Below are positions 1 to 64,000 of a DNA stretch of 64,000 bases, in pieces. The translations under genes and the position numbers were made by a program. The stretch lies in sequence record OR621298; one strand, written 5' to 3'. The stretch is from Escherichia phage vB_EcoD-Elw. The notes under the pieces are model-generated. The model was not told where the DNA came from, did not search any database, and saw only the letters and a program-made list of their open reading frames with translations. How positions within the stretch are numbered: the first letter of the stretch is position 1; every line of letters starts with the position of its first letter.

Positions 1-90
1 GTGCAAGTAAGGATCTTGAGGTATTATTACCTAAACGTTTGTCACTTACTACTAATCGAAATACTTTCATTTCGAAATCCTCTATTAAAG

Positions 91-168
91 TGGAAGCGGG
101 TGCAGGAATCGAACCTACCTCTTTCTAGCTTATGAGACTAGCGATCTCTACCAGAGATCTAACCCGCA
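91..168 (-). tRNA. tRNA-Met/fMet-like (anticodon CAT)
   Basis: Reverse-complement gives T-arm GTAGG-TTCGATT-CCTGC, acceptor ACCCGCT plus encoded CCA, anticodon loop CTCATAA; position 1:72 unpaired, as in initiator tRNA. Confidence 0.65.
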
Positions 169-174
169 ATTGTT

Positions 175-252
175 TGGTCTCCGTGGGAGGATTTGAACCC
201 CCGACCCTATCGCCCCAAACGAAACGCTCTGGCCAAACTGAGCTACACGGAG
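175..252 (-). tRNA. tRNA-Pro (anticodon TGG)
   Basis: T-arm GGGGG-TTCAAAT-CCTCC, 7-bp acceptor CTCCGTG/CACGGAG, encoded CCA, anticodon loop TTTGGGG. Confidence 0.65.
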
Positions 253-256
253 AATA

Positions 257-415
257 TTATTTCTTCAACCACAACAAAGATAAGCCCAGCATACTAAAGC
301 CGCTAACTAATCCGATACATTTTTCTTCTATAGTAAAAGTATCTAGATTAAATGCTGTTATAGCTATTGGCATACACCATAATGTCATAAAAACTTGAGC
401 TATCTTGTGTTTCAT
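257..415 (-). CDS. small hydrophobic protein (52 aa), hypothetical
   Basis: ATG at 415 preceded by GAAGGAAAG RBS; translates MKHKIAQVFMTLWCMPIAITAFNLDTFTIEEKCIGLVSGFSMLGLSLLWLKK; below the 60-aa cutoff of the ORF track. Confidence 0.45.
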   Translation of the reverse strand: MKHKIAQVFMTLWCMPIAITAFNLDTFTIEEKCIGLVSGFSMLGLSLLWLKK

Positions 416-447
416 TTTGCTTTCCTTCTCTTCACTTTATAAAATAT

Positions 448-476
448 ATTATACAGATAATATAGCAGAATAGCAA
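448..476 (-). promoter_or_regulatory. sigma70-type early promoter (TTGCTA-17-TATAAT)
   Basis: On minus strand: TTGCTA, 17-nt spacer, TATAAT; same motif recurs throughout the early region. Confidence 0.6.
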
Positions 477-787
477 ATGAATTTTTAATAAATTTACTTA
501 TTGTGTAGGCCACCTGGAGGCTACCAACCCCACGGCTGACAAAGAAGTTTGCGAGACCTCTCTTAAATGCCAGAATAGACCCGCCGATCTATCGGAACCT
601 ACATAATAAGTAAACTTTCGTTTACTTACGCCCCGTTAGAGGGACTTTAGCGACTAGAACCGGCCGGAAACTTCATCGCCTTGTTTATTCAGAAGTCCGT
701 TCTCTAGGGAGCAGAAATCTAAATTTGGTGGAGTTTGGGAGACTACGTGTTACTCCCTCTGTCCGAAGTAGGATAGTGCTTAACCGT

Positions 788-979
788 TTAGCTGAACCCC
801 TTTAAATATTTATACGTTTTATCTAACAACTCTTGTTTAGAGATTATACCATCACGATATTCAGTAATAAAATTATCTATGTTGGAGTCCTTTGATACAA
901 CGTTATCAGATAGCTCTGTGAATTTATTTGCTAAAAGATCTAATTCTTTGTAATTCACAAAACCTCCAGAATATGCCAT
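788..979 (-). CDS. hypothetical protein (63 aa)
   Basis: ORF only; no Shine-Dalgarno sequence, and the start codon lies inside the adjacent tRNA-like element. Confidence 0.3.
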   Translation of the reverse strand: MAYSGGFVNYKELDLLANKFTELSDNVVSKDSNIDNFITEYRDGIISKQELLDKTYKYLKGFS

Positions 980-1097
980 TCTAGACAGGACTCGAACCTG
1001 CTATCACTTGTGCGGACTTACGAGAACCATTCTTTCACTCGAATCGAACGAGCTTCTGCCCTAGCCAAGCTGGTTTCCCCATCAACCACGCTAGAAT
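978..1097 (-). ncRNA. anomalous tRNA-like element (two T-loop motifs, no encoded CCA)
   Basis: Two canonical T-arm motifs on minus strand (GCAGG-TTCGAGT-CCTGT and GCTCG-TTCGATT-CGAGT) 45 nt apart; only acceptor pairing found (ATTCTAG/CTAGAAT) spans about 120 nt. Confidence 0.3.
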
Positions 1098-1219
1098 GTT
1101 TGATTGTTTTCAGTGCAAGAGTCCGAGTCTTGGACACGACCGCTTCGCAAGTACATAGGCAGCTTATCATGAGTCAGCACTTCCGAATTGCTAGCTCCGT
1201 GTTCTGCACTGAGATTTTG

Positions 1220-1567
1220 TTAATTTAATAGTAAAGTACGATCTACTTCACCATTAATTGTTCGGCATTCCTCTGGAATTGCTGGTGTAGTCTTATATTC
1301 CCACCATTCAGAACCATCATATTCACCACGTTCTAACCAAGTTCCATCAGTAAACCATACGTTACCATAAAGCAATTGTCCACCGAAACCAGAATCATAT
1401 TTAAAGTCTAGATTATTTAGAAAATCTTCAATATCTTTTTCTGTATAACCTACGGGTAATACCCAAACTTCTTTGTCTCCATAATAACCGAATTCTATCT
1501 TAATACACTTAACTTCAGAATTAGTATTCTTTAGGGCAAGTAACAATTCTTCTTTAGCATTAATCAT
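1220..1567 (-). CDS. hypothetical protein (115 aa)
   Basis: ORF with ATG at 1567; no recognisable motif. Confidence 0.5.
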   Translation of the reverse strand: MINAKEELLLALKNTNSEVKCIKIEFGYYGDKEVWVLPVGYTEKDIEDFLNNLDFKYDSGFGGQLLYGNVWFTDGTWLERGEYDGSEWWEYKTTPAIPEECRTINGEVDRTLLLN

Positions 1568-1593
1568 AGCATATTTCTCATACTAAATTAATT

Positions 1594-1669
1594 TGGTACA
1601 CCCACTAGGACTTGAACCTAGAACCCTCCGCTTAAGAGGCGGTAGCTCTAACCATTGAGCTATGGGTGT
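1594..1669 (-). tRNA. tRNA-Lys (anticodon CTT)
   Basis: 76 nt; acceptor ACACCCA/TGGGTGT, D-arm GCTC..GAGC, anticodon loop CTCTTAA, T-arm CTAGG-TTCAAGT-CCTAG, encoded CCA. Confidence 0.7.
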
Positions 1670-1675
1670 ATTAAA

Positions 1676-1828
1676 TTACTTTTCCAGTTCATCAGCTATG
1701 GCTTTGATTTTTTCAAAGTTTACATCACTAATAATGATACCTTCCAGTGACAGAGATATTCTAGCATTTTTCATAGCAGATTCTTTTATCTGCTCTATTT
1801 CTTCTGGAGTAAACTCCCTACGTTCCAT
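1676..1828 (-). CDS. small hypothetical protein (50 aa)
   Basis: ATG at 1828 with AAGGTAGG RBS; MERREFTPEEIEQIKESAMKNARISLSLEGIIISDVNFEKIKAIADELEK; sits between tRNA-Lys and tRNA-Asp. Confidence 0.4.
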   Translation of the reverse strand: MERREFTPEEIEQIKESAMKNARISLSLEGIIISDVNFEKIKAIADELEK

Positions 1829-1845
1829 AGCTAACCTACCTTATT

Positions 1846-1922
1846 TGGCGCGACCGATGGGATTTGAACCCACATTCCCTCCCGTGACAGGAGAGTACCA
1901 TTACCAAGCCAGCCCCGGTCGC
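1846..1922 (-). tRNA. tRNA-Asp (anticodon GTC)
   Basis: Acceptor GCGACCG/CGGTCGC, anticodon loop CTGTCAC, T-loop TTCAAAT, encoded CCA. Confidence 0.7.
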
Positions 1923-1931
1923 ATAATTCAT

Positions 1932-2117
1932 TTACTCAGCTTTGAGCTTTTCAATAGCTGCATTAAGTTCTTTAAGAAACTCTTTTCGTACATTAAGACG
2001 ATTGAGACTTACTAGTATATCGTGTTTAAGTTCTTCGATGTATTTCTTTTCAACTTCAATATTGTTGATAGTGCTATCACGATGAACTTCTAGCTGCGCA
2101 ATTACATTCTTGGACAT
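1932..2117 (-). CDS. hypothetical coiled-coil protein (61 aa)
   Basis: ATG at 2117 with GAGGA RBS. Confidence 0.5.
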   Translation of the reverse strand: MSKNVIAQLEVHRDSTINNIEVEKKYIEELKHDILVSLNRLNVRKEFLKELNAAIEKLKAE

Positions 2118-2144
2118 GCTTGTTTCCTCAGTTATTAATGAAAA

Positions 2145-2217
2145 TGGTATCTGTGGCTGAATTCGATGTCAGCAATGATAGCTGGTTGGCTACCGGTTTA
2201 CTTAACTCTACACAGAA
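2145..2217 (-). tRNA. tRNA-like gene with non-canonical loops (anticodon unresolved)
   Basis: Encoded CCA, acceptor TTCTGTG/CACAGAT (6 bp), T-arm GCTGA-CATCGAAT-TCAGC with 8-nt loop; central stem GGTAG/CTATC with 8-nt loop; ends 2 nt from the next tRNA. Confidence 0.35.
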
Positions 2218-2219
2218 TT

Positions 2220-2297
2220 TGGCGGTTCCTGCTGGATTCGAACCAGCAAACCTCAACTTAACAAGATGCCGCTCTAACCAATTAGAGCTAAGGAACC
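2220..2297 (-). tRNA. tRNA-Asn (anticodon GTT), tentative
   Basis: Perfect acceptor GGTTCCT/AGGAACC, T-arm GCTGG-TTCGAAT-CCAGC, CCA, anticodon loop TTGTTAA; anticodon stem weak (3 of 5 pairs). Confidence 0.6.
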
Positions 2298-2792
2298 ATA
2301 TAAGTCAGAACTAGAGTTAATACGTTCTAGATATTTACTAAGATCCCTAGAATTTATACTAAACCACTCATGTTCTTTTAAATCTTTGAAATACTGGTGA
2401 ATTAGTTTTTCACCTTTTCGTTTGTCAAACCAAAACGACCAATGCTCTAATTTATAATCCCTATATGGGGAATAGGTCTGATATTGAGCTAATCTCTCTT
2501 TTGGATTTTGACTCATACCTATTTTATACTGATTTTTCCATGCAGGATTACTAATACAGTATACAAAACCTTCAGAAATAGGAAGTTTATTTTCCTGCTT
2601 AAACTTTATAAAGGAAAGTGCGGCAAGTTTTCTCGAATACATAGTATTCGTATTCTTTTTGGTATTACCATTAGTTCCTGAAAGATTTATATATTCTTCC
2701 ATAAATCTTTGGATTAGTTCTGCGGTTATACAGAAAGGCCCATTAGTAACAACGCCTTTCTTTACCAAACTATCAAAAACTTTTGTATGCAC
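2274..2792 (-). CDS. T5orf172 / GIY-YIG-like domain protein
   Basis: 172-aa ORF with GTG start and AAGGAAAG RBS; segment FVYCISNPAWKNQYKIGMSQNPKERLAQYQ resembles the T5orf172 (MUG113) domain; 3' end overlaps the tRNA at 2220-2297. Confidence 0.6.
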   Translation of the reverse strand: MHTKVFDSLVKKGVVTNGPFCITAELIQRFMEEYINLSGTNGNTKKNTNTMYSRKLAALSFIKFKQENKLPISEGFVYCISNPAWKNQYKIGMSQNPKERLAQYQTYSPYRDYKLEHWSFWFDKRKGEKLIHQYFKDLKEHEWFSINSRDLSKYLERINSSSDLYGSLALIG

Positions 2793-2813
2793 TACTTCTT
2801 TCCTTTAGTAAAT

Positions 2814-2889
2814 TGGACGACCGCATGAGATTTGAACTCACATAAAAAGGATTTGCAATCCTTCGCCTAAGCCCTTCAGCCAACGGTCG
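2814..2889 (-). tRNA. tRNA-Cys (anticodon GCA)
   Basis: Anticodon arm AAGGA-TTGCAAA-TCCTT (perfect), T-arm GTGAG-TTCAAAT-CTCAT, acceptor CGACCGT/GCGGTCG, CCA. Confidence 0.75.
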
Positions 2890-2958
2890 GTTTATCTTGT
2901 TCTGTCATGTTGCTTCTCCAGTTCAATTTATGTAATTATTATACAGAACTTTTGGAAA

Positions 2959-3231
2959 CTAAGCAACTACATTTTTTAAGAATTTGATGCCTTTCTTTTT
3001 CTTCTTATATTTCCACGTTAATGGATTCTGTCGATTATGAACGCTTGAGATCTTTGTCTCGTCAAAGTTCTTCAATATCATGTAATCACAGGATAATTGT
3101 TCTAGTAGAATGTGATCACCGTCAAAAGCGTATACATAAGGCTGTTGACTAACACGATAATGATAGACTTTGTTAATTCTACGTTTCAGCGACTTATCAG
3201 CGCAGTAAATAAAGAAGTTTTCAGGATGCAT
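2959..3231 (-). CDS. hypothetical protein (about 90 aa)
   Basis: In-frame ATG at 3231 preceded by AAGGAG; the longer ORF would start at TTG 3246. Confidence 0.5.
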   Translation of the reverse strand: MHPENFFIYCADKSLKRRINKVYHYRVSQQPYVYAFDGDHILLEQLSCDYMILKNFDETKISSVHNRQNPLTWKYKKKKKGIKFLKNVVA

Positions 3232-3248
3232 CAGCAGCTCCTTCAATT

Positions 3249-3323
3249 TGGTGCACCCTGTTCGTATCGAACGAACCTCTCAAGCTCTTCAGGCAAGCGC
3301 TAATCCATCTCAGCTAAAGGTGC
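3249..3323 (-). tRNA. tRNA-Phe (anticodon GAA)
   Basis: Acceptor GCACCTT/AGGGTGC, D-arm GCTG..TAGC, anticodon loop CTGAAGA, T-arm GTTCG-TTCGATA-CGAAC, CCA; anticodon stem has two U-U mismatches. Confidence 0.6.
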
Positions 3324-3329
3324 AAATTT

Positions 3330-3406
3330 TGGCAAACCTACTAGGACTCGAACCTAGACCGTACGGTTTTGGAGACCGACATGCTGTCCAGTAACACTCT
3401 AGGAAT
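3330..3406 (-). tRNA. tRNA-Trp (anticodon CCA), tentative
   Basis: T-arm CTAGG-TTCGAGT-CCTAG, CCA, anticodon loop CTCCAAA; acceptor stem has two U-U mismatches, so possibly degenerate. Confidence 0.5.
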
Positions 3407-3414
3407 GCAGAAAT

Positions 3415-3491
3415 TGGCGTCCTGTGCGGGGATCGAACCCGCAAATCCTACCTTGAAAGGGTAGTGACTTTACCAGTTTGTCTAACAGGAC
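3415..3491 (-). tRNA. tRNA-Glu (anticodon TTC)
   Basis: Acceptor GTCCTGT/ACAGGAC, anticodon arm CTACC-CTTTCAA-GGTAG (perfect), T-loop TTCGATC, CCA. Confidence 0.75.
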
Positions 3492-3498
3492 TTAAATT

Positions 3499-3589
3499 TG
3501 GTGTTGGATGATGGAGTCGAACCACCCGAGACCCTTCCGAGTCGGCAGATTTACAGTCTGCTTCGCTACCTCTACGATACTAATCCAAC
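3499..3589 (-). tRNA. tRNA-Tyr (anticodon GTA), long variable arm
   Basis: 91 nt; acceptor GTTGGAT/ATCCAAC, anticodon arm GCAGA-CTGTAAA-TCTGC, long variable arm, T-loop TTCGACT, CCA. Confidence 0.75.
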
Positions 3590-3654
3590 ATATTTAGAAG
3601 TATTCAAAAATTCTCATTTAAACACTTTTAAATATGCTTTCAAATTAGGTAACT

Positions 3655-3663
3655 ATTATACCA
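3655..3663 (-). promoter_or_regulatory. extended -10 promoter (TGGTATAAT) for the tRNA-Tyr/Glu/Trp/Phe cluster
   Basis: Minus-strand TGGTATAAT about 65 nt upstream of the tRNA-Tyr 5' end. Confidence 0.4.
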
Positions 3664-3672
3664 AGTTTTAAG

Positions 3673-3711
3673 GCACTGAGCAAGTCAAATTTTAAAGAAC
3701 TTGCTCAGTGC
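3673..3711. other. perfect 13-bp inverted repeat (stem-loop) downstream of the 3720-3995 gene
   Basis: GCACTGAGCAAGT..ACTTGCTCAGTGC with 13-nt loop; no U-run on either side, so likely a processing or stability hairpin rather than a terminator. Confidence 0.5.
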
Positions 3712-3719
3712 TATATTAG

Positions 3720-3995
3720 TTAGTCGAACTTAGGAGTGACAGTTAAGGAGAACGGAAGTTCGAAAACTTCTTCACCCTCATTACTAACGGTAACTACACG
3801 ACCTTTAAGTTCAGACATTAAAATATCAATATCAGCTTTTGCATCTGGAGCCATGCCAGCTTCAATACATTTAGCTTTAACCTCCGGTAGAAGATCTACG
3901 TTATAGAGATAGAGCCACTCAATCTCACCTTCCCAGTCTTCCCAGGATTTGCAGATTGCACTTTCAATACCAGTTGCTACAACACGATTTTGCAT
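3720..3995 (-). CDS. hypothetical protein (91 aa)
   Basis: ATG at 3995 with GAAGGAG RBS and an upstream TTGCCT-18-TATAAT promoter. Confidence 0.55.
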   Translation of the reverse strand: MQNRVVATGIESAICKSWEDWEGEIEWLYLYNVDLLPEVKAKCIEAGMAPDAKADIDILMSELKGRVVTVSNEGEEVFELPFSLTVTPKFD

Positions 3996-4025
3996 TCGTT
4001 AACTCCTTCATCAATTTATACAACT

Positions 4026-4055
4026 ATTATATCAGAAATTTAAAGCAAAAGGCAA
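4026..4055 (-). promoter_or_regulatory. sigma70-type early promoter
   Basis: Minus strand TTGCCT, 18-nt spacer, TATAAT. Confidence 0.55.
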
Positions 4056-4085
4056 GTACATTTTTAAAAATTCTGTTTGGAGGAG

Positions 4086-4292
4086 CTAAACTCCAGATTC
4101 TTCAGCTAAGTCTAGGCTAATAAGAGTTATAGCCATAATTGCTGCACCGTGTTCTTTTTCTCCGGTGTTTTTAGCAGAGTCTATAATAGTCTTAATCTGT
4201 TCGTAATAGCCTTTTACTTCTTGTTCAATACCTGCCTCGGCTATCATGCCTTTAGTCATGATTCGTTGCATAGTAATTTCACGGTTAGCCAT
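4086..4292 (-). CDS. hypothetical protein (68 aa)
   Basis: ATG at 4292 with GGAGA RBS; start overlaps the stop of the upstream small ORF. Confidence 0.5.
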   Translation of the reverse strand: MANREITMQRIMTKGMIAEAGIEQEVKGYYEQIKTIIDSAKNTGEKEHGAAIMAITLISLDLAEESGV

Positions 4293-4452
4293 GATGTTTC
4301 TCCAGCTTCATTTTTAATAGTTTACAAATGAAATCAACGTCTTCATCTGTACCTAGATCTCTATCTTCAAGAGTTGCCTTGAAGTTTTTAGTCAATTCCA
4401 TGAGGATAACTTCTCTAGAACGACGTGTTGGCGGAGGTGGATGTCTATACAT
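4285..4452 (-). CDS. small hypothetical protein (55 aa, proline-rich N-terminus)
   Basis: ATG at 4452 with AAGGAAA RBS; MYRHPPPPTRRSREVILMEL...; stop overlaps the next start. Confidence 0.4.
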   Translation of the reverse strand: MYRHPPPPTRRSREVILMELTKNFKATLEDRDLGTDEDVDFICKLLKMKLEKHHG

Positions 4453-4467
4453 CTTATTTCCTTAGTT

Positions 4468-4544
4468 TGGTAGGGGTGGTGGGATTCGAACCCACAAAAC
4501 CTGAATTTTAAGTCCAGTACCTATGCCAATTCGATTACACCCCC
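4468..4544 (-). tRNA. tRNA with anticodon TAA (Leu-type anticodon on a short-variable-arm body)
   Basis: Acceptor GGGGGTG/CACCCCT, anticodon arm CTGGA-CTTAAAA-TTCAG, T-arm GTGGG-TTCGAAT-CCCAC, CCA; no long variable arm; D-arm unclear. Confidence 0.55.
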
Positions 4545-4551
4545 GTGTAGT

Positions 4552-4740
4552 TTAGTCAATTACTTTTGAGGCTTCAAGGTAGTCGATATAGTGTATGTTT
4601 TCTACCGTAATCATATAATCTGCCACTTTATCCATAGCTTGGGCTTCAGAGGTAGCTCTGGCTAACCTATATCCTTTTTTATATTCATCCGGGTATTCTC
4701 TATCTTGGATAAACACAACATAAACTATATATAGATCCAT
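4552..4740 (-). CDS. hypothetical protein (62 aa)
   Basis: ATG at 4740 with AGAGG RBS. Confidence 0.5.
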   Translation of the reverse strand: MDLYIVYVVFIQDREYPDEYKKGYRLARATSEAQAMDKVADYMITVENIHYIDYLEASKVID

Positions 4741-4759
4741 TTGTGACCTCTATTTAATT

Positions 4760-4837
4760 TGGTGGCTCCCCGAGGATTCGAACCTACGTACCTTCCGGTT
4801 ATGAGCCGGGTGCTCATACCATATGAGCTTGAGAACC
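4760..4837 (-). tRNA. tRNA with anticodon CAT (elongator Met or Ile-lysidine type)
   Basis: Acceptor GGTTCTC/GGGAGCC (two G-U pairs), anticodon loop CTCATAA, T-loop TTCGAAT with weak T-stem, CCA. Confidence 0.55.
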
Positions 4838-4843
4838 AGAATT

Positions 4844-4932
4844 TGGCGGAAGAAGCGGGAATCGAACCCACAAGGCTATATTTCAAACCGACAGATTAGC
4901 AATCTGCTGCAATACCGTTATGCTATTCTTCC
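4844..4932 (-). tRNA. tRNA-Ser (anticodon GCT), long variable arm
   Basis: 89 nt; acceptor GGAAGAA/TTCTTCC, anticodon loop TTGCTAA, long variable arm, T-arm GTGGG-TTCGATT-CCCGC, CCA. Confidence 0.75.
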
Positions 4933-4947
4933 GAATTTATAAGATAT

Positions 4948-4976
4948 ATTATATTAGAAATTTAGCTTCATAGCAA
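4948..4976 (-). promoter_or_regulatory. sigma70-type early promoter (TTGCTA-17-TATAAT)
   Basis: Minus-strand consensus motif directly upstream of the tRNA-Ser/tRNA-CAT pair. Confidence 0.6.
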
Positions 4977-5472
4977 GAAAATTTTTCAAGTTTTCGGTAG
5001 ACATCTCATCCACATCTACGGGAGAAACAAAGCCGTTTAATTTTCTAGCAAATTTTTCACCCGCAGGATCATTATCTCCGACAGCTACCAATTTAAAAGG
5101 TAGTAATTTCAGTTGCTTTAATAACGCTTTTCCTGGAGAAGAACCCAACATTGCTAGGGCTGGATAACCAGCATTATGTAACGCAACTGCCTTAAATACA
5201 GATTCAGCAATCAATACTACTTTTTCATCTCCATTGAGAGTTTCTAGTCCCCATACACACTGGGTAGTAGAATAAGTAAAGTATTTAGCTTCAAAGGGGC
5301 ACTTACCATGACCTTTTGGAGCAGAAGGATTATAAGTTTGATAGCCCCTCAACATCCCAGAGAAGTCATACAACGGGACTGTTAGCCATCCTTCCGGACT
5401 TAACCAGCAATGATATTTATCTGTATCAAATCCTCTAGATAAGAGGTGCTGTGTTAGCTCATCAACATTCAT
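4954..5472 (-). CDS. TOPRIM-domain protein
   Basis: Start placed at the internal ATG 5472 (AAGAGGA RBS) because the longer ORF runs into its own promoter; conserved Glu (VVLIAESVF) and DxD (VAVGDNDPAG) TOPRIM motifs. Confidence 0.6.
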   Translation of the reverse strand: MNVDELTQHLLSRGFDTDKYHCWLSPEGWLTVPLYDFSGMLRGYQTYNPSAPKGHGKCPFEAKYFTYSTTQCVWGLETLNGDEKVVLIAESVFKAVALHNAGYPALAMLGSSPGKALLKQLKLLPFKLVAVGDNDPAGEKFARKLNGFVSPVDVDEMSTENLKNFLAMKLNF

Positions 5473-5502
5473 ATTTGGTTCCTCTTTCAAATTTATAGAT
5501 AT

Positions 5503-5531
5503 ATTATACAGAGAATTTAGCATTCAAGCAA
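5503..5531 (-). promoter_or_regulatory. sigma70-type early promoter (TTGCTT-17-TATAAT)
   Basis: Minus-strand consensus motif; start site about 25 nt upstream of ATG 5472. Confidence 0.6.
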
Positions 5532-5647
5532 TCAAATTTTTTAACTTTTTAGAGGAAAATCATAGGGCACTTAAGGATAGCAGATAAGTGGTGAGGACCA
5601 AAATTTGTGACCCCACTAAAAATTCAGGGGCAATTTTTAAAGACCCC

Positions 5648-5676
5648 TTGACATTTTCGCTGGGGTAGTGTAAAGT
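5648..5676 (+). promoter_or_regulatory. candidate promoter of the plus-strand island (TTGACA-17-TAAAGT)
   Basis: Perfect -35 TTGACA with 17-nt spacer and weaker -10 TAAAGT; short inverted repeats just upstream. Confidence 0.45.
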
Positions 5677-5737
5677 ATATGTTATGGATGAGTGATCAAA
5701 GAGACACACATTTTCTATATACTAGGAGGTGTCAAAA

Positions 5738-6721
5738 ATGACAGAAGAAGTAGCTAAGAGTCCTGAGACCGTCGCTAGCGTTGCAGCAGAACTGCACCGT
5801 CACGAGGAATCAGATAAGAAAAAGTGGGAGAAGGTCAGAGCCTACGAAGAAAAACATCGTGAACACGATGATGAAGAAGATGATGATGAACATTGTCATA
5901 AATATGGAAAACATAAAATGCAAGAACCAGTAAACGTATTTACTAGTGGCTTCCCTGGCCTACTGGGTGGTTACCCAGCAAACGCAGGTGCTTTCGGTGG
6001 TGAAGGTATGGGACTATTCGGAGCTATCCTAATCGGTGCTCTATTAACAGGCGGATTCGGTGGTTTCGGTGGATTCGGTGGACGTGGTGTAGTTGGTGAT
6101 GGTACCGCAGTTGATGCAGTACTTCAGAACCAAGATACCGCTAGTATTCTAGCAGCTATTAACACTACTCGTACAGAAGCTAACCAGGGTACTGGAGCTG
6201 TTTTAAGCGCAGTTAACAATGGGTTTAGCCAGACATCCCAAAACCAGAGCCGTGATACTCAGTCTGTACTAACTACGATCTATGGTACAGGTGCTAATCT
6301 GTCTAATCAGATCTGTCAGGAAACTCGCAACGTTATTCAGGGTCAGTTCGATCTTTCTCGCCAGATTGATCAATCTTTCGCAGCTAATCAGATAGCTCGT
6401 GCACAAGATAAGTTTGATTCTGCACAGATCGCTTTCCAGCAGACTTTACAAACTAATAACCAGTTTGCCGCTGTTCAGGCTCAGATGTGTGCTAACCAGA
6501 ACTCTCTGGAACGTCAGATCGCTGAATGTTGCTGTGAACTTCAGACTGCGATCGCTGGTGTAACTACTGCGCGTATTCAGGATGAGTTAGATGCATGTCG
6601 CCTACGTGAAGCAATCGCTGCGGGTAACGGTGCTAACGGTCAGGTAATTAATCAAATCGCTGTAAGTCTTGGTGCTATCACTCAGACTCTGGCTGGTCTG
6701 CAGGCTAAACTGCCGGCTTAA
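5738..6721 (+). CDS. glycine-zipper protein with His/acidic N-terminus and Gln/Asn-rich C-terminal half (327 aa), function unknown
   Basis: ATG 5738 with AGGAGG 8 nt upstream (track start 5729 is GTG); hydrophobic GxxxG-repeat segment GLFGAILIGALLTGGFGGFGGFGG; CCC motif; GGT/CGT/CTG-biased codon usage unlike neighbours. Confidence 0.7.
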   Translation: MTEEVAKSPETVASVAAELHRHEESDKKKWEKVRAYEEKHREHDDEEDDDEHCHKYGKHKMQEPVNVFTSGFPGLLGGYPANAGAFGGEGMGLFGAILIGALLTGGFGGFGGFGGRGVVGDGTAVDAVLQNQDTASILAAINTTRTEANQGTGAVLSAVNNGFSQTSQNQSRDTQSVLTTIYGTGANLSNQICQETRNVIQGQFDLSRQIDQSFAANQIARAQDKFDSAQIAFQQTLQTNNQFAAVQAQMCANQNSLERQIAECCCELQTAIAGVTTARIQDELDACRLREAIAAGNGANGQVINQIAVSLGAITQTLAGLQAKLPA

Positions 6722-6742
6722 TATTAAGGGGAGGAGCCCATT

Positions 6743-7159
6743 ATGAGTAAATATGGTTTTGTAAATAACGGACTTAATCAAAGTATGGGCTCCCAGCAGC
6801 CCATTCCGGGTCTGGATAACCCCTACTTACAACAATTGCAACAGCGTTTAGCAGAAGCGCAACAGATGCAGCAACAACTCCAGCAAAACCCTGGAAGTGT
6901 GAGTCCTATGCAAATGATGCAGCAAATGAGCGGGCAGTCGCAAATGCCTCAACAAATGCAGCAACAGGTGCCGCAGCAGCAAGCTCAGCAGCAAACCCAA
7001 CAACCGCAGGTTTCTGCGGAAGGACAGGCAGTACTAGCCCTTTTCGAAGACTTCGCAAAGACAGAGGATGGTAAGCAGCTTGTATCACTTATGGGTAAGT
7101 TTAATAGCTTCTGCCAAAGCCAGGTTGCAAAAGCTCAAAATAGTGGTAATAACTCCTAA
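6743..7159 (+). CDS. Gln-rich low-complexity protein (138 aa), function unknown
   Basis: ATG 6743 with AAGGGGAGGAG RBS; long QQ/MQ runs, ordered C-terminal 50 aa. Confidence 0.7.
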   Translation: MSKYGFVNNGLNQSMGSQQPIPGLDNPYLQQLQQRLAEAQQMQQQLQQNPGSVSPMQMMQQMSGQSQMPQQMQQQVPQQQAQQQTQQPQVSAEGQAVLALFEDFAKTEDGKQLVSLMGKFNSFCQSQVAKAQNSGNNS

Positions 7160-7168
7160 GGAGGAATT

Positions 7169-7363
7169 ATGTGTTGCAGAAAATCTGTTTCGTGCTGCCC
7201 AATGCCTGTAGCACGTTGTTGCTCTCCAGCAATGTTTACGCAAATACCGGCGTTCAATCCGTTTGCCTTTAAGCCTACTCTTATCCTGCCCCCTAGAGTA
7301 GATTTTCAGTCAAGATTGGCCTCCCGTATGGGTGGTTGCTGTAATAAGAGTATATGGTTCTGA
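7169..7363 (+). CDS. Cys-rich small protein (64 aa, four CC dipeptides), function unknown
   Basis: ATG 7169 with AAGGAGG RBS; MCCRKSVSCCPMPVARCCSP...GGCCNKSIWF; followed immediately by an intrinsic terminator. Confidence 0.6.
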   Translation: MCCRKSVSCCPMPVARCCSPAMFTQIPAFNPFAFKPTLILPPRVDFQSRLASRMGGCCNKSIWF

Positions 7364-7379
7364 AGAACCAAACAATAAA

Positions 7380-7413
7380 GCCCCTAGTCGAAAGACTTAG
7401 GGGCTTTTCTTTT
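7380..7413 (+). terminator. rho-independent terminator ending the plus-strand island
   Basis: Stem GCCCCTA/TAGGGGC with 11-nt loop, then TTTTCTTTT. Confidence 0.7.
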
Positions 7414-7420
7414 ATCTTAA

Positions 7421-7458
7421 ATACAGAAAAGCCCTGCGCTCTCCAGGAAACGCAGGGC
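7421..7458 (-). terminator. rho-independent terminator after the SPFH gene
   Basis: Stem GCCCTGCG/CGCAGGGC followed on the minus strand by TTTTCTGTAT. Confidence 0.65.
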
Positions 7459-7483
7459 TTATTTCAGATGTTACATGCGGGTA

Positions 7484-8431
7484 TTACTTATTACGCATAT
7501 CCATAATCATTTGGCCATCATAGCCAGTGCCAACCACAGTCTGCGGTACACCACCTTGGTATTTCTGAGCACGAATCATTTCAACTTCCAGTTGCTTCCA
7601 GCGAATCATCTCAGGAGTAATGGTACGTTGCAACGCGGCGTTAGCTTCAGCTTCTTTCTTAGCTGCGTACAGTTTGGCATCTGCGTCACGCTCATTGGCA
7701 ATAGCTTGGTTATTACGAGCTTCGCGATCTGCTTCTGCTTGTTTAACCTTCTGCTGTGCTTCTTGTTCAACACGAGCCAGTTCAGCTTTCGCAGCATTAA
7801 CTTGCTCTTCACGAACTTTGGTATTCTGTACCTGTTCCATGATTACCGGTGGCAAAGTAATATCCTGAAGGAATACCTGCTTAACTGTATAACCATATGG
7901 GCGTGCATACTCTTCAACTTCCTGTTGAATTGCAGTTTGCAATTGAGCCTGAATTTTAGCATCAAACAAATCTTGTGCTTTAGGTACAGACTTACCAAAC
8001 TCACGAATAGTAGACAGTAATTTTTCAGTTACATATTTGTCTAGCGCTTGATCCTGAGTACCTGCGTTAATACGGTTAATCGGTGCCTTAGAACCATCAA
8101 ACTGCAACATAACAGTCAGGTCAACAGTGGATTTAAACTTATCCTGACTAGGAACCTGAAGTTTATCTAATTTTAGAGCAATATCTTTAGTACTAAAAGT
8201 ATCGAAAGAAGCAAAAGGATTTACAATATGAAAGCCGGGTAGTACTGGGCTAGGGTCAACTTTACCCAGGAAAGTCTGGGTTTTAACAGTACCGTCTTGA
8301 ACAACGGTATAAGAGTTAAAGGCTAGAATCAAGCCTGCTAAACCAACTATAGCACCAATACCCCAACGTTTAATAGTACGAATTACTTTCTGCTCAGAAG
8401 TCAGTTCTTTCATATTTTTAGTATTAAACAT
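7484..8431 (-). CDS. SPFH/band-7 (stomatin/prohibitin/HflC-like) membrane protein
   Basis: 315 aa; N-terminal hydrophobic helix (WGIGAIVGLAGLILAF), central SPFH-like region, C-terminal Ala/Glu/Lys/Gln coiled coil; ATG 8431 with AAGGAAA RBS. Confidence 0.8.
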   Translation of the reverse strand: MFNTKNMKELTSEQKVIRTIKRWGIGAIVGLAGLILAFNSYTVVQDGTVKTQTFLGKVDPSPVLPGFHIVNPFASFDTFSTKDIALKLDKLQVPSQDKFKSTVDLTVMLQFDGSKAPINRINAGTQDQALDKYVTEKLLSTIREFGKSVPKAQDLFDAKIQAQLQTAIQQEVEEYARPYGYTVKQVFLQDITLPPVIMEQVQNTKVREEQVNAAKAELARVEQEAQQKVKQAEADREARNNQAIANERDADAKLYAAKKEAEANAALQRTITPEMIRWKQLEVEMIRAQKYQGGVPQTVVGTGYDGQMIMDMRNK

Positions 8432-8465
8432 ATATTTCCTTTGTTTTAGTTACAGTTAATAAAAT

Positions 8466-8540
8466 TGGCCGAGGTGACAGGATTCGAACCTGCATAAAGG
8501 AATTTAGAAGACTCCTGCCTCTCCATTAGACTACACCCCG
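8466..8540 (-). tRNA. tRNA-Arg (anticodon TCT)
   Basis: Acceptor CGGGGTG/CACCTCG, anticodon arm GGAGT-CTTCTAA-ATTCC, T-arm GCAGG-TTCGAAT-CCTGT, CCA. Confidence 0.75.
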
Positions 8541-9042
8541 TTTAAGTATTTTTAAGAACTCTCGTAAAAACTCTTAAAAATACAGACGATACCGGGAGAG
8601 TCATAAGTCTCACTCATTAAGTATTTCAAGACAAAATACAGTAACGTCTATTATTTTCCAGTTTAAGTCAAGGTGACTTAGTGGTTATGTCCTGCGGTAT
8701 ACTGAGGACTCGGTTAGGATTGGGGTCATGACTTCCCGCCTTTTGCTGCTACTCAACAGGAGTTATCGCGAATTACCTGTGCTATTGTGCACCATTAGTG
8801 ACATCTCTCATGTCAGCATTTCCCACTTTGTGGATAGCTTGAAAAACTACTCCGATATGGAGAAAGAACTTCACTATCCTAGAATACCTTCTAAAGTTCT
8901 TCTTTAGCCTGGACATAGTTAAATCGTAATAAAACTATTCAGCAGACTAGTTGGTTAGTCTGGAACCAACTACCGCGTGGTTTAGGCAGTGCGCAACTAA
9001 CCTCGGAAGCTTTTACGTTAAAAGCATCAGTTATCCAGTTCT

Positions 9043-9114
9043 TACCGACCGTAGGATTCGAACCTACATCTTCCACCAGTTACGGCTTGATAATACCAAT
9101 TATACTAGGACGGC
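9043..9114 (-). pseudogene. degenerate tRNA-like element (no CCA, no anticodon stem)
   Basis: Canonical T-arm GTAGG-TTCGAAT-CCTAC and 6-bp acceptor GCCGTCC/GGTCGGT, but no convincing anticodon arm and no encoded CCA. Confidence 0.35.
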
Positions 9115-9337
9115 AGTGTTACTACATAAGTGATTTCCACACCCCACTATTTATAAATTAGGGAAGAGTTTAGGGGAGAGGTTTCAGACGCCTCATTTTA
9201 TACGTTCTAGCCACTAACCGGGATTGCCGCCCCCTGTGTACTAGTTTTACAACTAACCCACCGACTCTATTCAATGCGCTCCGGTTGGGATTCTGCACTC
9301 AGCGTAATCGGCTCGCTGTTCCCTAATTTATGAATAT

Positions 9338-9366
9338 ATTATACAGAATTTATAAGCATTTAGCAA
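9338..9366 (-). promoter_or_regulatory. sigma70-type early promoter (TTGCTA-17-TATAAT)
   Basis: Minus-strand consensus; would transcribe the 8541-9337 leader, tRNA-Arg and the SPFH gene. Confidence 0.6.
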
Positions 9367-9374
9367 ATGAATTT

Positions 9375-9809
9375 TTAGAAAAATTCACTAGCGATCAAAG
9401 CAGTTGTTTTACCGTCATAACGTCCAGGAAATTCTGCCTTAATAGTTTTCATTAATAGAGCTTTGGTAATACCTGGATTTAATTTAACCAGTTCTGCAAA
9501 ATACTCACGAATCTGAACTTCAGTTAACTGCTCCAGAGCATATTCATGCTCTAGACCTGCTAACAAGTCGAGATATTCAGCATCTGGAGTATATTCGATA
9601 TTTGCTTTTGCAGCAGAAGTCATTGTATTCTCAATTGCTTTGAACTGTGATTTAACCCAGTTAGTAAACTCTAGTCTAGATACGCAATCTTTATCAATTC
9701 GTTGTAAGTCGCCTAAAATCGTACTAAGGTGCTTGACTGACACAGTATCACCGTGTTTGCGAGCTTTTTCAATTAATTCTCGCAGCACACGAATCATATT
9801 CGTACCCAT
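9375..9809 (-). CDS. hypothetical protein (144 aa)
   Basis: ATG at 9809 overlapping the stop of the upstream small ORF (TAATG). Confidence 0.55.
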   Translation of the reverse strand: MGTNMIRVLRELIEKARKHGDTVSVKHLSTILGDLQRIDKDCVSRLEFTNWVKSQFKAIENTMTSAAKANIEYTPDAEYLDLLAGLEHEYALEQLTEVQIREYFAELVKLNPGITKALLMKTIKAEFPGRYDGKTTALIASEFF

Positions 9810-9979
9810 TATTTCATCCCCAATGCTTGGTTAAAAGATTGTTCTGTCATAACTGCTGAGACTTTGGCGAAATCAAACTTTTTAGGGTTCGTAGTGATTT
9901 CAGCAACGTTAGAAGTTTTAACAGTTTTCGTAGTACGAATACCACGAGTGTTAACACCAATAATTACAACTGATTTCAT
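9809..9979 (-). CDS. small hypothetical protein (56 aa)
   Basis: ATG at 9979 with GAGGAAG RBS; translationally coupled to the 144-aa gene. Confidence 0.45.
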   Translation of the reverse strand: MKSVVIIGVNTRGIRTTKTVKTSNVAEITTNPKKFDFAKVSAVMTEQSFNQALGMK

Positions 9980-10010
9980 ATTTCGCTTCCTCTCATTAAT
10001 TTATGAAAGT

Positions 10011-10039
10011 ATTATACAGAAATTTAAGTAGTTAAGCAA
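10011..10039 (-). promoter_or_regulatory. sigma70-type early promoter (TTGCTT-17-TATAAT)
   Basis: Minus-strand consensus motif. Confidence 0.6.
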
Positions 10040-10047
10040 GTAAATTT

Positions 10048-10497
10048 TTAAGTTTTAGTGACAACAGGTTTATAAAACGTATGTCCCTTAATCTTAGTTG
10101 TTTTCTTAAACTTCTTTGTCCAGTAAGGTTTATCTTTACCACTATGGAAGTATAGTGCTCCATGTGTAGGATCTTGTGGTAAATCAACGTAGTATATCAC
10201 TCTAGCTAAATTCTTAGCGGTTTGCCAAGCCTCATCAGTTTTATCAACTTTTGGTCTCTTAGATACCCAAGAGAACTGGTTAGACTGATATACTACTTTA
10301 CAGTAGGAATCTGGGAATTTACCGGAGTTTACACGGTTTTTAGTAACATATGCAATCGCCGTCATTCCCTTTATGCCCTCACCACGACTTTCGAAATAGA
10401 TATTTTTAGCAATGCAATCTATTTCTTTTGCATCGTGCGATGCCTGACTACTAAAGCTGAAGGTAAGGGCAGCTACTAAAAGCAAAGCTGCCTTCAT
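10048..10497 (-). CDS. secreted cell-wall hydrolase (SleB/Hydrolase_2-like)
   Basis: Start placed at ATG 10497 (AGGAG RBS); N-terminal signal peptide MKAALLLVAALTFSFSSQA; cell-wall hydrolase-like core. Confidence 0.7.
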   Translation of the reverse strand: MKAALLLVAALTFSFSSQASHDAKEIDCIAKNIYFESRGEGIKGMTAIAYVTKNRVNSGKFPDSYCKVVYQSNQFSWVSKRPKVDKTDEAWQTAKNLARVIYYVDLPQDPTHGALYFHSGKDKPYWTKKFKKTTKIKGHTFYKPVVTKT

Positions 10498-10502
10498 TCT
10501 TT

Positions 10503-10820
10503 TTACTCCTGCCAATCATATTCAACACGATTGGGATTTTCTTTATACCCTAAGTCAAGCAAATCATTACGCATATTTTGCTTAGCTACTGGGTTCGAGG
10601 TTACTAGTACCACTTTCTTTGGTCTCTGTCCAAATTCTAAGAGTAAACGAAGAATTTGATAACCTTCCATACCATCTACAGCCAAGTCATTATCCATATA
10701 AACGAAATGGCCTGTGGTATCAGTTTTATTCAGAAACTCTACAGCGGCTTCTGGGGTTCGAATGATAATGTCCATTCCGTGAAGATTGCGCACATCATCA
10801 ATCAAAATATGAAAAGTCAT
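10503..10820 (-). CDS. stand-alone receiver (CheY-like REC) domain protein
   Basis: 105 aa; REC-like pattern with acidic pair (HILIDDV), central Asp (YMDNDLAVDG), Thr (VVLVTSNP) and Lys; ATG at 10820; stop lies 6 nt upstream of the hydrolase ATG at 10497. Confidence 0.55.
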   Translation of the reverse strand: MTFHILIDDVRNLHGMDIIIRTPEAAVEFLNKTDTTGHFVYMDNDLAVDGMEGYQILRLLLEFGQRPKKVVLVTSNPVAKQNMRNDLLDLGYKENPNRVEYDWQE

Positions 10821-10850
10821 AATAGCCTCGTTTCATCAATTTAAAAATAT

Positions 10851-10879
10851 ATTATACACATAATTTAGTAAATTAGCAA
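10851..10879 (-). promoter_or_regulatory. sigma70-type early promoter (TTGCTA-17-TATAAT)
   Basis: Minus-strand consensus motif. Confidence 0.6.
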
Positions 10880-11262
10880 ATACATTTTTAAATTGTGAAA
10901 CTAGTAAACCGATAAACAGCCTAGAGGCGCCACAGGCCATATCTTATGAGCCATGTACCTTTGATCTAGGGTTTGAATCATCAACGAATACTTTGCATCT
11001 TTTAGCTTTAGAAGTTTAGAAGTTTGAGTTCTTTAAACTTTTCAGCTTTCATACTTAAATGTTGATCTTTGAAGTTGTGTCGGTAATATCAACGACGCTT
11101 TGTTTTTACGTGTCAGATTAAATGTCTGATGTAATAAACATAATCTCCAATAGATTATACTTTATAGTATGGTCAGCGGTCTTATTTAACCTCGTATTTC
11201 AACCGCTGCTGCGAGGTAAGATGCTTGGGCTTTCGTCTACCGATTTACTAGCTTTTAAATTA

Positions 11263-11901
11263 TTACTCTACTTCAATGAAGGTAGAGGCGTTAGACTCGG
11301 ACAGAACAAAGTCAACATTTGTTGCAAAGTCCTGATATTCCTCGTCATGCTGCTTAATCAGCTTCTCCAGTTCCAGCGGATCAATCAAGAATGGAGTATT
11401 CTTGAGTTCCAGCAGGTTGAGCTGCATTTTAACCTCATCTTCGGAAGTTTTCTTATCGCGGGTAGCCATGCTATCCTGCAAACGCTCATATTTAGTATCA
11501 AACTGTGCTTTCTGCGTATTAAACTTAACCGTAGCGGCGTGGAACTGCTTACGCATGTTAGCCAGCAGTTGAGCTTTAAGTTCCATAGAACGCTTAGCTT
11601 CAATTGCTTCCGCAACAGTCATCTTACGAGAACCAATCTCAACTACTGTTTCCGCATTGCTCTTAATCAGAGCAGCTTTGATACGATCACGCTGGGACAT
11701 CATATCCAGGAGAGATTGGAAATCTGCCTTAATACGAGCAGATAGATCGTCTACTTCGATTGCAGCGCCAACTACAACCTTATTTTTATCCTTACCTTCA
11801 CCAACAGCGATCAGAAGCTGTTGTTCAGTAGCTTTACGGATTTTAGCTTCCAGAGATTTGATAGTTGCCAGAGCGCGAGTTTTAGAGATACGAGTAGTCA
11901 T
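11263..11901 (-). CDS. hypothetical protein (212 aa)
   Basis: ATG at 11901 with AAGGAAG RBS; no recognisable motif. Confidence 0.6.
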   Translation of the reverse strand: MTTRISKTRALATIKSLEAKIRKATEQQLLIAVGEGKDKNKVVVGAAIEVDDLSARIKADFQSLLDMMSQRDRIKAALIKSNAETVVEIGSRKMTVAEAIEAKRSMELKAQLLANMRKQFHAATVKFNTQKAQFDTKYERLQDSMATRDKKTSEDEVKMQLNLLELKNTPFLIDPLELEKLIKQHDEEYQDFATNVDFVLSESNASTFIEVE

Positions 11902-11954
11902 TATTTGCTTCCTTATATGAAGTTTGAGATTTGAATTTGTTTAAATTTGGTCTA

Positions 11955-12137
11955 TTACAGACCAATTGCCAGCAGAGTGCGCAGAACAGTATCGTTACTG
12001 TTATCAATTTTAGGATTAGCACGATTTAGCAGATCAAAGATTTTCTGGATACCTGATTGACGTTCAGCCATACGACGGATACCCAGATTACGAGTAGCTT
12101 TCTTACCATTTTTACGAACATTTTTAGATACTGGCAT
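11955..12137 (-). CDS. small basic protein (60 aa)
   Basis: ATG at 12137 with AAGGAAA RBS. Confidence 0.5.
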   Translation of the reverse strand: MPVSKNVRKNGKKATRNLGIRRMAERQSGIQKIFDLLNRANPKIDNSNDTVLRTLLAIGL

Positions 12138-12177
12138 ATTTGTTTTCCTTTTATTGTTTTCTCAAATTTATGAATAT

Positions 12178-12206
12178 ATTATACAGAATTTTGGAGCCGG
12201 AAGCAA
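12178..12206 (-). promoter_or_regulatory. sigma70-type early promoter (TTGCTT-17-TATAAT)
   Basis: Minus-strand consensus motif. Confidence 0.6.
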
Positions 12207-12207
12207 A

Positions 12208-12909
12208 TCAAATTTTCATTTTTTCGATCATAGCTGCAACACAATAGCTCTCAACTAAGGCATCAAATGCTGGGTCGTGCTTAACCGGATAGATCCCATA
12301 ACGAATGGTGTCCATCTTCTCCATTTTAGCTTTTGCCCAGCTAATACCTTCAGCTTCTAGATCTTTGTAACTATAACCAGCTTGCATCCAGAGATTACGA
12401 AGAGATCGAACATTGCCCAAATTCCAGAATTTCCACGGAACTACCTCTTCATTGGTTCCAGCATGGAACGTGTTTGCCGAGTAGATAGTCATATCAAACT
12501 CTGGGCCATTGCCGTAATACAAAGCATTTTCGCCTAGAGCCAACTCCATAATATTTTGAGCCATAGAGAAGGCAGCATAGTTAGAGCCAAGTTTATTAGT
12601 GCAATGATGTTTACCATTTTGGAAGGCAATCAGCTTTGGATTACGCCCGTTCATAGCTTCCATAATGTGGATAGCAGACGGGCTATTTTTAGCTTGATCC
12701 ATCCAGAATGCTAGAGTAGATGCTGTAACTTTGGCACCAGAATTAAGTTGATCTTGTACATCCAAAGTAACAAATACTAGATCAGGGTCTTTATCAATTC
12801 CATGCATAGCCACAAAAGCGAATGAAGGCATCGCGATATGAGTAGTACCACAATCTCCTGGAGTTCCTAGAGATTCAATATCTAGCATACCAAATGGTTT
12901 TACTTTCAT
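12208..12909 (-). CDS. DEDD-family 3'-5' exonuclease (DnaQ/DexA-like)
   Basis: 233 aa; FGMLDIESLGT (Exo I D-x-E) and HDPAFDAL (Exo III H-x4-D) motifs. Confidence 0.7.
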   Translation of the reverse strand: MKVKPFGMLDIESLGTPGDCGTTHIAMPSFAFVAMHGIDKDPDLVFVTLDVQDQLNSGAKVTASTLAFWMDQAKNSPSAIHIMEAMNGRNPKLIAFQNGKHHCTNKLGSNYAAFSMAQNIMELALGENALYYGNGPEFDMTIYSANTFHAGTNEEVVPWKFWNLGNVRSLRNLWMQAGYSYKDLEAEGISWAKAKMEKMDTIRYGIYPVKHDPAFDALVESYCVAAMIEKMKI

Positions 12910-12937
12910 AACTTATCCTTTATTGTGTAGAAAACTA

Positions 12938-13174
12938 TTAAAGAGCTGTCTCTTTAATAGACTCCCACTTCTTGGGGTCTTTAAAACCAGGAAGCATATC
13001 CTCACTGACATCCCAGTTCTCTTCCATAGAAAAGTCAGGCCATTCATTCCAGCTACCTTCCAGCTCTTCATAACAGGTATCCATTATCTCATGACTAGAA
13101 AGTCGTGTATAATCCCTAGCAGACTTATGAGTGCTAGCACGGTTAAAATCATTCTTTGCTACAAAATTACGCAT
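12938..13174 (-). CDS. hypothetical acidic protein (78 aa)
   Basis: ATG at 13174 with GGAGA RBS. Confidence 0.5.
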   Translation of the reverse strand: MRNFVAKNDFNRASTHKSARDYTRLSSHEIMDTCYEELEGSWNEWPDFSMEENWDVSEDMLPGFKDPKKWESIKETAL

Positions 13175-13180
13175 AGTTTC

Positions 13181-13206
13181 TCCAAATAAGAGGGGCTTTC
13201 GCCCCC
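13181..13206 (-). terminator. rho-independent terminator
   Basis: Stem GGGGC/GCCCC with TTTC loop, U-rich tail on the minus strand. Confidence 0.5.
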
Positions 13207-13215
13207 TGATTTAAA

Positions 13216-13431
13216 TCACTTGCCCAGCAGTTTAAGGATATTTTCCATAATAGTTTGGGCAGACTTTTCACTCTTGTTGGTTTCAGCCAACTTTAAAGCG
13301 AGTTCTTCCTGCTGTTTCTGAATATCCGCAGCAATTTTTTGATCAGCCTCAATACGAGCTTGAAGCTCATCAGTGATAGTGGTAAAGGAAGCAACGATTT
13401 CAGTAACGGAGCGTGGTTTCTTAGAGAACAT
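13216..13431 (-). CDS. hypothetical coiled-coil protein (71 aa)
   Basis: ATG at 13431 with AAGGA RBS. Confidence 0.5.
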   Translation of the reverse strand: MFSKKPRSVTEIVASFTTITDELQARIEADQKIAADIQKQQEELALKLAETNKSEKSAQTIMENILKLLGK

Positions 13432-13495
13432 AAAAAATATCCTTGATTAGTTAGAGAATTAGTAGATTGTAGGGGCTTCTGCCCCTATTTATCTA

Positions 13496-14011
13496 TTACT
13501 TCGCTTTACGCTTGCGAGCTGGTTTAGCAGATTTACGAGCAGAATCACCCGTGAACTTAATGCCTACACCGTAACACAGAGCACGAACGTTATCTTTGCT
13601 ATACTCTACACCGAAGATATTTGGCTTAACAGAACCAAACTGTCCACGAGCATCACGCAGTACATCTGCCGTTGGTTTGCGTTTCTGGTTAACTGATTTC
13701 TCGTAATCTTTCATGGCCATGCCATTACGAGGGAACAATTCTGCTCCAGCATTGAAACTCAGTGTTACTGGAACAGATTTGTGACCATAACCTTGTACAT
13801 AGGTCACAAGGCGGGCTACAGAACGAGTAGCGTTCTTAGCCTTCGGCTTTTGACGAATCGGGGCCGGACGATTCAGTGCCTGTGCAGCTTGAGCATCAGT
13901 AGGGTGTTTGCGCAGGTGGCGTTCCAGACGAGCTTTGCGGTTAGCCTCAGTCTGAGGGAAAGTTTTAACTGCCGGAGCTGCTTGAGTTTTTGCGTTTTTC
14001 TGCTTAGCCAT
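13496..14011 (-). CDS. basic protein (171 aa), possibly nucleic-acid binding
   Basis: Lys/Arg-rich at both termini; GC-richer, E. coli-like codon usage suggesting high expression; ATG 14011 with AAGGAAA RBS. Confidence 0.6.
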   Translation of the reverse strand: MAKQKNAKTQAAPAVKTFPQTEANRKARLERHLRKHPTDAQAAQALNRPAPIRQKPKAKNATRSVARLVTYVQGYGHKSVPVTLSFNAGAELFPRNGMAMKDYEKSVNQKRKPTADVLRDARGQFGSVKPNIFGVEYSKDNVRALCYGVGIKFTGDSARKSAKPARKRKAK

Positions 14012-14049
14012 TATTTGTTTTCCTTTTTGTTTATCAATTTATGAAGTAT

Positions 14050-14078
14050 ATTATACGGTAATTTGAAGCGTTTAGCAA
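14050..14078 (-). promoter_or_regulatory. sigma70-type early promoter (TTGCTA-17-TATAAT)
   Basis: Minus-strand consensus motif. Confidence 0.6.
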
Positions 14079-14086
14079 ATGAATTT

Positions 14087-14536
14087 TTAATTTATTAACT
14101 GTAAGCTTCTTTTAATTTCAGACCTTACCTGCATCAAAAGAACTCCTAAAGTATTGTCCCCGATGCCTCGGCAAACACCCCAATATGTATCTCCCCAGGT
14201 ATTTCCTTCGATCAAAGTTGCATTTTTTGTTGCTAACAGTTTGTCTCTCAAATCAGGGATTGCAAACTTTAACCGTAAAAGCTCTAGCATTACATCATCT
14301 TTTACCTTATCCCAGTCAGAGCGTAGAGTTAATTTACGTCCTCTACGTTTGGCAACTCCTGCATTTAGGGAGCGCAGTACATGAGCTACATCATCTTTTT
14401 GGTCAGATTTCATAGCCTGAAAAGCATGTTCTACAGTATCAGCATGCCATATTTCATTTAGATATTCGAAAGTAATTGGTGATAAATAAAAGTTAGATAA
14501 GAAACTATAAGTACCTTTAAATTCAGTAATCTTCAT
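14087..14536 (-). CDS. NADAR (YbiA-like) domain protein
   Basis: 149 aa; N-terminal GTYSFLSNFY and later WGD/YWG motifs typical of the NADAR family; start overlaps the upstream stop (ATGA). Confidence 0.7.
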   Translation of the reverse strand: MKITEFKGTYSFLSNFYLSPITFEYLNEIWHADTVEHAFQAMKSDQKDDVAHVLRSLNAGVAKRRGRKLTLRSDWDKVKDDVMLELLRLKFAIPDLRDKLLATKNATLIEGNTWGDTYWGVCRGIGDNTLGVLLMQVRSEIKRSLQLIN

Positions 14537-14817
14537 TTTTTACGCCCCGCATCTTTAGCCTCCTCGGCTGTATAGATATACTGATAAGCCCCTTTGGAGT
14601 AGGCTGGAGCAGTACACATTTTCTTACGCTCAATCTCTTCTTGAGCTTTTCTTTCGCGTTCAGCTAATTCTTCGTCCAGATAAACTAAACGTTGTTCTGG
14701 AGGAGGTGGAAGACGTGTTTCTGGCTCACCAATATTAGCCTTTCTTATTTGACGAGGTGATTGTGCACGTTTTCTCAATGGTTTAAATCCTAGTGAATTT
14801 GAGTTATAAATCCGCAT
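14533..14817 (-). CDS. hypothetical basic protein (94 aa)
   Basis: ATG at 14817 with GAGGAGG RBS. Confidence 0.55.
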   Translation of the reverse strand: MRIYNSNSLGFKPLRKRAQSPRQIRKANIGEPETRLPPPPEQRLVYLDEELAERERKAQEEIERKKMCTAPAYSKGAYQYIYTAEEAKDAGRKK

Positions 14818-14844
14818 AAAGCCCTCCTCACTTTCAATACGAAT

Positions 14845-14873
14845 ATTATACTAAATTAGAGAGCTTTAAGCAA
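14845..14873 (-). promoter_or_regulatory. sigma70-type early promoter (TTGCTT-17-TATAAT)
   Basis: Minus-strand consensus motif. Confidence 0.6.
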
Positions 14874-14893
14874 GAGAATTTTTAATTTATTTA

Positions 14894-15370
14894 TTACATC
14901 TCAGCCATTTCAGCTTCAGTAATAACTGTGTTACACAGTGCATCTACAGCTTCATTACCACTAATACCAGAATGTCCTTTAACCTTAATAAAGGTAGGAT
15001 TAGTATTATGAAAGTTGATATACTGCTGTGTTAATTTAAATGCTTCCTGCCAAAGTTCTAGATTAAGAGGAACTTCACCATCTGCTTTCTTCCAGCCTTT
15101 CCTTTGCCAAGAAAACATCCAACTTTCCATACCATTTTTGCAATAAGCAGAATCAGTATAGATAACAATTGGTCTATTATCTTTTTTAACTGACCAACGT
15201 AGAGCCTCTACAATAGCCGTGAGTTCCATCTCATTATTTGTAGTTTTAGGACTATATCCAGATTTAGAACCTAAACGATCATCGTTATCATCATAGACAA
15301 TAAATCCCCAAGCACCTGGACCTGGGTTAGACTTACAAGCACCATCTGTGTAAATGTGGAAAACCGACAT
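14894..15370 (-). CDS. ribonuclease H (RNase HI family)
   Basis: 158 aa; HIYTDGAC, ELTAIVEAL, IYTDS and GHSGISGNEAVDAL motifs. Confidence 0.85.
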   Translation of the reverse strand: MSVFHIYTDGACKSNPGPGAWGFIVYDDNDDRLGSKSGYSPKTTNNEMELTAIVEALRWSVKKDNRPIVIYTDSAYCKNGMESWMFSWQRKGWKKADGEVPLNLELWQEAFKLTQQYINFHNTNPTFIKVKGHSGISGNEAVDALCNTVITEAEMAEM

Positions 15371-15639
15371 TATTTGCTCCAGTCAATTTCAAGCCAAAAA
15401 CCTTCACGCTGCTCATACTTAGCTTCTACGACATAGCCTAGTTTAGTGAGTCGTTGCATAACGCTGTTTCTGGCGTTTTCTGAATATTCAGTTAATCCCT
15501 GAATATGGCAGTTAAATTCTTTTTCTTTGATTGCTTTATCAATCTCTACGGCAATAAGTGACTCTAGATTAAGTACTTCCTGTTTAATAACAGCAATAGT
15601 ATTTTGTTTTGCTTCTAAAGCAGATAAAAGAATAGACAT
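15370..15639 (-). CDS. hypothetical protein (89 aa)
   Basis: TAATG-coupled to both neighbours. Confidence 0.55.
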   Translation of the reverse strand: MSILLSALEAKQNTIAVIKQEVLNLESLIAVEIDKAIKEKEFNCHIQGLTEYSENARNSVMQRLTKLGYVVEAKYEQREGFWLEIDWSK

Positions 15640-15893
15640 TAGTTTTCGCCTTCTATAATTACCCTAGTCGCTGGAGGAATTGGCGGCATAGGAGGAATAC
15701 ATGGTTGACCTCTCTGTGCATCATTTAGTACTCTTGGCGGTTCAGGTCTAATTGCCTTTAATTCCTTTTCTAGGAATTGTTCTAACGCCCGTTCTACAAA
15801 ATGATCGAAAGGTAAGTGATAATACTGAGACAGAGCTAAGAACCTACGTTCTTGACTTTGTGTTAAATAAACTTTCTTTTTAAATAGTCCCAT
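15639..15893 (-). CDS. hypothetical protein (about 84 aa)
   Basis: Start placed at ATG 15893 (GGAGA RBS) because the longer ORF overlaps its own promoter. Confidence 0.5.
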   Translation of the reverse strand: MGLFKKKVYLTQSQERRFLALSQYYHLPFDHFVERALEQFLEKELKAIRPEPPRVLNDAQRGQPCIPPMPPIPPATRVIIEGEN

Positions 15894-15917
15894 AGTTGTC
15901 TCCGATTTATAAAATAT

Positions 15918-15946
15918 ATTATATCTAAATTTCACTCAGTAAGCAA
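15918..15946 (-). promoter_or_regulatory. sigma70-type early promoter (TTGCTT-17-TATAAT)
   Basis: Minus-strand consensus motif. Confidence 0.6.
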
Positions 15947-15985
15947 ATGAAATTTAAATATAATAGCCCCGAAGGGCTATTTGAG

Positions 15986-16825
15986 TTAAGAAGACATCTT
16001 AGCTTTAAGAGCTGGGTGAGGATCGTACCCCTCTAAATGGAATGACCAAGCTGCAGTATTATTCTCCAGTAAATCGTAGAGATCTACAAATTCTGGCATT
16101 ACTAGAGTTGGTAAAGAACGAGGTTTACGTTTTACCTGTTCTTCTACCTGTTCCATATGGTCATTATAGATATGAGTATCACCGCCACTAAAGATAAGGT
16201 AGCGAGGTTTTAATCCAGTCAGTTTTGCCAGGATATGTGTTAATAAAGCATAACTAGCAATATTGAAAGGTAAACCGAGGAAACAATCCACAGAGCGTTG
16301 TGTCCATTTAAGATCTAGGTATCCATCGTTACTTACATAGCACTGGAAGCCGTAGTGACAAGGTGGTAATGCCATTTTATCAAGTTCAGCTACGTTCCAC
16401 GCAGAAACTAGATGTCTGCGGCCATGAGGATTATTCTTGAGTCCTTCAATAAGTTCTAGAATCTGATCTCGCCCACCAAAGTTACGCCACTGTTTACCAT
16501 ATACCGGTCCTAGATTACCCTTATCATACCCCATACTTATAGCTTGGTCTTCATAATTTGGAGTCCAGATGGTCCACTGTCCTTCGTCACGACCAAATGT
16601 GAATACACGTAGATCATGGAGATTTGTGGAACCAGACAAGAACCATAAGAGTTCTCCTACTACGGATTTCCAAGCTAGACGTTTAGTGGTTACAGCTGGG
16701 AATCCCTCACGTAGATCGAATTTAGCGTAAGAATCAAAAATTGAAACTGTGCCTGTTCCTGTACGGTCATTACGGGGTTCACCTAGTAAAATTACATCTG
16801 TCAAAATTTTTAAGTATTGTTGCAT
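15986..16825 (-). CDS. thyA: thymidylate synthase
   Basis: 279 aa; catalytic Cys region ALPPCHYGFQCYV and other conserved ThyA blocks; TAATG-coupled to DHFR. Confidence 0.9.
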   Translation of the reverse strand: MQQYLKILTDVILLGEPRNDRTGTGTVSIFDSYAKFDLREGFPAVTTKRLAWKSVVGELLWFLSGSTNLHDLRVFTFGRDEGQWTIWTPNYEDQAISMGYDKGNLGPVYGKQWRNFGGRDQILELIEGLKNNPHGRRHLVSAWNVAELDKMALPPCHYGFQCYVSNDGYLDLKWTQRSVDCFLGLPFNIASYALLTHILAKLTGLKPRYLIFSGGDTHIYNDHMEQVEEQVKRKPRSLPTLVMPEFVDLYDLLENNTAAWSFHLEGYDPHPALKAKMSS

Positions 16826-17358
16826 TAATAAGTAACCAATTCCTGTACAAATCGCAGGCTGTTATCACTGTTTGCGCCAACTGCATAGACTAATCGAGTG
16901 GATTCATAGTTATAATCCAGTATCATACTATCTAGGTGTGTATCTGCCTCTAGCTTCTGTTCGCTAAAGATTGTAGATACAAAAGCGCTTTCAATATGCC
17001 CATGTTGGTACATTTCTAGAAGAAGATTAGCCCCACCTAGAACTACTGTTTGTTGATCTTTTAGAAAAGTAGGTAATGTATCACCTATCATTGATATGGG
17101 AGTGTAAATATCATGTGTAATATCGTCTGGCAGTGGACGATCAGCACGAATAAATAGGTCAGAAGCTCCAATCATACGTTCTCTAACGGCGTATGGAAGA
17201 GCTAAATAAGTACCCGCACCAATGATAATATTATCTGGATTCAACACGTCCAGTTGAGAATAGAAAGCATCTAGTTCTTCTTTGAAGGAACCCCATGGAA
17301 GTTTACCGCGGAGGCCGAACTCCCCATTCGGCCCAACTGCATACATTGCTGTAATCAT
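16825..17358 (-). CDS. dihydrofolate reductase
   Basis: 177 aa; N-terminal MITAMYAVGPNGEFG and GxGTY motif typical of DHFR; ATGA-coupled to nrdB. Confidence 0.8.
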   Translation of the reverse strand: MITAMYAVGPNGEFGLRGKLPWGSFKEELDAFYSQLDVLNPDNIIIGAGTYLALPYAVRERMIGASDLFIRADRPLPDDITHDIYTPISMIGDTLPTFLKDQQTVVLGGANLLLEMYQHGHIESAFVSTIFSEQKLEADTHLDSMILDYNYESTRLVYAVGANSDNSLRFVQELVTY

Positions 17359-18500
17359 AAGAAATCTCCAAATTCATTACCCAGATCTTTCAGAGTATCA
17401 GTAGAGGTCTCAGTTACCTGACCTACACGGTAGGCTGCACCAATCTGGATTTCTTGCGGAGCAGGCTGTAGAGAAGTAGTATCCAACCAGTTCATGATCC
17501 ACGGAATAGGGTTTTTGGTGATTACTGGTAAGTGACTAGGCCATTCTACACCAATGTGCATAAATGCATTACGCCCCACAAAGTACAGATATTCTTCTAG
17601 AAGTTCTGCGTTCAAGCCAATCAGACTACGACCTTTGAAAATGAAATGACCCCATTCAATTTCAGTTTTCAGAGTTTTCAGGAGCTGTGCTGGTGCTTTA
17701 GCCACTGCTTCATCTACCAGATCTTTATCAAACTGCTGGAACATAATCTGGATGATTGCTTTAGACATCTGGGTGTGCAGAGCCTCATCTTTAGCGATTA
17801 ATTGCAGATTTTTAGCAATACCTTGCAGAATATCGTTCTCTGCTAATGCAAAGGTACATGCAAAGGATGCGTAAAACTGCATTGCTTCCAGACCATAGAT
17901 AGCAAAGTAAGCGTCTAATAGTTTAGCCTGAGTTTCACGTTTAACTTCAGGGAACTCCGTTTCTGGATATGTATTGTCGCCACGATGATCGCGTACTGCG
18001 ATGAAATACTGACCTAACTGGTACAGTTCATCGAATAGTTCAACAGAATCAGCGATGCGTGCGAATGCTTCTTGGTTTTTGGTTACAGAATCAATAAATT
18101 CTGCTGGGTCAGTCAGCACATTACGAATAATATTGCTATAAGCACGACTATGCAGGTCTTCAAAATAGCTCCACTGTTTGAGCATACCTTCCAATTCTGG
18201 ACGACTTACAAGTGGCATAATAGCTGCTTCAGGGGCACGACTGATAAAGGAATCAGTTTGAGTCTGCCATGCTAGGTTCAGGAGTGTAATTTCCTGAATT
18301 TCCCGTGGGAGGTTAGGCCATTGTTTCTTATCTGCTTCCAGACTGATTTCAGTTTCAGTCCAAAATTGAGAGCGTTGCAGAAGTGCCAGACGTTCTAGTT
18401 CTGGATGTGCTACACGTACATAATCTGCGATACCGAGAGAATCTCCCAGGAAAAGGTCAGCATTAGTATGCTCCCAATTCAGGTTTAGTAAAGTAGTCAT
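17355..18500 (-). CDS. nrdB: ribonucleotide reductase small subunit (class Ia)
   Basis: 381 aa; di-iron and radical-site region consistent with R2 proteins; gene order nrdA-nrdB. Confidence 0.85.
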   Translation of the reverse strand: MTTLLNLNWEHTNADLFLGDSLGIADYVRVAHPELERLALLQRSQFWTETEISLEADKKQWPNLPREIQEITLLNLAWQTQTDSFISRAPEAAIMPLVSRPELEGMLKQWSYFEDLHSRAYSNIIRNVLTDPAEFIDSVTKNQEAFARIADSVELFDELYQLGQYFIAVRDHRGDNTYPETEFPEVKRETQAKLLDAYFAIYGLEAMQFYASFACTFALAENDILQGIAKNLQLIAKDEALHTQMSKAIIQIMFQQFDKDLVDEAVAKAPAQLLKTLKTEIEWGHFIFKGRSLIGLNAELLEEYLYFVGRNAFMHIGVEWPSHLPVITKNPIPWIMNWLDTTSLQPAPQEIQIGAAYRVGQVTETSTDTLKDLGNEFGDFL

Positions 18501-18531
18501 TGATTTTCCTCTTTCTCACTATTTCAGGAAT

Positions 18532-18560
18532 ATTATAGCAAATCTGGTAGCGATTAGCAA
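18532..18560 (-). promoter_or_regulatory. sigma70-type promoter (TTGCTA-17-TATAAT) for nrdB
   Basis: Minus-strand consensus between nrdA and nrdB. Confidence 0.6.
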
Positions 18561-18570
18561 GTAAAATTTC

Positions 18571-18599
18571 AAAGAAAAAGGAGACCCGAAGATCTCCTT
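18571..18599 (-). terminator. rho-independent terminator after nrdA
   Basis: Stem AAGGAGA/TCTCCTT followed on the minus strand by TTTTCTTT. Confidence 0.6.
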
Positions 18600-18606
18600 A
18601 TTTTTA

Positions 18607-20937
18607 TTAAATAGTACAACCACCGGATGCACAACCGGCTGCTTCTTCTCCAGCACCTCCACCATTTGCGGTATTGAAGTTAGCATAATACCAAGTTTTC
18701 CACCCATACTTAACAGCAGTCATGAAATCACGAACTACTACTGGACCAGGAATGATTTCATTCTCAAACTTGGTGTAGTCATAGTACATATTCGTACTGA
18801 TAGACTGACTGAAGAATTTCTGCATAGTTGCTACCCATTTGATCCACTCGATACGATCTACATCATAAGCCAGTTTATAGCTCATTAACGTTTCCCAATC
18901 GGTTGCACCCGGAGCAATTGCAATTACTTTATTCACTGCACTACCCTTGATAGATACAATCTTACGAGGCGGTTCAATAGAGTTAGTAACACCTAACAGA
19001 ACAGAAGAACTTTCTCCCGGCATCTGAGCAGTCAGAACAGAGTTACGCATACCGTATTTCAGAATATCTGCACGCAGAGACTCCCAATCCATTTCTAGAC
19101 CTACGGATACCAGTTCATCAACAGTTTTCTTGTACGTGTCTATTACCAGAATTCCTTTAGATGGTTTAGTACGATCAAACCACTCACATGCACCCTGTTC
19201 TTTAGCTAGGCGTACAGAGGCTTTATGCAGGAAGTAAGACAGTTTTTCAGCCTCACGGTGAATCCAGTTACGGGCTTCAATACCTTCATAAGCCAGACCT
19301 TCTGCTGCCATTGCACCTGCTGCGTTCATCAGGCCAATACCAACATTACGACGTTTCTTAGCCGTATATTCCATAGTTGGGAACGGATAATCCTGAATTT
19401 CAATAATTGTATCAACGAATTTCAGAAGGATGTAGCAAGTTTTTTCCCACTCAGCCAGAGATTCCATGCGCCCCAGTACAACACCACCTAAGTTACACAG
19501 AGATACTTCACCAATGTCCTCCGGCTTCATTTGATCAAGCTGCTCTTTTGTCTTATACAGCTCTGTAATGTGATGGAATGGGCGTGTAGGCTGAGTAATC
19601 TCAACACAAAGGTTTGTCATACGGATCGGATCAAGGAAATTACCGTGACGATTAGATTCCCCGATATGATGAGCATACATACGTCCTGTTTCCATTCGGA
19701 TACGTAGCCAAGTATCTAGGATTTCTTTTGCAGAGACTTTAGGAGCTGCAGGAACTGTTTTTCCTTCGTGGTCGATCTTTGTAAGAGATGCCACACGTTT
19801 CTCCGCTGCCACGTAGATTTCTTCAAATTTAGCCTCGTCATCACTATAAAACGCTTCATGAACTTCTGGAGCATAGAAGTATGACATTAGCGTAATATCT
19901 TCATTTTTCAGATAACGTTTTAACAAAAGATTGTTGAAACTCAGAGAATAATCCATCTTATCGATTTTATTCTCATCTGTAGCACGTTGTTGCTTAACCT
20001 GCATCAATTGAATGATTTCAGGGTCGAAGTACGGATAAGACACTGTAGCAGAACCACCACGAGTTTGCTGAGTATTGGCCTTTACTGAGCGGTCAATGTG
20101 TCGATAATATGGCAGTTTTCCGGAATGCGGGAATGCCCCATTTCGCACCGGATCAGCAATTGATCGGCTTTCAAGATGATACCCGATTCCCGCTCTGGCT
20201 GCGACCATTTTGAAGACGATGTGCTCGGCGGTGTCGATTGAATCCAACGTGTCAGTGGAATCCACGAGGCAGCAACTAGCAAATCCACGGTCACTAGAGC
20301 GCAGACCAACCAGTGGCGGCGTAGGAACGTTGATTTTGTGGAGTGACATTGCGTTGTAGAGGTCGATTGCATCTAGAATTGTCCAGTTAGGTTGAGATAG
20401 CATCGCCATTGCCATACCCATGTAGGCAAACTGCGGGGTTTCATAAATTTCACCAGTGGCTATATTACGACGGGAATATTTATCAAAGAACTGTTTCAGC
20501 CCACCACTAGTAAAAAGACGGTCACGATCATGGTCGATAACCTGATTCAGAGCTTCAAATTGCTCATCGGTAATCCATGCACTCATGTCTTCCCATGCAC
20601 CTACGCTAACCATGTGGTCATGGAAGAAACGTAGAGAAGGTGGTTCGAAAGAGTCATAAAGGCGCTTACGCATTTGCGCAAGACGTAATTCCTTTGCTGG
20701 CACATCGTATGCTGGGTTATCTTTGATAAGACTTTCAGCAGCTTTAATTAATGCGTCCATCAGAGTGTCGGAATCTACAACCCCTTTAGGTAGAGTTTTT
20801 TGAGCAGCCATAGTAATGGCTGACCAACTTACATCAACTGTTTTGCAACCATACTCCGCCCAACCATTGAGTTTTTCAGGAGCAAAGTCTTCTACAGTAC
20901 CGTCACGTTTAATTACTTTTTCAATGCGATGGCTCAT
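18607..20937 (-). CDS. nrdA: ribonucleotide reductase large subunit (class Ia)
   Basis: Start placed at ATG 20937 (AAGGAAAG RBS); N-terminal ATP-cone-like region; C-terminal CxxC tail (CASGGC); the longer ORF would begin inside the promoter. Confidence 0.9.
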   Translation of the reverse strand: MSHRIEKVIKRDGTVEDFAPEKLNGWAEYGCKTVDVSWSAITMAAQKTLPKGVVDSDTLMDALIKAAESLIKDNPAYDVPAKELRLAQMRKRLYDSFEPPSLRFFHDHMVSVGAWEDMSAWITDEQFEALNQVIDHDRDRLFTSGGLKQFFDKYSRRNIATGEIYETPQFAYMGMAMAMLSQPNWTILDAIDLYNAMSLHKINVPTPPLVGLRSSDRGFASCCLVDSTDTLDSIDTAEHIVFKMVAARAGIGYHLESRSIADPVRNGAFPHSGKLPYYRHIDRSVKANTQQTRGGSATVSYPYFDPEIIQLMQVKQQRATDENKIDKMDYSLSFNNLLLKRYLKNEDITLMSYFYAPEVHEAFYSDDEAKFEEIYVAAEKRVASLTKIDHEGKTVPAAPKVSAKEILDTWLRIRMETGRMYAHHIGESNRHGNFLDPIRMTNLCVEITQPTRPFHHITELYKTKEQLDQMKPEDIGEVSLCNLGGVVLGRMESLAEWEKTCYILLKFVDTIIEIQDYPFPTMEYTAKKRRNVGIGLMNAAGAMAAEGLAYEGIEARNWIHREAEKLSYFLHKASVRLAKEQGACEWFDRTKPSKGILVIDTYKKTVDELVSVGLEMDWESLRADILKYGMRNSVLTAQMPGESSSVLLGVTNSIEPPRKIVSIKGSAVNKVIAIAPGATDWETLMSYKLAYDVDRIEWIKWVATMQKFFSQSISTNMYYDYTKFENEIIPGPVVVRDFMTAVKYGWKTWYYANFNTANGGGAGEEAAGCASGGCTI

Positions 20938-20975
20938 TTGGCTTTCCTTTTTATATTTATCAGGATTTAAGGAAT

Positions 20976-21004
20976 ATTCTACTTTATTATTGGTCATTAG
21001 GCAA
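20976..21004 (-). promoter_or_regulatory. sigma70-type promoter (TTGCCT-17-TAGAAT) for nrdA
   Basis: Minus-strand motif just upstream of the nrdA RBS. Confidence 0.5.
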
Positions 21005-21017
21005 ATAAAATTTTCTG

Positions 21018-21052
21018 ATAGAAAAGGCCCGGGTATTTTCATACCCAGGCCC
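21018..21052 (-). terminator. rho-independent terminator
   Basis: 11-bp stem GGCCTGGGTAT/ATACCCGGGCC with GAAA loop, followed on the minus strand by CTTTTCT. Confidence 0.65.
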
Positions 21053-21079
21053 TGTATATTACCAGTCTAGCTTTTTAGC

Positions 21080-21301
21080 TTATTCAATTACTTTAGCTCT
21101 AGCCACTTCTTTTAATAGAATATCTATGGAGGTGCTCAGCTCGTTATAATTGAATGGTTTATTTGGATTTGAGGTTACAATTTTCCACGCTAGGGTTGTC
21201 TTAGGACTTTCTTCCCCTTCCTTACGTGTAATCATATTGGCAGCACTCAGTGAAGTACGATGTATTTTAGTTTTACGGCTCAGATGAACGACGTTTCCCA
21301 T
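21080..21301 (-). CDS. hypothetical protein (about 73 aa)
   Basis: Start placed at ATG 21301, 3 nt after the phoH stop. Confidence 0.45.
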   Translation of the reverse strand: MGNVVHLSRKTKIHRTSLSAANMITRKEGEESPKTTLAWKIVTSNPNKPFNYNELSTSIDILLKEVARAKVIE

Positions 21302-21302
21302 A

Positions 21303-22055
21303 TTACACCTTCCCCATGTCTTTAAAGATGTCATAGAATGCTTTAGACTCAACAGAACGAACGTTATCAATCAATTCAATCATTGAGAATGGGGCATTTT
21401 CGTATTTCTCATAGACTTCCATAAGGAGTGCTAGACCTGAGTCACCTTTAATGTCTTTCTGAGCTATATCTCCGCAGATAATTAAACGGCAGTCTTGCCC
21501 TACACGAGTTAGAAGACAAATCATTGCCTCAACGGAAATATTCTGAGCTTCATCGACAATTACATAGGAGTTGTTGAAAGTTCTGCCACGAGCATGTTCG
21601 ACAGCCAAAAATTTAATTTTCTGACGTTCGACATATCCCTTATAGGCGTGATCGCCGATGGCCCATTTCATACCATCAGCTATTGGCTCTAACCAAGGCT
21701 CTAGCTTTTCCGCTAGATCACCAGGAAGCATACCAAGAGACTTACCTAGAGGTTCATTAGGACGTACGAGAATCACTTGCTCAATATCTGAGTGAATGTC
21801 TACGAGTTCCTGAGCTGCAAGAACGGACGGAATAAAGGTTTTACCAGTACCTGGCTCACCGATACCCACAGTTACTGTGTTGTTCTTGATCATATTGATA
21901 TATGATTTTTGCTCGCGGTTTTTACCTACTAGGGATTTAGCAACTGGGTTAGCGTAATCATTAGAAAAATCAGCCTGAATTACGTTATTCTCATATTTGT
22001 TGCCACGCTTTCTTGAACCATTGCGGTTCTCTCTTTTTTGACGTGCTTTTCCCAT
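21303..22055 (-). CDS. phoH: PhoH-like ATPase
   Basis: Start at ATG 22055 (AGGAG RBS); Walker A GEPGTGKT and Walker B region ILVRPNEP...VIVDEAQN typical of PhoH. Confidence 0.85.
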   Translation of the reverse strand: MGKARQKRENRNGSRKRGNKYENNVIQADFSNDYANPVAKSLVGKNREQKSYINMIKNNTVTVGIGEPGTGKTFIPSVLAAQELVDIHSDIEQVILVRPNEPLGKSLGMLPGDLAEKLEPWLEPIADGMKWAIGDHAYKGYVERQKIKFLAVEHARGRTFNNSYVIVDEAQNISVEAMICLLTRVGQDCRLIICGDIAQKDIKGDSGLALLMEVYEKYENAPFSMIELIDNVRSVESKAFYDIFKDMGKV

Positions 22056-22349
22056 AAATAACACTCCTATAGTGTACTTCGCTAACAGAGGATCAACAAA
22101 AAGATCTTGTTTATCAACTTACAAATATATTATACCAATATATACAGTAAAAAGCAACTACAATTTTAAATAAGCCTATGATATTGCATTTAAATAAAAA
22201 ATTTGCTTGCTTTTAACGTGAGATGTGTGATACTAGATAATCATTTTATATCGCGTGCACGAGTGCGTGATTATACAATTTTTAATAGAAATTGGCAAAT
22301 AAAATTTTTTGACTCAGATCATGTTGCAGAACTTTATAGTAAAATATTG

Positions 22350-22378
22350 TTGACATCCGCCCTCGAATGAGTTATAAT
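22350..22378 (+). promoter_or_regulatory. consensus sigma70 promoter (TTGACA-17-TATAAT) for nrdD
   Basis: Perfect -35 and -10 hexamers with 17-nt spacer in the divergent intergenic region. Confidence 0.7.
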
Positions 22379-22407
22379 AGTAGTCTTAGTTAGAGAAGGA
22401 GAGTGTA

Positions 22408-24282
22408 ATGAATCGTAATGAAGAACTAAAATATAAAGAAATGCAGGCGTTAATTAGAAACTGCAAAGAGATTATCGAAGGGTCAGCGGATGAAGAGCTG
22501 CTGTTTAATAATGCCAATAAACCCTCAGAACGTTTCCCTACACAGAGGGATATGCTTGCAGGTGAATTGAGTAAGTATCTGATTCTAGAAGAAATGCCAA
22601 TTCAGATTCGAAATGCTCATATGATTGGGGATATTCATTTCCATGATGCTGATTATGCTGCATTAGGCATGACTAATTGTTGTCTGGTAGCTCTGGAAGA
22701 TATGTTGAAGAATGGTATGAAGGTTGGTAATGCTGAAATTAGCACTCCAAACTCTATCACTACTGCAGCGGCTATTACTGCTCAGATTATCACTCAAGTT
22801 AGCTCCCATCAGTATGGGGGCACTTCCGTGGATCGCCTTGATGAAGTATTAGCTCCTTATGTTCGTAAATCCTATGACAAAAATCATGCGTTTGCAAAAC
22901 GTTGGACTAAGGATGAAGCCAAAGCATCAGTAATGGCTACGGAGATGACTGAAAAAGAAGTCTATGACGCTTGTCAGGGTTTAGAATATGAAATCAATAC
23001 CATGTTCAACTCTAATGGTCAGAGTCCATTTATTACCTTTGGTTTTGGTCTAGGAACTTCTTGGGAAGCACGTCTAGTACAGAAAGCAATATTGAAAGTA
23101 CGCATGGATGGTTTAGGTATCAATAAACGTACAGCTATCTTCCCGAAACTGGTATTTGTACTTCGTGATGGCGTAAATATGAAACCAGGGGATGTTAGTT
23201 ATGACATCAAGAAGTTAGCTATGAAATGTACTGCTGAACGTATGTATCCAGATTATATCAGCTATGACAAGGTTGTAGAAGTTACTGGAGACTATAAAGT
23301 TTCTATGGGCTGCCGTTCATTCCTAGCTGCTACAGAAGATGGTGAAACTGCTGGTCGTAATAACTTAGGTGTTGTTTCTGTAAACTTGCCTAGAATTGCT
23401 ATCGAAGCTGAAGGAAATATTGATCTATTCTTTGATTTGCTTGAGCTACGTGTGGATACAGCGTTAAAAGCATTGGAGTGGAGAGTTGATCGCTTAAAAT
23501 ACATCCAAGCTAAAGCTGCACCCATCCTCTATATGTCAGGAGCCTTTGGGTTACGCTTGGAGCCTGATGAATATGTATTCGATCATTTCTATAACCGTGC
23601 TTCTGTATCTCTAGGATATATTGGTTGCCATGAAATGCTACAGTTCATGTTTGGCAAAGATGTAGATACAATGTCCGAGACCTGCATCAAGTTTGTTCAG
23701 CGTGTGCTGCAGTACATGCGAGATAGAGTCGATCAGAAGAAGGAGGAGACTAAGTTAGGTTATAGCCTGTATGCTACACCGTCGGAATCCCTATGCGATC
23801 GTTTTTGTCGTCTAGACCGTGAATATTTCCCGGAGCATGAAGATATTCTGTCCAAAGGATACTACACTAACTCTCACCACCTTGATGTGGAACGTAAAGT
23901 TGCTCCCAACGTGAAATTTGATTATGAATCTAACTTTACTCCGATTGCTTCTGGTGGGTGTATTTCCTATGTAGAACTACCGGATATGAAACGATTCCCA
24001 GATGCACTAGAATGGGTTATTAATTATGCTGCTAGTAAAGTTCATTACTTCGGTATTAATACTCCGGTGGATTCTTGTGGTAAATGTGGATTCTTAGGTG
24101 AAACAGTAGCATCCGAAGATGGGTTTAAGTGCCCTATCTGTGGTAATCATGACCCCGAAACTCTTGAAGTAACTCGTCGAGTTTGTGGGTATCTTGGAAA
24201 TCCAGGTGCTCGTCCATTTAACCCAGGCAAACAGCATGAGGTTATGGGCAGAGTGAAACATCAGGATATTCGAGCTAAATAA
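22408..24282 (+). CDS. nrdD: anaerobic ribonucleoside-triphosphate reductase (class III)
   Basis: 624 aa; C-terminal glycyl-radical motif RVCGYLG and Zn-ribbon CGKCG...CPICG; GAAGGAGAG RBS. Confidence 0.9.
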   Translation: MNRNEELKYKEMQALIRNCKEIIEGSADEELLFNNANKPSERFPTQRDMLAGELSKYLILEEMPIQIRNAHMIGDIHFHDADYAALGMTNCCLVALEDMLKNGMKVGNAEISTPNSITTAAAITAQIITQVSSHQYGGTSVDRLDEVLAPYVRKSYDKNHAFAKRWTKDEAKASVMATEMTEKEVYDACQGLEYEINTMFNSNGQSPFITFGFGLGTSWEARLVQKAILKVRMDGLGINKRTAIFPKLVFVLRDGVNMKPGDVSYDIKKLAMKCTAERMYPDYISYDKVVEVTGDYKVSMGCRSFLAATEDGETAGRNNLGVVSVNLPRIAIEAEGNIDLFFDLLELRVDTALKALEWRVDRLKYIQAKAAPILYMSGAFGLRLEPDEYVFDHFYNRASVSLGYIGCHEMLQFMFGKDVDTMSETCIKFVQRVLQYMRDRVDQKKEETKLGYSLYATPSESLCDRFCRLDREYFPEHEDILSKGYYTNSHHLDVERKVAPNVKFDYESNFTPIASGGCISYVELPDMKRFPDALEWVINYAASKVHYFGINTPVDSCGKCGFLGETVASEDGFKCPICGNHDPETLEVTRRVCGYLGNPGARPFNPGKQHEVMGRVKHQDIRAK

Positions 24283-24289
24283 GCTAATC

Positions 24290-24322
24290 AGCCGGGTTGC
24301 TAGTCGACCTGGCTTTTATTTT
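24290..24322 (+). terminator. rho-independent terminator after nrdD
   Basis: Stem AGCCGGG/CCTGGCT followed by TTTTATTTT. Confidence 0.6.
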
Positions 24323-24324
24323 AT

Positions 24325-24353
24325 TTGCTTTCAGCCAAAAATTTATATATAAT
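24325..24353 (+). promoter_or_regulatory. sigma70-type promoter (TTGCTT-17-TATAAT)
   Basis: Consensus motif followed by a GAGAGGAG RBS. Confidence 0.65.
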
Positions 24354-24381
24354 AGATTTATAAATTTGAGAGGAGAAAGAT

Positions 24382-24762
24382 ATGGAATTAAAGCACTATA
24401 TAGTTGAATCTACATGTGGTAGTTTCCATCTGGGTGTAGATGATGTTGCTGAGGCTGTCTTTGCTGCCACAGGTGATTACTCGCATATAGAGGGTGTTGG
24501 ATACCCTACCATTATTGGCGATTGGGTGGGAACAAATCTAGATGTATCACCTTATAACCCATATTGCTTGTTTGATGAAGACAGAGATGAAGTAAAATGT
24601 AATCTTGAATTTGTGTATAATAGAGTGTTAAAAGTATACCAACGTAGCCCCAATGGGTACGAAGATATTACTTGGAGTATTAAACAGTATCTTAAAGATG
24701 TGTACTCTAGTTTTTCTGACGAAGACCTAGAAACAGTTGCAGTGGAGTTTAATAATGACTAA
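24382..24762 (+). CDS. hypothetical protein (126 aa)
   Basis: ATG 24382 with strong RBS. Confidence 0.6.
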   Translation: MELKHYIVESTCGSFHLGVDDVAEAVFAATGDYSHIEGVGYPTIIGDWVGTNLDVSPYNPYCLFDEDRDEVKCNLEFVYNRVLKVYQRSPNGYEDITWSIKQYLKDVYSSFSDEDLETVAVEFNND

Positions 24763-24961
24763 GAATGTGAAACACCTTAAATATCGCTTAATTTACAACG
24801 GACGTATGGAAACAGAAGATCTGGCCCAGTTAGCTATTAATTCTAATGAGGTTACGGTGCGTGCGCTGGCAATTGAAAAGTTGCGTGCTTCTTATGAAAA
24901 TCGTGTTATGGAACTAGAGGAGAAACTTTATGGCATTCTCGAAGCCGATGCTACCAGATAA
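24755..24961 (+). CDS. hypothetical protein (about 68 aa)
   Basis: Start placed at ATG 24755 (GGAG RBS); track start 24737 is TTG. Confidence 0.45.
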   Translation: MTKNVKHLKYRLIYNGRMETEDLAQLAINSNEVTVRALAIEKLRASYENRVMELEEKLYGILEADATR

Positions 24962-25151
24962 GGGTTTAAACTCCGCTTTGGAAAACGCATTAATGCAGCA
25001 CTGGGAAACTGGCTATAAGGATGGTGTTGAATCCTGCGCTACTATGCTAGAAGTTATTGCTAATACCTTAATGGAGAAAGGCAATAAAGAATTAGCTGAG
25101 CTATTAGACAGTATTGGGCAAAACTTCAGAGAACAGGTGAAAAATGCGTAG
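24930..25151 (+). CDS. hypothetical protein (73 aa)
   Basis: ATG 24930 with GAGGAGAAA RBS. Confidence 0.5.
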   Translation: MAFSKPMLPDKGLNSALENALMQHWETGYKDGVESCATMLEVIANTLMEKGNKELAELLDSIGQNFREQVKNA

Positions 25152-25968
25152 ATTAATTATTATTAGCGGTGCAGGTTTGAGTGTTGAAAGTGGTGTACGA
25201 GCTTTTCGTACTGATACTGCTAGTGGTAAAGCACTGTGGGATGATTATGATCTAGAAGAAGTATGTAATATTCATGCCTTTCGTGGTAATTTTTATCATA
25301 AAACCCATATGTTTTACAACAAGCGTCGTGAAGAGCTAAAAACTGTTGAACCTAACCTTGCGCATCTTCGTATTGGTGAGTGGTATAAACAATACCCAGG
25401 TCAAGTAGTAAACTTGACTACCAATGTTGATGACCTTATTGAACGTGCTGGCGTTCCACATAGTGACATTCTGCACATTCACGGATATTTAAAAGAGGTT
25501 GTTGTAGCTGACAGCTACAATAGTAGTAATAAACGAATTATTGATGTTGGGTATAACTCTATTGACCCAGATGATTATAAATGGGTTAAACCTAATGTAA
25601 TCTTCTTTGGTGAGCATGCTCCAGCATATACAGAAATGTACAATGTTTTTGATGGTATTACCAGTCAAGATATGATCATTGTGGTTGGTTGCTCTAACCA
25701 AGTAATTAACTTCTACTGGGAATTATTTCCTGTTCTTAATTTGACTGCTGCCAAATTAATGGTAGTTAACTACTATGATAGTGCCCTAGCGACAGAGCCG
25801 GGCTACCAAGGTATGACTCGTAGTGAGATGTACCAGCTGGAAGAACGCGGTATCCCTTACTGGAGTAAAGGGGCTGTAGATGCCTTCAGTGACCCTGATT
25901 TTATTGCTCGTGTAGAAGCTCATCTAGAGGGTAGACCTTATATGCCGGGGAAACAAATATGTCCATAA
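25144..25968 (+). CDS. Sir2-family (sirtuin-like) NAD-dependent protein without the Zn-ribbon
   Basis: 274 aa; GAGLSVESGVRAFR, TTNVDDLIERAG, IHGYL and PNVIFFGE match sirtuin Rossmann motifs; no CxxC...CxxC zinc module. Confidence 0.7.
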   Translation: MRRLIIISGAGLSVESGVRAFRTDTASGKALWDDYDLEEVCNIHAFRGNFYHKTHMFYNKRREELKTVEPNLAHLRIGEWYKQYPGQVVNLTTNVDDLIERAGVPHSDILHIHGYLKEVVVADSYNSSNKRIIDVGYNSIDPDDYKWVKPNVIFFGEHAPAYTEMYNVFDGITSQDMIIVVGCSNQVINFYWELFPVLNLTAAKLMVVNYYDSALATEPGYQGMTRSEMYQLEERGIPYWSKGAVDAFSDPDFIARVEAHLEGRPYMPGKQICP

Positions 25969-26141
25969 TTAAATCTGTGTATACACACCCTGATGATATA
26001 TTTGTATGGGCGGACGGTAGTTGGTGTTATCGCTGTGAGTTGTGGGAAATGGACTATAAATCCGATGACTATGGTGTTATATATGTGGATACGGTTGAGT
26101 ATGATACGTTCTTAGAAAGGAACAAAAATGGAAATAAGTAA
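25959..26141 (+). CDS. hypothetical protein (60 aa)
   Basis: ORF overlapping neighbours by a few codons; weak RBS. Confidence 0.4.
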   Translation: MSIIKSVYTHPDDIFVWADGSWCYRCELWEMDYKSDDYGVIYVDTVEYDTFLERNKNGNK

Positions 26142-26634
26142 TACTCCAATTATTTTTCTAGACATTGATGGGGTGCTCAATTCGAGCATCTCCCACCATC
26201 ATGCACCTGATGATGAAAAGATTTTCTTTGGAAGTGACTGGGTTTTCAAACCACTTCTCAAGGCTTTTCAGGACTTTATTCGTCCTTCTCCGATAATGAT
26301 TGTTGGAGTATCCTCATGGTTCTCTGTCAGGAATGAGATGGAGAACGTTCAGATTATGACCGGATTAGGTCTTATCGATCGTTTTCTTGGTACAACGGAT
26401 TTTACCGGGGGTGGATTATCTAGGGGTAATTCTGTTCTTCGCTTCGTTGAAAAGCATAAGCTCAAACATTGGTGTGTGCTGGATGATGCCGGTGCTATGA
26501 TGTATCAGTATCCAACGGTTATAGTCAATGGTAGAACAGGAATAAATCTTCAGGATTTAAAAGCTGTTAGCTATATGCTAGAATTTAGCCCAGATCTTGA
26601 AATGTGTAAATCCTTACAACAATTTAAGGTGTAA
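26128..26634 (+). CDS. HAD-superfamily phosphatase-like protein
   Basis: 168 aa; N-terminal motif I IIFLDIDGVLN (DxDGV); GAAAGGAAC RBS. Confidence 0.6.
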   Translation: MEISNTPIIFLDIDGVLNSSISHHHAPDDEKIFFGSDWVFKPLLKAFQDFIRPSPIMIVGVSSWFSVRNEMENVQIMTGLGLIDRFLGTTDFTGGGLSRGNSVLRFVEKHKLKHWCVLDDAGAMMYQYPTVIVNGRTGINLQDLKAVSYMLEFSPDLEMCKSLQQFKV

Positions 26635-26636
26635 AT

Positions 26637-27065
26637 ATGTTCAATAATGTATTCTCTAAAGAAGCTAACCCAATTTTGGTTAACTTTTGGCGTACTCTCC
26701 CGGCTAGCCTGTATAATGAGGCTATTAACTCCTTGAAAATATGGTGTGAGAATAACGAAATCTCCTTTGCTTTTAAAGATGATATTGATGAGGCCCCCTG
26801 TATTGGTCTAGTTGTGCAGGTAGAGGAGGGTCTTGAAGAGATTGTGGGCTGGAAAGAGTTAGACGAAATGGGCTTAGTTTTTGCGTTAAATTATAAGCTG
26901 TTTATGCCTGCTAAGCATCGCCTAGTTGTTAACTATAAAACTAGTGAATCTCCTGGTTTTCAGGTTAATGAACGTTATGGTTGGTCTTACTCACCGGAAG
27001 AAGTAAATGATGGTATCCAAAAACTTCGTCGTTTTGGTTATCAAATTCCGGGTTTAACCGCCTAA
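26637..27065 (+). CDS. hypothetical protein, paralogue A of a tandem pair
   Basis: Shares blocks with the next gene (EAPCIGLVVQ vs DDPCIGVFLS; MGLVFALNYKLF vs MGLIVALNFSIF; YQIPGL vs YVPGL). Confidence 0.6.
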   Translation: MFNNVFSKEANPILVNFWRTLPASLYNEAINSLKIWCENNEISFAFKDDIDEAPCIGLVVQVEEGLEEIVGWKELDEMGLVFALNYKLFMPAKHRLVVNYKTSESPGFQVNERYGWSYSPEEVNDGIQKLRRFGYQIPGLTA

Positions 27066-27074
27066 GGGGGCATA

Positions 27075-27467
27075 ATGGAACAAGTATATTGGCGTCAGAT
27101 TGATCCTAGTTTGGTGAAGCGTGCGGAGAAGCTGCTACAACGTTGGTTGGTGGTAAGACAAGTCTCCTTCACTTTTCCGGAGCAGCAAACGGATGATCCA
27201 TGCATTGGCGTTTTCCTGTCTGGATATGCCGGGGAATGGGAATTGGATTGGAATGAATTGTCTGCTATGGGCTTGATTGTTGCCCTAAACTTCTCTATAT
27301 TCCATCCACGTGGTTTGGCCATATGTCGTGTGCCTGATGACGGTTGTTCGCCCCATCTTTTACAGGTGGAAGATGATATTTGGGAGTACACTCCAGATAT
27401 TCTCGCAGAAGCTAAAGAACAATTAAATCGTGTTGGGATTTATGTTCCGGGCTTAAATGATGGATGA
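27075..27467 (+). CDS. hypothetical protein, paralogue B of a tandem pair
   Basis: Paralogue of 26637-27065; AAGGGGG RBS. Confidence 0.6.
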   Translation: MEQVYWRQIDPSLVKRAEKLLQRWLVVRQVSFTFPEQQTDDPCIGVFLSGYAGEWELDWNELSAMGLIVALNFSIFHPRGLAICRVPDDGCSPHLLQVEDDIWEYTPDILAEAKEQLNRVGIYVPGLNDG

Positions 27468-27491
27468 TTTTTATTAGCTAAACTCTGATTA

Positions 27492-27515
27492 CCGAGTCAT
27501 TTTGGCTCGGTTTTA
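27492..27515 (+). terminator. rho-independent terminator
   Basis: Stem CCGAG/CTCGG with 9-nt loop followed by TTTT. Confidence 0.55.
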
Positions 27516-27558
27516 TCCGTACTTAAGACCAATGATAGCACCATCCGGAAAATTTTAC

Positions 27559-27587
27559 TTGCATGATGCCCAAAATCTTGATATAAT
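27559..27587 (+). promoter_or_regulatory. sigma70-type promoter (TTGCAT-17-TATAAT)
   Basis: Consensus spacing; start site about 490 nt upstream of the next CDS. Confidence 0.55.
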
Positions 27588-28084
27588 ATTTATATTGAAT
27601 TGAGAGACATTAGTAAAAATTGATTTTGCTAATTTTTCTTGTTTACAATCCGCGATACGGAACAGTTAGGCTGCCCCATTAAGGGTTGTTTTAACTATTA
27701 CTAGTGTTTATATTGCATTAGTTAATCTTCAATTAAGTGATCTGTGTACCCTGAATTCGGAAAGGTAAATCCAAACCGTGCATATTTAGCTCGTTATATA
27801 GGCAGAGTTTTATATGGGGGTGCGAACGAAAAGAGCAGCGAATGGCGGCACGTACAGTAGTCACCTACCAATAGGATAGTGAGGACAAATAGAATCGGCT
27901 TAGCGGCCAATGACCTAGGTTCTATTCTGTATATGAGCGAAGAGAGCACAGCACTGAGATATGATAACTTATTCATATTGCTTGATGATAATTAATGTTT
28001 ACGTAAATAGTAGTAATAGTTGTTCTATTCTTTCTGAATAGTCCTAAAGAAAAGATTTCGATTAACCAACACAGGAGTATTGTT

Positions 28085-30874
28085 GTGTTTTCTATTCTCC
28101 AAGGTCACGCCGGATTTTCTCGTGATTTAGCAACAGGTATTTGGCGAGAAATCAAAGCGGAAGATTATACCTTTGCCAAGCGATTCTCGAAAAAGCATCC
28201 AGAAGGTAAACCAGCTTCTATGCCCTTCAAATTTGATGTAATAGAAGAGCATGACCCGCAAAGCCTTGCCGAAATGTTACCACTTATGAGACGTTTAACG
28301 TCTGACCCTCATATCGTTGCGGTACGAGGTCGATGTCTTGCACCTAAAAATAACGTGCGACGTAAGAAAGGTAACTTTAATGTATCTAATCCTAGTAATA
28401 TTATTGCTATGGACGTGGATGGTATCCTAGATACCGGTGGGTATGACAAGTTTAACCTTGTTGGTATGGCCCGCCACATTATTAAGATGTTGAATAGTAT
28501 TAGTGAGGACATGTTCCCTCTTGATGCAGGCTTTATAGCTCATGCATCGTCTTCGGCTGGGCTTAAACCAGGTATCCGAATGCACTTAATGCTAGAATCT
28601 AACGTCAAGGTAACTCAGGGTCAGTTAAAGTTCTTATTTACATCTATCAACGATAGTAGTAAGCAAAAATTTGGTTTTGATATTGCCGACTTAGCTTATT
28701 ATTCATCTGTCCAGCTCCACTATTTTGCCGACCCCTTATTTAGTGATGGTATTGTTGATCCGTTTAAAGCGGAGAGTAAGCCACGTCTGGTGTATGTTAA
28801 AGGTTCGAAAGTAAATTTGCCCAATAATCTGGTTGACTATGAAACAACTAGAGGGGAGTTTAAGGAAGAGTTTTATTCTTTACTTGATCAAATTAAAGGC
28901 AAAAAGATCGCGTCTGATAAAGTAGAAGAAACCATCAGCGAATTGGAAGAAGCTGAGGATGGGGTGTACCTGCGTATTATCCCCAAACTATACCATAGAG
29001 CATTAGAGGATGGTGTTGATTTTGCATGGCTAGAACGTGAGATTAAACCCGCTTTATCTGAATATATTGCAACTAAAGATAACAGTCGTAATATTCAAGA
29101 TTACTTTAATAACGGTCGTAAGCAGGCTCTCAAAGCGTTTGTTAATAATTCTAAACGTGAGATTCCATTAAATCTGAAAGGTGTTCCGCTCAAGAAGTTA
29201 GAAGTGGATTCTCCACCAGAAGTTCCGTACCTGAAGATTAACATTGTGCCTCCAAAAGGCCATATAACATTTGTTAAGGCAAGTCTTGGTACTGGTAAAA
29301 CTACGGCAGTAACTAAATGGCTGGACGCAGGTGTTCTTCCTGGCAACTTTTTAGCAGTTACAAATACTAGAGCACTGGTATCTTCAAACGCTAAGAAATT
29401 TAGCGCAGGACAATATGATAAGTCTGTAGATATGCTCAACTTTAAACGTGGAGCTATTGATCGTATGTCCACAACTATTCACTCTTTGCATAAGTTCAAA
29501 AGTTTTATTGGTCAAATAGATACCATTTTTATTGATGAATGTGATGCTGTAATGAATGATCTATTATTCGCACCTGTTGTTAAGCAACGTCGCGAATGTA
29601 TTCAAGTTCTACGTGACATCCTCATGACAGCTAAAACTGTAATTCTATCAGATGGTGATATTAGTGCCGAAACTATTGAAGCATATGGTTCTCTAATTGA
29701 TTTTGATAAACCAGTAGCATTTTATAATCATCACCGTAAGATGCTGTCAAAAGCTCATGCTTATGAGTTCCCGGATGAGTCCAGTATTTGGGTTGCACTT
29801 CAGACTTCTCTAGAGATGGGTGAGAAATCTATCCTAGTATCTGATTGTGGGCCGGATGAACTGAATGAGAAGGGCATGGCGTTGCGTCGTAATACGGGTG
29901 CATTAGTTAAGGAAATCCACTCAAACTCTACGTCTGATGTAGATATTAGACGTATTCTGGATTACACAACTAATGAGCTAATTGACCAACAAATTGATTG
30001 CTTATTATGTAGTCCATCTGTAACGAGTGGTGTTGACTTTAACTATTTTGATAACGTATTCGTTATCACTAGAACTAGCAACCAAGCGCCAAACATGCGT
30101 TTCCAAGCAATCAGGCGCGACCGTGGTGCTCAGAATATCTATTATTTTATTGATAAATCCACTAGTGGGTTCTCCGCAGGTTCTGAACAATATAATATTG
30201 ATGAAGGTTGGCTGGAGTTAGCACAGCAATTATACGCACGTCGCAGAGAACTAGAATCTAGGAACTATACTAGTACTTTACGTTATTACTTGCTTGATCA
30301 GGGTGCAACTATTGATATTTTCAGCGAAAGCTGGGGAACTATTGAAGGTGCTGGTAAAGAATACACAGAAGAGCGAATCAAAGCTATCCTACATTCAACT
30401 CCGGATTACTGTGCACCACGTCATGCGGATGCGTATGAGGCTAAACTACTTCTTGTTCGCTATTATCATCTTGAGTCTATTAAAGATGTAACAGTTGAGC
30501 ATGTTGAACAATATATCAAAGATAAACCGAATGATCGAGCTGCATTCTTCCATAAGATGCACGAGATGTTCTGGGAAGATATTAAGAAGTGTTCAAATGT
30601 GACCATTAAACCATTCATAGAGGCTCTGAAAGGTAAGAAGAAAGACTTCTTCCTTAAAACAGGTCAGAGTGCTAACCCAAAATATGCTAGAATGTATCTT
30701 GGTATGATGGGTATTGGTAAGGATATGAACACTGAAAATATTGTAGACTGGTACAGAACCTATTGTAAAATCGAGTGTATGCCAATCCCATATAAGTTTA
30801 TGACTGATGAGGAGAAACATATGCATGATGAAGCAATGGCAGAGCTAGGTGCTAGAAATGACAGTGAAGAATAA
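28085..30874 (+). CDS. large P-loop NTPase, putative replication initiation / primase-helicase-like protein (929 aa)
   Basis: GTG start with AGGAG RBS; Walker A KASLGTGKTT and Walker B IFIDECDAV in the central region; N-terminal 300 aa with acidic motifs (IIAMDVDG, FDIADL) loosely resembling primase/polymerase-type domains. Confidence 0.65.
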   Translation: MFSILQGHAGFSRDLATGIWREIKAEDYTFAKRFSKKHPEGKPASMPFKFDVIEEHDPQSLAEMLPLMRRLTSDPHIVAVRGRCLAPKNNVRRKKGNFNVSNPSNIIAMDVDGILDTGGYDKFNLVGMARHIIKMLNSISEDMFPLDAGFIAHASSSAGLKPGIRMHLMLESNVKVTQGQLKFLFTSINDSSKQKFGFDIADLAYYSSVQLHYFADPLFSDGIVDPFKAESKPRLVYVKGSKVNLPNNLVDYETTRGEFKEEFYSLLDQIKGKKIASDKVEETISELEEAEDGVYLRIIPKLYHRALEDGVDFAWLEREIKPALSEYIATKDNSRNIQDYFNNGRKQALKAFVNNSKREIPLNLKGVPLKKLEVDSPPEVPYLKINIVPPKGHITFVKASLGTGKTTAVTKWLDAGVLPGNFLAVTNTRALVSSNAKKFSAGQYDKSVDMLNFKRGAIDRMSTTIHSLHKFKSFIGQIDTIFIDECDAVMNDLLFAPVVKQRRECIQVLRDILMTAKTVILSDGDISAETIEAYGSLIDFDKPVAFYNHHRKMLSKAHAYEFPDESSIWVALQTSLEMGEKSILVSDCGPDELNEKGMALRRNTGALVKEIHSNSTSDVDIRRILDYTTNELIDQQIDCLLCSPSVTSGVDFNYFDNVFVITRTSNQAPNMRFQAIRRDRGAQNIYYFIDKSTSGFSAGSEQYNIDEGWLELAQQLYARRRELESRNYTSTLRYYLLDQGATIDIFSESWGTIEGAGKEYTEERIKAILHSTPDYCAPRHADAYEAKLLLVRYYHLESIKDVTVEHVEQYIKDKPNDRAAFFHKMHEMFWEDIKKCSNVTIKPFIEALKGKKKDFFLKTGQSANPKYARMYLGMMGIGKDMNTENIVDWYRTYCKIECMPIPYKFMTDEEKHMHDEAMAELGARNDSEE

Positions 30875-31091
30875 AAAATGGGAAACAAGGAAGTTCCCAG
30901 TAAAAGAACGTAAAGTTCCTGTTTATGATACTTCGGAAAAGCTATGTAGGGTGGTACCACGTAGATTAGCTGGTATCCCTAACATATCCGAGTGGTTACT
31001 TAAACAACGGAAAACAAACGTGTCTCTTCGCATCGGCTTTGAATTAGATAAAGTCTATGCTGAACTTGCTTCTTTGCTCAAGGAATCGTAA
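30858..31091 (+). CDS. hypothetical protein (about 77 aa)
   Basis: Start placed at ATG 30858 (AGGTG RBS); overlaps the end of the 929-aa gene. Confidence 0.45.
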   Translation: MTVKNKKWETRKFPVKERKVPVYDTSEKLCRVVPRRLAGIPNISEWLLKQRKTNVSLRIGFELDKVYAELASLLKES

Positions 31092-31099
31092 AAATTTAT

Positions 31100-31128
31100 T
31101 TGCTTTCAGGAAAAATTTTCTGTATAAT
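31100..31128 (+). promoter_or_regulatory. sigma70-type promoter (TTGCTT-17-TATAAT, extended TG)
   Basis: Consensus motif followed by a GAGAGAGGAG RBS. Confidence 0.65.
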
Positions 31129-31159
31129 AGATTCATAAATTTGAGAGAGGAGTTTAAAT

Positions 31160-31864
31160 ATGGCCGGTTCTCGCAGAAAGAAACATATCCATGAAATCCC
31201 GGATGAAGTCTTTAAAAAAGTTATAGAGCATCTGGAGAACGGTGGTACTAAGAAAGCAGCTTGTGAGATGCTCGGCGTATCATCCAATCCAACTATGGAA
31301 AGGATGATTGAAGAGTGGCAAGACCGCCAGATTCAAGTTGCCGAAATGAAGAAAAAGAAACGTGGCACACTCATTGAAGGTATTGAGTTGGCCAACGTTA
31401 TTGAACAGTATTTATCTGGTGATTCTTTTGAAGAGATTGCCGATCGTAATTATCGCTCTGTAGCAATGGTTAAATCTGTTCTGGAACGCTATGGTGCTCT
31501 GCTTCGTTTGAACGATATTGTAGACCCGTTGAATCCTCCTATTATTCCTGATGATGCTGTAGCAGAAGAATTTGAAGTTGGTGAGCTTGTTTGGGTTCCT
31601 GGATACCAGTGTATCGGTGAAATCAAAAAAGCAATGGATAATCCTGTTGGTTGCTACCGTGTATGGCTTCTATCGGAAGGCAAACAACAGAACGTTCATT
31701 ATATGAATTATGAGCTGGCTTCTGTTAAACACCTGGAAAAGTTAGGAGTTGATGTAAAATCTCTGGGGTATAAATGGACTCGGGAAGAAGTCATTACGTT
31801 GATTAACGAAGCTGTTAAGGCCGCCTTGAAACTTGATAAAGAAAAAGGAAAACGCCGTGAGTAG
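31160..31864 (+). CDS. putative helix-turn-helix DNA-binding protein (234 aa)
   Basis: N-terminal HTH-like segment GGTKKAACEMLGVSSNPTMERMIEEW; basic C-terminus. Confidence 0.6.
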   Translation: MAGSRRKKHIHEIPDEVFKKVIEHLENGGTKKAACEMLGVSSNPTMERMIEEWQDRQIQVAEMKKKKRGTLIEGIELANVIEQYLSGDSFEEIADRNYRSVAMVKSVLERYGALLRLNDIVDPLNPPIIPDDAVAEEFEVGELVWVPGYQCIGEIKKAMDNPVGCYRVWLLSEGKQQNVHYMNYELASVKHLEKLGVDVKSLGYKWTREEVITLINEAVKAALKLDKEKGKRRE

Positions 31865-32108
31865 ACTAACTGATTTACTTAAAGATGGGGAAGTAAAAAC
31901 ACTATATCGTAGAAGCTGGGGTAACGATAATAACGGCTTAGTATTACTAACTTTAGATGCTGACTCGGATGTAGCTACTCAGCATACCTGGGTAGCCGGT
32001 AACTATCCATATAGCGAGGTTGTTTCATTAACAGTATGCGAAGCTATTGCAGACGATTGGGAGGTTGCCAGCATCGAGGATATGCTCGCTGTTGGCCTGG
32101 TGGAGTAA
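31857..32108 (+). CDS. hypothetical protein (about 83 aa)
   Basis: GTG start at 31857 preceded by AAGGAAA; track start 31833 is TTG. Confidence 0.45.
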   Translation: MSRLTDLLKDGEVKTLYRRSWGNDNNGLVLLTLDADSDVATQHTWVAGNYPYSEVVSLTVCEAIADDWEVASIEDMLAVGLVE

Positions 32109-32125
32109 CTACTTAAAAATTTCAG

Positions 32126-32154
32126 TTGCTTAATCCTATAATTCTTGATATAAT
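32126..32154 (+). promoter_or_regulatory. sigma70-type promoter (TTGCTT-17-TATAAT)
   Basis: Consensus motif. Confidence 0.65.
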
Positions 32155-32211
32155 ATTCTCATAGTTTGAAAGAACTATTCTGTTTAATTCTTAATTAAGG
32201 AAATATAAAAT

Positions 32212-32622
32212 ATGACTACTCCAACTCAGTGGACTGATGAACTGTTCGAAAAAATGTCTTCCGAATACGTTGCTCGTATGGAGCAATTCCCAGAGGATGA
32301 ACGTCCTGGTGTTAGCATGGAAATTGTTAGCGAAATTGCCCAGGAAAATGGTGTAACTCCGAACGGTTTTCGTATGAAGCTAACTAAAGCAGGTTTGTAC
32401 ATCAAGAAAGCTGCTGGCTCTGCTTCTAAATCTAGTGCATCTACTGGAGAAAAAGCTTCTGGTGGTTCTCGCACTTCTAAAGCTAAAGCTCATGCCGACC
32501 TTCGTTCCGCATTCTCTGATGCTGGCCTAGCACCAGATTTTCTGGATGATGCAATTATTGACAAACTGACCGGTAAAGCGGCTGCTCATCTGGCAGAAGC
32601 AATCCGAGCTATCACTAAGTAA
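32212..32622 (+). CDS. hypothetical protein (136 aa)
   Basis: ATG 32212 with AAGGAAAT RBS. Confidence 0.6.
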   Translation: MTTPTQWTDELFEKMSSEYVARMEQFPEDERPGVSMEIVSEIAQENGVTPNGFRMKLTKAGLYIKKAAGSASKSSASTGEKASGGSRTSKAKAHADLRSAFSDAGLAPDFLDDAIIDKLTGKAAAHLAEAIRAITK

Positions 32623-32659
32623 TTTTTAGATAAATCCACCAACAAAAGGAACTATAGCT

Positions 32660-32956
32660 ATGACTAAAGCTGAAATTATTGCACAGTGCGAAAAATTTGG
32701 TGAGTTTTATCTTCATTACGAGAAACTTCGTCAGAAAGGAACCACGTACCTTCAGGGTACGATGGAATTTGATCCAGCCCAAGATAAATATCTGGCTGAG
32801 CGTATTAAACGTGAACGTATTCGTAAAGCGAAAGATGATGAAATTCTTGTCTTCTCTCGTACTAATGATAGTTTCCGTTTTATTCCTGTCGAGAAAGTCC
32901 GTCGTGTGACTAGCCTCCAATCAGAGTTAGATCGTGCTTCTCCAGTAGGCCGATAA
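32660..32956 (+). CDS. hypothetical protein (98 aa)
   Basis: ATG 32660 with AAAGGAAC RBS; followed by a terminator. Confidence 0.6.
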   Translation: MTKAEIIAQCEKFGEFYLHYEKLRQKGTTYLQGTMEFDPAQDKYLAERIKRERIRKAKDDEILVFSRTNDSFRFIPVEKVRRVTSLQSELDRASPVGR

Positions 32957-32966
32957 GAAACCAATT

Positions 32967-32988
32967 AGCCCCTATATGGGGCTTTTTG
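32967..32988 (+). terminator. rho-independent terminator
   Basis: Stem AGCCCC/GGGGCT with TATAT loop followed by TTTTT. Confidence 0.65.
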
Positions 32989-33006
32989 TGTATTTGGGAT
33001 ATGTAA

Positions 33007-33315
33007 ATGAGCGAACAGGTAAATCAAAACTATGAAGGACACGTTGATGACCAGTCCATCATACTTTGGGAGAAGGAGGGGGAACAAGTAAGATTAACAG
33101 TATCTGAATTTCGTGGGAATCTATACATGGGTATTCGTTACTGGCTTCTTGATATTAATGATGAATGGTTTCCAACGAAATCTGGCTTCTCTTTTCCTTA
33201 CACCCTAGAAACAACATCACAGCTTTTCTATGCGTTTACACAGATTCTTAGCGAATCTGAGGTTTTACATGAAGTACAGAAACGAGCTGAAGAACTCAAA
33301 GCCAAGAATGCCTAG
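33007..33315 (+). CDS. hypothetical protein (102 aa), possible ssDNA-binding fold
   Basis: ATG 33007; weak resemblance to PC4/p15-like proteins (EFRGNLYMGIRYWLLD...WFPTKSGFSFP); assignment tentative. Confidence 0.55.
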   Translation: MSEQVNQNYEGHVDDQSIILWEKEGEQVRLTVSEFRGNLYMGIRYWLLDINDEWFPTKSGFSFPYTLETTSQLFYAFTQILSESEVLHEVQKRAEELKAKNA

Positions 33316-33342
33316 TTCTTGGCTTTTTCTTTATAAATGTAT

Positions 33343-33371
33343 TTGCTTTCAACTCAGTTTTGTTATATAAT
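33343..33371 (+). promoter_or_regulatory. sigma70-type promoter (TTGCTT-17-TATAAT)
   Basis: Consensus motif; a hairpin plus U-run at 33301-33334 precedes it. Confidence 0.65.
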
Positions 33372-33400
33372 ATTTATATAAATTGATAAGAGGATCAATT

Positions 33401-33589
33401 ATGAAAGTAACACTTCCAAAAATTCAAGCAAAGTTAAATCTAGTATCGAATGCTAGAAATAACTATCTAGATAACTTTGGTGGAATCAACGATAAAGCGT
33501 ACAAAGATGCGTGGTTGAAAGAAGCACAAGAGTTAGCCGATCTCATTGCTCAGTATAATAAAGAACTACAGGTAGAAATGAATGACTAA
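33401..33589 (+). CDS. hypothetical protein (62 aa)
   Basis: ATG 33401 with AGAGGA RBS. Confidence 0.5.
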   Translation: MKVTLPKIQAKLNLVSNARNNYLDNFGGINDKAYKDAWLKEAQELADLIAQYNKELQVEMND

Positions 33590-34553
33590 TGTAAAAGACT
33601 TTATTAAACGTTGCCAAGAAGCATATTATCAAGGTATGTCTTTAATCTCTGATGAGGAGTATGATTGCCTGGTAAAACGCTTCCCACTAGAAGAAGAGAT
33701 CGGGCCTAAGGGCGATATTCCACATCTGTATCGTATGTATTCTTTACAGAAAGTTTATTATAATCGTGGAGATAAACCCCCATTTAACCCATTAGGTCAG
33801 GTAGAAACTGACAAGTTAGATGGTTGTGCGATTTCTCTACTATATATTAATGGCGAATTTGTTCAAGCACTAACTCGTGGTAATGGTATTCTAGGGAATG
33901 ATGTCACAAGCAACGTAAGATTGCTGAACATTCCTAAAAAGATTTCCCAAAAAGTACCTACTCAAATCACTGGTGAAGTTCTAATTACAAAAGAAGTAGA
34001 AAATAAACGTAACTTTGCCTCTGGTGCTATTAACCTAAAAGATAGTGATGCTTTCGTACAACGTATCGGGGAAGGTGGTTTAATCTTCGTTGCATACGGT
34101 ATCCAGTGTTCTGCTGAATCTGTAGGTATTACAGAATCATATTTAAAAGATATGCTTTGGCTAGAGAATGAAGACTTCTTAACAGTTGTTAATGTGCGTT
34201 CCTTCTTTAGATGGATTCCGACGGACGGTAAAGTTGTTCGTATTAATGACAACAACAAATTCTTCCGAGAAGGCTGGACTAATAAATTCCCTCGCGGGGC
34301 GTTCGCTATTAAAGAGGATGAAGAAGGAGAGATTACAACTCTTACTAAAGTTGAATGGCAGGTAGGGGCTTCTGGTAAAGTAACTCCAGTTGGTTATTTC
34401 GAACCGGTAATTATTGATGATGCTACAATTGTTAAAGCGACTCTTAATAACGTTGATTATATTAACTCTCTCGATCTAGAGATCGGTTGCCAGATTCGAG
34501 TGATTCGTGCTGGTGGTGTAATCCCGTGCATAGTAGAGCGAGTATACTATTAA
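33582..34553 (+). CDS. NAD-dependent DNA ligase, N-terminal (adenylation) subunit
   Basis: 323 aa; KxDG adenylation motif in KLDGCAISLLYINGEFVQALTRGNG and an OB-fold-like C-terminal part; separate ORF from the Zn-finger/HhH/BRCT part. Confidence 0.8.
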   Translation: MTNVKDFIKRCQEAYYQGMSLISDEEYDCLVKRFPLEEEIGPKGDIPHLYRMYSLQKVYYNRGDKPPFNPLGQVETDKLDGCAISLLYINGEFVQALTRGNGILGNDVTSNVRLLNIPKKISQKVPTQITGEVLITKEVENKRNFASGAINLKDSDAFVQRIGEGGLIFVAYGIQCSAESVGITESYLKDMLWLENEDFLTVVNVRSFFRWIPTDGKVVRINDNNKFFREGWTNKFPRGAFAIKEDEEGEITTLTKVEWQVGASGKVTPVGYFEPVIIDDATIVKATLNNVDYINSLDLEIGCQIRVIRAGGVIPCIVERVYY

Positions 34554-34754
34554 TACATAACCCTTTGCTACCCATCTACCATATAGGAATTATAAAGTGG
34601 TTATTGACATTTTCGCCGCTTAGGTATATACTATTATCATTCAGTTGAGGGATAGAAAGTTATGGCGAGGGTAAGCAAAGTTAGTTAAAATTGTAGTTGC
34701 TAAATGCTTAAATACTTGCTATAATATTTATATAAATTGATAAGGAAGAAATTT

Positions 34755-35535
34755 GATGAAAATCGAAATTCCAACACAATGTCCCTCTTGTGGTTCTAAG
34801 CTAGATCTTGTCAACGGACAATTATTCTGTCGTAATAAGTCCAACTGTCCAGCGCAATCAAGCAAGTTAATTGAGAACTTCTGTTCAAAAATGAAGTTAA
34901 AGGGCTTTGGCCCAAAAACTATTGAGAAGCTGGAGCTGACGAAGATTTCAGAACTATTTTACCTAACCGAAGAAGATTTGGTTAGAGCCGTGGGTAGCAA
35001 GGTTGCCGCTAAGTTAATTAGCGAATTAAATACTAAAGTTCGCGGAGACATTGACTTTGGTTCAGTTCTCGGTTCTTTAGGAATCCCTCTAATTGGAGAG
35101 GTTGCAGCAAAGAAATTATCCCAAAATTGCACTAGCTTTCACGATGTGAAGGCTGACGGCAAGGCTGGAGAAAATTACAAAGCCTGGCTAAATTCCCCAC
35201 AAGGCAAGGATGTTATTAAACTACCGTGGAAATTTTCAACTGGTATTAAGGGCACTAAAGCTGACGTCATCATTACAGATGAATTAGTTGCCCAGCCAAA
35301 TGGAATCGCGGTATGTATTACCGGATCTTTGCAAGATTTTGCAAATCGAACGGATGCAACAAACTATTTAGAAGGTCTAGGATATACGGTTAAGAAATCC
35401 GTTACCAAAGACGTCAAATACCTAATCTGTGAGGATGAATCAAAACGTTCTTCCTCATCTTATAAGAAAGCCGAAACGAATGGGATAGAAATCCTGTCGA
35501 TTAAAGAACTATTGGAGAAAAATAATAATGTCTAA
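34755..35535 (+). CDS. NAD-dependent DNA ligase, C-terminal (Zn-finger/HhH/BRCT) subunit
   Basis: Start at ATG 34755 (AAGGAAG RBS); Cys4 finger CPSCGS...CRNKSNCPAQ, HhH-like region, BRCT-like C-terminus. Confidence 0.8.
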
Positions 35536-36295
35536 ACTGAACTGGAACGTAGAAGGTGTAACCGAGTCTCTGAAAGCAAAAGCCACTGCTCTGGGTGTTT
35601 CTGTAATCTCTCAAGAACAGGTAGCTGCTATCGCTGCTGAACTGGCTGCTGAAACTGGCAAAGATGTTACTGCTCGCTCTGTTGGCTCTAAACTGCGTAA
35701 AGAAGGTTTTGAAGTACAGAAAGCTAACGAAGTACAGAAATCCCCGTGGACTCCTGAGCAGGAAGCTGAACTGGTTGATTTCCTGAACGCTCATGCTGGT
35801 CAGTATACCTATGCTGAAATCGCTGCTGCTGTAGCTGGTGGTCAGTTCGGTGCTAAGCAGGTACAGGGTAAGATCCTGAGTCTGGAAATGACCGCTTCTG
35901 TTAAACCAACTGAAAAAGCTGCTGCTGTTCGTTCCTTTACTCCGGATGAAGAAACTGATTTTGTTAATCAGGTTGTTGCTGGTGCTACTATTGAAGCTAT
36001 CGCTGCTCACTTCGGCCGCAATATCAAGCAGATCCGTGGTAAAGCTCTGAGCCTGCTTCGTGAAGGTCGTATTGCTGCTATGCCGGTACAGGAAACTTCA
36101 AGTGCTAAAACTCGTGAAGATCTGTTAGAAGGTCTGGATCTGGTTAACATGACTGTTGCTGAGATCGCTGAGAAAACCGGTAAGTCTGAGCGTGGTGTTA
36201 AATCTATGCTGTCTCGTCGTGGTCTGGTTGCTAAGGACTATGATGGTGCCGCTAAGCGTGCTAAACTGGATGCAAAAGCTGCGGCTGCTGAATAA
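35528..36295 (+). CDS. Ala-rich protein with three HTH-like repeats (255 aa), probably abundant DNA-binding protein
   Basis: Three related segments (VSVISQEQVAAIAAELAAETGKDVTARSVGSKLRKEG; ATIEAIAAHFGRNIKQIRGKALSLLREG; MTVAEIAEKTGKSERGVKSMLSRRG); strongly E. coli-like codon usage; followed by a strong terminator. Confidence 0.65.
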   Translation: MSKLNWNVEGVTESLKAKATALGVSVISQEQVAAIAAELAAETGKDVTARSVGSKLRKEGFEVQKANEVQKSPWTPEQEAELVDFLNAHAGQYTYAEIAAAVAGGQFGAKQVQGKILSLEMTASVKPTEKAAAVRSFTPDEETDFVNQVVAGATIEAIAAHFGRNIKQIRGKALSLLREGRIAAMPVQETSSAKTREDLLEGLDLVNMTVAEIAEKTGKSERGVKSMLSRRGLVAKDYDGAAKRAKLDAKAAAAE

Positions 36296-36312
36296 TCTGG
36301 TAAATTAAACCT

Positions 36313-36346
36313 AAGGGGAGGGGGCTATGCTCCTTCCCCTTTTTGC
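36313..36346 (+). terminator. rho-independent terminator (GC-rich 10-bp stem plus U-run)
   Basis: GGGGAGGGGG..CTCCTTCCCC stem with the ATG at 36327 in its loop, followed by TTTTT. Confidence 0.6.
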
Positions 36347-36377
36347 ATTTAGAAGGCACGAAAGCGTGCAAAGGAGA

Positions 36378-37850
36378 ATGACCTTGTTTAACGTGCAAGC
36401 TGTAGTGTTGAAGATGCTTCTAGCTTCCGAACAGAAGCAAATAGCATTGGAAACATTCTCAAAACTGCATAAAGATCATTTTAATGACGCTTTCTCCTCA
36501 ATTTACCAAGCCGTCCAGAATTATTATAAAAAATATAACACAATGCCGTCCATTGACGCACTTATGCTTGAAGCTAATAGGAACGCCCGCCTTTCTCAAG
36601 CTCTAGTCGTCTTAGCTAACACTCAAATTCCAGAAGTGAGCATGGAACAGGCACTTGAAGTCCTAGAAGCCGAATATACACAGGATTTATTCCTGAAGCT
36701 TCTAGAAACAGACGTGCTTCAAGATTTAACAATGCTGGATCAGGGAGAAATTCTCAACCGAGTTGCCTCCCTTCACTTAAAATTAGAAGAGAAAGTAACG
36801 AATACTGGAAAAGTATTCAACGCAGATAACATGCGTATTTTCCAGAGAGAAGAAGATACCAAACTGAACTTAATCGCTCTTGGTATTTGTAATGAGTTCG
36901 ACGCTCAAATTGGTTTAGCTCGCACAGAAACGTTACTGCTTGGTGGTTGGCGTGGTACTGGTAAATCCATTATCTGTTCAAACATACAGGTTCAGCAATA
37001 TTTGAATGGAGATATTGCTCCATACTTCTCAATTGAGATGAAAGAACACGAAGTATTTAGACGTAATCTAGCCATGTTAGCTGGTGTATCAGCACTAGCA
37101 ATGCGTAATAATACTCTAGAAGGTGCAGCTCTGTTGAGATTAGCCAGAACTAGAGCCAGAATGTTTAATGGTGGTGAAGAGCTTTTTGATAACTTCGTTA
37201 AACAGTACACGATGGCTAAGATGAGTGATTTCTACGATATGGAGAGTAAGCTAATAGAGGGATATGAACTACATACTCCTATGATTATCGTTTATGACCC
37301 TGAACTGTCCATTACAACAGTTGACGTAGAATTAAATAAATTAGTTGCTAGATATGGTGATAAAGTTACAGTAGCTTTACTGGACTATATTAACCAAACC
37401 CGACTTCCAGATTCTAAAACCATTGATATGTATGACTGGAAAGAACAGATGGTTGTTAGCTCGTCTTTCAAATCTATCTGCCAGAAACATAACGTGGCTG
37501 GTGTAGCTCCTTACCAGATCGATCAAGATGGTAGAACACGTATGTCAAAGGGGATTCTTGATTCCGCAGACATGGCTGCTAATCTTAATGCTGCAAAAGC
37601 TGATAATGGTCAAGGTGCTATTATGTTTGACTTCGTTAAGACTCGTTCTTCTGATAGCGTGAAGTTTATGCCTAAGATGAACTGGGAAACTCTGCGAATG
37701 GATAATACAACTAACCTAGCAATGGAAGATATATCTCAAATGGAAGCTGAGTTCGTTATCCCTATTGAGAAGGATAAGCCGGCTCAACCTAAACGTGCTA
37801 AGAAAGACAAAACTGAAAATTTAACAGGTGAACAGGCCAGCGATATATGA
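36378..37850 (+). CDS. DnaB-like replicative helicase (start uncertain)
   Basis: Walker A GGWRGTGKS and Walker B-like IIVYDPE; longest ORF starts at ATG 36327 inside the terminator hairpin; ATG 36378 follows AAGGAG with a very short spacer. Confidence 0.65.
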   Translation: MTLFNVQAVVLKMLLASEQKQIALETFSKLHKDHFNDAFSSIYQAVQNYYKKYNTMPSIDALMLEANRNARLSQALVVLANTQIPEVSMEQALEVLEAEYTQDLFLKLLETDVLQDLTMLDQGEILNRVASLHLKLEEKVTNTGKVFNADNMRIFQREEDTKLNLIALGICNEFDAQIGLARTETLLLGGWRGTGKSIICSNIQVQQYLNGDIAPYFSIEMKEHEVFRRNLAMLAGVSALAMRNNTLEGAALLRLARTRARMFNGGEELFDNFVKQYTMAKMSDFYDMESKLIEGYELHTPMIIVYDPELSITTVDVELNKLVARYGDKVTVALLDYINQTRLPDSKTIDMYDWKEQMVVSSSFKSICQKHNVAGVAPYQIDQDGRTRMSKGILDSADMAANLNAAKADNGQGAIMFDFVKTRSSDSVKFMPKMNWETLRMDNTTNLAMEDISQMEAEFVIPIEKDKPAQPKRAKKDKTENLTGEQASDI

Positions 37851-38737
37851 GTAGAATAACAGAACTACTTGATCTGAAAGGCATTGAATATAAAGACACA
37901 GGTGGGGACATCCTCATCTGTTGTCTCAATCCAGATCATGACGATAAACACCCAAGTTTGCGTATTGATCCTGAAACAGGTATTATGCACTGCTTGAGTT
38001 GTGGCTTCGGTAAAGGTATACCGAGCATTTACCATTATTTTAATGAGACTCAGTACCGACAGTCTCCAAGACTATCACAGGTACGTAAAAAGATTTCAGA
38101 GATTAGGAATGGATCAACGAATCTTGCAATTCCTGAATCTGCTTACCTTTTCGAAGGTGATTTCCGAGGTATAAGTTCTAAGACCTTGAAGAAATATTTT
38201 GCTTTCCAACACCAAGCAGACTGGGAAGGCAGAATTGTATTCCCAATCACAGATGCTGTTGGACGCAATATCCTATTTTTGGGTCGTTCTATAAACAGTT
38301 CTGCCCCTCCTAAATACTTAGTAAAACCAAAACAAGTTTCACCGCCAATTTTTCCTGTACGATATAATACTCCAGTTCTTATTCTAGTTGAAGGCATCTT
38401 TGATATGCTGAACCTAGAGGATAATGGTATAGACTATGCTTCTTGCTGCTTTGGTACACATCAGTTTACTTCGGATAACATTGCAGATAAGTTCAGTCCT
38501 TATATTATTGCTGGGGTAAAAGTTGTTGTTATCTTACTAGATAATGATGCTTCTGGTAATAAAGCTGCACAAGCATTGGCTAAGCTAATTCGTACAAAAA
38601 CGCGTTTAACACCTGTAGTTGCTAACTTCCTCCTGCCTGAAGGCAAAGATCCAGGTGATTTAAACAAAGATGAAATTGATATGTTAGCAAAACGTATTGA
38701 AATTTTAGTTGCTGAATCGCTTAAAGATTTGGTATAA
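37847..38737 (+). CDS. DnaG-like DNA primase (Zn-finger plus TOPRIM)
   Basis: 296 aa; Zn finger CCLNPDHDDKHPSLRIDPETGIMHCLSCG; TOPRIM motifs ILVEGIFDM and LLDNDASGNKA; ATGA-coupled to the helicase. Confidence 0.85.
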   Translation: MSRITELLDLKGIEYKDTGGDILICCLNPDHDDKHPSLRIDPETGIMHCLSCGFGKGIPSIYHYFNETQYRQSPRLSQVRKKISEIRNGSTNLAIPESAYLFEGDFRGISSKTLKKYFAFQHQADWEGRIVFPITDAVGRNILFLGRSINSSAPPKYLVKPKQVSPPIFPVRYNTPVLILVEGIFDMLNLEDNGIDYASCCFGTHQFTSDNIADKFSPYIIAGVKVVVILLDNDASGNKAAQALAKLIRTKTRLTPVVANFLLPEGKDPGDLNKDEIDMLAKRIEILVAESLKDLV

Positions 38738-38738
38738 T
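38709..38738 (+). promoter_or_regulatory. promoter with extended -10 (TGGTATAAT)
   Basis: TTGCTG, 18-nt spacer, TATAAT, inside the primase 3' end. Confidence 0.5.
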
Positions 38739-38742
38739 ATAT

Positions 38743-38786
38743 TGGTAAGTTAGAGAAGAAACACTGAAGTTATACTTACTTACCAA
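38743..38786 (+). promoter_or_regulatory. 9-bp inverted repeat (stem-loop) in the DNA polymerase 5' leader
   Basis: TTGGTAAGT..ACTTACCAA with 26-nt loop; 3' arm abuts the AAGAGG RBS of the TTG-initiated polymerase gene. Confidence 0.45.
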
Positions 38787-38799
38787 GAGGAGATTAAAT

Positions 38800-41367
38800 T
38801 TGAAAATCGCAGTAGTTGATAAAGCTCTAAACAACACTCGTTATGATAAACATTTCCAGCTATACGGCGAGGAAGTTGATGTATTCCATATGTGTAACGA
38901 GAAGTTATCTGGTCGTTTGCTTAAAAAGCACATTACTATTGGAACACCAGAAAACCCATTTGATCCGAATGATTATGATTTTGTTATACTAGTAGGTGCT
39001 GAACCTTTCCTGTACTTCGCAGGTAAGAAAGGCATTGGTGACTATACTGGTAAACGTGTAGAGTATAATGGATATGCTAACTGGATTGCGAGTATCAGCC
39101 CAGCCCAGTTACACTTTAAGCCTGAAATGAAACCAGTCTTTGATGCAACAGTAGAGAATATCCACGATATTATCAATGGTCGTGAGAAGATTGCAAAAGC
39201 TGGTGATTACCGTCCTATTACTAACCCTGACGAGGCGGAAGAATATATCAAGATGGTGTATAATATGGTTATCGGACCTGTAGCATTCGACTCCGAAACC
39301 TCAGCACTATACTGTCGAGATGGTTATCTGCTTGGCGTTTCTATGTCTCACCAAGAGTATCAGGGTGTATATATCGATTCTGATTGTCTCACAGAGGTTG
39401 CAGTATATTATCTCCAGAAAATTCTGGATAGTGAAAACCACACTATTGTTTTTCACAACTTGAAGTTTGATATGCACTTTTATAAGTACCATCTGGGACT
39501 TACTTTTGATAAAGCACATAAAGAACGCAGGCTCCATGATACTATGTTGCAGCATTATGTTCTAGATGAGCGTCGTGGTACTCATGGCTTGAAATCTCTA
39601 GCAATGAAGTATACCGATATGGGCGACTATGACTTTGAACTAGATAAGTTCAAGGATGATTACTGCAAAGCACATAAAATCAAGAAAGAAGATTTCACAT
39701 ATGATTTAATTCCGTTTGATATTATGTGGCCTTACGCTGCAAAAGATACAGATGCTACCATACGTTTGCACAACTTCTTCTTACCAAAAATTGAGAAGAA
39801 TGAAAAACTTTGCAGTCTGTATTATGATGTTCTAATGCCTGGTTGTGTATTTCTCCAGCGTGTTGAGGATCGTGGTGTACCTATTTCTATTGATCGTTTA
39901 AAAGAAGCTCAGTACCAGTTAACTCATAATCTGAATAAAGCTCGTGAGAAGCTGTATACTTATCCAGAAGTCGTTCAGCTAGAGAAAGATCAGAACGAAG
40001 CGTTTAACCCAAACTCTGTTAAGCAGCTACGTGTTCTTCTGTTTGATTATGTTGGCTTAACCCCAACAGGTAAATTGACGGATACTGGAGCAGACTCTAC
40101 AGATGCAGAAGCTCTGAACGAATTGTCTACGCAGCATCCAATTGCTAAGACTCTACTAGAGATTCGTAAGCTGACTAAGCTGATCTCTACTTACGTTGAG
40201 AAGATTCTTCTGAGCATTGATGCTGATGGTTGCATTCGTACTGGCTTCCACGAACACATGACTACTTCTGGTCGTCTGAGTTCTTCTGGTAAACTGAACC
40301 TGCAACAGTTACCTCGTGATGAATCTATTATCAAGGGTTGTGTGGTTGCACCACCTGGATACCGTGTAATCGCATGGGACTTAACAACTGCGGAAGTTTA
40401 TTATGCTGCTGTTCTATCTGGTGATAGAAATATGCAACAGGTATTTATCAACATGAGAAATGAACCTGATAAATACCCTGACTTCCACTCTAACATCGCA
40501 CACATGGTATTTAAGCTCCAATGCGAACCTCGTGATGTTAAAAAGTTATTCCCAGCTCTGCGTCAAGCAGCTAAAGCAATCACCTTTGGTATTCTGTATG
40601 GTTCTGGCCCAGCTAAAGTAGCTCATTCTGTTAACGAAGCTCTTCTGGAACAGGCTGCTAAGACAGGCGAACCGTTTGTAGAGTGTACTGTTGCAGATGC
40701 TAAAGAGTACATTGAAACTTACTTCGGTCAGTTCCCGCAGCTTAAGCGTTGGATTGATAAGTGCCACGATCAGATCAAGAATCATGGATTTATCTATAGT
40801 CACTTTGGTCGTAAACGTCGTCTGCATAATATCCACTCCGAAGACCGTGGTGTTCAGGGTGAAGAAATCCGTTCTGGATTTAACGCAATCATTCAGTCTG
40901 CTTCTTCTGATAGCCTCCTTTTAGGTGCGGTAGATGCAGATAATGAGATCATTTCTCTTGGCCTAGAACAAGAGATGAAGATTGTTATGCTGGTTCATGA
41001 CTCCGTAGTTGCTATTGTTCGTGAGGATTTGATCGACCAATACAATGAAATCCTGATTCGTAATATTCAGAAAGACCGTGGTATCAGTATCCCTGGCTGT
41101 CCGATTGGTATTGATTCTGATTCTGAGGCTGGAGGTTCTCGTGACTACTCCTGTGGTAAGATGAAGAAACAGCATCCATCAATCGCTTGTATTGATGATG
41201 ATGAATATACTCGTTATGTCAAGGGTGTATTACTTGATGCAGAGTTCGAGTATAAGAAACTAGCTGCAATGGATAAAGAGCATCCAGATCATAGCAAGTA
41301 CAAGGATGATAAGTTTATTGCTGTATGTAAAGATCTGGATAACGTGAAAAGGATTCTCGGTGCTTAA
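38800..41367 (+). CDS. family-A DNA polymerase with 3'-5' exonuclease domain
   Basis: 855 aa, TTG start with AAGAGG RBS; exo motif VAFDSETSAL; polymerase motifs FNPNSVKQL, FHEHMTTSGRLSS, KAITFGILYG, VHDS. Confidence 0.9.
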   Translation: MKIAVVDKALNNTRYDKHFQLYGEEVDVFHMCNEKLSGRLLKKHITIGTPENPFDPNDYDFVILVGAEPFLYFAGKKGIGDYTGKRVEYNGYANWIASISPAQLHFKPEMKPVFDATVENIHDIINGREKIAKAGDYRPITNPDEAEEYIKMVYNMVIGPVAFDSETSALYCRDGYLLGVSMSHQEYQGVYIDSDCLTEVAVYYLQKILDSENHTIVFHNLKFDMHFYKYHLGLTFDKAHKERRLHDTMLQHYVLDERRGTHGLKSLAMKYTDMGDYDFELDKFKDDYCKAHKIKKEDFTYDLIPFDIMWPYAAKDTDATIRLHNFFLPKIEKNEKLCSLYYDVLMPGCVFLQRVEDRGVPISIDRLKEAQYQLTHNLNKAREKLYTYPEVVQLEKDQNEAFNPNSVKQLRVLLFDYVGLTPTGKLTDTGADSTDAEALNELSTQHPIAKTLLEIRKLTKLISTYVEKILLSIDADGCIRTGFHEHMTTSGRLSSSGKLNLQQLPRDESIIKGCVVAPPGYRVIAWDLTTAEVYYAAVLSGDRNMQQVFINMRNEPDKYPDFHSNIAHMVFKLQCEPRDVKKLFPALRQAAKAITFGILYGSGPAKVAHSVNEALLEQAAKTGEPFVECTVADAKEYIETYFGQFPQLKRWIDKCHDQIKNHGFIYSHFGRKRRLHNIHSEDRGVQGEEIRSGFNAIIQSASSDSLLLGAVDADNEIISLGLEQEMKIVMLVHDSVVAIVREDLIDQYNEILIRNIQKDRGISIPGCPIGIDSDSEAGGSRDYSCGKMKKQHPSIACIDDDEYTRYVKGVLLDAEFEYKKLAAMDKEHPDHSKYKDDKFIAVCKDLDNVKRILGA

Positions 41368-41857
41368 TTTCAAATTGCCCGTCTATGCGTTACGGGCATT
41401 TGTATCAATTGAGCAAGAAGGTGATTATTCCGTAATTACAACAAGATATAATAAATATGTGCTAGATAACAGGAAGTTGCCTGGCACGTTTTCTCAACGT
41501 AGGCTTATTCTATTTGAGAAACGGAAAGAATTACCATACAAGCTCTATCCTATTAGGGGTAGAATATCAATGTTGTCTCAATTAGTGGGGTCAAAGCGTA
41601 ACCAATTTATAGATTCTGATGGAAATCTTATTAATTGGAAGAAAACTACGTTCTATGATGTTGTCACCTCTAAAGTTTTGCATTCAGCTAGAATTTATAA
41701 TGGAAAATACCAATGCTATGTGGCTAAAGTTCCATATCCATTTGTATTATCCTATGTTCCAGCTTATATAAGCTATATTCTGGTAAATAATAGCCCTGTT
41801 ATTTATCAAGTCCATCAAGAGGAGCCTGAAATTCCTAGACTTAGAATAAAATTATGA
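41360..41857 (+). CDS. hypothetical Tyr-rich protein (165 aa), N-terminus uncertain
   Basis: GTG start overlapping the polymerase stop; a hairpin GCCCGT..ACGGGC lies within the first codons. Confidence 0.4.
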   Translation: MLNFKLPVYALRAFVSIEQEGDYSVITTRYNKYVLDNRKLPGTFSQRRLILFEKRKELPYKLYPIRGRISMLSQLVGSKRNQFIDSDGNLINWKKTTFYDVVTSKVLHSARIYNGKYQCYVAKVPYPFVLSYVPAYISYILVNNSPVIYQVHQEEPEIPRLRIKL

Positions 41858-43206
41858 AAGTTGTTATATCTAATAAAGCCTATTTCAAGCCCGATGATGA
41901 ACTTTGGGATTATTGTAGTAAGCAAACCACTTATCACATAGAGACAATGACTAGTAAATACCCTATTATGTACAAGAATAGTGGTGTTGTTGCCAAAGAG
42001 ATTAAGTGGATTCCTATTACGCGTCTGGACTTACTAGATGCTAAAGGAGTAAAATACGAATTAGTAGATAAACGCACATTAGCTCCGGTAGCTATACCAG
42101 AACCTAAGTTCAAGCTGCGTGAAGAAGATCAGCTTCCAATATATGAAGAATGTGACGATACCTGTATTATTAATGGTAAACCTGGATTTGGTAAAACTAT
42201 CCTAGCCCTTGCACTTGCGTATAAATTTGGCCAGAAAACTTTGGTAATCTGTACAAATACATCTATTCGTGAGATGTGGGCAGCAGAAGTTCGTAAATGG
42301 TTTGGGTTTGAACCAGGCATAATAGGTTCTGGGAAATATAACATTGATCCACCAATTGTGGTCAGTAATATTCAAACAGTGAATAAACATGCGAATAATC
42401 TTTCTAAAGTATTCGGTACTGTTATAGTTGATGAAGTTCACCATTGTGTAGCTACAACTTTCACTAACTTCCTAGAAATATCCTGTGCTCGCTATAAAAT
42501 TGGACTATCCGGCACATTAAAACGGAAAGACGGTCTACAAGTTATGTTCAAAGATTTCTTTGGATATAAGATATTTAGTCCGCCGGTTAATAATACTGTT
42601 GCACCTACAATCCATAGGTACTCCGTACCTGTTGAGTTATCAGGAAACCAAAACGTACCATGGGCATTACGTGCTAACGATGTGTATAATCATCCTGAAT
42701 ATCGAGAAACTATTATAAACCTAGCACATTTATATGTGAATATGGGGCATAAAGTACTCATTGTAAGTGATAGAACAGAGTTAATCCAAACAGTACTAGA
42801 AGCTCTTGCACAGCGTGGTGTTACAACATATGAAATTATAGGGGCAACCCACTTGGATGACCGATTAAAAATTCAAGAAGATATAGCAAAAGGTGGTCCT
42901 TGTGTACTTGCAGCAGCTCAAAGTATCTTCTCTGAAGGTATTTCCCTTAATGAGCTATCTTGTTTAATAATGGGAAGCCTCATTAATAATGAATCTCTCA
43001 TTGAACAGCTTGCAGGCCGTGTTCAACGTATTGTCGATGGTAAACTCGACCCTATTGTTGTAGATCTAATTATGAAAGGTGGTACTGGGCTAAGACAGGC
43101 TTCTGGGCGTATGGCAGTATATCGTAATAACGGGTGGAAAACTATTACCATGACTCCTGAGAAAGCAGTTCAATTAGCTAAAATTGCATTTGGCAATAGC
43201 TCATAA
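41854..43206 (+). CDS. SF2 DNA helicase (T5 D10-like)
   Basis: 450 aa; Walker A NGKPGFGKT, DEVH box VIVDEVHH, C-terminal helicase motifs. Confidence 0.8.
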   Translation: MKVVISNKAYFKPDDELWDYCSKQTTYHIETMTSKYPIMYKNSGVVAKEIKWIPITRLDLLDAKGVKYELVDKRTLAPVAIPEPKFKLREEDQLPIYEECDDTCIINGKPGFGKTILALALAYKFGQKTLVICTNTSIREMWAAEVRKWFGFEPGIIGSGKYNIDPPIVVSNIQTVNKHANNLSKVFGTVIVDEVHHCVATTFTNFLEISCARYKIGLSGTLKRKDGLQVMFKDFFGYKIFSPPVNNTVAPTIHRYSVPVELSGNQNVPWALRANDVYNHPEYRETIINLAHLYVNMGHKVLIVSDRTELIQTVLEALAQRGVTTYEIIGATHLDDRLKIQEDIAKGGPCVLAAAQSIFSEGISLNELSCLIMGSLINNESLIEQLAGRVQRIVDGKLDPIVVDLIMKGGTGLRQASGRMAVYRNNGWKTITMTPEKAVQLAKIAFGNSS

Positions 43207-43289
43207 ATGATGTATAATATATACATAAATTTGAGAGAGAAAGTTTCGGATTGATAAGAAAGTCCGAAGCAGAAAAATAAAAATTTTAG

Positions 43290-43319
43290 TTGCTAAATTC
43301 TCTCGAAATCTAGTATAAT
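43290..43319 (+). promoter_or_regulatory. sigma70-type promoter (TTGCTA-18-TATAAT), second of a tandem pair
   Basis: Preceded by another TGTATAAT element at about 43211-43218. Confidence 0.55.
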
Positions 43320-43426
43320 ATATACATAAATTCGAGGAGAAAACAAAAATTAAATTCTTCGATTATGAAAAGCTATACTTACTAGCTAGAGGAAATTCCG
43401 ACCTAATTATTAAGCTATTCAAAAGA

Positions 43427-43711
43427 ATGCTTACAGAGCCTGATGCTCATCAATTATTGGTCGGTTCCTCATTCATTTTGAATGAATCAACAATAGTTGA
43501 TAATCCAAATAAATTGTCTAATAGACAACTGGCAGAATATCTAGGAATTTTAAGTCTACGAAATTATGCCGAATACAAGTTTACAAACGATCCTAGTTTG
43601 GACATACAATATGTTCCAGTATGGATACCACGTTTAGTAATCGACACTAACCCACTAATCGCAATTAACAAATCGAAATTAATCTTTAAAGAGGAAATAA
43701 AATATGGCTAA
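43427..43711 (+). CDS. hypothetical protein (94 aa)
   Basis: ORF with weak RBS; ends overlapping the start of the next gene. Confidence 0.35.
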   Translation: MLTEPDAHQLLVGSSFILNESTIVDNPNKLSNRQLAEYLGILSLRNYAEYKFTNDPSLDIQYVPVWIPRLVIDTNPLIAINKSKLIFKEEIKYG

Positions 43712-44474
43712 GTCTTGGGGCGAAACTACTGGCGGTTCTAACGATAAAATCGAATTCCTGAAGTTCAACAACGGTATCACTCGTGTTCGTATCGTTTCTG
43801 GTGTTCTTCCACGTTATGTCTATTGGCTGACTAATAAAGAGGGTAGCGTAGCTCCTTTCGAATGTCTTCGTTTCAACCGTGACAAAGAGAGCTTTGTTCG
43901 TGGTAAAGCCGATCCGGTTCATGAGATGGGCTTCTTTGAGAAAGAGCTGGATAAAGACGGTAATCGTGTTCCGCTGAAACCGAAGAAAAACTATATCGCT
44001 TTTGTTATTGACCGTTCTGATAACAAGCTGAAAGTAATGGAAGTCAAGGCTACTATTCTGAAAGGCATCCAGTCTATCATGAAGCAGTTGAACCTGGCAA
44101 CTCCGTTTGATATTGATATTTCTATCGAGAAAAAAGGTAAAGGTTTCGATACTGAGTATGATGTACAGCAGATTGCTGCTATGCAGTTCCAGATTAAGCT
44201 GCAAGATCCTAACAGTGCGGAATCTAAGCAATATGCTGCGGATGTAGATCTGATCGGTGAAGCTATGTGTGATGAAGATGGTGACATCATTAAGTTCGAA
44301 AAAGTTCCTTCTCTGGAACAAACCTATCCGGTTCCTACCTATGAAGAGCAGAAAGAAGCAATTCAAGCCTTCATGGAAGGTCGTGAGAATAAAGATGATG
44401 CCAAATCTGGTAACAGCAATGCTGGTTCCCAGAAAGGTATTGACCAAGAAGCTGCAAGCGATCTGGACGACTAA
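43704..44474 (+). CDS. abundant acidic-tailed protein, putative single-stranded DNA-binding protein
   Basis: 256 aa; strong RBS AAAGAGGAAATAAAAT; E. coli-like codon usage; acidic C-terminal tail ...QEAASDLDD; followed by a terminator. Confidence 0.6.
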   Translation: MAKSWGETTGGSNDKIEFLKFNNGITRVRIVSGVLPRYVYWLTNKEGSVAPFECLRFNRDKESFVRGKADPVHEMGFFEKELDKDGNRVPLKPKKNYIAFVIDRSDNKLKVMEVKATILKGIQSIMKQLNLATPFDIDISIEKKGKGFDTEYDVQQIAAMQFQIKLQDPNSAESKQYAADVDLIGEAMCDEDGDIIKFEKVPSLEQTYPVPTYEEQKEAIQAFMEGRENKDDAKSGNSNAGSQKGIDQEAASDLDD

Positions 44475-44480
44475 TAAATA

Positions 44481-44506
44481 GAGGGGCTTCGGCCCCTTTC
44501 TTTTTA
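44481..44506 (+). terminator. rho-independent terminator
   Basis: Stem GGGGC/GCCCC with TTCG loop followed by TTTCTTTTT. Confidence 0.7.
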
Positions 44507-44510
44507 ACCA

Positions 44511-45488
44511 ATGAGAATATTATTTAGTGCTGATCATCATATCAAACTAGGACAAGATAAAGTTCCAAAGGAATGGCAGAAGCGTCGCTTCCTGATGCTA
44601 GGAGAACGGTTAAATGATATATTCCATAATCATAACTGTGATCTTCATATTGCTGGTGGTGATATACTTGATGTTGCCGACCCGTCGTCAGAAGAAATAG
44701 AACTGCTTGAACAGTTCATGTCAAGACTTGACCATCCAGGCAAAATCTTTACTGGAAATCATGAAATGTTAACTAAAACCATTTCATGTCTATATCATTA
44801 TGCGGGGGTTATTAATAAAGTAACGAGTGGTAAGTGGGAAGTAATTACCAAACCATATCGTTCCCCTGAATTTGATATTGTTCCATATGATGAGATCCAT
44901 AAATCCAAATGGAAACCATCTGAATCAAAACTATGTTTCACACATGTTCGTGGTGAAATCCCTCCACATGTAAAACCAGAAATTGATCTAACTAAGTACA
45001 ACTGTTATGATACTGTAATTGCTGGCGATTTACATTCTTATACTAATAGCCAGACTATCGGATCTACTAGACTTCTCTACCCAGGATCCCCATTAACTAC
45101 ATCGTTCCATAGAGAACGCACAAAAGGTACAAATGGTTGCTTTATCATTGATACCGACACATTAAAAGTAGAATGGATTGAACTAGGTGATTTACCACAA
45201 CTGATTCGTAAAACAATCGGAGCTGGTGAAGAGATGGAACCTAGTGATTATGATCGTGTAGTCTATGAAGTTACTGGTGACGTTGTTCAATTAAAGTCTA
45301 TCAAAGACTCTGATTTATTAGATAAGAAGATTAATCATCGAGTCACTAAAGACGCTAAGTTAAATCTTGTTGATCTTGATATGTTAGGTGAACTTGAACT
45401 TTACTTCCGTGAAGTCGAGAAGCTATCTCAAGGCGACATTGATAGAATCTTGGCTAGAGCTGCGAAATATGTCAAAGATTACAATTAA
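44511..45488 (+). CDS. SbcD/Mre11-like nuclease (T5 D12-like)
   Basis: 325 aa; metallophosphatase motifs ILFSADHH, GDILD, GNHEM, AGDLHS. Confidence 0.8.
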   Translation: MRILFSADHHIKLGQDKVPKEWQKRRFLMLGERLNDIFHNHNCDLHIAGGDILDVADPSSEEIELLEQFMSRLDHPGKIFTGNHEMLTKTISCLYHYAGVINKVTSGKWEVITKPYRSPEFDIVPYDEIHKSKWKPSESKLCFTHVRGEIPPHVKPEIDLTKYNCYDTVIAGDLHSYTNSQTIGSTRLLYPGSPLTTSFHRERTKGTNGCFIIDTDTLKVEWIELGDLPQLIRKTIGAGEEMEPSDYDRVVYEVTGDVVQLKSIKDSDLLDKKINHRVTKDAKLNLVDLDMLGELELYFREVEKLSQGDIDRILARAAKYVKDYN

Positions 45489-47307
45489 GACACTAAAATT
45501 TAGTAACGTTATGTCTTATGGTAAGGACATCGTAATTCATTTCGATAAGAATCCAGTTACTCAACTAATTGGTGGCAATGGACTAGGGAAATCCACCATC
45601 GCTACGGTTATTGAAGAACTATTTTATAATAAGAACTCACGCGGCATTAAGAAGGATGCTCTGTTCTCTTGGTCTTCTCCGAAGAAAGAGTATGATATGC
45701 ACGCTTACTTCTCGAAAGATGAAGATGAGTACGAACTGCATAAAGTAGTTAAGTCAACTGCTAAAGTAACCCTTATTAAGAATGGAGAAGATATTAGTGG
45801 ACACACGGCAACCCAAACATACAAGATGATTGAAGAAATTATGGGTGGTGACTTCCAAACATTCACCAAACTGATTTATCAATCGGTGGGTTCCAATCTA
45901 GATTTTCTAAAAGCAACGGATGCAACACGTAAGGCTTTTCTGGTTAACTTGTTCAATCAAGAACAGTATAAAGAAATGTCAGAAACTATTAAGGCTGACC
46001 GTAAAGAAATAGCAAATACCTTAAATAATTTGCAGGGCCAGATGGCTGTAATTACGAAAATCCTTAATGGGAAAAATAATCTAGGTACTTTGCAGGAACC
46101 TGTAGAAGTACCGGAGTTTGATGAAGAGCCATTAGCACAAGAACTTACTGAATCGAAAATTAAGGCGGCATTAGCCAAGTCTCAAGAGGCTAATATTACT
46201 AAATTGCGTAATTTGGACAAAGCTGTACAAGTTGCTGAACAATCTTTCGAGCCTTTCAAAAATTTACCCGCGCCCACTGACCAAAATGAAGAGATCTCAA
46301 GTGTTACGCGTGACCTAACGATTGTGACCTCACGTGCGGGCGAAGTTAAGAAACGTTATCAGAAGTTCAAGCAAGAGGCTTCAAATACTGAATGTCCTAC
46401 CTGTGGTACTCATCTGGATACAACTGCTGCGCAAAAAGCAATGGATATGGCTAGAATAGAATATGACCCTCTGTTCAAAGAGAAGCAATCTCTTGAAGCT
46501 AAGCTAGAACAGTTGAAGAAAGAACAACTTGAGTACGTTGCATATACTAGAGCAAAGGATGCTTTGGATAAGGCAGTAGCAGCTAGAGACGAATTCAAAA
46601 ATTCAATGAGTGATACTTCTTTTGAAGAACTCAATGTGCAAAACCTACAGGTGCAAATCCGACAATTAGAACAGGAAATAGCTGATGGCCGTTCTAAGGT
46701 TGCAATTGCCAAAGAGCATAATGCAAATGTTGAATTAGCCAATGCAAAATATAAAGCGAAACTAGAACAGATTGAGAAAGCTGAGGCAGAAATGTCTGAG
46801 ATTACTTCTAAACTGGATGAGGTATCAGAAGCTGTTGCTGATCTCGATATTCTGATCGCTGCATTAAAGAATCTAGTAGGATATAAACTAGAGCATAGTG
46901 TGAAAGTATTTGAAGAGCTTATCAATAAATATCTTTCCATTATGACTGGCGGTAAGTTCGCACTTGGATTTGAACTTGATGAAACAAAATTACAAGTAGT
47001 AATTTTCAATGATGGAAACCGTACCAGTATGGAGAACTGCTCTACTGGTCAGCAAAGTCGAATCAACCTAGCAACCCTGTTAGCTATTCGAATGCTACTA
47101 ACATCTATTAGTAAAGTTAATATTAATCTTCTATTCCTTGATGAAGTAATTAGCTTTATTGATACTAAAGGACTTGACACTCTTGTTGAACTATTAAATG
47201 AGGAAGAAAGTCTAAACTCTATCATTGTTTCTCATGGGCATACGCATCCTTTAGCTCATAAGATTACTGTCAAAAAAGATGCAGAAGGATTTTCCTACTT
47301 AGAATAA
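45469..47307 (+). CDS. SbcC/Rad50-like ATPase (T5 D13-like)
   Basis: Start placed at ATG 45469; Walker A GGNGLGKST, long coiled coil with zinc hook CPTCG, signature and Walker B LLFLDEVISFID. Confidence 0.8.
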   Translation: MSKITIKTLKFSNVMSYGKDIVIHFDKNPVTQLIGGNGLGKSTIATVIEELFYNKNSRGIKKDALFSWSSPKKEYDMHAYFSKDEDEYELHKVVKSTAKVTLIKNGEDISGHTATQTYKMIEEIMGGDFQTFTKLIYQSVGSNLDFLKATDATRKAFLVNLFNQEQYKEMSETIKADRKEIANTLNNLQGQMAVITKILNGKNNLGTLQEPVEVPEFDEEPLAQELTESKIKAALAKSQEANITKLRNLDKAVQVAEQSFEPFKNLPAPTDQNEEISSVTRDLTIVTSRAGEVKKRYQKFKQEASNTECPTCGTHLDTTAAQKAMDMARIEYDPLFKEKQSLEAKLEQLKKEQLEYVAYTRAKDALDKAVAARDEFKNSMSDTSFEELNVQNLQVQIRQLEQEIADGRSKVAIAKEHNANVELANAKYKAKLEQIEKAEAEMSEITSKLDEVSEAVADLDILIAALKNLVGYKLEHSVKVFEELINKYLSIMTGGKFALGFELDETKLQVVIFNDGNRTSMENCSTGQQSRINLATLLAIRMLLTSISKVNINLLFLDEVISFIDTKGLDTLVELLNEEESLNSIIVSHGHTHPLAHKITVKKDAEGFSYLE

Positions 47308-47310
47308 AAC

Positions 47311-47793
47311 ATGGCTGTAGATAGTAGAGAGAAGGGTAAACGTGGAGAATATCAAGTAAGAGATATTTTACGCGAACGTACAGGTCTTGAGTGGGAACGT
47401 GTTCCAGGCTCTGGTGCTTTTGGCCAGAGCCATGGACTGAAGGGCGACATCTACCTTCCACCACAAAGCGGACACATTAGTAAATACTGCTTCGAGGTTA
47501 AGTGGTATAAAGATGATAATATATCAAGTAATTTATTTAATGTTGGTGAATCCACTCTAGAGAAGTGGTGGCAGCAGTGCTCACGTGAAGGTGAGCAGAT
47601 GAACTCCAAGCCTGCATTAATATTCAAAAAAGACAGAGGACAGTGGTTAATAGCTTTGGATAGCTCAGACCCGATGGTTGACAACTTAATGAGTCGTACC
47701 CATATGGTGTTAAATAAGAAAGACATGGAAATCGTAATTGGTTTATTTGAGCCGTGGCTACATCATGCATCTGTTGAGGACTTAATTAAATAA
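47311..47793 (+). CDS. PD-(D/E)xK nuclease, Holliday-junction-resolvase-like (T5 D14-like)
   Basis: 160 aa; GEYQV, GDIYL and FEVKW resemble the E...D...ExK catalytic arrangement. Confidence 0.6.
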   Translation: MAVDSREKGKRGEYQVRDILRERTGLEWERVPGSGAFGQSHGLKGDIYLPPQSGHISKYCFEVKWYKDDNISSNLFNVGESTLEKWWQQCSREGEQMNSKPALIFKKDRGQWLIALDSSDPMVDNLMSRTHMVLNKKDMEIVIGLFEPWLHHASVEDLIK

Positions 47794-48668
47794 TGAGTAA
47801 ATCCTGGGGAAAATTTATTGAAGAAGAGGAAGCTGAAATGGCTTCCCGTCGTAACCTAATGATTGTCGATGGAACTAACTTAGGCTTTCGCTTCAAACAT
47901 AATAATAGTAAAAAACCATTTGCCTCAAGTTATGTTTCCACTATTCAATCTCTTGCAAAATCTTATTCTGCTAGAACTACAATAGTTTTAGGAGATAAGG
48001 GGAAGTCTGTATTCCGCTTAGAACATCTCCCCGAGTATAAAGGGAACCGAGATGAGAAATACTCGCAGCGTACGGAAGAGGAGAAAGCGCTAGATGAGCA
48101 GTTCTTCGAGTATTTGAGAGATGCTTTCGAATTATGTGAAACTACATTCCCAACTTTCACCATTCGTGGTGTAGAAGCAGATGATATGGCGGCTTATATT
48201 GTTAAACTCATTGGGCATCTATATGATCATGTTTGGTTAATCTCTACAGACGGTGACTGGGATACTTTACTAACAGATAAAGTTTCTCGCTTCTCTTTCA
48301 CAACACGTCGTGAATATCATCTTCGTGATATGTATGAGCATCATAATGTTGACGATGTAGAGCAGTTCATCTCTCTAAAGGCAATTATGGGTGATTTAGG
48401 GGATAATATCCGAGGTGTTGAAGGTATTGGGGCAAAACGCGGATATAATATTATTCGTGAATTTGGTAACGTTCTGGATATTATTGATCAGCTTCCACTG
48501 CCTGGAAAACAGAAATATATACAGAATTTAAATGCTTCGGAAGAATTGCTTTATCGAAACCTAATTCTGGTTGATTTACCTACCTACTGTGTGGATGCTA
48601 TTGCTGCTGTAGGTCAAGACGTATTAGATAAGTTTACAAAAGATATTTTGGAGATTGCAGAACAATGA
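47793..48668 (+). CDS. 5'-3' flap endonuclease (T5 D15-like)
   Basis: 291 aa; N-terminal NLMIVDGTNLGFRF and acidic clusters typical of the FEN/5'-nuclease family. Confidence 0.9.
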   Translation: MSKSWGKFIEEEEAEMASRRNLMIVDGTNLGFRFKHNNSKKPFASSYVSTIQSLAKSYSARTTIVLGDKGKSVFRLEHLPEYKGNRDEKYSQRTEEEKALDEQFFEYLRDAFELCETTFPTFTIRGVEADDMAAYIVKLIGHLYDHVWLISTDGDWDTLLTDKVSRFSFTTRREYHLRDMYEHHNVDDVEQFISLKAIMGDLGDNIRGVEGIGAKRGYNIIREFGNVLDIIDQLPLPGKQKYIQNLNASEELLYRNLILVDLPTYCVDAIAAVGQDVLDKFTKDILEIAEQ

Positions 48669-49111
48669 TTAAAATTAAATTAACTCATCCAGATTGTATG
48701 CCTAAGATCGGTTCCGAAGATGCCGCAGGTATGGATCTGCGAGCATTCTTTGGTACTAACCCTGCTGCAGATTTACGTGCTATTGCACCAGGCAAATCCT
48801 TAATGATTGACACCGGTGTCGCGGTGGAAATTCCGCGAGGCTGGTTCGGTTTGGTAGTTCCACGTAGTTCTTTAGGTAAACGCCATCTGATGATTGCAAA
48901 TACCGCAGGGGTGATCGACTCAGACTATCGTGGGACTATTAAGATGAACCTGTTCAACTACGGTTCTGAAATTCAAACTCTGGAGAATTTTGAAAGACTT
49001 TGTCAGCTAGTAGTAGTACCACACTACTCAACTCATAATTTTGAAATCGTTGACGAATTAGGGGAGACTGATCGTGGGGAAGGCGGATTTGGAAGTTCGG
49101 GAAGCAAATAA
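48665..49111 (+). CDS. dut: dUTPase
   Basis: 148 aa; AAGMDLRA, IANTAGVIDSDYRG and C-terminal GGFGSSG motifs. Confidence 0.9.
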   Translation: MIKIKLTHPDCMPKIGSEDAAGMDLRAFFGTNPAADLRAIAPGKSLMIDTGVAVEIPRGWFGLVVPRSSLGKRHLMIANTAGVIDSDYRGTIKMNLFNYGSEIQTLENFERLCQLVVVPHYSTHNFEIVDELGETDRGEGGFGSSGSK

Positions 49112-49337
49112 TTTTACTGATCCTAATATGATCGGTGTTGATACTAGTATGTCAACTTATCAGATTAAAACTGCTGAACCAGAAACGTTGGTGCTAAAAA
49201 CAGATAAAGAAGGTAATGTTACTTTCTGGGACCCTGAAGGTTTTGTAGAGCTTTGTACTAATACGGATAATGAGCAGTTAAAATTACTACTAACTATTTA
49301 TAATCTTGGTGTTATAGAAGGTTGTAGAAGCAAGTAA
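49074..49337 (+). CDS. hypothetical protein (87 aa)
   Basis: GTG start with AGGGGAGA RBS overlapping the dUTPase 3' end; last plus-strand ORF before the bidirectional terminator. Confidence 0.4.
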   Translation: MGKADLEVREANNFTDPNMIGVDTSMSTYQIKTAEPETLVLKTDKEGNVTFWDPEGFVELCTNTDNEQLKLLLTIYNLGVIEGCRSK

Positions 49338-49338
49338 T

Positions 49339-49377
49339 AGAAAAACCCCGGTGGACAAAATCCACCGGGGTTTCTTT
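49339..49377. terminator. bidirectional rho-independent terminator between the convergent replication and tail operons
   Basis: Stem CCCCGGTGGA/TCCACCGGGG with A-run on one side and U-run on the other. Confidence 0.75.
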
Positions 49378-49393
49378 GTACTATGTATATGTA

Positions 49394-52162
49394 CTATGAG
49401 TTATCTGGCTTAATAAGCTCGCTAACAAGTTTCTTCAGTTCGGTTAATTCTTGCTCAAGTTTGTTAACTTTATCAGCTTGATAACGAAATGCGCAAGCTA
49501 GATCTGCCATAATGACGTTGTTATCAAGCGCTAATGTGTCATCCGCTTTGTCAACAACAATTTGACGATCTACATACTCTTCACCCTCATCGTTAACACC
49601 TATAACATCTGCAAAGATGTCCCCGCCAGGAATTAATTTTACATATTCCGGATCTATTTTTAGCAGGTCTTGGGCTATTAAGCCGAACCGCTGAATGTCG
49701 CTGCCGTTGTATTTAAACATTGTTGGCAGCCACTGCATAACTCGGTCATAGCTTTCTTTTCCGTCCGTATAGATGATATCATGTTTTAAGTCTCTGTCAG
49801 AGGAAGCAGCCTTTTGAAAAACGTAGTTACCAGTGGAGGACCATGTTGTTATATCATTTGACGCTGGTTGAAACTGGAAGTTGCAGAAAAACTCACCATC
49901 GCCACGAAGCCTTAACGAGCAAAAAGGCCAATTATTATTACCTTGTGCAATAAGACCCCATGTTGCGCGAAGTGGATATCCACCAGTGGATTGTGTACCC
50001 CATGAAAGGCCAGGTGCCCATCCACCATCATTGTTAGGAATAATCTCGCCCCAAACAAGAGCATTACCCCAATAGTTAGGATCATCCCATCCCATTTGTT
50101 TGGTTTTGCCAGTGTATTGAGCAGAATGCGTTCTGCCGTCAGGGTAAAACTTGTGCATATAGGACTGTATCCCTGCTTGATACAACTCTATTCCAAAAGA
50201 TTCAACGTGTGTGTCGCCTCTTCTGATTAAACCAGCGATAGCGTAATCGTCATACCAGTTGTAACGACTTACACCAGTCCATGTGTTTATTGGTGGATTC
50301 ATGATTGAAAATAGTTGTGACGCATTGCGTTCATTCCCATCTGCATAAATACCAGCCCCAGGAGCTAAGGAAATACTTTTCGCTCCTGAAAAAGTACCAT
50401 TTTCATTAAACTGATAATACTGTGATGCCCCATTATGAAATACGCCTATTGTATGCTTTCCTACGCCTACTTGAGTCTCAAAATAAGACTGAGAAGAACC
50501 AATATCTTCGCCTTGTGTATTCTTTAATTTTGAATGATATATACCTGCATTTGCAGTAGTTGCATTTTCCGTTTCGTTTTCAACATTAAGACTTAGGAAC
50601 TTTGGTGCATGTTTCTCACCAAGCCCTATATTATTTCTGATACCATTCGCATCCTTAGCACCTGTACCACCAAATTGAATACCTAGTGGTATCCATTGAT
50701 TGGTTGTAGCATCATAAACGCCCCAATGATCCCCCTCATCTGGAATGGTTAGATACTTGTTTTTATTTGGAGAATATAAAACTGTTTCCCCAGAATTCTG
50801 AAACAGCCTATCAACTCCTAAATTATATCTAGCACCTTCAGGAGTATCTGCTCCTGTACCACCAGCCGCAGTTGATAATGGAAGAGTTTCCCATGATATT
50901 CCGTCACCTTTTGTATCTCTCTGAAGTACAATAAGACCATCATCTCTAATAACAAATCTATATAATCTATTATGTGAGTATAGAAAAGTATGAACCCCAT
51001 CTTGTACAAGTGAGTCTATAAGGAGTGTCTGACGAGAAGCATTGATATTTGACAGATCTGAGAGATTATTTTCTTTTAGTAACGATTTACTAATGATACC
51101 TTCAGCTTTTCCAGCAGCCACTTCTGCGCGTCCGGCATCTGTAAATGCACTTTGTGCGCTACCAGCAGCATTGCCAGCTTGTTGTCCTGCTTCGATAGCG
51201 CTATTACTTGCTTGTGCAGCTGAAGCAGCAGCAGCATCTTTTAGCACTGTAGTTTCTGTTACTGCGCTATCTTTAATACTCTGTGTATCTATTTTTAATT
51301 GCTCAACATCAGATTTTAAAGCCGTTGTTTCACTTATAGTGCTGTCTTTAATTAGTTGAGTATCTGTTTTTAATTGCTCAACATCTGATTTTAAGCCTTG
51401 AATAGTAGTTACTGATTGGCTAGCTGAGGCTGCGGAATGGGCTGCATTAGTCTCACTAGTTTTTGCATTAGTCTCACTAGTTTTAGCATTTGTTTCACTA
51501 GTTTTAGCATTTGTTTCCGAGGTTTTTGCAGCAGATGCTGATGCGCCGGCTTGTGCAGAGAATATCTCCGCCTCATCTCTATAACCTTTAGAATCCGAAG
51601 CAGAAGCAGCAGCATTAGTTTCACTAGATTTTGCCTTATCTTCACTAGCTTTTGCTGCAATAGCAGAAGCAGCAGCATTAGTTTCACTAGATTTTGCCTT
51701 ATCTTCACTAGCTTTTGCATTAGTCTCACTAGTTTTTGCATTAGTCTCACTAGTTTTAGCATTTGTTTCACTAGCCTTTGCCTTATCTTCACTAGTTTTT
51801 GCGTTAGTTTCTGATACTTTAGCTGCTGCGGCTGATTCTGCAGATCTATCAGCTGATGCAGCAGATTGAGTAGCAGATGTAGCGGACTGAGCGGCAGAGG
51901 CTTCAGAAGCTCCAGCAGAAATAGCAGCTTCCTGTTCAGAGTTCTTAGCGTTAAGCTCCGAGGTTTTAGCCGCTATCTCAGAATCTTTTGCAGCAGCAGC
52001 AGACTTAGCTGCTGCCTCAATAGAAGATACTAATTCACTTGCAGTAATAGAGCTAATAGAATTACCTAGAGTTACTGTATATCTAGGAAACTTACTAGCA
52101 GTAGCTTTAGTATCATCAATATTTAATATTTGTTGTACAATAATTTTAGTAGTTACTGCCAT
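49394..52162 (-). CDS. L-shaped tail fibre protein with C-terminal intramolecular chaperone domain
   Basis: 922 aa; Ala/Ser-rich coiled region with KTSETNA heptad repeats; C-terminal peptidase-S74-like region (DRDLKHDIIYTDGKESYDRVMQWLP...GLIAQDLLKIDPEYV). Confidence 0.8.
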   Translation of the reverse strand: MAVTTKIIVQQILNIDDTKATASKFPRYTVTLGNSISSITASELVSSIEAAAKSAAAAKDSEIAAKTSELNAKNSEQEAAISAGASEASAAQSATSATQSAASADRSAESAAAAKVSETNAKTSEDKAKASETNAKTSETNAKTSETNAKASEDKAKSSETNAAASAIAAKASEDKAKSSETNAAASASDSKGYRDEAEIFSAQAGASASAAKTSETNAKTSETNAKTSETNAKTSETNAAHSAASASQSVTTIQGLKSDVEQLKTDTQLIKDSTISETTALKSDVEQLKIDTQSIKDSAVTETTVLKDAAAASAAQASNSAIEAGQQAGNAAGSAQSAFTDAGRAEVAAGKAEGIISKSLLKENNLSDLSNINASRQTLLIDSLVQDGVHTFLYSHNRLYRFVIRDDGLIVLQRDTKGDGISWETLPLSTAAGGTGADTPEGARYNLGVDRLFQNSGETVLYSPNKNKYLTIPDEGDHWGVYDATTNQWIPLGIQFGGTGAKDANGIRNNIGLGEKHAPKFLSLNVENETENATTANAGIYHSKLKNTQGEDIGSSQSYFETQVGVGKHTIGVFHNGASQYYQFNENGTFSGAKSISLAPGAGIYADGNERNASQLFSIMNPPINTWTGVSRYNWYDDYAIAGLIRRGDTHVESFGIELYQAGIQSYMHKFYPDGRTHSAQYTGKTKQMGWDDPNYWGNALVWGEIIPNNDGGWAPGLSWGTQSTGGYPLRATWGLIAQGNNNWPFCSLRLRGDGEFFCNFQFQPASNDITTWSSTGNYVFQKAASSDRDLKHDIIYTDGKESYDRVMQWLPTMFKYNGSDIQRFGLIAQDLLKIDPEYVKLIPGGDIFADVIGVNDEGEEYVDRQIVVDKADDTLALDNNVIMADLACAFRYQADKVNKLEQELTELKKLVSELIKPDNS
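51445..51810 (-). repeat. tandem 21-bp repeats inside the tail-fibre gene
   Basis: Repeated units such as GCATTAGTCTCACTAGTTTTT / GCATTTGTTTCACTAGTTTTA encoding (KTSETNA)n; boundaries approximate. Confidence 0.7.
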
Positions 52163-52584
52163 TATTTAGTTACCCCATCACTGATAAATACTTTACCCTC
52201 CATTATACGAAAGGAGCTAATTGCAGATCCTATAACATCTCTAGTCATAATTATATCATAGTATCCTGCGAATCGCTGACGAGGGTTATATTTATCTCTA
52301 TCTTTAGATGCTTTAGCCCCTATATTTTCCACAGATTCTACTGGCAAACTTATAGCTACAGCCCCTTGAGCAGCATCAATAATTTTAGTAGTAAAAGATG
52401 CCAATATCTCCGCATTCTCATCTAGACTATTTTTTACAGTACCTCTTAGAGAATATCCAGTTAAGTTAACTGGGGTATCTGTAGACGGGTAAGTACTATC
52501 ATCAACGTCTAAAAACTGCATCATTAAACCATATGGTACATTTTCGTCTATTACTAAGTCTATAACTCTATTTTCAGTACTCAT
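52162..52584 (-). CDS. tail collar protein (T5 p132-like)
   Basis: 140 aa; size and position between the pb4-like and tail-fibre genes. Confidence 0.6.
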
Positions 52585-52587
52585 TAT

Positions 52588-54660
52588 TTACCTTATATGA
52601 ATATACCCGTTTTGCAGGTCTATCTTCATTCTGTAATAGGCTTCCGGATTATCAGATAATGCAGCGTTTCTATCATAAATAACGTTAACACCGATCTGAG
52701 ATAAGAAGGCATTATTTGCTACAATCTTACTGGCAGTTACCGTACCGTTAACTATCATATCACCATGCAGTACCATTGCTGGATTAATCCAACCGGAACC
52801 ATTCCATTGACGAGTAAACGCAGATTGCGGAGCATTACTATTAAACTCAGTCAATACGTCATATCTAACTGGTGGGCTACCAAAGTTATTCTGGAAGAAG
52901 GTATTAGCTTGCCCATCATCCCAACCACCAAGACCTGGAATACCTAAGGAATACATGCCAGGACCTCTTTGCCCATCTGCACCGATAGTACCTTCAGTAC
53001 CACTCCATTGAACTACATCAGACCAGCTAGTACCCGCAAGTAGCTTATTAGTTACTGGATCAAGCGTGCCTGTAGTCACATAGATATTTTGAGTCATATC
53101 TGTGCGATTAGGTGGGGTTTTAGACCAACCAGGAGGTGGATAATCTTGTTCTAGTGGTTTTGCTGGAAGTGCAGTTGCTAGCTTATAAACAAATACTGTT
53201 TGCTTGCCCTGTATACCTGTTTGGATATCTACATCGCCATTTGGTGTTCCAATTACTACACCACTAGAAATACGCAGAGTAGTACCATCATAACGAATCC
53301 ATTGTGTAGCGTTACCAATGTCTAATTTAGCTTTGGCAGAGGTATTATCCATACCCATCCAAATACCAGAGTTATTATCACCCCAAGATTTACCTTGAGT
53401 GTAAATTGCTGGGTTATCCTTACCAGATAAGTTGGTCATTATAAAATTCGCAGCGTTAATATCTCTAGTAATTACTTTACCATCAACGTTAACAACACGG
53501 TTTATAGGATCAAAAGAAATAGGTGCTTTTCCCTCTTCATCTAGCAGACCAATGTTAATAGCCCCAGTAGCTGCGTCGATTAAGAATGTCTGTCTCCATA
53601 TTTCTCCATCTTTCATGCTGCCCTTAATAAAGGCATAGTTAACATCAATACCCGTCTCATTGACAAAGCTGTTGTCTAGAGGGGTATCTTCATTTAATAT
53701 AAATGTTACAGGAGCTGATTCTGTTATATCTTGTTTATTTGGTCCCCAGGCAATTGACGAAACCTTAAAGGTATGTTCAACTTTCCACGGGAATGATATA
53801 ATCGTTGCAGCTCTAGCAGCACCAACGTTTATCTTTTGAGCTTTAGTCCAGCCAGTCTTAGCGTATTCTTCAGAATTTATATAAGTAACCAAGAACTCAC
53901 GAACATTAGCACCAGCTCCGCGTTCCCAATCCCACTCAATTCTAACATCATAGCGTTCTTTACCATCAGCAATTCGTGCAGCTTTAAAAACAATATTGAT
54001 AGGTGCAGTAGGAGGAACAAAATTATAAGCTACTGTTAAAATATTAGGGAATTCATAGTACCCAGAGGAATCAACTGTAACACCATCAGGCATAGTTACT
54101 TGACCGGATATTCTGATCTTATAATCTCCGATAGGAACTCCACCAAATTTAATAGTAGAACCTAAAGCCCCCATGTAATACTTAGTCCAAGGACTGTCTT
54201 CAGTAGCTGTACTTTTTAACTCAATAGTACAATAGCTCGCTTCACCAGTTGTTTCTACGACAACTATCGGTGCACCTACCCCAACATCCACAGGTTCTGA
54301 TTCAGATCTTGCTGCAACAATTGTTGGCTTCTCTTTTGTCTTAAAGTTGGTTTCATTAGATAGATTGATACCAATTTTAGCCTCTAGTAATTCAGAATCT
54401 ATAATAGAATCATAAAAAGCCCCTTGAATCTCGTAAGAGGTTGAAGGGGTTAGATTATTAATCATTACGAAAAAAGTATCTATACCGGTATAATCACGTC
54501 TATCTATACTTTCTCCCCTCTTTAACCAAAAAGATCTACCAATAACATCATAGTCAGTATATATAGAGTGCTGGACATACGCCATTGTATATCCAGTCAT
54601 TATACTATTTAAGACCATTTTGGCTGGTGCATTATTCGAAATCATTAAATGGATGCCCAC
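52588..54660 (-). CDS. baseplate / tail-tip protein (T5 pb4-like)
   Basis: 690 aa; position downstream of the pb3-like gene. Confidence 0.65.
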   Translation of the reverse strand: MGIHLMISNNAPAKMVLNSIMTGYTMAYVQHSIYTDYDVIGRSFWLKRGESIDRRDYTGIDTFFVMINNLTPSTSYEIQGAFYDSIIDSELLEAKIGINLSNETNFKTKEKPTIVAARSESEPVDVGVGAPIVVVETTGEASYCTIELKSTATEDSPWTKYYMGALGSTIKFGGVPIGDYKIRISGQVTMPDGVTVDSSGYYEFPNILTVAYNFVPPTAPINIVFKAARIADGKERYDVRIEWDWERGAGANVREFLVTYINSEEYAKTGWTKAQKINVGAARAATIISFPWKVEHTFKVSSIAWGPNKQDITESAPVTFILNEDTPLDNSFVNETGIDVNYAFIKGSMKDGEIWRQTFLIDAATGAINIGLLDEEGKAPISFDPINRVVNVDGKVITRDINAANFIMTNLSGKDNPAIYTQGKSWGDNNSGIWMGMDNTSAKAKLDIGNATQWIRYDGTTLRISSGVVIGTPNGDVDIQTGIQGKQTVFVYKLATALPAKPLEQDYPPPGWSKTPPNRTDMTQNIYVTTGTLDPVTNKLLAGTSWSDVVQWSGTEGTIGADGQRGPGMYSLGIPGLGGWDDGQANTFFQNNFGSPPVRYDVLTEFNSNAPQSAFTRQWNGSGWINPAMVLHGDMIVNGTVTASKIVANNAFLSQIGVNVIYDRNAALSDNPEAYYRMKIDLQNGYIHIR

Positions 54661-57494
54661 TCCACAGACTGTTCTCCATCATCTCCTTCTGCTCTAATAC
54701 GAAAATATAGTTTTCTATTGATTCCTAGAGCATCACTATTATGAAGAGCAAAATCTGCCTTATTATACATTAATAAATAGTCATAAGTATACTGATTTTC
54801 AATACGTACACTTCTTAGCATTCTATTCTGGGAATCATAGATTTCCAGAGTATAGAATATACTTTCTATTATATCTTCTTCGGGTATCCTATCCCAAGCT
54901 AGTTTTACATCTGGGCCTACAAATTCAGTTACATCCCCAGAAGCCGTATTAGTTACCCTAAAATTAGATACTACGCTTAGGTTTTTAGCAGAGTTAAGTT
55001 CTATAGATAATGTTACTGGAGAGCTTCTTCTACCGTTTATATCCACAGCCCTTATTTCAAATATTGCTAAACCTGCGGGCTCTCCAATTATCTCTTGTAT
55101 CATGCGTTCATTGGGATTTGTTTCTAGTTGCTGCACAATATAAGGTTCAGCATGACCGGAATGCACGATAGAGTAATAAACTACGTTATTAGTTAAGCTT
55201 GGAAGCCAAGATAACTCACCATTTTTTCCTATAGAACCAACTAAACCACCTGGTGTCGGGGTATATTTAAAATCTCTAGGAGGAAGAACGTTGTTACTAA
55301 TATCTGGTATATCATTACCACTATTATCTACTTGATCAGAGTTGATAAATACATCTTCCCCATATTCCTGTAGAGTAACATTTATCTTTCCTTCTCTAGA
55401 GTTTTCTACTTCATCTACTAAAAAGTACTTCTTATCCCATCCGTAACGGTCGTATGTAAATGCAATAGCATCGTTAGGCTCAATACCAATGAATTGATAT
55501 GGTAAAGAAAATGAGAGGGTTCTAGAATACCTAGATTTCTTAAGTTCTCTGTCTGCAAAACTTCTAGCAGTATAGTAGTTAGTTATATTTGCAAAAGATA
55601 ATTGTAATTTTTTGTCTAAATTTTTATCTTGTTCTTTATATTTAGAGTTGTAAAAGGTAATAGAGTTAGTTTTCCAGCTAAGAGCTGGGTCTACGATGGA
55701 TGCTTGAACTGAGTTGAATTTATTTCTACCAGTAGTATCTGATAGCTCTAAATCACCATAAGTATCCAGAAAATTAATCTCTAATGGAGTATTAGAATAT
55801 TTTTCTACAGTAATCCTATATTGACCAGATAAGTTGTTAATAGCCCCACCGTAGGACTCTAGCAAACCTTGCACGTTTTTAAATACTGATTCAGACGTAT
55901 CTAGAATAGTATTCATTTGTACTATTTGTCTATTTTCTGCTAATGGATCAGTCCACCCAACATATCTCCAGTATGGCTGCCAGGATACTTGGTAAGATTC
56001 ATCTATAATATCTAAAATAGCTGCTTCCTGTATTAATTGCTGAAGGGGGAACTGATCAATGGTAATATTAGCGCCATATCTATCAGAGGTTAAGTAATCA
56101 AGTGTTTGCCAAATACCATTTAAACTAGTACTATTAGCAGTTACTCTACCATCAGAATGATAGACTTTTACTTTTTTACCTTGAATTTCAGCACTAACTT
56201 CAGGAATCTCAGTCCTATTTTCATTAATAGTGAAACGCACCACTGCGTATGCAGTATCTAGTAGTTTATACCTAGCATCCCAGTACTCCGGTCCATTGCC
56301 ATTCATATTCTGAAGGTAGAACCCACGTTCTTTAGCTATATCTACTAGTACTTCAGAAGCCGTTTGGTCAGGTTTTCCATGATACGTCCAAATCCTTATA
56401 TCACCATTACCATCATTATACTTATATTCCTGACCATGCACAGAAGGACTACTAGAAGATATTCCTGATGCTATTCTTTGCATGGTGTCTCCGGCTACTT
56501 TTTTAACACCGAAACAGGTTCTAGCAGAGCTATCATTAGAGTCCATACAAATCATAGGGTTATCCCCAAAGGAAAAGTCAAGAAAACCGTCTATCTCTCC
56601 TTCAGCAAAAGCATATACTACGTAAACTATATTAGGATTGTGTAATTCCGTATCCGCAAAAATAGGTATTCCAGGTATTTTCTGTACACCATAAACTACT
56701 GGTAGATACTTAGCAGCAAGGTTAAAGTCTATATCTACTTCTTTAGTAACAGTCTCGTAATACTTTTTAAGACTATAACTTCTAGATAGTCCAAATAGCT
56801 TTTTCTTAGACTTTAGCTTGTATCTTTCTTCCTGTACCTGATACTTTGCTAGAATAGAGATACTTTTATTGGCATGAAAGAAACCGTAGTCTTCTTGGTA
56901 CTCAAGTCTTTTAGCCCCGTTAGATGGAAGTAATTGTCCTGCTACAACTTCAAGCCCTCTATGAGAAGCATCATCAGTAAATCTACCATTAACCCTATCA
57001 AAATCATAGAATTGGTTAGAACAATTCCAAGTAATTGTGGAGGTTCCAACTCCCGAAGTGCTAATATTATCCTTAATACCCCCACCAGTAATTCTACCTC
57101 TAAAGTATAATAAAGGCCCATTTGTGTCTGGGTCTACAGGTAAAATAGAACCATCTTCTGTAATAATTGCTTGGTGAATTGATACTAATCTATCTAAAAA
57201 AGACACACCATTCTGCACTAATTTCAGTACTTCATCATGCGCTGTACCTGTAATAGTAAAAGATAGGCTGCCAATAGATAAATCTCTATTTTGTTTATGT
57301 GTGCTAATAGACTTAACTTTACCGGCCTGGTACAAAATACCATTATATAGTACATCTCTAAAATAGTCAGTTAAGTAAATAAAAGCAGTACTAGTACCAG
57401 TAGAGCCGGGTAATTCTAGAGAAATTAGACTAGCAGTTTTTATTCTGCTATTATTTTTTAAGTAGTTTCTAGCACTATCTAATATTTTTTTCAT
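54645..57494 (-). CDS. baseplate hub protein (T5 pb3-like)
   Basis: 949 aa; position between the distal tail protein and pb4-like genes. Confidence 0.7.
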   Translation of the reverse strand: MKKILDSARNYLKNNSRIKTASLISLELPGSTGTSTAFIYLTDYFRDVLYNGILYQAGKVKSISTHKQNRDLSIGSLSFTITGTAHDEVLKLVQNGVSFLDRLVSIHQAIITEDGSILPVDPDTNGPLLYFRGRITGGGIKDNISTSGVGTSTITWNCSNQFYDFDRVNGRFTDDASHRGLEVVAGQLLPSNGAKRLEYQEDYGFFHANKSISILAKYQVQEERYKLKSKKKLFGLSRSYSLKKYYETVTKEVDIDFNLAAKYLPVVYGVQKIPGIPIFADTELHNPNIVYVVYAFAEGEIDGFLDFSFGDNPMICMDSNDSSARTCFGVKKVAGDTMQRIASGISSSSPSVHGQEYKYNDGNGDIRIWTYHGKPDQTASEVLVDIAKERGFYLQNMNGNGPEYWDARYKLLDTAYAVVRFTINENRTEIPEVSAEIQGKKVKVYHSDGRVTANSTSLNGIWQTLDYLTSDRYGANITIDQFPLQQLIQEAAILDIIDESYQVSWQPYWRYVGWTDPLAENRQIVQMNTILDTSESVFKNVQGLLESYGGAINNLSGQYRITVEKYSNTPLEINFLDTYGDLELSDTTGRNKFNSVQASIVDPALSWKTNSITFYNSKYKEQDKNLDKKLQLSFANITNYYTARSFADRELKKSRYSRTLSFSLPYQFIGIEPNDAIAFTYDRYGWDKKYFLVDEVENSREGKINVTLQEYGEDVFINSDQVDNSGNDIPDISNNVLPPRDFKYTPTPGGLVGSIGKNGELSWLPSLTNNVVYYSIVHSGHAEPYIVQQLETNPNERMIQEIIGEPAGLAIFEIRAVDINGRRSSPVTLSIELNSAKNLSVVSNFRVTNTASGDVTEFVGPDVKLAWDRIPEEDIIESIFYTLEIYDSQNRMLRSVRIENQYTYDYLLMYNKADFALHNSDALGINRKLYFRIRAEGDDGEQSVEWASI

Positions 57495-58105
57495 AGACTT
57501 TCCCGTAAATTTAATGAGATGTTGGAGTATGTTCCGTTATTATTTAGTGTAGATCCAAAAGCATCACCATTCATGAGTTTTGTTCTAAATAGTATTCCAT
57601 TAAATACTGGCTTCTCCGCTCCAGTAGTAGTTATAAATAAATCAGGGTATAAGTTTATAGACCATGTATTACCTGATTTGTTAAATGATGTTATTTTATA
57701 TACTTTTGGGTGGTTAGACAGCTTAAATAGATCCCCCGGTTTTGGAGTACCTGTAAGAAGTCCTTTTGTATCCATAGTTATATTAGAACCCTTCTGTCCA
57801 GCAGGTATATTTACTAGACTAGTATTACCTCTAACTCTAAAAGCTTCGTATTGGGGTAATATAACATCTATATAACCACCAGTCCTTTTGTATTCTAGAA
57901 TAAAAGCATCTAGAACACTATATTCATCTGGAAATAATTCTGGATAAGAAATATTTATACCCCAGTATTGAGCAGATACCTTAACTTCGTTAACTTTACC
58001 ATTTGGTAACTCATCACGAATTACTGGGTCATTATCAATCAGGTTAACACTTTCGAATCCTAAGCCTGAAAGTTCTGGATTCGTGTATGGGTCTGGTAAT
58101 CTCAT
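57491..58105 (-). CDS. distal tail protein (T5 pb9-like)
   Basis: 204 aa; immediately downstream of the tape measure gene; AGAGGAGA RBS. Confidence 0.7.
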   Translation of the reverse strand: MRLPDPYTNPELSGLGFESVNLIDNDPVIRDELPNGKVNEVKVSAQYWGINISYPELFPDEYSVLDAFILEYKRTGGYIDVILPQYEAFRVRGNTSLVNIPAGQKGSNITMDTKGLLTGTPKPGDLFKLSNHPKVYKITSFNKSGNTWSINLYPDLFITTTGAEKPVFNGILFRTKLMNGDAFGSTLNNNGTYSNISLNLRESL

Positions 58106-58132
58106 AGTTAATTTCTCCTCTTTAATAACAAT

Positions 58133-58161
58133 ATTATAATAGTATTAGAAAATTTTATCAA
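58133..58161 (-). promoter_or_regulatory. sigma70-like promoter (TTGATA-17-TATAAT) inside the tail operon
   Basis: Minus-strand motif between the tape measure and distal tail protein genes. Confidence 0.45.
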
Positions 58162-58177
58162 GAAATTTTTATTTTTC

Positions 58178-58207
58178 CATAAAGAAAAGGAGGACTCAAA
58201 GTCCTCC
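58178..58207 (-). terminator. rho-independent terminator or attenuator after the tape measure gene
   Basis: Stem GGAGGACT/AGTCCTCC followed on the minus strand by TTTTCTTTAT. Confidence 0.55.
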
Positions 58208-58214
58208 TCCAGTT

Positions 58215-61200
58215 TTAAGAATTTCCTAATGTTTTCAGACTAGCACCGTTCTCATTCAGAGCTAATTCTACTGCGTCTCTTAGAGCACCACTATTACTAG
58301 AAGCAAACTCTCTAAAACTTGCAGCATCCATAGCACTAATATTCAAGATGATAGGTCTTCCTGAAGTTGAGTTAGATGAGGTTTTTAGCTCATCATTAGG
58401 CGTAGCTTTCATAGGAACCATAGGGGTAACTACTTCTGTACCATGCTCACCCATTTGATAGCTAACCCCAGGGTACATATTACCACCCTCAGCACGAGGA
58501 ACGAAAGAGTTAGCACCGCCTATGCCTTTATCACCACGGATATAAGATAATTCACCAGCATTAGCAGACATAGACACATCTATATTCTTCTGACGCTCTC
58601 CTAAGGTTAGGTAACTAGTTGTATCCGCTCCAGAATCAGCAATACTTGACATACCAGATGCAGAAGATGCTTGTGCTAATGCCAATGCACCCGCTAAACC
58701 TGCCGCAACCATTAGTGGAATAGAGAACGGATATGGAACAGCGGTGGCTGCCTGCATTACAGCTACTGCAGTTTGGATGATAATCTGCTTCTTAGCTGCG
58801 TCTTGTTGAATCTTCAGCTTTTCAGCTTCCAACTTCTTCAACTTAGCTTTAGATGCTTCTGATTTACCATCACGTTTCTGCTCTGCTGCAATAGCCTGAT
58901 CAATTGCACTAACCTGCTGGTTGGTACTATACTGTATCATAGAAGATACGGTTTGCATACCAGAAGCAATCAGGGAAGTAGTATCTAAAGACCCCTGGGA
59001 GAACTGGATCATGGCATTAGTTAGATTACCCATACTTTGAGCCACAGCGGTTGCTTCAGAGTTTAGCTCAGATAATTTAGAGATTGCCTGGTCATAAGAA
59101 GCCATTCTATTTTGCATATCAGCAAAATCTTTATCTTCTCCAGATAGTCCAGTTGTAGGAGTATATACAGCACCTACAGAAGATCCAACAGAAGCTTGCA
59201 TCTCCGCATTTCTCTGTGCCCTTAAACCTGCTAGTTGTGCCCTAGTTTCAGCTATCTTTTTATTATACTCCGCTTGTGCCGCAGCATTACCTAATGTTTT
59301 CTGCTTTAAGTCTTCATATAATTTTAGCTGTTCCTGTAAGCGCTCCGCATTTCCCATTAATGGTTTAGTAGTAAATTGTCTTTGCTGTTCTTCCTCTCTA
59401 CCAGCAGCCATTGAAGCAATCTGATCTTGGCGGAATTTCCAGATTTCACGTTCAATTTGGGCTTGAGCACGTCTAGACTGTTCCGCCTCCTTCTGTTTAT
59501 CAGCTTGTTTTGTATACCATTCGTACTTCTCTTTTTCAATGGTCAATTCAAGATTTAACTGTGCTAGACGATACTGAGTATCTGTCATAGTACGGTTATT
59601 TAAGAGAGCTATCTCACGATCTACACCCAGGATTTTATCTGTATAATCCTTAACCTTCTTCTGGGCCTCCATACCCTGATTGGTAAGTTTAAGTTTCTCC
59701 AGCTGAATTTTTTCAATTTCTTTCTCAACAGCTTTATTTCCCTGGTTTGTTTGAAGAACACGGCGTAAAGCAGCTTCTTGCTCTTCTAACTGTTGGAGTT
59801 CTAAACGCCTACCGGCTTCCTGTGCTTTTTCTTTATCCTTAGTTTGGTTATATACATCAGCTATCTTCTGTTGAACTGCTAACTGATTTTTAGTTTCATT
59901 ACCAGTTAGTTTAACATACTCAGATAGAGCCTGAGATGCAGTTTTCATTTCAGACAGGGTGTTATAACCCAGATTAAGGTTTTTAACATATTCATCAGCA
60001 CTCTTACCAGTACCTAGAGATAGAGATTCTATGTTTTTTATAGCATCTGCTAAAGTAGCACTAGTTTTAGCAGCAGTATCTGTATTCTGAGCAACGTTCT
60101 GTATGTCATTAGCTAAGTCACTAGCCGTTTTCTTAGTCTGATTGTACGCTTTCTGCTGCTCAGTTAGTCCTTTTAATACAGTAGAGTTAAAATCGTATAC
60201 AGCATCAGGATCAGTAGTATCTCTCTGTAGATTAATTTGCTTCTGAAACTCTGGACTAGCCTTTGCAGCAGCGGCCCCAGCAGCTTGATACGCTGATTTC
60301 CAAGCATTGAGATTCTCTGTAGAATCCTCTACTTCCTTACCAAGTCTAGTTACTTGTAGACCCATAGCTGCAGTTTCTGCTACAAATTGCTTATTGGCCT
60401 CCGAAGCACCTGCTGCTGCAAGACCAACAGGAATACCTTCACCAACTTGACGTATAGCTAATTTTGTATAGAAATCTGCTTGTTCCATTCGTTTATCGAA
60501 CTCAGATTTTAGCTTATTACGCTTATCAAGAGATTCCTTATACATATCTAGAGCTTTATTATACCCTTCTTCAGAAGCGGCTAAACTTAAAGCAACAGCA
60601 CCAACGTTGGTAGGATCTATCTGTCTATTAGTTTTTTCTTGAGCTCTAGCTGCTTCAGCAGATACAGAAGCCTGAGAAGTATAAAATACTGTGTTGATAG
60701 CATCAATTACGGGCCCTAAGTATTTAGCAGCAGCCTGCTGAATCTTTCTCAGTGCGGCATCAGCATTAGCGGCAAATTGCTCCCACGGAGTAGCACGTAA
60801 AACTTCATCTAAGTAGCCAAAACGTTTAGTAGACTCTGCTATAACAGCATTAGCATACGCCTGCTGTTTCTGGAAAGTAGTAAGGCTGTTAATATTATAT
60901 GTTATACCTGTGTTTGCAGCATTTAACTGCTTAACGTAATCAGCATAAGCATCATTAAGACGAATAGTAACACCAAGTTCATCCAGAAGTTCGATTTCTT
61001 GTTTAGATACACCCTTAATTACACGGTTAAGTGCATCAGTCATATCAACGCCAAGAACAGCAGCAGCACGACGAGCTACTAAACCAAATTTATTAAGTTG
61101 TTCGGCGTCAAATCCATAAGCGGACGCTGAGGATGCTTGCCTCATAGCTTCTTCAAAAGAGATTGCATAGCCAGCTGCCTCTTGTAGTGATCTAGCAAGG

Positions 61201-61895
61201 GACTGAACAGGAGTACCTGTCTGAGTACCTACTATAACACCAAATTTTTCTAGACGATTTAGCTGATCACCTAGTTTAAGTTGTTCAAATGCTGATTGCA
61301 AAACGAAGATGTTGGAAGCAAGAGCTGCGTACATAATAGGTAGACTACCACCGATCTTAGCCATTGCCGCAAAATCACGAGTTGCACCACGTGCTGAACC
61401 AGAAGTATTACCAATAGCTCTAGAAGCTCTACCAGCGGCACCAGCAGTATCATTAAAACCCCTAGCTGTGCCACCTAATGCTCTATTAGTATCATATAAT
61501 CTATCCTGGACTTTTTCTGTTGCAGCTGCAACATCATTACCCATTGTTTTAACAGATCTAGAAACTCCATCGAATCCAATTTCTAGTTTATCTGTTACTT
61601 CAATAAGCTGGATAGCCAGGTAGTCTAGCTTATCACCAATACCATCAATGGATTTAGTGATACCAGCCATACCCCTACTAGCTTGCATTTTAGTAAGACT
61701 TTTCGCTGCTCTATCTGCTGCCCTCTCAATGGAATAAAGAGTTCTGGGCATTTTACCTAACTGCTCATTTGTCAGTTCGGAAGCAGCAGCAGCATTTTCC
61801 AACGCATCAGATACGTTTTCAATAGACTTTGCAGTACGAGTTGCCCCCTTCTGTTTAACGTCTATTAGTAATTCTCGTATTAGCTTATCAGTCAT
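58215..61895 (-). CDS. tail tape measure protein (T5 pb2-like)
   Basis: 1226 aa, mostly Ala/Gln/Glu/Lys-rich helical sequence; largest gene of the tail block. Confidence 0.85.
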   Translation of the reverse strand: MTDKLIRELLIDVKQKGATRTAKSIENVSDALENAAAASELTNEQLGKMPRTLYSIERAADRAAKSLTKMQASRGMAGITKSIDGIGDKLDYLAIQLIEVTDKLEIGFDGVSRSVKTMGNDVAAATEKVQDRLYDTNRALGGTARGFNDTAGAAGRASRAIGNTSGSARGATRDFAAMAKIGGSLPIMYAALASNIFVLQSAFEQLKLGDQLNRLEKFGVIVGTQTGTPVQSLARSLQEAAGYAISFEEAMRQASSASAYGFDAEQLNKFGLVARRAAAVLGVDMTDALNRVIKGVSKQEIELLDELGVTIRLNDAYADYVKQLNAANTGITYNINSLTTFQKQQAYANAVIAESTKRFGYLDEVLRATPWEQFAANADAALRKIQQAAAKYLGPVIDAINTVFYTSQASVSAEAARAQEKTNRQIDPTNVGAVALSLAASEEGYNKALDMYKESLDKRNKLKSEFDKRMEQADFYTKLAIRQVGEGIPVGLAAAGASEANKQFVAETAAMGLQVTRLGKEVEDSTENLNAWKSAYQAAGAAAAKASPEFQKQINLQRDTTDPDAVYDFNSTVLKGLTEQQKAYNQTKKTASDLANDIQNVAQNTDTAAKTSATLADAIKNIESLSLGTGKSADEYVKNLNLGYNTLSEMKTASQALSEYVKLTGNETKNQLAVQQKIADVYNQTKDKEKAQEAGRRLELQQLEEQEAALRRVLQTNQGNKAVEKEIEKIQLEKLKLTNQGMEAQKKVKDYTDKILGVDREIALLNNRTMTDTQYRLAQLNLELTIEKEKYEWYTKQADKQKEAEQSRRAQAQIEREIWKFRQDQIASMAAGREEEQQRQFTTKPLMGNAERLQEQLKLYEDLKQKTLGNAAAQAEYNKKIAETRAQLAGLRAQRNAEMQASVGSSVGAVYTPTTGLSGEDKDFADMQNRMASYDQAISKLSELNSEATAVAQSMGNLTNAMIQFSQGSLDTTSLIASGMQTVSSMIQYSTNQQVSAIDQAIAAEQKRDGKSEASKAKLKKLEAEKLKIQQDAAKKQIIIQTAVAVMQAATAVPYPFSIPLMVAAGLAGALALAQASSASGMSSIADSGADTTSYLTLGERQKNIDVSMSANAGELSYIRGDKGIGGANSFVPRAEGGNMYPGVSYQMGEHGTEVVTPMVPMKATPNDELKTSSNSTSGRPIILNISAMDAASFREFASSNSGALRDAVELALNENGASLKTLGNS

Positions 61896-61978
61896 GTTTT
61901 ATTTTTCCCAATAAAAAAGGCTCTGGGCAAATCACCCAGAGCCAAGCCTCATCGTGGAACGCCCATTGGAGGAAACTT

Positions 61979-62347
61979 TTACCGTGCACGAGATCTAGCA
62001 TGTGGCTTAACGTTAGGAATCCTTCCGTTTTGCGGTTTATGCTTCTCAGCACGTTTACGTGCAGCATCTACAGCTTTAGCATCAAATATATTGATAATGT
62101 GTAGAACAAATTCTTTCTCTATAGGATCAGTAATCCCATAAATATCAAATAAAACACCTAGAGCAGCCTTATCTTTACCTATAAAGATAGGAAAGTCACC
62201 TGGTATGAAGCAGTCAATTAGACTGTTATAAATATTCATACTAGTAGCTACAATAGGTGGAAAGTCTTCAAGTTCAACAGGCATGGCCTTAGGATCAGGC
62301 TCTATACCCATTGATTCACAAAGTATTAAATATTGTTGTTTAGTCAT
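61979..62347 (-). CDS. tail assembly chaperone, distal ORF (possible frameshift extension)
   Basis: 122 aa; its frame is open upstream to 62434, overlapping the last 8 codons of the preceding ORF in the +1 frame. Confidence 0.55.
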   Translation of the reverse strand: MTKQQYLILCESMGIEPDPKAMPVELEDFPPIVATSMNIYNSLIDCFIPGDFPIFIGKDKAALGVLFDIYGITDPIEKEFVLHIINIFDAKAVDAARKRAEKHKPQNGRIPNVKPHARSRAR

Positions 62348-62408
62348 TTTAGATGCTGAGCTTTTAATACACTTATCTGCAAAATCAGCAATAGCATCTA
62401 GGAGTTCT

Positions 62409-62828
62409 TTACGCTTTTGGGCTACGAAAAGTGTCTAAGTGGAACACTGTCTGGTTGATCCAAGAATCAAACGCAGCAGAGTTCTGCATGAGCATTACAG
62501 CATTATCGCGGCTAAAAGGAACTTCAGTAGCAGGATCAGCATCTGTTTCAATCAGCATCAGTTTTTCAACGTCACCTACAGTCAAACCGGTCCAACCTTT
62601 AATAGCTGCGTCAACGAAGGCTTCAATGAACTTATCATCATCCTGTACCTGAATCAAAGTACCATTAACCCATTCATCGCGTTTAGCAGAAGAAATAACA
62701 CGTTTAGAGGTAGCACGAGACATATAGTTAAGTTCTAATTTAAAGTTCGGCATACCTGGGTAGGAAAGAGTAATAGTACGAGTATCAAGAGTAATATCTT
62801 TTAAATTAATCATTTTTAATTTCTCCAA
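62409..62828 (-). CDS. tail assembly chaperone, proximal ORF
   Basis: 139 aa; between the collar/tail-tube genes and the tape measure gene. Confidence 0.6.
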   Translation of the reverse strand: MEKLKMINLKDITLDTRTITLSYPGMPNFKLELNYMSRATSKRVISSAKRDEWVNGTLIQVQDDDKFIEAFVDAAIKGWTGLTVGDVEKLMLIETDADPATEVPFSRDNAVMLMQNSAAFDSWINQTVFHLDTFRSPKA

Positions 62829-63708
62829 AGAAATCTATTCTCACTGGGTCTGAAGAAGCAGTAGGTATAATATCCCACTCAACTCTATACACATCTGAGA
62901 AATCTAGGCGTTTTGTAATACGTGCTGAAGGAAAATCTATAGAAATATTATTATTTCTTATATTTAAAGGTACATCTGTCTCCGGTTCGATATTGTAAAC
63001 CATATCTCCTGCAAAACGTTTTAAGTAATATAGAGAAATGGTTGCCGAAGCATTCATTTCATTTACATAAGCTCTTTTATTATTATAAATTTTATTTATA
63101 TCAAAAACACTCTTATCCTCTCTCCAGGAGCACTGCTGTTGGAAAGATAAAGAGGCAGAAATAAGACCGGGTAAGATGCTGCCATTAGTAGAAGCTATTA
63201 CTGGGCTGTAAGACATTACTTCACCCTGTATAATAGAAGCTGCTTCTCTATAGGTAGATACTTCTGAGAATTTCCCAGACTCAATACCAACATTAAGAAT
63301 TGGTATGTTCTTATCTAAAGAAAAATCTACCGTAGATACATAACAGTTTTCAAAATATGCACAGTTATTATCTTTATTTACTATATAGATATTGAACATA
63401 ATAGGTTCAATATTACTACTATATAGTGGGAGTAAGAAAGTATTACCTTTTCTATCAAAACCTAACCATTCAAAGAAGTTAGCCTCTGTAAGAGTATTAC
63501 TGAAATTTATTGCTAGAGAGATAGAAGAGGGGGTTTGAGCATTTATAATAGAGTCTGCATAGTTAGTTCTACGATGAACAGTCCTACGAAGAGTCTTGAA
63601 TTCCTCGTATGAAGTCTGTATATCATAGTTTGATAGGGCATCAAAATGAAATGCCCTACCATCATACTCAACTATAACTTTTGACTCTCGCATTAGAGAG
63701 TAGTACAT
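62806..63708 (-). CDS. tail structural protein (T5 p140-like collar protein)
   Basis: 300 aa; between the Ig-domain tail tube gene and the chaperone genes. Confidence 0.55.
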   Translation of the reverse strand: MYYSLMRESKVIVEYDGRAFHFDALSNYDIQTSYEEFKTLRRTVHRRTNYADSIINAQTPSSISLAINFSNTLTEANFFEWLGFDRKGNTFLLPLYSSNIEPIMFNIYIVNKDNNCAYFENCYVSTVDFSLDKNIPILNVGIESGKFSEVSTYREAASIIQGEVMSYSPVIASTNGSILPGLISASLSFQQQCSWREDKSVFDINKIYNNKRAYVNEMNASATISLYYLKRFAGDMVYNIEPETDVPLNIRNNNISIDFPSARITKRLDFSDVYRVEWDIIPTASSDPVRIDFFGEIKND

Positions 63709-63712
63709 TTAT

Positions 63713-64000
63713 TTAACCACCAGCACTAACTGTGATAGTTTTAGTACCTTCTACACCAGAACCATCTTTAGCTACAGCCTTCACAGTAACTGCACCAGTT
63801 TTAGAGGCATCAGCTGTTAATAACCCAGATTCTGCATCAATTGTAGCTGCGTTACCACTAGAAATAGACCAAGTTACAGCCTTATTAGTAGCTTCTGAAG
63901 GTGTTACCTCAACAGACATCTGTAAAGTATTACTATTTGTTACAGAAACAGCCTCACCTGCCGACTTAACTGTAATGGATTTAACGGGAACTGGAGGAGT
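63713..64000 (-). CDS. tail tube protein, C-terminal part with bacterial Ig-like (Big_2) domain (partial)
   Basis: Open to the window edge; C-terminal TVKSAGEAVSVTNSNTLQMSVEVTPSEATNKAVTWSISSGNAATIDAESGLLTADASKTGAVTVKAVAKDGSGVEGTKTITV is Big_2-like. Confidence 0.6.
   Translation of the reverse strand, partial: TPPVPVKSITVKSAGEAVSVTNSNTLQMSVEVTPSEATNKAVTWSISSGNAATIDAESGLLTADASKTGAVTVKAVAKDGSGVEGTKTITVSAGG

Follow-up and report, generated by a model that had tools for sequence, protein, structure and literature searches.

Gene D5 of a T5-like Escherichia phage: predicted helix-turn-helix modules of its product, a putative downstream terminator and the probable start of the replicative helicase

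According to the T5 RefSeq record, the product of gene D5 (T5.118) of phage T5 is a DNA-binding protein on which DNA replication and late transcription depend and which takes part in the shut-off of some early genes. The classical reference on D5 is the study by McCorquodale et al. 1979 (J Virol 29:322), as cited in PMC12630848. The binding of D5 to double-stranded DNA and its requirement in replication and late transcription are thus taken here from the literature. In a 2026 preprint, T5 D5 was found to trigger the type IX retron-Kva2. There, D5 is characterized as a helix-turn-helix (HTH) protein that is monomeric at 26 kDa and toxic on over-expression; AlphaFold3 predicts its binding to the retron msDNA via the HTH, purified D5 remodelled the retron-Kva2 complex as analyzed by mass photometry, and one escape phage carried four changes in D5 (G53D, W74*, V149I, G232D). 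Furthermore, mass spectrometry of a virion preparation of the T5-like phage phiR2-01 found D5 among the most abundant proteins, despite the fact that it is not a known component of the T5 virion.

We have analyzed the D5 locus in a stretch of 64,000 nucleotides from Escherichia phage vB_EcoD-Elw (sequence record OR621298), which is referred to in the following as the window. The analysis follows up an original prediction according to which an abundant, Ala-rich DNA-binding protein with HTH-like repeats is encoded here, and its gene ends in a hairpin that hides the start codon of the next gene. The features of the locus are compiled in Table 1.

Table 1. Features of the D5 locus (positions in the window).
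Feature	Position	Strand	Evidence
Two sigma-70 promoter-like sites in the ligA-ligB spacer	34604..34725	+	Promoter scan; T5 RefSeq equivalents; AY587007
GGAG, Shine-Dalgarno-like for D5, 10 nt before the ATG	35514..35517	+	Sequence; RBS of phage Sw2 at the same place
Gene D5 (T5.118), 255-aa Ala-rich, codon-optimised, dsDNA-binding early protein	35528..36295	+	PHROG 323; T5 RefSeq; codon usage
Predicted HTH module 1, residues 8-62 (helices 11-22, 29-43, 49-58)	35549..35713	+	AlphaFold2 model; alignment A1; weak HTH Pfam matches
Predicted HTH module 2, residues 72-122 (helices 76-88, 95-101, 109-118)	35741..35893	+	Alignment; hhalign; AlphaFold2 model; BLASTP
Predicted HTH module 3, residues 135-182 (helices 139-150, 155-162, 166-178)	35930..36073	+	BLASTP; hhalign; AlphaFold2 model
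Predicted HTH module 4, residues 197-237 (helices 210-217, 221-231)	36116..36238	+	Pfam Sigma70_r4_2; AlphaFold2 model
Predicted C-terminal Ala/Lys-rich helix, residues 240-254	36245..36289	+	AlphaFold2 model
Putative intrinsic (Rho-independent) terminator	36313..36350	+	13-bp stem, loop TAT, U-tract UUUUUGCAUUU; conserved position in relatives
In-frame ATG inside the hairpin, most likely a false start, with which the longest helicase ORF begins	36327..36329	+	Not conserved; dispensable
Second, small hairpin GCACG-AAAG-CGUGC (-7.2 kcal/mol), directly before the helicase Shine-Dalgarno sequence	36356..36369	+	
Helicase Shine-Dalgarno sequence AAGGAG	36371..36376	+	Sequence; annotated RBS in phage Sw2
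DnaB-like replicative helicase (T5 D6), 488 aa, N-terminus M-F-N-V-Q-A-V-V-L-K; probable start	36384..37850	+	Pfam DnaB_C; PHROG 19; start by comparison

Gene D5, its neighbourhood and its codon usage

The window derives from a T5-like phage (Tequintavirus) and shares 99% identity with sequenced relatives; the same degree of identity links the 1.1 kb surrounding the locus to many T5-like phages (Tequintavirus, Epseptimavirus), with 506 records covering at least 80% of this segment. The plus-strand open reading frame 35528-36295 encodes a protein of 255 amino acids that matches PHROG 323 ('transcriptional regulator, D5-like') with an E-value of 1.4e-71 over residues 1-253, and the 759 D5-like homologues are mostly 240-257 amino acids in length. 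D5 is annotated in the T5 RefSeq record at the equivalent position, and the T5 protein has the same length (99-100% protein identity), stands in the same setting between ligB and a gene for a DnaB-like helicase, and exhibits no substantive difference. Both the full-length homology to PHROG 323 and the position between the ligase B subunit and the helicase mark the protein as a member of the D5 family; the reading frame is gene D5 (T5.118) of a T5-like phage and, as such, already known. Its neighbours are a split NAD-ligase (ligA, 33582-34553; ligB, about 34756-35535), the DnaB-like helicase corresponding to T5 D6, a primase, and the DNA polymerase. The gene order ligB-D5-helicase-primase is kept across the Demerecviridae, including members that infect Klebsiella, Pectobacterium, Serratia, and Vibrio.

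The D5 protein is indeed rich in Ala (44 of its 255 residues, 17%), and its gene possesses a very particular codon usage. We scored the 59 non-overlapping open reading frames of at least 90 codons in the window by their fraction of E. coli optimal codons (Fop), the list of which is established knowledge. With an Fop of 0.83, D5 ranks at the top of this set (mean 0.49, z = 3.9), and its effective number of codons (ENC 30.2) is the lowest; GCT accounts for 39 of the 44 Ala codons, CTG for 17 of the 19 Leu codons, and CGT or CGC for all 12 Arg codons. The neighbouring genes are ordinary in this respect (Fop of 0.42 for ligB, which lies on the same transcript as D5, 0.49 for the helicase, and 0.46 for the primase). 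Among 74 distinct loci, there are 72 in which D5 has a lower ENC than either of its flanking genes (median of 32 for D5 versus 51), and comparison of these sequences indicates that the extreme codon bias is a property of the family as a whole. An antisense reading frame of 169 codons (35501-36010) lies opposite D5 and is presumably a by-product of its GCT- and CTG-rich codon bias.

The strongly E. coli-like codon usage proposed at the outset is thus borne out. The same is true for the suggestion of an abundant DNA-binding protein, to which the identity of D5, the RefSeq description, the retron-Kva2 preprint, the phiR2-01 mass spectrometry, and the family-wide codon bias all contribute. The prominence of D5 in the phiR2-01 preparation fits a protein that is very abundant and bound to DNA.

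Predicted helix-turn-helix modules of the D5 protein

An AlphaFold2 model of D5, calculated with an alignment of 57 sequences (A1) as input, has a mean pLDDT of 94.6 and a pTM of 0.56 and exhibits four HTH modules with three helices each. The modelled three-helix units comprise residues 11-58, 76-118, 139-178, and 205-231, and are followed by a C-terminal helix (240-254). The protein had originally been credited with three HTH-like repeats; the structure prediction argues for one more. In module 1, the predicted recognition helix carries a conserved R-S-V-G-S-K-L-R-K motif; module 2 is Myb/SANT-like, begins with W-T-P-E-Q-E, and contains an invariant Q-G-K motif. In the model, the modules conform to the Myb/SANT type of three-helix bundle in which the HTH is formed by helices 2 and 3.

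That the HTH segments are related to each other, as was likewise proposed, holds for two of them and only in a weak sense for the others. BLASTP aligns modules 2 and 3 with 40% identity over 48 amino acids (E = 3e-6), and hhalign of the corresponding sub-alignments gives a probability of 96.5% (E = 1e-9). Judged by these comparisons, module 3 is a clear duplicate of module 2, and the two are the only modules that are clearly homologous by their sequence. Modules 1 and 4 show a weak kinship at the profile level, with hhalign probabilities of 43-62% (62% for modules 3 and 4, 43% for modules 1 and 4); BLASTP gives no alignment of modules 3 and 4.

The relationship of D5 to described families of HTH proteins is limited. 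The core of module 4 resembles region 4 of sigma-70 (Pfam Sigma70_r4_2, residues 204-230, 28.8 bits versus a cut-off of 25.7), a match that is partial and covers profile positions 23-49 of 54; membership of D5 in the sigma-70 family was considered and rejected, as a match to region 2 is absent from the Pfam results and that to region 4 is partial. Membership in the Myb family was likewise rejected, as the Pfam Myb profile (PF00249) scores the whole protein with 17.6 bits against a cut-off of 24.4 and the isolated modules with 12-14 bits. A profile of modules 2 and 3 searched against the PDB retrieved Myb proteins with E-values of 3e-4 to 9e-3, and GcrA with an E-value of 1.4. Myb repeats carry a regularly spaced triad of Trp residues, whereas the D5 modules in alignment A1 lack it; the likeness to the GcrA-type HTH is structural only. 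The top profile match in the PDB, the 'CAP REPEAT' entry 8vd6, was treated as an artefact, since it is a designed repeat protein in which one stretch of 21 residues was matched five times. A search of PDB sequences with whole D5 returned nothing below E = 0.56, and the Foldseek whole-chain search of the PDB did not reveal a close relative (best E = 0.1), a result that is connected with the loose arrangement of the four modules (pTM 0.56). The weak or sub-threshold Myb matches, the half-profile match to Sigma70_r4_2, and the lack of a structural relative therefore place D5 outside both families. As far as the model can be relied upon, D5 is a four-fold array of homeodomain/Myb-like HTH units on short linkers, and neither a Myb nor a sigma protein.

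Neither this four-module description nor the family-wide codon bias was found to be stated in the D5 literature consulted. The modular view may help to interpret the retron-Kva2 escape work, because G53D, V149I, and G232D of the escape phage lie in modules 1, 3, and 4, respectively, and W74* introduces a stop codon near the beginning of module 2. In the alignment of 57 sequences, the positions of G53, W74, and G232 show almost no variation.

The helicase start codon and the hairpin behind D5

Two different starts of the DnaB-like helicase are found in the database records of T5-like phages. The manually curated records of phages Sw2, with an explicit RBS, and PHB06 place it at TTG 36384; the T5 RefSeq record, AY587007, and pharokka-style and many automated annotations place it at ATG 36327, which lies within the hairpin downstream of D5. 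The comparison with relatives speaks for the former. In other genera, the helicase N-terminus reads M-x-N-V/T-Q-A-V-V-L-K, or M-S-I-N-T-Q in two Vibrio groups, and in every relative the start lies two or three codons before the N-V/T-Q-A-V-V-L motif, which is the position of TTG 36384; in the non-T5 relatives, the frame upstream of the start is closed by stop codons. The start codon is ATG in most relatives, GTG in one of them (L036), and TTG in the T5-like phages, in which it reads TTG-TTT-AAC-GTG-CAA and follows AAGGAG at the ideal spacing of 7 nt. In one T5-like relative (L032), a gene for a 193-amino-acid HNH_3 endonuclease stands in place of the complete spacer, so that the hairpin, ATG 36327, and ATG 36378 are all missing; its helicase begins with ATG-TTT-AAC-GTG-CAA, overlaps the HNH stop codon, and is preceded two codons upstream by an in-frame TAG. 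Since the helicase is intact in this phage without the spacer, the extra N-terminal residues are dispensable. Hence, the helicase most probably starts at TTG 36384. The original prediction had left the choice between a start further downstream and structural gating of translation; the relatives, the HNH-carrying phage, and Sw2 favour the first of these, and gating need not be invoked.

An alternative start is ATG 36378, two codons upstream of the TTG, which would yield the N-terminus M-T-L-F-N-V-Q and might be used alone or together with the TTG. ATG is intrinsically the better initiation codon; ATG 36378 is in frame, is present in all T5-like sequences examined, and has a predicted probability of 0.89 to be unpaired, as opposed to 0.26 for TTG 36384. 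However, it is only 1 nt away from GGAG (36373-36376), and initiation led by a Shine-Dalgarno sequence requires a spacing of about 5-9 nt. Moreover, an equivalent codon is absent from all other genera and from the HNH-carrying phage, and the curated annotations pick the TTG. We consider a start at ATG 36378, whether alone or shared, to be unlikely and continue with TTG 36384.

The hairpin that begins 17 nt past the D5 stop codon is formed by pairing of 36313-36325 with 36329-36341; its stem of 13 bp comprises 8 G-C and 2 G·U pairs and closes a loop of 3 nt. The U-tract at 36340-36350 includes the two U's that close the stem. The hairpin is more stable in the RNA of the plus strand (-22.4 kcal/mol) than in the reverse complement (-14.6 kcal/mol) because of the G·U pairs. 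The terminator hairpin originally proposed at this site is thereby corroborated as a sequence feature; together with the U-tract, it extends over 36313-36350. When 42 distinct relatives were screened for a stem of at least 9 bp and a T-run within 120 nt of the D5 stop codon, 34 possessed such a hairpin and eight did not by this simple criterion; dinucleotide shuffles gave an expectation of 0.05, and among 396 random segments of 120 nt from these loci, 5 had one. The relatives' stems have 30 different sequences, with four to six types of pair at each of the nine loop-proximal positions and G·U pairs in nearly all of the stems; this fixed-geometry covariation table is descriptive only, since its hairpins were selected for pairing, and the shuffles and random segments serve as the controls for chance.

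A GC-rich stem-loop with a U-tract is thus found past the stop codon, and the structure, not the sequence, is kept at this position among the relatives. These properties characterize a conserved intrinsic terminator, which would act on the plus-strand transcript. A terminator is not annotated at this site in any of the three T5 GenBank records, and an Rfam scan of 35300-36600 (E of at most 1) did not detect an RNA family. The literature provided neither transcript 3'-end data nor data on the helicase N-terminus for this locus, nor any usable T5 transcript mapping or terminators, and we therefore infer both termination and the use of the TTG from the comparisons given here. Short GC hairpins are also present in Serratia, Klebsiella, and Pectobacterium phages at the place of the small second hairpin.

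The hairpin might instead function mainly in RNA processing or stability, either as a block to 3' exonucleases or as an RNase III site, with transcription continuing into the helicase gene. Stable 3' hairpins are known to protect mRNAs, and substantial read-through must occur, because the helicase lacks a promoter of its own. On the other hand, a U-run follows the stem directly in the window and in the 34 relatives with the hairpin; intrinsic terminators are defined by such a run, and a hairpin that serves stability alone can do without it. A predominant role in processing or stability is in our view quite unlikely, and it should be noted that the two roles are not exclusive. We therefore retain the interpretation as a terminator.

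With respect to the ATG of the longest helicase ORF, the original description of its place in the hairpin is accurate: the codon extends from the loop into the first position of the 3' arm, and a Shine-Dalgarno-like GGAG (36317-36320) sits in the 5' arm. To speak of a start codon sequestered by the hairpin is misleading, as ATG 36327 is in all likelihood no start codon, being neither conserved nor needed in the HNH-carrying phage; a structured RNA gate conceals an AUG that is the genuine downstream start, and such an AUG was not found here. A different in-frame ATG occurs within the G-rich terminator stem of another relative (L039), so that stems of the GGGGATGGG type yield look-alikes of a Shine-Dalgarno sequence plus ATG by chance, and ATG 36327 with its GGAG is most likely such a by-product and not a regulated start. 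The proposition that the helicase truly starts there, with its Shine-Dalgarno sequence and start codon hidden until the hairpin is melted by read-through or coupling, can appeal to the longest ORF, to the T5 RefSeq and many other annotations, and to the GGAG 6 nt upstream, but is extremely improbable in view of a probability of only 0.001 for this GGAG to be unpaired within its -22.4 kcal/mol stem, the absence of the 19-residue extension from all non-T5 relatives with their closed frames, the downstream start in the HNH-carrying phage, and the chance look-alike in the other relative. The apparent sequestering of a start codon is an artefact of annotation and not a regulatory device.

Expression of D5 and the helicase

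Promoter-like sites upstream of ligB are present at 34604-34632 (TTGACA-17-TATACT, 11 of 12 matches) and 34697-34725 (TTGCTA-17-TATAAT, 10 of 12 matches plus TG). They correspond to the T5 early promoters P-K28b and P-K28a (T5 RefSeq features, offset 31782), which are T5P36 and T5P37 in AY587007, and probably give rise to the ligB-D5 transcript. The D5 gene begins 8 nt before the ligB stop codon, its ATG overlapping the end of ligB (ATGTCTAA), and its leader is A/T-rich and weakly structured (local fold of -4.9 kcal/mol). The promoter scan did not detect a promoter-like site in the 42-nt gap between the hairpin and the helicase (36342-36383), in which a TTGCAT at 36344 lacks a -10 partner.

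From these elements, the following scheme can be envisioned. P28b and P28a, both strong early promoters, would drive transcription of ligB and D5 together, and D5 would be translated very efficiently because of its host-optimal codons and its unstructured, A/T-rich leader. The terminator would then end most of the ligB-D5 transcripts, and its hairpin probably also stabilizes their 3' ends. The helicase and the primase would be expressed only from read-through transcripts, since the 42-nt gap lacks a promoter, and the helicase would initiate at the weak TTG 36384 behind AAGGAG and be translated from ordinary codons. Together, the terminator, the weak start codon, and the codon usage probably provide for much D5 and little helicase and primase. 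D5 would act as an early protein that binds double-stranded DNA and is needed for replication, for the shut-off of some early genes, and for late transcription.

We regard this account as a whole, with D5 as an abundant protein of four HTH modules, a terminator behind its gene, and a helicase expressed by read-through from TTG 36384, as highly probable. Its observed basis consists of the identity of the gene, the four modules of the model, the codon bias, the conservation of the hairpin, and the position of the helicase N-terminus; from these we infer how efficiently transcription would terminate, that read-through would supply the helicase, and that the TTG would be used. That a phage factor or coupling to the translation of D5 exerts active control over read-through in the course of infection is very unlikely in our estimation; if it were true, the terminator hairpin, the second hairpin, and the weak TTG would constitute a device for the timing and stoichiometry of helicase and primase across all Demerecviridae, as opposed to a passive attenuator.

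D5 is a well-known gene and the terminator an ordinary one, and the main value of this analysis is the correction of the annotation; the current understanding of phage biology is unchanged by it. In the T5 reference and in many T5-like records, the helicase is annotated 19 codons too long, with a start inside the terminator hairpin. The corrected start matters to anyone who expresses the T5 helicase or models the T5 early operon. The practical outcomes are the corrected helicase start (TTG 36384, 488 amino acids), a terminator that had not been annotated, and the four-module view of D5.

The proposed arrangement resembles that of the E. coli rpsU-dnaG-rpoD operon, in which an attenuating terminator between rpsU and dnaG sets the expression ratios. 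The D5 locus differs from it in being part of a phage early operon and in the TTG start codon of the downstream gene, and termination and read-through are predictions here. Common to both are a highly expressed upstream gene, a GC hairpin with a U-tract, and a low, read-through expression of downstream replication genes that have poor codons and weak initiation, the primase in the case of E. coli, the helicase and the primase in that of the T5-like phage.

Variation at the D5-helicase junction

The junction between the D5 gene and the helicase gene has a different composition in L032, a T5-like genome from IMG/VR, in which an HNH_3 homing-endonuclease gene (193 aa) is present between these two genes. 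The segment concerned, L032 2269-2909, is the counterpart of window 36296-36386; the terminator and spacer of the type found in the window are replaced by the HNH_3 gene, which brings with it its own, different terminator-like hairpin (AAGGAGAAC-ttcg-GTTCTCCTT). The ATG start codon of the L032 helicase overlaps the HNH_3 stop codon and is the equivalent of the codon at window 36384.

In the Pectobacterium-phage-like relative L039, the terminator hairpin is located 22 nt past the D5 stop codon, and its stem (AAGGGGATGGG) holds an in-frame ATG by which the helicase ORF is falsely lengthened by 24 codons. Hence, the annotation trap posed by the ATG within the window's terminator arises independently a second time.

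A second, short GC hairpin precedes the helicase gene of the window (see the table), and a hairpin of this kind is found at the corresponding position in Serratia, Klebsiella and Pectobacterium relatives. It could serve as a processing site, as a 5' stabiliser, or as a ribosome standby site.

Additional features within the window

The NAD-dependent ligase is encoded in the window by two ORFs, one for the adenylation/OB part and the other for the HhH/BRCT part. The antisense ORF within D5 most likely results merely from the abundance of GCT and CTG codons on the sense strand.

Additional features of the window and their coordinates
Feature	Window coordinates	Strand	Size or stability	Remarks
Ser-rich antisense ORF	35501-36010	minus	169 aa	inside D5
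Ligase inter-ORF spacer	34554-34752		200 bp	two strong promoter-like sites (T5 P28b, P28a)
Second hairpin, GCACG-AAAG-CGUGC	36356-36369		-7.2 kcal/mol	immediately 5' of the helicase Shine-Dalgarno sequence

Comparison with phage T5

The homing endonuclease content of the helicase/primase cluster differs among close relatives: T5 possesses a copy of the HNH endonuclease gene hegJ between helicase and primase (NC_005859 69614-70147), whereas the window lacks it, and its primase start overlaps the helicase stop (37847-37850). Among the 59 ORFs scored, D5 is followed most closely in codon bias by 32212-32622 with respect to the fraction of optimal codons (Fop 0.72, second-highest), and by 43704-44474 with respect to the effective number of codons (ENC 33, second-lowest). 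The first of these ORFs occupies the position of T5 D3 ('DNA binding protein'), the second that of T5 D11 ('single strand DNA binding protein'); in the T5 RefSeq record, terminators are annotated closely 3' of D3 and D11, but none 3' of D5.

Follow-up and report, generated by a model that had tools for sequence, protein, structure and literature searches.

What is the role of the inverted repeat that precedes the DNA polymerase gene of Escherichia phage vB_EcoD-Elw, a T5-like phage (Tequintavirus)? The repeat lies between the stop codon of the primase gene and the ribosome-binding site of the polymerase gene, on the initial transcribed sequence of the polymerase promoter Ppol, and the original prediction likened it to the T4 hairpin through which DNA polymerase represses its own translation. 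Positions below are those of the window, the 64,000-nt stretch of record OR621298 that was analysed. The genes flanking the repeat are as follows.

37847-38737, + strand: DNA primase gene, DnaG-like (ORF list; Pfam Toprim and CHC2 zinc-finger)
38787-38792, + strand: Shine-Dalgarno GAGGAG of the polymerase gene (anti-SD duplex -9.1 kcal/mol)
38800-41367, + strand: DNA polymerase gene, 855 aa, TTG start at 38800 (ORF list; family A, 3'-5' exonuclease)

The primase assignment is that of the homologous gene in T5 and AKFV33. The polymerase matches PF00476 (DNA_pol_A) and PF01612 (DNA_pol_A_exo1), and its nearest solved structures are Klenow and Taq. In alignments its TTG falls at the ATG of the Klebsiella and Proteus phage polymerases, and it is also the start annotated in T5; literature searches on the polymerase N-terminus, its TTG start and T5 start-site maps returned nothing beyond Klimuk et al. 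2020. As relatives with ATG starts retain the hairpin, we rejected the idea that it is tied to the weak TTG start.

The last codons of the primase gene hold the polymerase promoter, and the primase stop TAA (38735-38737) lies inside its -10 element.

38709-38714, + strand: Ppol -35 element TTGCTG, fitting the T5 consensus TTGCTw-N17/18-TATAATA
38730-38738, + strand: Ppol extended -10 element TGgTATAAT, identified from the sequence
38739-38743, + strand: ATATT discriminator, a signature of T5 early promoters (PMC7472727)
38745, + strand: predicted Ppol transcription start (+1), a G placed by annotation convention, within the 5' arm of the hairpin

This region carries a promoter annotation in both AKFV33 and T5, and in T5 Ppol has been validated in vivo as an early promoter by primer extension (PMC7472727). 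The motif TTGCnn-N17/18-TATAAT is retained in all lineages compared, and TGnTATAAT is conserved from T5 through the Vibrio phages; TATAATATATT is found at 20 places in the window, where 5.3 would be expected. To place the start we used the T5 RefSeq promoter features, which span -55 to +20, a convention checked on PN25; the T5 Ppol feature (70987-71061) then puts +1 at T5 71042, equivalent to window position 38745. This G is the 7th nucleotide past the -10 element and, on this placement from convention and spacing, is itself base-paired in the hairpin. Elsewhere in the window, T5-type promoters mostly precede leaders that are short (about 25 nt) and lack structure.

The repeat itself was described correctly as a 9-bp perfect one, TTGGTAAGT and ACTTACCAA being fully complementary, and as ending at the ribosome-binding site, since the 3' arm ends at 38786, GAGGAG begins at 38787 and the TTG follows at 38800. 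The loop, given originally as 26 nt, is in fact 27 nt long (38751-38777), and is structured in turn.

38742-38750, + strand: helix 1, 5' arm, TTGGTAAGT (sequence, covariation)
38778-38786, + strand: helix 1, 3' arm, ACTTACCAA (sequence, covariation)
38753-38777, + strand: apical part, structured and sequence-conserved (minimum-free-energy fold)
38753-55/38775-77, + strand: helix 2 (minimum-free-energy fold)
38760-62/38769-71, + strand: helix 3 (minimum-free-energy fold)
38763-68, + strand: apical loop ACUGAA (minimum-free-energy fold)

In the sense-strand RNA the inverted repeat thus closes a stem-loop of three helices and about 45 nt (38742-38786). The minimum free energy of this stem-loop comes to -10.7 kcal/mol, and z lies between -1.65 and -2.7 according to where the ends are set. 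The stability depends on where the RNA begins: it is -10.7 kcal/mol from 38742 and -9.1 kcal/mol from 38744, and an RNA starting at the predicted +1 (G38745), which lacks the outer 3 bp of helix 1, folds weakly (-4.9 kcal/mol, z = -0.18), so that the full stem is far more stable than the Ppol-started version. The GAGGAG Shine-Dalgarno is single-stranded in every fold computed.

Taken alone, the inverted repeat is not beyond chance. Dinucleotide shuffles of the window contain 9.7 +/- 3.1 perfect inverted repeats of at least 9 bp with loops of at most 40 nt, so that about ten are expected (the window has 24), and a fold z of about -2 is modest. It is because the relatives show conservation and covariation that we judge the hairpin to stand above chance. 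Conservation in relatives, named as a check when the hairpin was proposed, was borne out across five phage lineages: when 10 distinct leaders were aligned by MAFFT without supervision, 92% of helix 1 cells were paired, as against 30-53% with slid partners, and five of the nine helix 1 pairs show compensatory double changes. The covariation score in the same alignment was 0.593 versus 0.244 (0/500 shuffles). A covariance-model alignment gave the same covariation picture, and RNAalifold predicts the same helix 1, with a consensus in which a C-G pair of helix 3 is also exchanged for U-A. Non-Watson-Crick pairs are of the G·U type in 10 cases and of the A·C type in 1, with G·U on the sense strand only. 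The Pectobacterium phage My1, whose leader hairpin is weak and non-alignable (z = +0.9), was left out of these pair counts, and in the Providencia phage PR1 two of the outer pairs are mismatched. A metagenome scan yielded almost no new lineages.

The sequence is constrained as well as the pairing. Among T5-like genomes third codon positions have a nucleotide diversity of 0.18 and the hairpin one of 0.004, its variability being about 40-fold below that of synonymous sites, and the 27-nt loop has a single singleton variant among 32 unique T5-like sequences. T5 and Klebsiella phage share 87% identity over the hairpin as against 39% at third positions, and in blastn searches the 61-nt leader found 527 phage records, Klebsiella and Providencia phages included, versus 443 for the adjacent coding 61-mer. 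Position is also kept, in that the helix begins 1-4 nt past TATAAT in every lineage; its distance to the Shine-Dalgarno ranges from 0 to about 40 nt across lineages and is 0-3 nt in all enterobacterial ones. On this comparative evidence, the hairpin is an evolutionarily conserved, selected RNA structure at the very start of the T5-like polymerase message.

The element is unannotated and absent from Rfam: no family overlaps 38739-38802 at E <= 10, and at gathering thresholds only tRNAs match in the whole window. It is single-copy and always upstream of the polymerase gene, the covariance model giving one match per genome. With the loop 23-mer and the covariance model each giving a single match in the window and one at every related locus, an operator shared by a regulon was rejected. 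A 10-mer, TATACTTACT, recurs at 43374 and is not significant alone.

As to function, we tentatively suggest that the hairpin is most likely a cis-acting RNA structure that serves both as leader and as cistron boundary, that is, as a structured 5' end and a boundary between cistrons. Transcripts started at Ppol (+1 at about G38745) would begin already paired, with a 6-7-bp helix and two small helices, while read-through transcripts from the primase gene would form the full 9-bp helix. In E. coli, base-pairing of the 5' end conceals an mRNA from the 5'-end-dependent decay pathway of RppH and RNase E. In both transcript types the Shine-Dalgarno and the UUG would remain single-stranded just 3' of the helix, and the hairpin would therefore frame the ribosome-binding site, not occlude it. 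Covariation, sense-strand G·U pairs, purifying selection, fixed promoter spacing, a validated Ppol and an unpaired Shine-Dalgarno all count for this model. Against it counts the weakness of the structure when folded from G38745, as it becomes notable only from 38744 or 38742. Because covarying outer pairs precede the predicted start, selection may act on the read-through RNA and not on the Ppol transcript.

In work by Emory and Belasco, 5'-terminal stem-loops of the ompA type reportedly stabilise E. coli mRNAs, and the polymerase leader resembles these in having a helix at, or a few nucleotides from, the predicted mRNA 5' end and a free ribosome-binding site. It differs in that its helix is weak from the predicted +1 (-4.9 kcal/mol) and in that its loop sequence is conserved, which stabilisers do not need; a simple stabiliser would leave the near-invariant loop unexplained. 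RNase III processing would be unlikely for helices so short and interrupted.

The possible alternative that comes next, though we consider it rather unlikely, is a translational operator, in which a protein would bind the apical part and the adjacent ribosome-binding site and repress polymerase translation; by analogy with T4 this would be the polymerase itself, acting autogenously, or else another phage or host RNA-binding protein. A translational operator would be expected to have just this geometry. In every enterobacterial lineage 0-3 nt separate the end of the helix from the Shine-Dalgarno, the apical sequence is conserved well beyond the needs of pairing, the element is gene-specific and single-copy, and there is precedent for autogenous control in T4 gp43 and gp32 (PMC3014915). 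Like the gene 43 operator of T4 and RB69, it is a leader hairpin of a replicative polymerase gene, directly 5' of the ribosome-binding site, with an apical sequence conserved among close relatives. The gp43 operators, however, are hairpins of 18 nt in T4 and 16 nt in RB69 with a UAAC-containing loop (PMC3014915) and belong to family-B polymerases, whereas the gene here is of family A (DNA_pol_A) and its stem-loop comprises three helices in about 45 nt, with ACUGAA as the loop; the two elements have no sequence similarity, and the distant homologue of the present helix is terminator-like. Enterobacterial lineages retain the adjacency to the ribosome-binding site; the Vibrio relatives do not, the homologous helix there having a variable tetraloop and standing about 40 nt away. 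The outer 3 bp are missing from the Ppol-started RNA, and our literature searches found no report of autoregulation by the T5 polymerase.

In support of the T4-like arrangement that had been proposed stand the selected sense-strand stem-loop abutting the polymerase ribosome-binding site and its conserved apical sequence; the element is not a member of the T4 operator family. The conserved apical part and the abutting helix leave a T4-like operator some likelihood, and autoregulation by the polymerase stays an analogy because of the family-A enzyme, the non-T4 hairpin, the promoter-fixed position, the Vibrio terminator and the ATG starts. Specifically, we regard it as quite improbable that the apical part and ribosome-binding site form an operator bound by the T5 family-A polymerase, one that would owe nothing to T4 gp43 in its evolution and would have arisen when a former terminator hairpin, nested in the polymerase's own promoter, was put to new use. 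If true, a Pol I-type replicase would be under autogenous control at the level of translation.

The terminator connection comes from the Vibrio relatives, in which the homologous helix is 13 bp long with a U-tract; in one of them, L043, it spans 1425-1454 and is followed by TTTTTTATTT as the U-tract. By its sequence features this homologous helix is a predicted intrinsic terminator. The window hairpin resembles intrinsic terminators and intercistronic hairpins in standing directly after the stop codon of the upstream gene and in having U-tract-bearing Vibrio Demerecviridae homologues that score as terminators. It differs from intrinsic terminators in its 3' flank, GAGGAGATTAAAT, which provides no U-tract, in having only 3 G-C pairs in a 9-bp stem in place of a G+C-rich one, and in having a structured 27-nt loop in place of a short one. 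A terminator scan of 37500-40000 found none, and we rejected a terminator reading of the window hairpin.

A derived form of that reading, which we think unlikely, is that the hairpin matters on read-through transcripts only, as a former terminator or insulator between a helicase-primase unit and the polymerase gene that in T5 would be a processing or 3'-protection site, or largely vestigial. With the promoter nested on the 5' shoulder of the helix, promoter-started RNA would lack the full stem. The terminator-like Vibrio helices, the covariation of outer pairs upstream of the predicted start and the much greater stability of the full stem are consistent with this; the window hairpin is nonetheless not called as a terminator, although canonical GC-rich terminators are used elsewhere in the same phage, two of the outer pairs are mismatched in PR1, and a diversity of 0.004 is not expected of a vestige. 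Under the preferred leader and boundary model, the T5 lineage would have lost the U-tract and gained the sequence-conserved apical extension, which suggests an additional sequence-specific partner.

It is still less probable that the conserved element acts as DNA, whether as an initial transcribed signal for RNA polymerase escape or early-promoter shut-off or as a palindromic protein site, with RNA pairing incidental. The 5' arm and loop start, GGTAAGTTAGAGAAG, do resemble the generic T5 initial transcribed region CATAAATTTGAGAGAGGAG, with its conserved +1 region TAAATT (PMC3326045), and T5 early promoters are shut off by factors not yet known (PMC7472727). PN25-type early promoters share the -35, the extended -10 and the ATATT discriminator with Ppol, whose 5' arm is a variant of TAAATT followed by GAGA. 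Their leaders, however, are about 25 nt long and unstructured with the Shine-Dalgarno at +10, whereas the polymerase leader is 55 nt long, has a degenerate version of the first Shine-Dalgarno-like motif, and forms the hairpin by means of a complementary 3' arm. Compensatory double substitutions and sense-strand-only G·U pairs indicate RNA pairing, conservation reaches +42, and the half-site sequences differ between lineages.

Very improbable is a leader mini-ORF starting at the CTG/TTG at 38764, translation of which would unwind the helix and be coupled to initiation at the polymerase gene. A YTG is conserved in the apical loop, it opens a 7-codon frame closed by TAA in Klebsiella and Providencia phages, two lineages have stop codons directly ahead of the Shine-Dalgarno, and in the Proteus phage Stubb a TTG in the loop is preceded, 4 nt away, by a strong AGGAGG. 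In T5, though, the start would be CTG and the frame is that of the polymerase gene; neither frame nor stop codon is conserved, and we judge the mini-ORF unlikely because its putative Shine-Dalgarno, GAGAAG, binds the anti-SD more weakly than -3 kcal/mol and would be ineffective in T5, Klebsiella and Providencia phages. Least credible is a functionless chance repeat, which covariation, sense-strand bias, purifying selection and positional conservation across genera effectively refute.

T5 is a classical model phage whose promoters, Ppol included, serve as reference early promoters, while post-transcriptional control in T5 is essentially unexplored. The leader structure described here exceeds the adjoining coding sequence in conservation, belongs to the replicative polymerase gene alone and can be traced to a probable terminator in distant relatives. 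As a new RNA motif, it could join annotation pipelines for several hundred Demerecviridae genomes. It offers a handle on how T5-like phages set polymerase dosage and on how a promoter-nested terminator may be converted into a leader element.

The window comes from a T5-like phage: positions 38300-39300 share 99.7% identity with Salmonella phage Tennessee and 95-98% with many Tequintavirus genomes. The primase-polymerase junction, with the early promoter Ppol and the leader between its -10 element and the polymerase start, is laid out as follows.

37847-38737, ORF of a DnaG-type primase gene
38709-38714, Ppol -35 element TTGCTG, inside the end of the primase gene
38730-38738, Ppol extended -10 element TGgTATAAT
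38739-38743, ATATT, next after the -10 element
38742-38750 and 38778-38786, arms TTGGTAAGT and ACTTACCAA of the perfect inverted repeat (helix 1)
38753-38755/38775-38777, helix 2 (consensus fold)
38760-38762/38769-38771, helix 3 (consensus fold)
38763-38768, apical loop ACUGAA (predicted fold)
38787-38792, Shine-Dalgarno GAGGAG, directly after the 3' arm of the repeat
38800-41367, DNA polymerase gene (855 aa; family-A polymerase and 3'-5' exonuclease domains)

The original prediction of a 9-bp repeat abutting the ribosome binding site (RBS) of a TTG-initiated polymerase gene is confirmed, except that the loop counts 27 nt rather than 26: the 3' arm ends at 38786 and GAGGAG begins at 38787, while TTG 38800 corresponds to the start annotated in T5 and lines up with the ATG of the Klebsiella and Proteus phage polymerases. 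In Providencia phage PR1 (L037) the polymerase (MSSLKIAV...) apparently begins with a TTG lying 9 nt before the aligned position, so this start codon appears to recur in the gene.

Judged from the window sequence by itself, the repeat is no more than chance would supply. Perfect inverted repeats of at least 9 bp with loops up to 40 nt number 24 in the window (9.7 +/- 3.1 in dinucleotide shuffles), and the fold energy of -10.7 kcal/mol has a z of -1.65 to -2.7, varying with the ends chosen. The 27-nt loop is itself structured, as the consensus fold adds helices 2 and 3; in helix 3, Providencia and Proteus phages have U-A in place of C-G. The Shine-Dalgarno and UUG are single-stranded in all folds computed.

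Junctions were compared among Tequintavirus, Epseptimavirus, Sugarland-like Klebsiella phages, Providencia phages PR1 and PSTCR5, Proteus phage Stubb, Pectobacterium phage My1, several Vibrio Demerecviridae and metagenomic contigs. A promoter TTGCnn, N17-18, TGnTATAAT is present in every lineage collected, and the hairpin begins 1-4 nt past the -10 element in five (T5/Eps7, Klebsiella, Providencia, Proteus and Vibrio phages). In an unsupervised MAFFT alignment of 10 distinct sequences, with the helix in register save in Stubb (one column off), 92% of helix 1 cells are paired, against 30-53% with the 3' partners slid, and five of the nine pairs show two-sided changes; the covariation score of 0.593 compares with 0.244 for shuffles (0/500). 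A covariance-model-fitted alignment agrees with the MAFFT pair counts, and RNAalifold predicted the helix independently from the enterobacterial set. The wobble cells comprise 10 sense-strand G·U and only one A·C, the antisense-strand wobble, which favors an RNA of the sense strand over a palindrome in double-stranded DNA. Each genome gives the covariance model exactly one match, in every case upstream of the polymerase gene, and the 64-kb window contains no other. With the helix kept through compensatory changes across five phage lineages, these comparisons show a real, conserved, selected and gene-specific sense-strand RNA stem-loop, anchored to the promoter/start site and, in enterobacterial phages, adjoining the RBS.

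Conservation extends beyond pairing. In a set of 32 unique T5-like sequences, nucleotide diversity falls from 0.18 at third codon positions in the flanking genes to 0.013 in the leader and 0.004 in the hairpin, whose variants are three singletons (A38778G retains a U·G pair). Between T5 and Klebsiella phages, identity is 87% in the hairpin, against 81% at first and second and 39% at third codon positions of the polymerase N-terminus. The 61-nt leader retrieved 527 phage records by blastn, including 82 from Klebsiella and four from Providencia phages, and the adjacent 61-nt coding segment 443, with Klebsiella phages nearly absent. The 'loop' sequence is thus constrained in its own right. In two metagenome contigs, L091 and L093, some 130 nt ahead of the polymerase start, the leader is identical to T5 from TATAAT on; upstream of the -10 the sequence bears no relation to the 3' end of the primase gene and carries its own TTGCTA -35, which suggests recombination or an insertion with its junction precisely at the promoter. 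In L091 one extra nucleotide at the start codon (AAATTTAG) may be an assembly error.

The Ppol site, with an 18-nt spacer between TTGCTG and TGgTATAAT, carries a promoter annotation in T5 (NC_005859 70987-71061) and AKFV33. Primer extension in infected cells identified it as an early promoter, and the ATATT of its discriminator is reported for every T5 early promoter known (Klimuk et al. 2020, PMC7472727). Promoter features in the T5 RefSeq record are 75-nt windows (-55..+20), a convention verified on PN25, whose +1 lies 7 nt past TATAAT. Applied to Ppol, it gives +1 as G38745, so the start would fall within the repeat's 5' arm, itself a variant of the conserved T5 initial transcribed region. 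Folded from 38742 or earlier the hairpin reaches -10.7 kcal/mol, from G38744 -9.1, and from G38745 only -4.9 (z = -0.18).

Signatures of the TATAATATATT type (-10 plus discriminator) occur at 20 sites in the window against 5.3 expected, a fourfold enrichment, for example at 443, 9333, 10846, 12173, 15913 and 22124 on the - strand and at 24348, 31123 (the classical PN25 promoter), 38733, 43213 and 43314 on the + strand. Most below ~22 kb are on the - strand and all above ~24 kb on the + strand, marking a divergent early-transcription region. In 43190-43400, tandem T5-type promoters (-10s at 43213 and 43314) flank a hairpin at ~43232-43260; the second leader exceeds 100 nt, has its own initial transcribed region paired and contains a 6-codon ORF (ATG 43366, MKSYTY*) and a 10-mer, TATACTTACT, followed by AGAGGA. 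The same 10-mer lies on the 3' side of the polymerase hairpin (two copies, 0.33 expected, a count reached in 6/100 shuffles). On the - strand, 22060-22134 holds a T5-type promoter with a Ppol-like initial transcribed region (TGTAAGTTG) and a long leader with a hairpin (GATAAACAAG...TTTTGTTGATC), and 94-9114 holds the 15 clustered tRNA genes of the T5 tRNA region.

The element, most likely a cis-acting leader stem-loop, has no family match in Rfam, is unannotated in the T5, AKFV33 and Sw2 records and was not found in literature searches. Tentatively, with rather less than even confidence, we favor a structured 5' end and cistron boundary of the polymerase mRNA, which would resemble 5'-terminal stabilising stem-loops in position. 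In its favor, the family-wide constant is the distance to the -10 element/start site, not to the RBS. Against it stand the weak fold from the predicted +1, the covariation of outer pairs upstream of that position, and the near-invariant apical part, which argues for an additional sequence-specific partner.

The main rival, a putative protein-bound translational operator, is possible but rather unlikely; it fits the RBS adjacency, the conserved loop and the gene-specific occurrence. Autogenous control by the polymerase, within that reading, is improbable. Of the proposed T4-like arrangement, geometry and conservation find support and the mechanism does not: likeness to the T4/RB69 gene 43 operator is at most geometric, and the hairpin lies outside that family because polymerase family, hairpin size and loop sequence all differ.

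A read-through-specific boundary, or former terminator, is unlikely, although Vibrio phages (pVp-1, River4 and JSF10 types) carry a homologous 5' arm (GAGGTAATTCGG...) in a 13-bp helix with a tetraloop and U-tract, scored as an intrinsic terminator by a terminator scan, with the polymerase RBS ~40 nt beyond. In this phage, which uses canonical terminators elsewhere, terminator identity is rejected, with neither a U-tract nor a terminator call at the polymerase leader. Other Demerecviridae have short unstructured leaders, including those in which an HNH endonuclease gene has been inserted ahead of the polymerase gene. In the Vibrio phages (L042-L046, L006, L007) the terminator, ~100 nt before the polymerase start, immediately follows the conserved promoter, its 5' arm including the predicted start site; a second conserved motif, CCCAT(A/T)nTAATTGTAAGGA, precedes the ATG. 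Elsewhere in the window, a strong terminator-like hairpin at 36313-36341 (13 bp, eight G-C pairs, then TTTTTG) lies past the stop of ORF 35528-36295. Because the loop of this hairpin contains the mechanically listed ATG (36327) of the helicase ORF, that gene probably starts further downstream; no promoter of the T5 type can be seen between the hairpin and the helicase-primase genes.

The sense-strand wobbles make a DNA-level promoter-proximal role very improbable. A leader mini-ORF is more doubtful still, although in the Stubb hairpin loop (L039/L005) a TTG follows, at 4 nt, a strong AGGAGG (-10.2 kcal/mol when paired to the anti-SD), and a real upstream ORF may be present there. Beside the covariation, a chance repeat is scarcely credible.

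Were the stem-loop a structured 5' end and cistron boundary, the initial nucleotides of the polymerase transcript would be paired from the outset, read-through RNA would form the complete helix, and the RBS would stay open beside it. In the Vibrio phages, promoter-started RNA would be without the outer 3-4 bp, and a spacer would precede its U-tract, an arrangement that may be a way of terminating read-through but not the gene's own transcripts.

Follow-up and report, generated by a model that had tools for sequence, protein, structure and literature searches.

A predicted +1 frameshift at a conserved UUU_CGN motif in the tail assembly chaperone genes of phage T5 and its relatives

In T5-like phages the two tail assembly chaperone genes probably yield a G-T fusion protein through a +1 frameshift, in which the tRNA-Phe in the ribosomal P site would slip from UUU to UUC. 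The analysis started from a stretch of 64,000 nucleotides of the Escherichia phage vB_EcoD-Elw (record OR621298; hereafter the window) and was extended to the homologous gene junctions of the T5 family. The comparative data strongly indicate that the +1 relationship between the two frames across T5 relatives is a real, selected recoding event. The occurrence of the shift itself, its efficiency and the roles of both protein domains we infer from these comparisons.

Tail assembly chaperones of the G/GT class are made as a short product and a long one that reaches a few per cent, and both are needed for tail assembly. The G and GT products are absent from virions, and the upstream protein has a spiral gpG-like fold.

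Results

The two ORFs are halves of one tail assembly chaperone

The region shares 99.8-99.9% identity with the Escherichia phages NG_A1 and vB_EcoS_FFH1 (Tequintavirus, Demerecviridae); at an identity of at least 80% it is matched by 445 phage records. The tail module of T5 is found on the minus strand in the order pb6 (gene end), p140, proximal ORF, distal ORF, pb2, pb9 and pb3 (Table 1). The two ORFs are therefore placed as expected for a chaperone pair, after the tail tube gene and just before the tape measure gene. The proximal ORF (MINLKD...HLDTFRSPKA*) has a good Shine-Dalgarno (SD) sequence (SD duplex -6.4 kcal/mol) and ends with TAA at 62411-62409, and the distal ORF as annotated runs from ATG at 62347 to a stop at 61981-61979.

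Both ORFs belong to the chaperone family by their matches to PHROG_313 and PHROG_3914. Within the 258 positions of the PHROG_313 profile ('tail assembly chaperone') the proximal ORF covers 12-139 and the distal ORF 170-258, and an artificial fusion of both matches 12-258 in a single collinear stretch. Because the profile splits between the ORFs and the fusion matches it end to end, the two ORFs are, by profile comparison, the G-like and T-like halves of one lambda-type tail assembly chaperone. This agrees with the sequence-only reading, which had taken them for such a pair. In RefSeq both ORFs are named tail assembly chaperone (FFH1 record). A Pfam-A scan of the chaperone ORFs gave no match, and matches of PF27119 Phage_YdaY on homologues of the proximal protein were unmarked to faint. 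By fold, the modelled T domain is similar to GT fusion proteins annotated in other siphophages, with weak matches; solved structures related to the chaperone ORFs were found neither by sequence in the PDB nor by fold with the modelled distal-frame product.

The distal ORF can be identified as the homologue of T5.142, since the published escape positions D18, D68 and I72 fit its sequence (PMC13056530). T5.142 is the published trigger of the bacterial Schlafen defence RorSlfn5; it is stable and active and binds RorSlfn5 when expressed alone from its own ATG, and the 2026 study handles it as a free-standing protein (PMC13056530).

Table 1. Coordinates of the chaperone genes, the proposed shift site and neighbouring features in the window
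Feature	Position	Strand	Evidence or remark
p140, baseplate tube protein, upstream neighbour	62806..63708	-	Pfam PF23779 Baseplate_Tube_p140, E=3e-140
Proximal ORF (G-like tail assembly chaperone; T5.143 homologue), 134 aa	62409..62813	-	PHROG_313, E=1e-33
Predicted G-T fusion CDS	61979..62813	-	62813-62427 joined to 62425-61979, base 62426 skipped
Trough of synonymous variation, lowest in the whole G-T region, T5-like genomes	62439..62486	-	permutation p about 0.004
Overlap of the two frames, sole place where a shift can join them	62409..62434	-	direct translation
Proposed +1 cassette ACU_UUU_CGU (E, P, A sites)	62424..62432	-	TTT CGN in the overlap of every +1 lineage examined
Alternative slip site CCA_AAA_GCG	62412..62420	-	not conserved outside some enterobacterial lineages; join in the Shivani record lies here, -2
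Linker in the distal (+1) frame, VAQKRKELLDAIADFADKCIKSSASK	62348..62425	-	coding-type variation, aligns with the linkers of other lineages
Distal ORF as annotated (T-like domain; T5.142 homologue)	61979..62347	-	PHROG_3914, E=4e-57; PHROG_313 positions 170-258
Terminator-like hairpin with T tail, gap between distal ORF and tape measure gene	61919..61943	-	terminator in the Lindwurm, Sugarland, KEY, PR1 and Slocum records
Tape measure protein pb2 (1226 aa), downstream neighbour	58215..61895	-	gene order, annotated relatives

The frames overlap in a short segment that is open only in +1

The proximal ORF ends with CAC TTA GAC ACT TTT CGT AGC CCA AAA GCG TAA. The distal frame is read as TAG (62437-62435) ACA CTT TTC GTA GCC CAA AAG CGT AAA GAA and onwards to the ATG at 62347, and the overlap of 26 nt takes in the last 8 sense codons and the stop of the proximal ORF. 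Direct reading of the minus strand bears out the geometry put forward earlier: the distal frame is open up to 62434 and stands in +1 (= -2) relative to the proximal frame over the 8-codon overlap, the -1 frame (CAC TTT TCG TAG) is soon closed by the TAG at 62424-62422, and both proposed slip sites, ACU_UUU_CGU at 62432-62424 and CCA_AAA_GCG at 62420-62412, are present. That a fusion needs a shift into the +1 frame is given by this geometry, and the comparative data strongly indicate selection for such a shift. No canonical -1 heptamer X_XXY_YYZ was found in the overlap of the window. In a single genome a stop-free extension of 29 codons would not be remarkable by itself; it is lifted above chance by its conservation throughout the family together with a coding-type substitution pattern.

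The linker is coding and the distal ORF lacks start signals

The sequence between the proximal stop and ATG 62347, a 'spacer' of 61 nt, was compared among 32 distinct T5-like sequences. Its variable sites fall as 5/1/15 on the three codon positions of the distal frame, matching the pattern of the flanking ORFs (26/4/88 and 18/12/75). The full linker between shift site and ATG occurs in 21 nucleotide haplotypes, which translate into only 3 peptides. Judged by this pattern of substitutions, the spacer is evolving as coding sequence in the distal frame. The linker peptide is conserved across genera and also in the sister clade described below. In an AF2 model of the distal-frame product (alignment of 41 sequences, mean pLDDT 91) residues 2-24 of the linker are predicted as a long helix with a pLDDT of 93-96.

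The distal ORF overlaps the end of the proximal ORF out of frame and has no initiation signals of its own. Between the upstream stop and 62347 the distal frame contains no ATG, GTG or TTG. The SD duplex of ATG 62347 amounts to -0.1 kcal/mol, weaker than that of 48 of the 52 long ORFs in the window; a promoter-like site near the distal ORF was not found in the region. The position of Met 62347 is taken by I, V, L or F in Sugarland, KEY, Slocum and most Vibrio phages, and in KEY and Ceto there is no ATG nearby at all.

UUU_CGN is the only element common to all +1 overlaps

Junctions were extracted from loci spanning the T5 family, about 25 lineages from cultured genera and metagenomic contigs. 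The cultured enterobacterial lineages comprise T5 itself (L030), other Tequintavirus, Epseptimavirus, Sugarlandvirus, Erwinia phage KEY, Eos, KKP_3711 (Enterobacter), Serratia phage Slocum, Pectobacterium phage My1, Providencia phages PR1/PSTCR5 and the Proteus Novosibvirus. They were compared together with the Vibrio phages VspSw_1, Ceto, JSF10/phi3, D260 and D378 and six metagenomic +1 lineages (L069, L103, L105, L106, L107 and L108). Protein identity to the window is as low as about 30% among these +1 lineages. In every cultured genus examined and in the six metagenomic lineages the distal frame is +1 and the overlap carries an in-frame TTT CGN, so that the comparison with the chaperone pairs of related phages, proposed as a check by the sequence-only reading, extends the +1 relationship and the UUU_CGN motif to about 25 lineages.

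The overlaps of the +1 lineages are 14-122 nt long and UUU_CGN is the only sequence that all of them share; it is an in-frame UUU, with CGN as the next codon, and sits at the 5' end of the conserved +1 ORF. In the window this core, UUU_CGU, occupies 62429-62424 on the minus strand. Some overlaps narrow down the site: in My1 (TTA GAC TCC TTT CGT TAA), D378 (TTA AAC AAC TTT CGT TAA) and JSF10, where the overlap opens at GGT GGG TTT CGT, the shift is possible within about four codons only and TTT CGN is the sole common element. The N is T in most lineages, A in several (some Vibrio and metagenomic ones) and C once. The codon 5' of TTT varies widely (ACT, ACC, ACG, AAC, AAT, CAC, CGA, GGG, TTG, TCT, TCC, TCA), and the zero-frame tail 3' of CGN is unconserved and 0-11 codons long.

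The motif is also conserved relative to synonymous alternatives in about 25 lineages, which are not fully independent of each other. In the 52 long ORFs of the window TTT makes up 58% of the Phe codons overall and 39% where the next base is C, and CGT and CGA together make up 57% of the Arg codons. From this codon usage, TTT with CGT or CGA is expected for an F-R dipeptide with p about 0.2-0.33 per lineage, odds that are indicative rather than exact as the lineages share ancestry, and the motif is kept in about 25 lineages. The sister clade switches freely between TTC and TTT at the homologous Phe codon. In the +1 lineages TTC is invariably followed by G, even though some of them have Val and others Glu as the +1-frame residue, which argues for a constraint on the nucleotide rather than on the protein. 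Within the +1 clade the G protein never varies at F and R, so part of the motif conservation could lie at the protein level. Taken together, the comparison points to a nucleotide-level constraint on UUU_CGN besides the protein-level conservation.

An uncultured sister clade carries -1 sites at the same position

The distal ORF stands in the -1 frame in more than 35 uncultured relatives with 33-39% identity. This clade consists of about 24 IMG/VR loci, 11 JGI/ENA metagenome loci and L102; they are mostly environmental, with some contigs of about 100 kb, and their chaperone pair lies directly 3' of a pb6-like tube gene. Their overlaps contain the heptamers G_GGA_AAC, A_AAU_UUU or A_AAU_UUC at the homologous column. 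The premise of the sequence-only reading, that chaperone pairs usually shift by -1, thus finds an example within the same protein family, with canonical -1 heptamers in the same place.

When the fusions predicted from the -1 heptamers are aligned with those predicted from UUU_C of the +1 clade, the alignment has no gap through junction and linker, and both carry the downstream motif (M/I/V/L/F)(T/S)KEQY. In the distal frame the homologous junction reads CTT TTC GAA in the -1 clade and CTT TTC GTA in T5. With homologous nucleotides at this point, the clades differ by the offset of the G frame at the junction, and the shift site of the -1 clade is the heptamer just upstream of the homologous Phe codon. 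Because canonical -1 sites occur at the same position in the sister clade, the comparison of these predicted sites shows a family that depends on recoding as a whole and in which the direction was switched at one site. Among 144 representative T-domain homologues none is a natural in-frame G-T fusion; two long T-domain matches considered as fusions (P0006, P0135) were spurious and due to repetitive sequences.

Proposed mechanism of the shift

In the mechanism that we consider likely, most ribosomes would stop at the proximal stop codon and release the 134-aa G-like protein. A minority would shift at the moment when the P site holds UUU (62429-62427) and the A site CGU (62426-62424). The tRNA-Phe, whose anticodon is GAA, would slide one base in the 3' direction onto UUC (62428-62426), by which the G:U wobble at the third position of UUU would be replaced by full Watson-Crick pairing. 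Decoding would restart at GUA (62425-62423) in the +1 frame and continue through a helical linker of 26 residues into the T-like domain. The predicted fusion has 277 aa, about 31 kDa by rough estimate, with the junction ...HLDTF-VAQKRKELL..., and a +1 slip at UUU_C predicts the tryptic junction peptide DNAVMLMQNSAAFDSWINQTVFHLDTFVAQK. Transferred from lambda gpG/gpGT, the expected roles are binding of the tape measure protein pb2 for the G part and recruitment of the tail tube protein pb6 for the T part; a low shift frequency would set the ratio of G to GT.

Several features that stimulate frameshifting elsewhere were looked for around the site. CGT accounts for 357 of the 722 Arg codons in the window and is the commonest of them, and CGU is also the commonest Arg codon in E. 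coli; the A-site CGN is thus neither rare nor slowly decoded, and the classical stimulus of a 'hungry' A-site codon is missing. The part of the phage tRNA cluster that lies within the window encodes tRNA-Phe(GAA) and tRNA-Arg(UCU) and no reader of CGN. A shortage of the host tRNA-Arg(ICG) in late infection would be pure speculation. Elsewhere among the genes of the window, in-frame TTT_CGN is found 9 times with 9.4 expected; as there is no depletion, the shift must be inefficient or dependent on context.

An Rfam search at the shift region gave no match, and folding of 75 nt on each side of the site in 11 lineages revealed no shared RNA structure (z -4.2 to +1.0). Among the lineages examined only JSF10/phi3 has an SD-like stimulator, GGUGGG, 5' of the UUU. 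A predicted hairpin at 62484-62442 coincides with the trough of synonymous variation (Table 1) and ends 12 nt 5' of the UUU codon. Its z of only -1 to -1.9 relative to shuffled sequence is not significantly stable, it was not found in other genera, and its sequence is invariant, so that no covariation can be seen.

Alternative explanations

Two slip sites had been named for this overlap, and of these ACU_UUU_CGU stood, as UUU_CGN occurs in every +1 lineage examined, whereas CCA_AAA_GCG did not, being absent from many lineages. Recoding at this A run in T5-like phages, by +1 or -2, is in our view unlikely. It would give ...FRSPK-RKELL after a +1 slip of tRNA-Lys from AAA to AAG, a good re-pairing, or ...FRSPKK-RKELL after -2. 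The overlap includes this run in Tequintavirus, Epseptimavirus, Sugarland, JSF10/phi3, PR1/PSTCR5 and KKP_3711, and programmed -2 shifting is documented for the tail chaperone pair of Mu at about 2.2% (PMC3498833, PMC5009743). Moreover, the one joined CDS among 20 annotated records examined, that of Salmonella phage Shivani (KP143763; AJA73579.1, YP_009194776.1), is a two-piece 'tape measure chaperone' whose 277-aa product with ...HLDTFRSSKKRKELL... corresponds exactly to the -2 join at the A run (exact look-up). However, the run is absent or lies past the proximal stop in KEY, My1, Eos, Slocum, the Proteus phages, VspSw_1, Ceto, D260 and D378 and likewise in the metagenomic lineages L069, L103, L105 and L108, and these lineages still keep the +1 relationship and UUU_CGN. 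Since CCA_AAA_G is missing from so many lineages, it cannot be the site of the family. In Sugarland the run reads AAA_C, with poor re-pairing, the -2 re-pairing of tRNA-Lys to CAA has a mismatch at the first position, and the run itself is explained by conserved Gln-Lys/Asn residues of the +1 frame.

That there is no recoding at all, with the distal ORF translated independently from ATG 62347, from a downstream ATG or by re-initiation and the upstream open frame as a relic, appears very unlikely. Two separate genes are given in nearly all of the about 900 database records, many homologues have a Met aligned with 62347 and many gene calls begin there. The stability of T5.142 alone and its binding of RorSlfn5 make a free T protein physically possible, and in a later announcement from the same centre as Shivani the chaperone is described, 'similar to T5', without a predicted frameshift signal (PMC6256483, citing Zivanovic 2014). 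Against this stand the coding-type spacer, whose peptide is kept across genera and in the -1 clade, the lack of SD and promoter-like sites, the replacement of Met 62347 in other lineages and the three different starts picked by annotators; in addition, the ORFs overlap in every lineage, and the sister clade has canonical -1 heptamers at the junction. Finally, it is extremely unlikely that the +1 frame is reached by another route, be it RNA polymerase slippage, a ribosomal shift of -2 at UUU or an incoming A-site tRNA that binds out of frame with no slip in the P site. The window does have a run of four T (CTTTTC), and -2 shifting and transcriptional slippage are documented elsewhere (PMC5009743), but in most lineages the run is three bases (ACC/AAC/GGG/ACG TTT CG), far too short for the polymerase, which needs a long homopolymer. 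Transcriptional slippage was rejected on these sequence grounds, and so was the -2 shift at UUU, where the preceding codon is highly variable and re-pairing would be mismatched in most lineages. Out-of-frame A-site binding would not explain the fixation of TTT over TTC. The +1 slip of tRNA-Phe at UUU_CGN remains the preferred reading.

Discussion

[quoted passage not shown] The T5-like shift would share the P-site slip and the longer product, but its A site holds CGU and most lineages have no SD-like sequence upstream.

A known tail chaperone pair is organised in a comparable way. Lambda gpG/gpGT uses a -1 programmed frameshift on G_GGA_AAG (Levin 1993 and Xu 2004, as reported through PMC5009743 and PMC4493119). 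Like in lambda, the T5 pair lies between the tail tube and tape measure genes, the second ORF of the T5-like phages is without initiation signals of its own, and one mRNA is predicted to give a short upstream product and a C-terminally extended fusion. The heptamer G_GGA_AAC of the sister clade is nearly identical to that of lambda. Unlike in lambda, the T5-like shift is +1, there is no X_XXY_YYZ, and the slip of a single tRNA in the P site on UUU_C is proposed instead of a tandem slip. Solutions other than -1 exist for the same gene pair: besides Mu, the haloarchaeal virus HSTV-2 probably uses +1 (PMC3498833, PMC5009743). Both share the +1/-2 frame with the T5 relatives, but their shift sites are different and a -2 re-pairing is mismatched in most T5 relatives.

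A close parallel to the proposed site is influenza PA-X, where a +1 shift on UCC_UUU_CGU by a P-site slip on UUU_C has been verified by mass spectrometry and mutagenesis; its efficiency reaches about 1%, and a stimulator is not known (PMC3498833; PMC5009743). [quoted passage not shown] The T5-like case has the identical hexamer, a new ORF in +1, the same predicted change of tRNA-Phe from wobble pairing on UUU to Watson-Crick pairing on UUC, and no evident RNA stimulator. In the E site the window has ACU in place of UCC and this codon varies across lineages; phage My1 carries the full UCC_UUU_CGU of PA-X and is the only lineage with UCC. The host is bacterial, CGU is the most used Arg codon in the T5-like case and not a rare one (compare Table 1 of PMC3498833), the product is an assembly chaperone and not a polymerase or shut-off factor, and the T5-like case comes from sequence comparison. 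Among bacterial genes, +1-prone sites of the type UUU_Ynn include that of the Yersinia YopN-TyeA hybrid, whose mechanism is debated (PMC5009743, PMC4914553). [quoted passage not shown] We tentatively suggest that UUU_CGN may be a self-sufficient +1 cassette in bacteria and eukaryotes, in which the preference for CGN would come from the inosine-34 tRNA-Arg or the ribosome rather than from codon rarity, and that the T5 family would have replaced a -1 heptamer with it.

The idea of a fusion in a T5 relative is already contained in one database entry, that of Shivani, the genome announcement of which makes no mention of the join present in the GenBank record. In the literature searched no paper was found that describes a frameshift in the T5 chaperone pair, and searchable literature and databases gave no description of the +1 relationship throughout the family, of the UUU_CGN site or of the -1 sister clade. 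Frameshifting in tail chaperones and +1 sites of the UUU_C and UUU_CGN type are both known, and the T5 family would add a case to each of them.

T5 serves as a model phage, and isolates of its relatives are widely obtained for therapy and biocontrol. In almost all records the chaperone pair appears as two unrelated small genes with inconsistent starts; a defined shift site would correct this annotation and would explain how the ratio of G to GT is set in the family. With the -1 and +1 clades, nature itself provides a case in which the frameshift direction is switched at one gene position. If the proposed shift is true, it would be a bacterial and family-wide use of the influenza PA-X signal in a host with abundant CGU, and T5 in E. 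coli would provide a genetic system for a signal that until now has been seen only in eukaryotic viruses, influenza among them, and in this system the question of why CGN is preferred in the A site would become testable. The Schlafen finding on T5.142 would also have to be reread, because most of this domain in infected cells may be contained in a rare fusion protein; the pSlfn5 Schlafen defence would then be naturally triggered by a G-T fusion of low abundance and not by free T5.142.

Sequence context of the proposed shift site and codon usage

The positions of the features discussed here are listed in the table. Upstream of the proposed UUU shift codon, synonymous variation is strongly reduced, and a hairpin is predicted in an overlapping position, its end lying 12 nt before this codon. 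In other genera the conservation of this trough and hairpin is absent.

Features in and around the chaperone region and the tRNA genes of the window
Feature	Position	Strand	Remarks
Synonymous-variation trough	62439-62486	minus	deepest of the chaperone region among T5-like genomes
Terminator-like hairpin, strong	61919-61943	minus	11 bp, 7 GC pairs, T tail
tRNA cluster, 13 genes	91-8540	minus	includes tRNA-Phe(GAA) and tRNA-Arg(UCU)

Codon context was counted for phenylalanine in the 52 long ORFs of the window. The choice of the Phe codon varies with the following base, as TTT accounts for only ~39% of the Phe codons before C or T, whereas its share is ~70% before A or G. Such a bias is as expected if UUU-pyrimidine sites, which are prone to shifting, are avoided. 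The number of in-frame TTT_CGN sites in the same ORFs shows no depletion (9 observed, 9.4 expected). No tRNA reading CGN codons is encoded within the window.

Chaperone genes in related phages

Among the records examined, a joined chaperone CDS was only found for Salmonella phage Shivani (KP143763, 5208-6039). Its product, AJA73579.1, matches a -2 join at TCA_AAA_G, and the Shivani distal ORF stops one codon earlier than that of the window. In some T5-like genomes (L029, L040 and L086) CAC TTA GAC is replaced by CAC CTC GAC and thereby the TAG of the +1 frame, equivalent to 62437-62435, is lost. Because of this loss the overlap grows to 86 nt, and the TTT CGT site is unchanged.

In the uncultured sister clade with the distal ORF in the -1 frame, the pb6-like tail tube gene directly precedes the chaperone pair (e.g., L057, 255-2270) and the p140 gene is absent between them. 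Some contigs of this clade reach ~100 kb, which is a T5-like size.

Several separate matches to the T domain came from two long repetitive proteins, P0006 (1455 aa) and P0135 (554 aa). Inspection revealed low-complexity tandem repeats, therefore these matches are most likely spurious and both proteins were rejected as T-domain relatives. A word-indexed protein search with the artificial fusion, in which the G and T ORFs were joined in silico, returned no matches, although other collections contain close relatives. This empty result looks like a quirk of the search or the collection and not like biology.

The terminator-like hairpin follows the distal chaperone ORF and precedes the tape measure gene, a position internal to the expected single tail operon. 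In several related records its counterpart is labelled as a terminator.

The distal ORF as a homologue of T5.142

The distal ORF (61979-62347) is homologous to T5.142, which is reported to trigger RorSlfn5, a Schlafen nuclease of bacteria (PMC13056530). If frameshifting is the main route by which the distal ORF is expressed, RorSlfn5 would be triggered in nature by a low-abundance G-T fusion.
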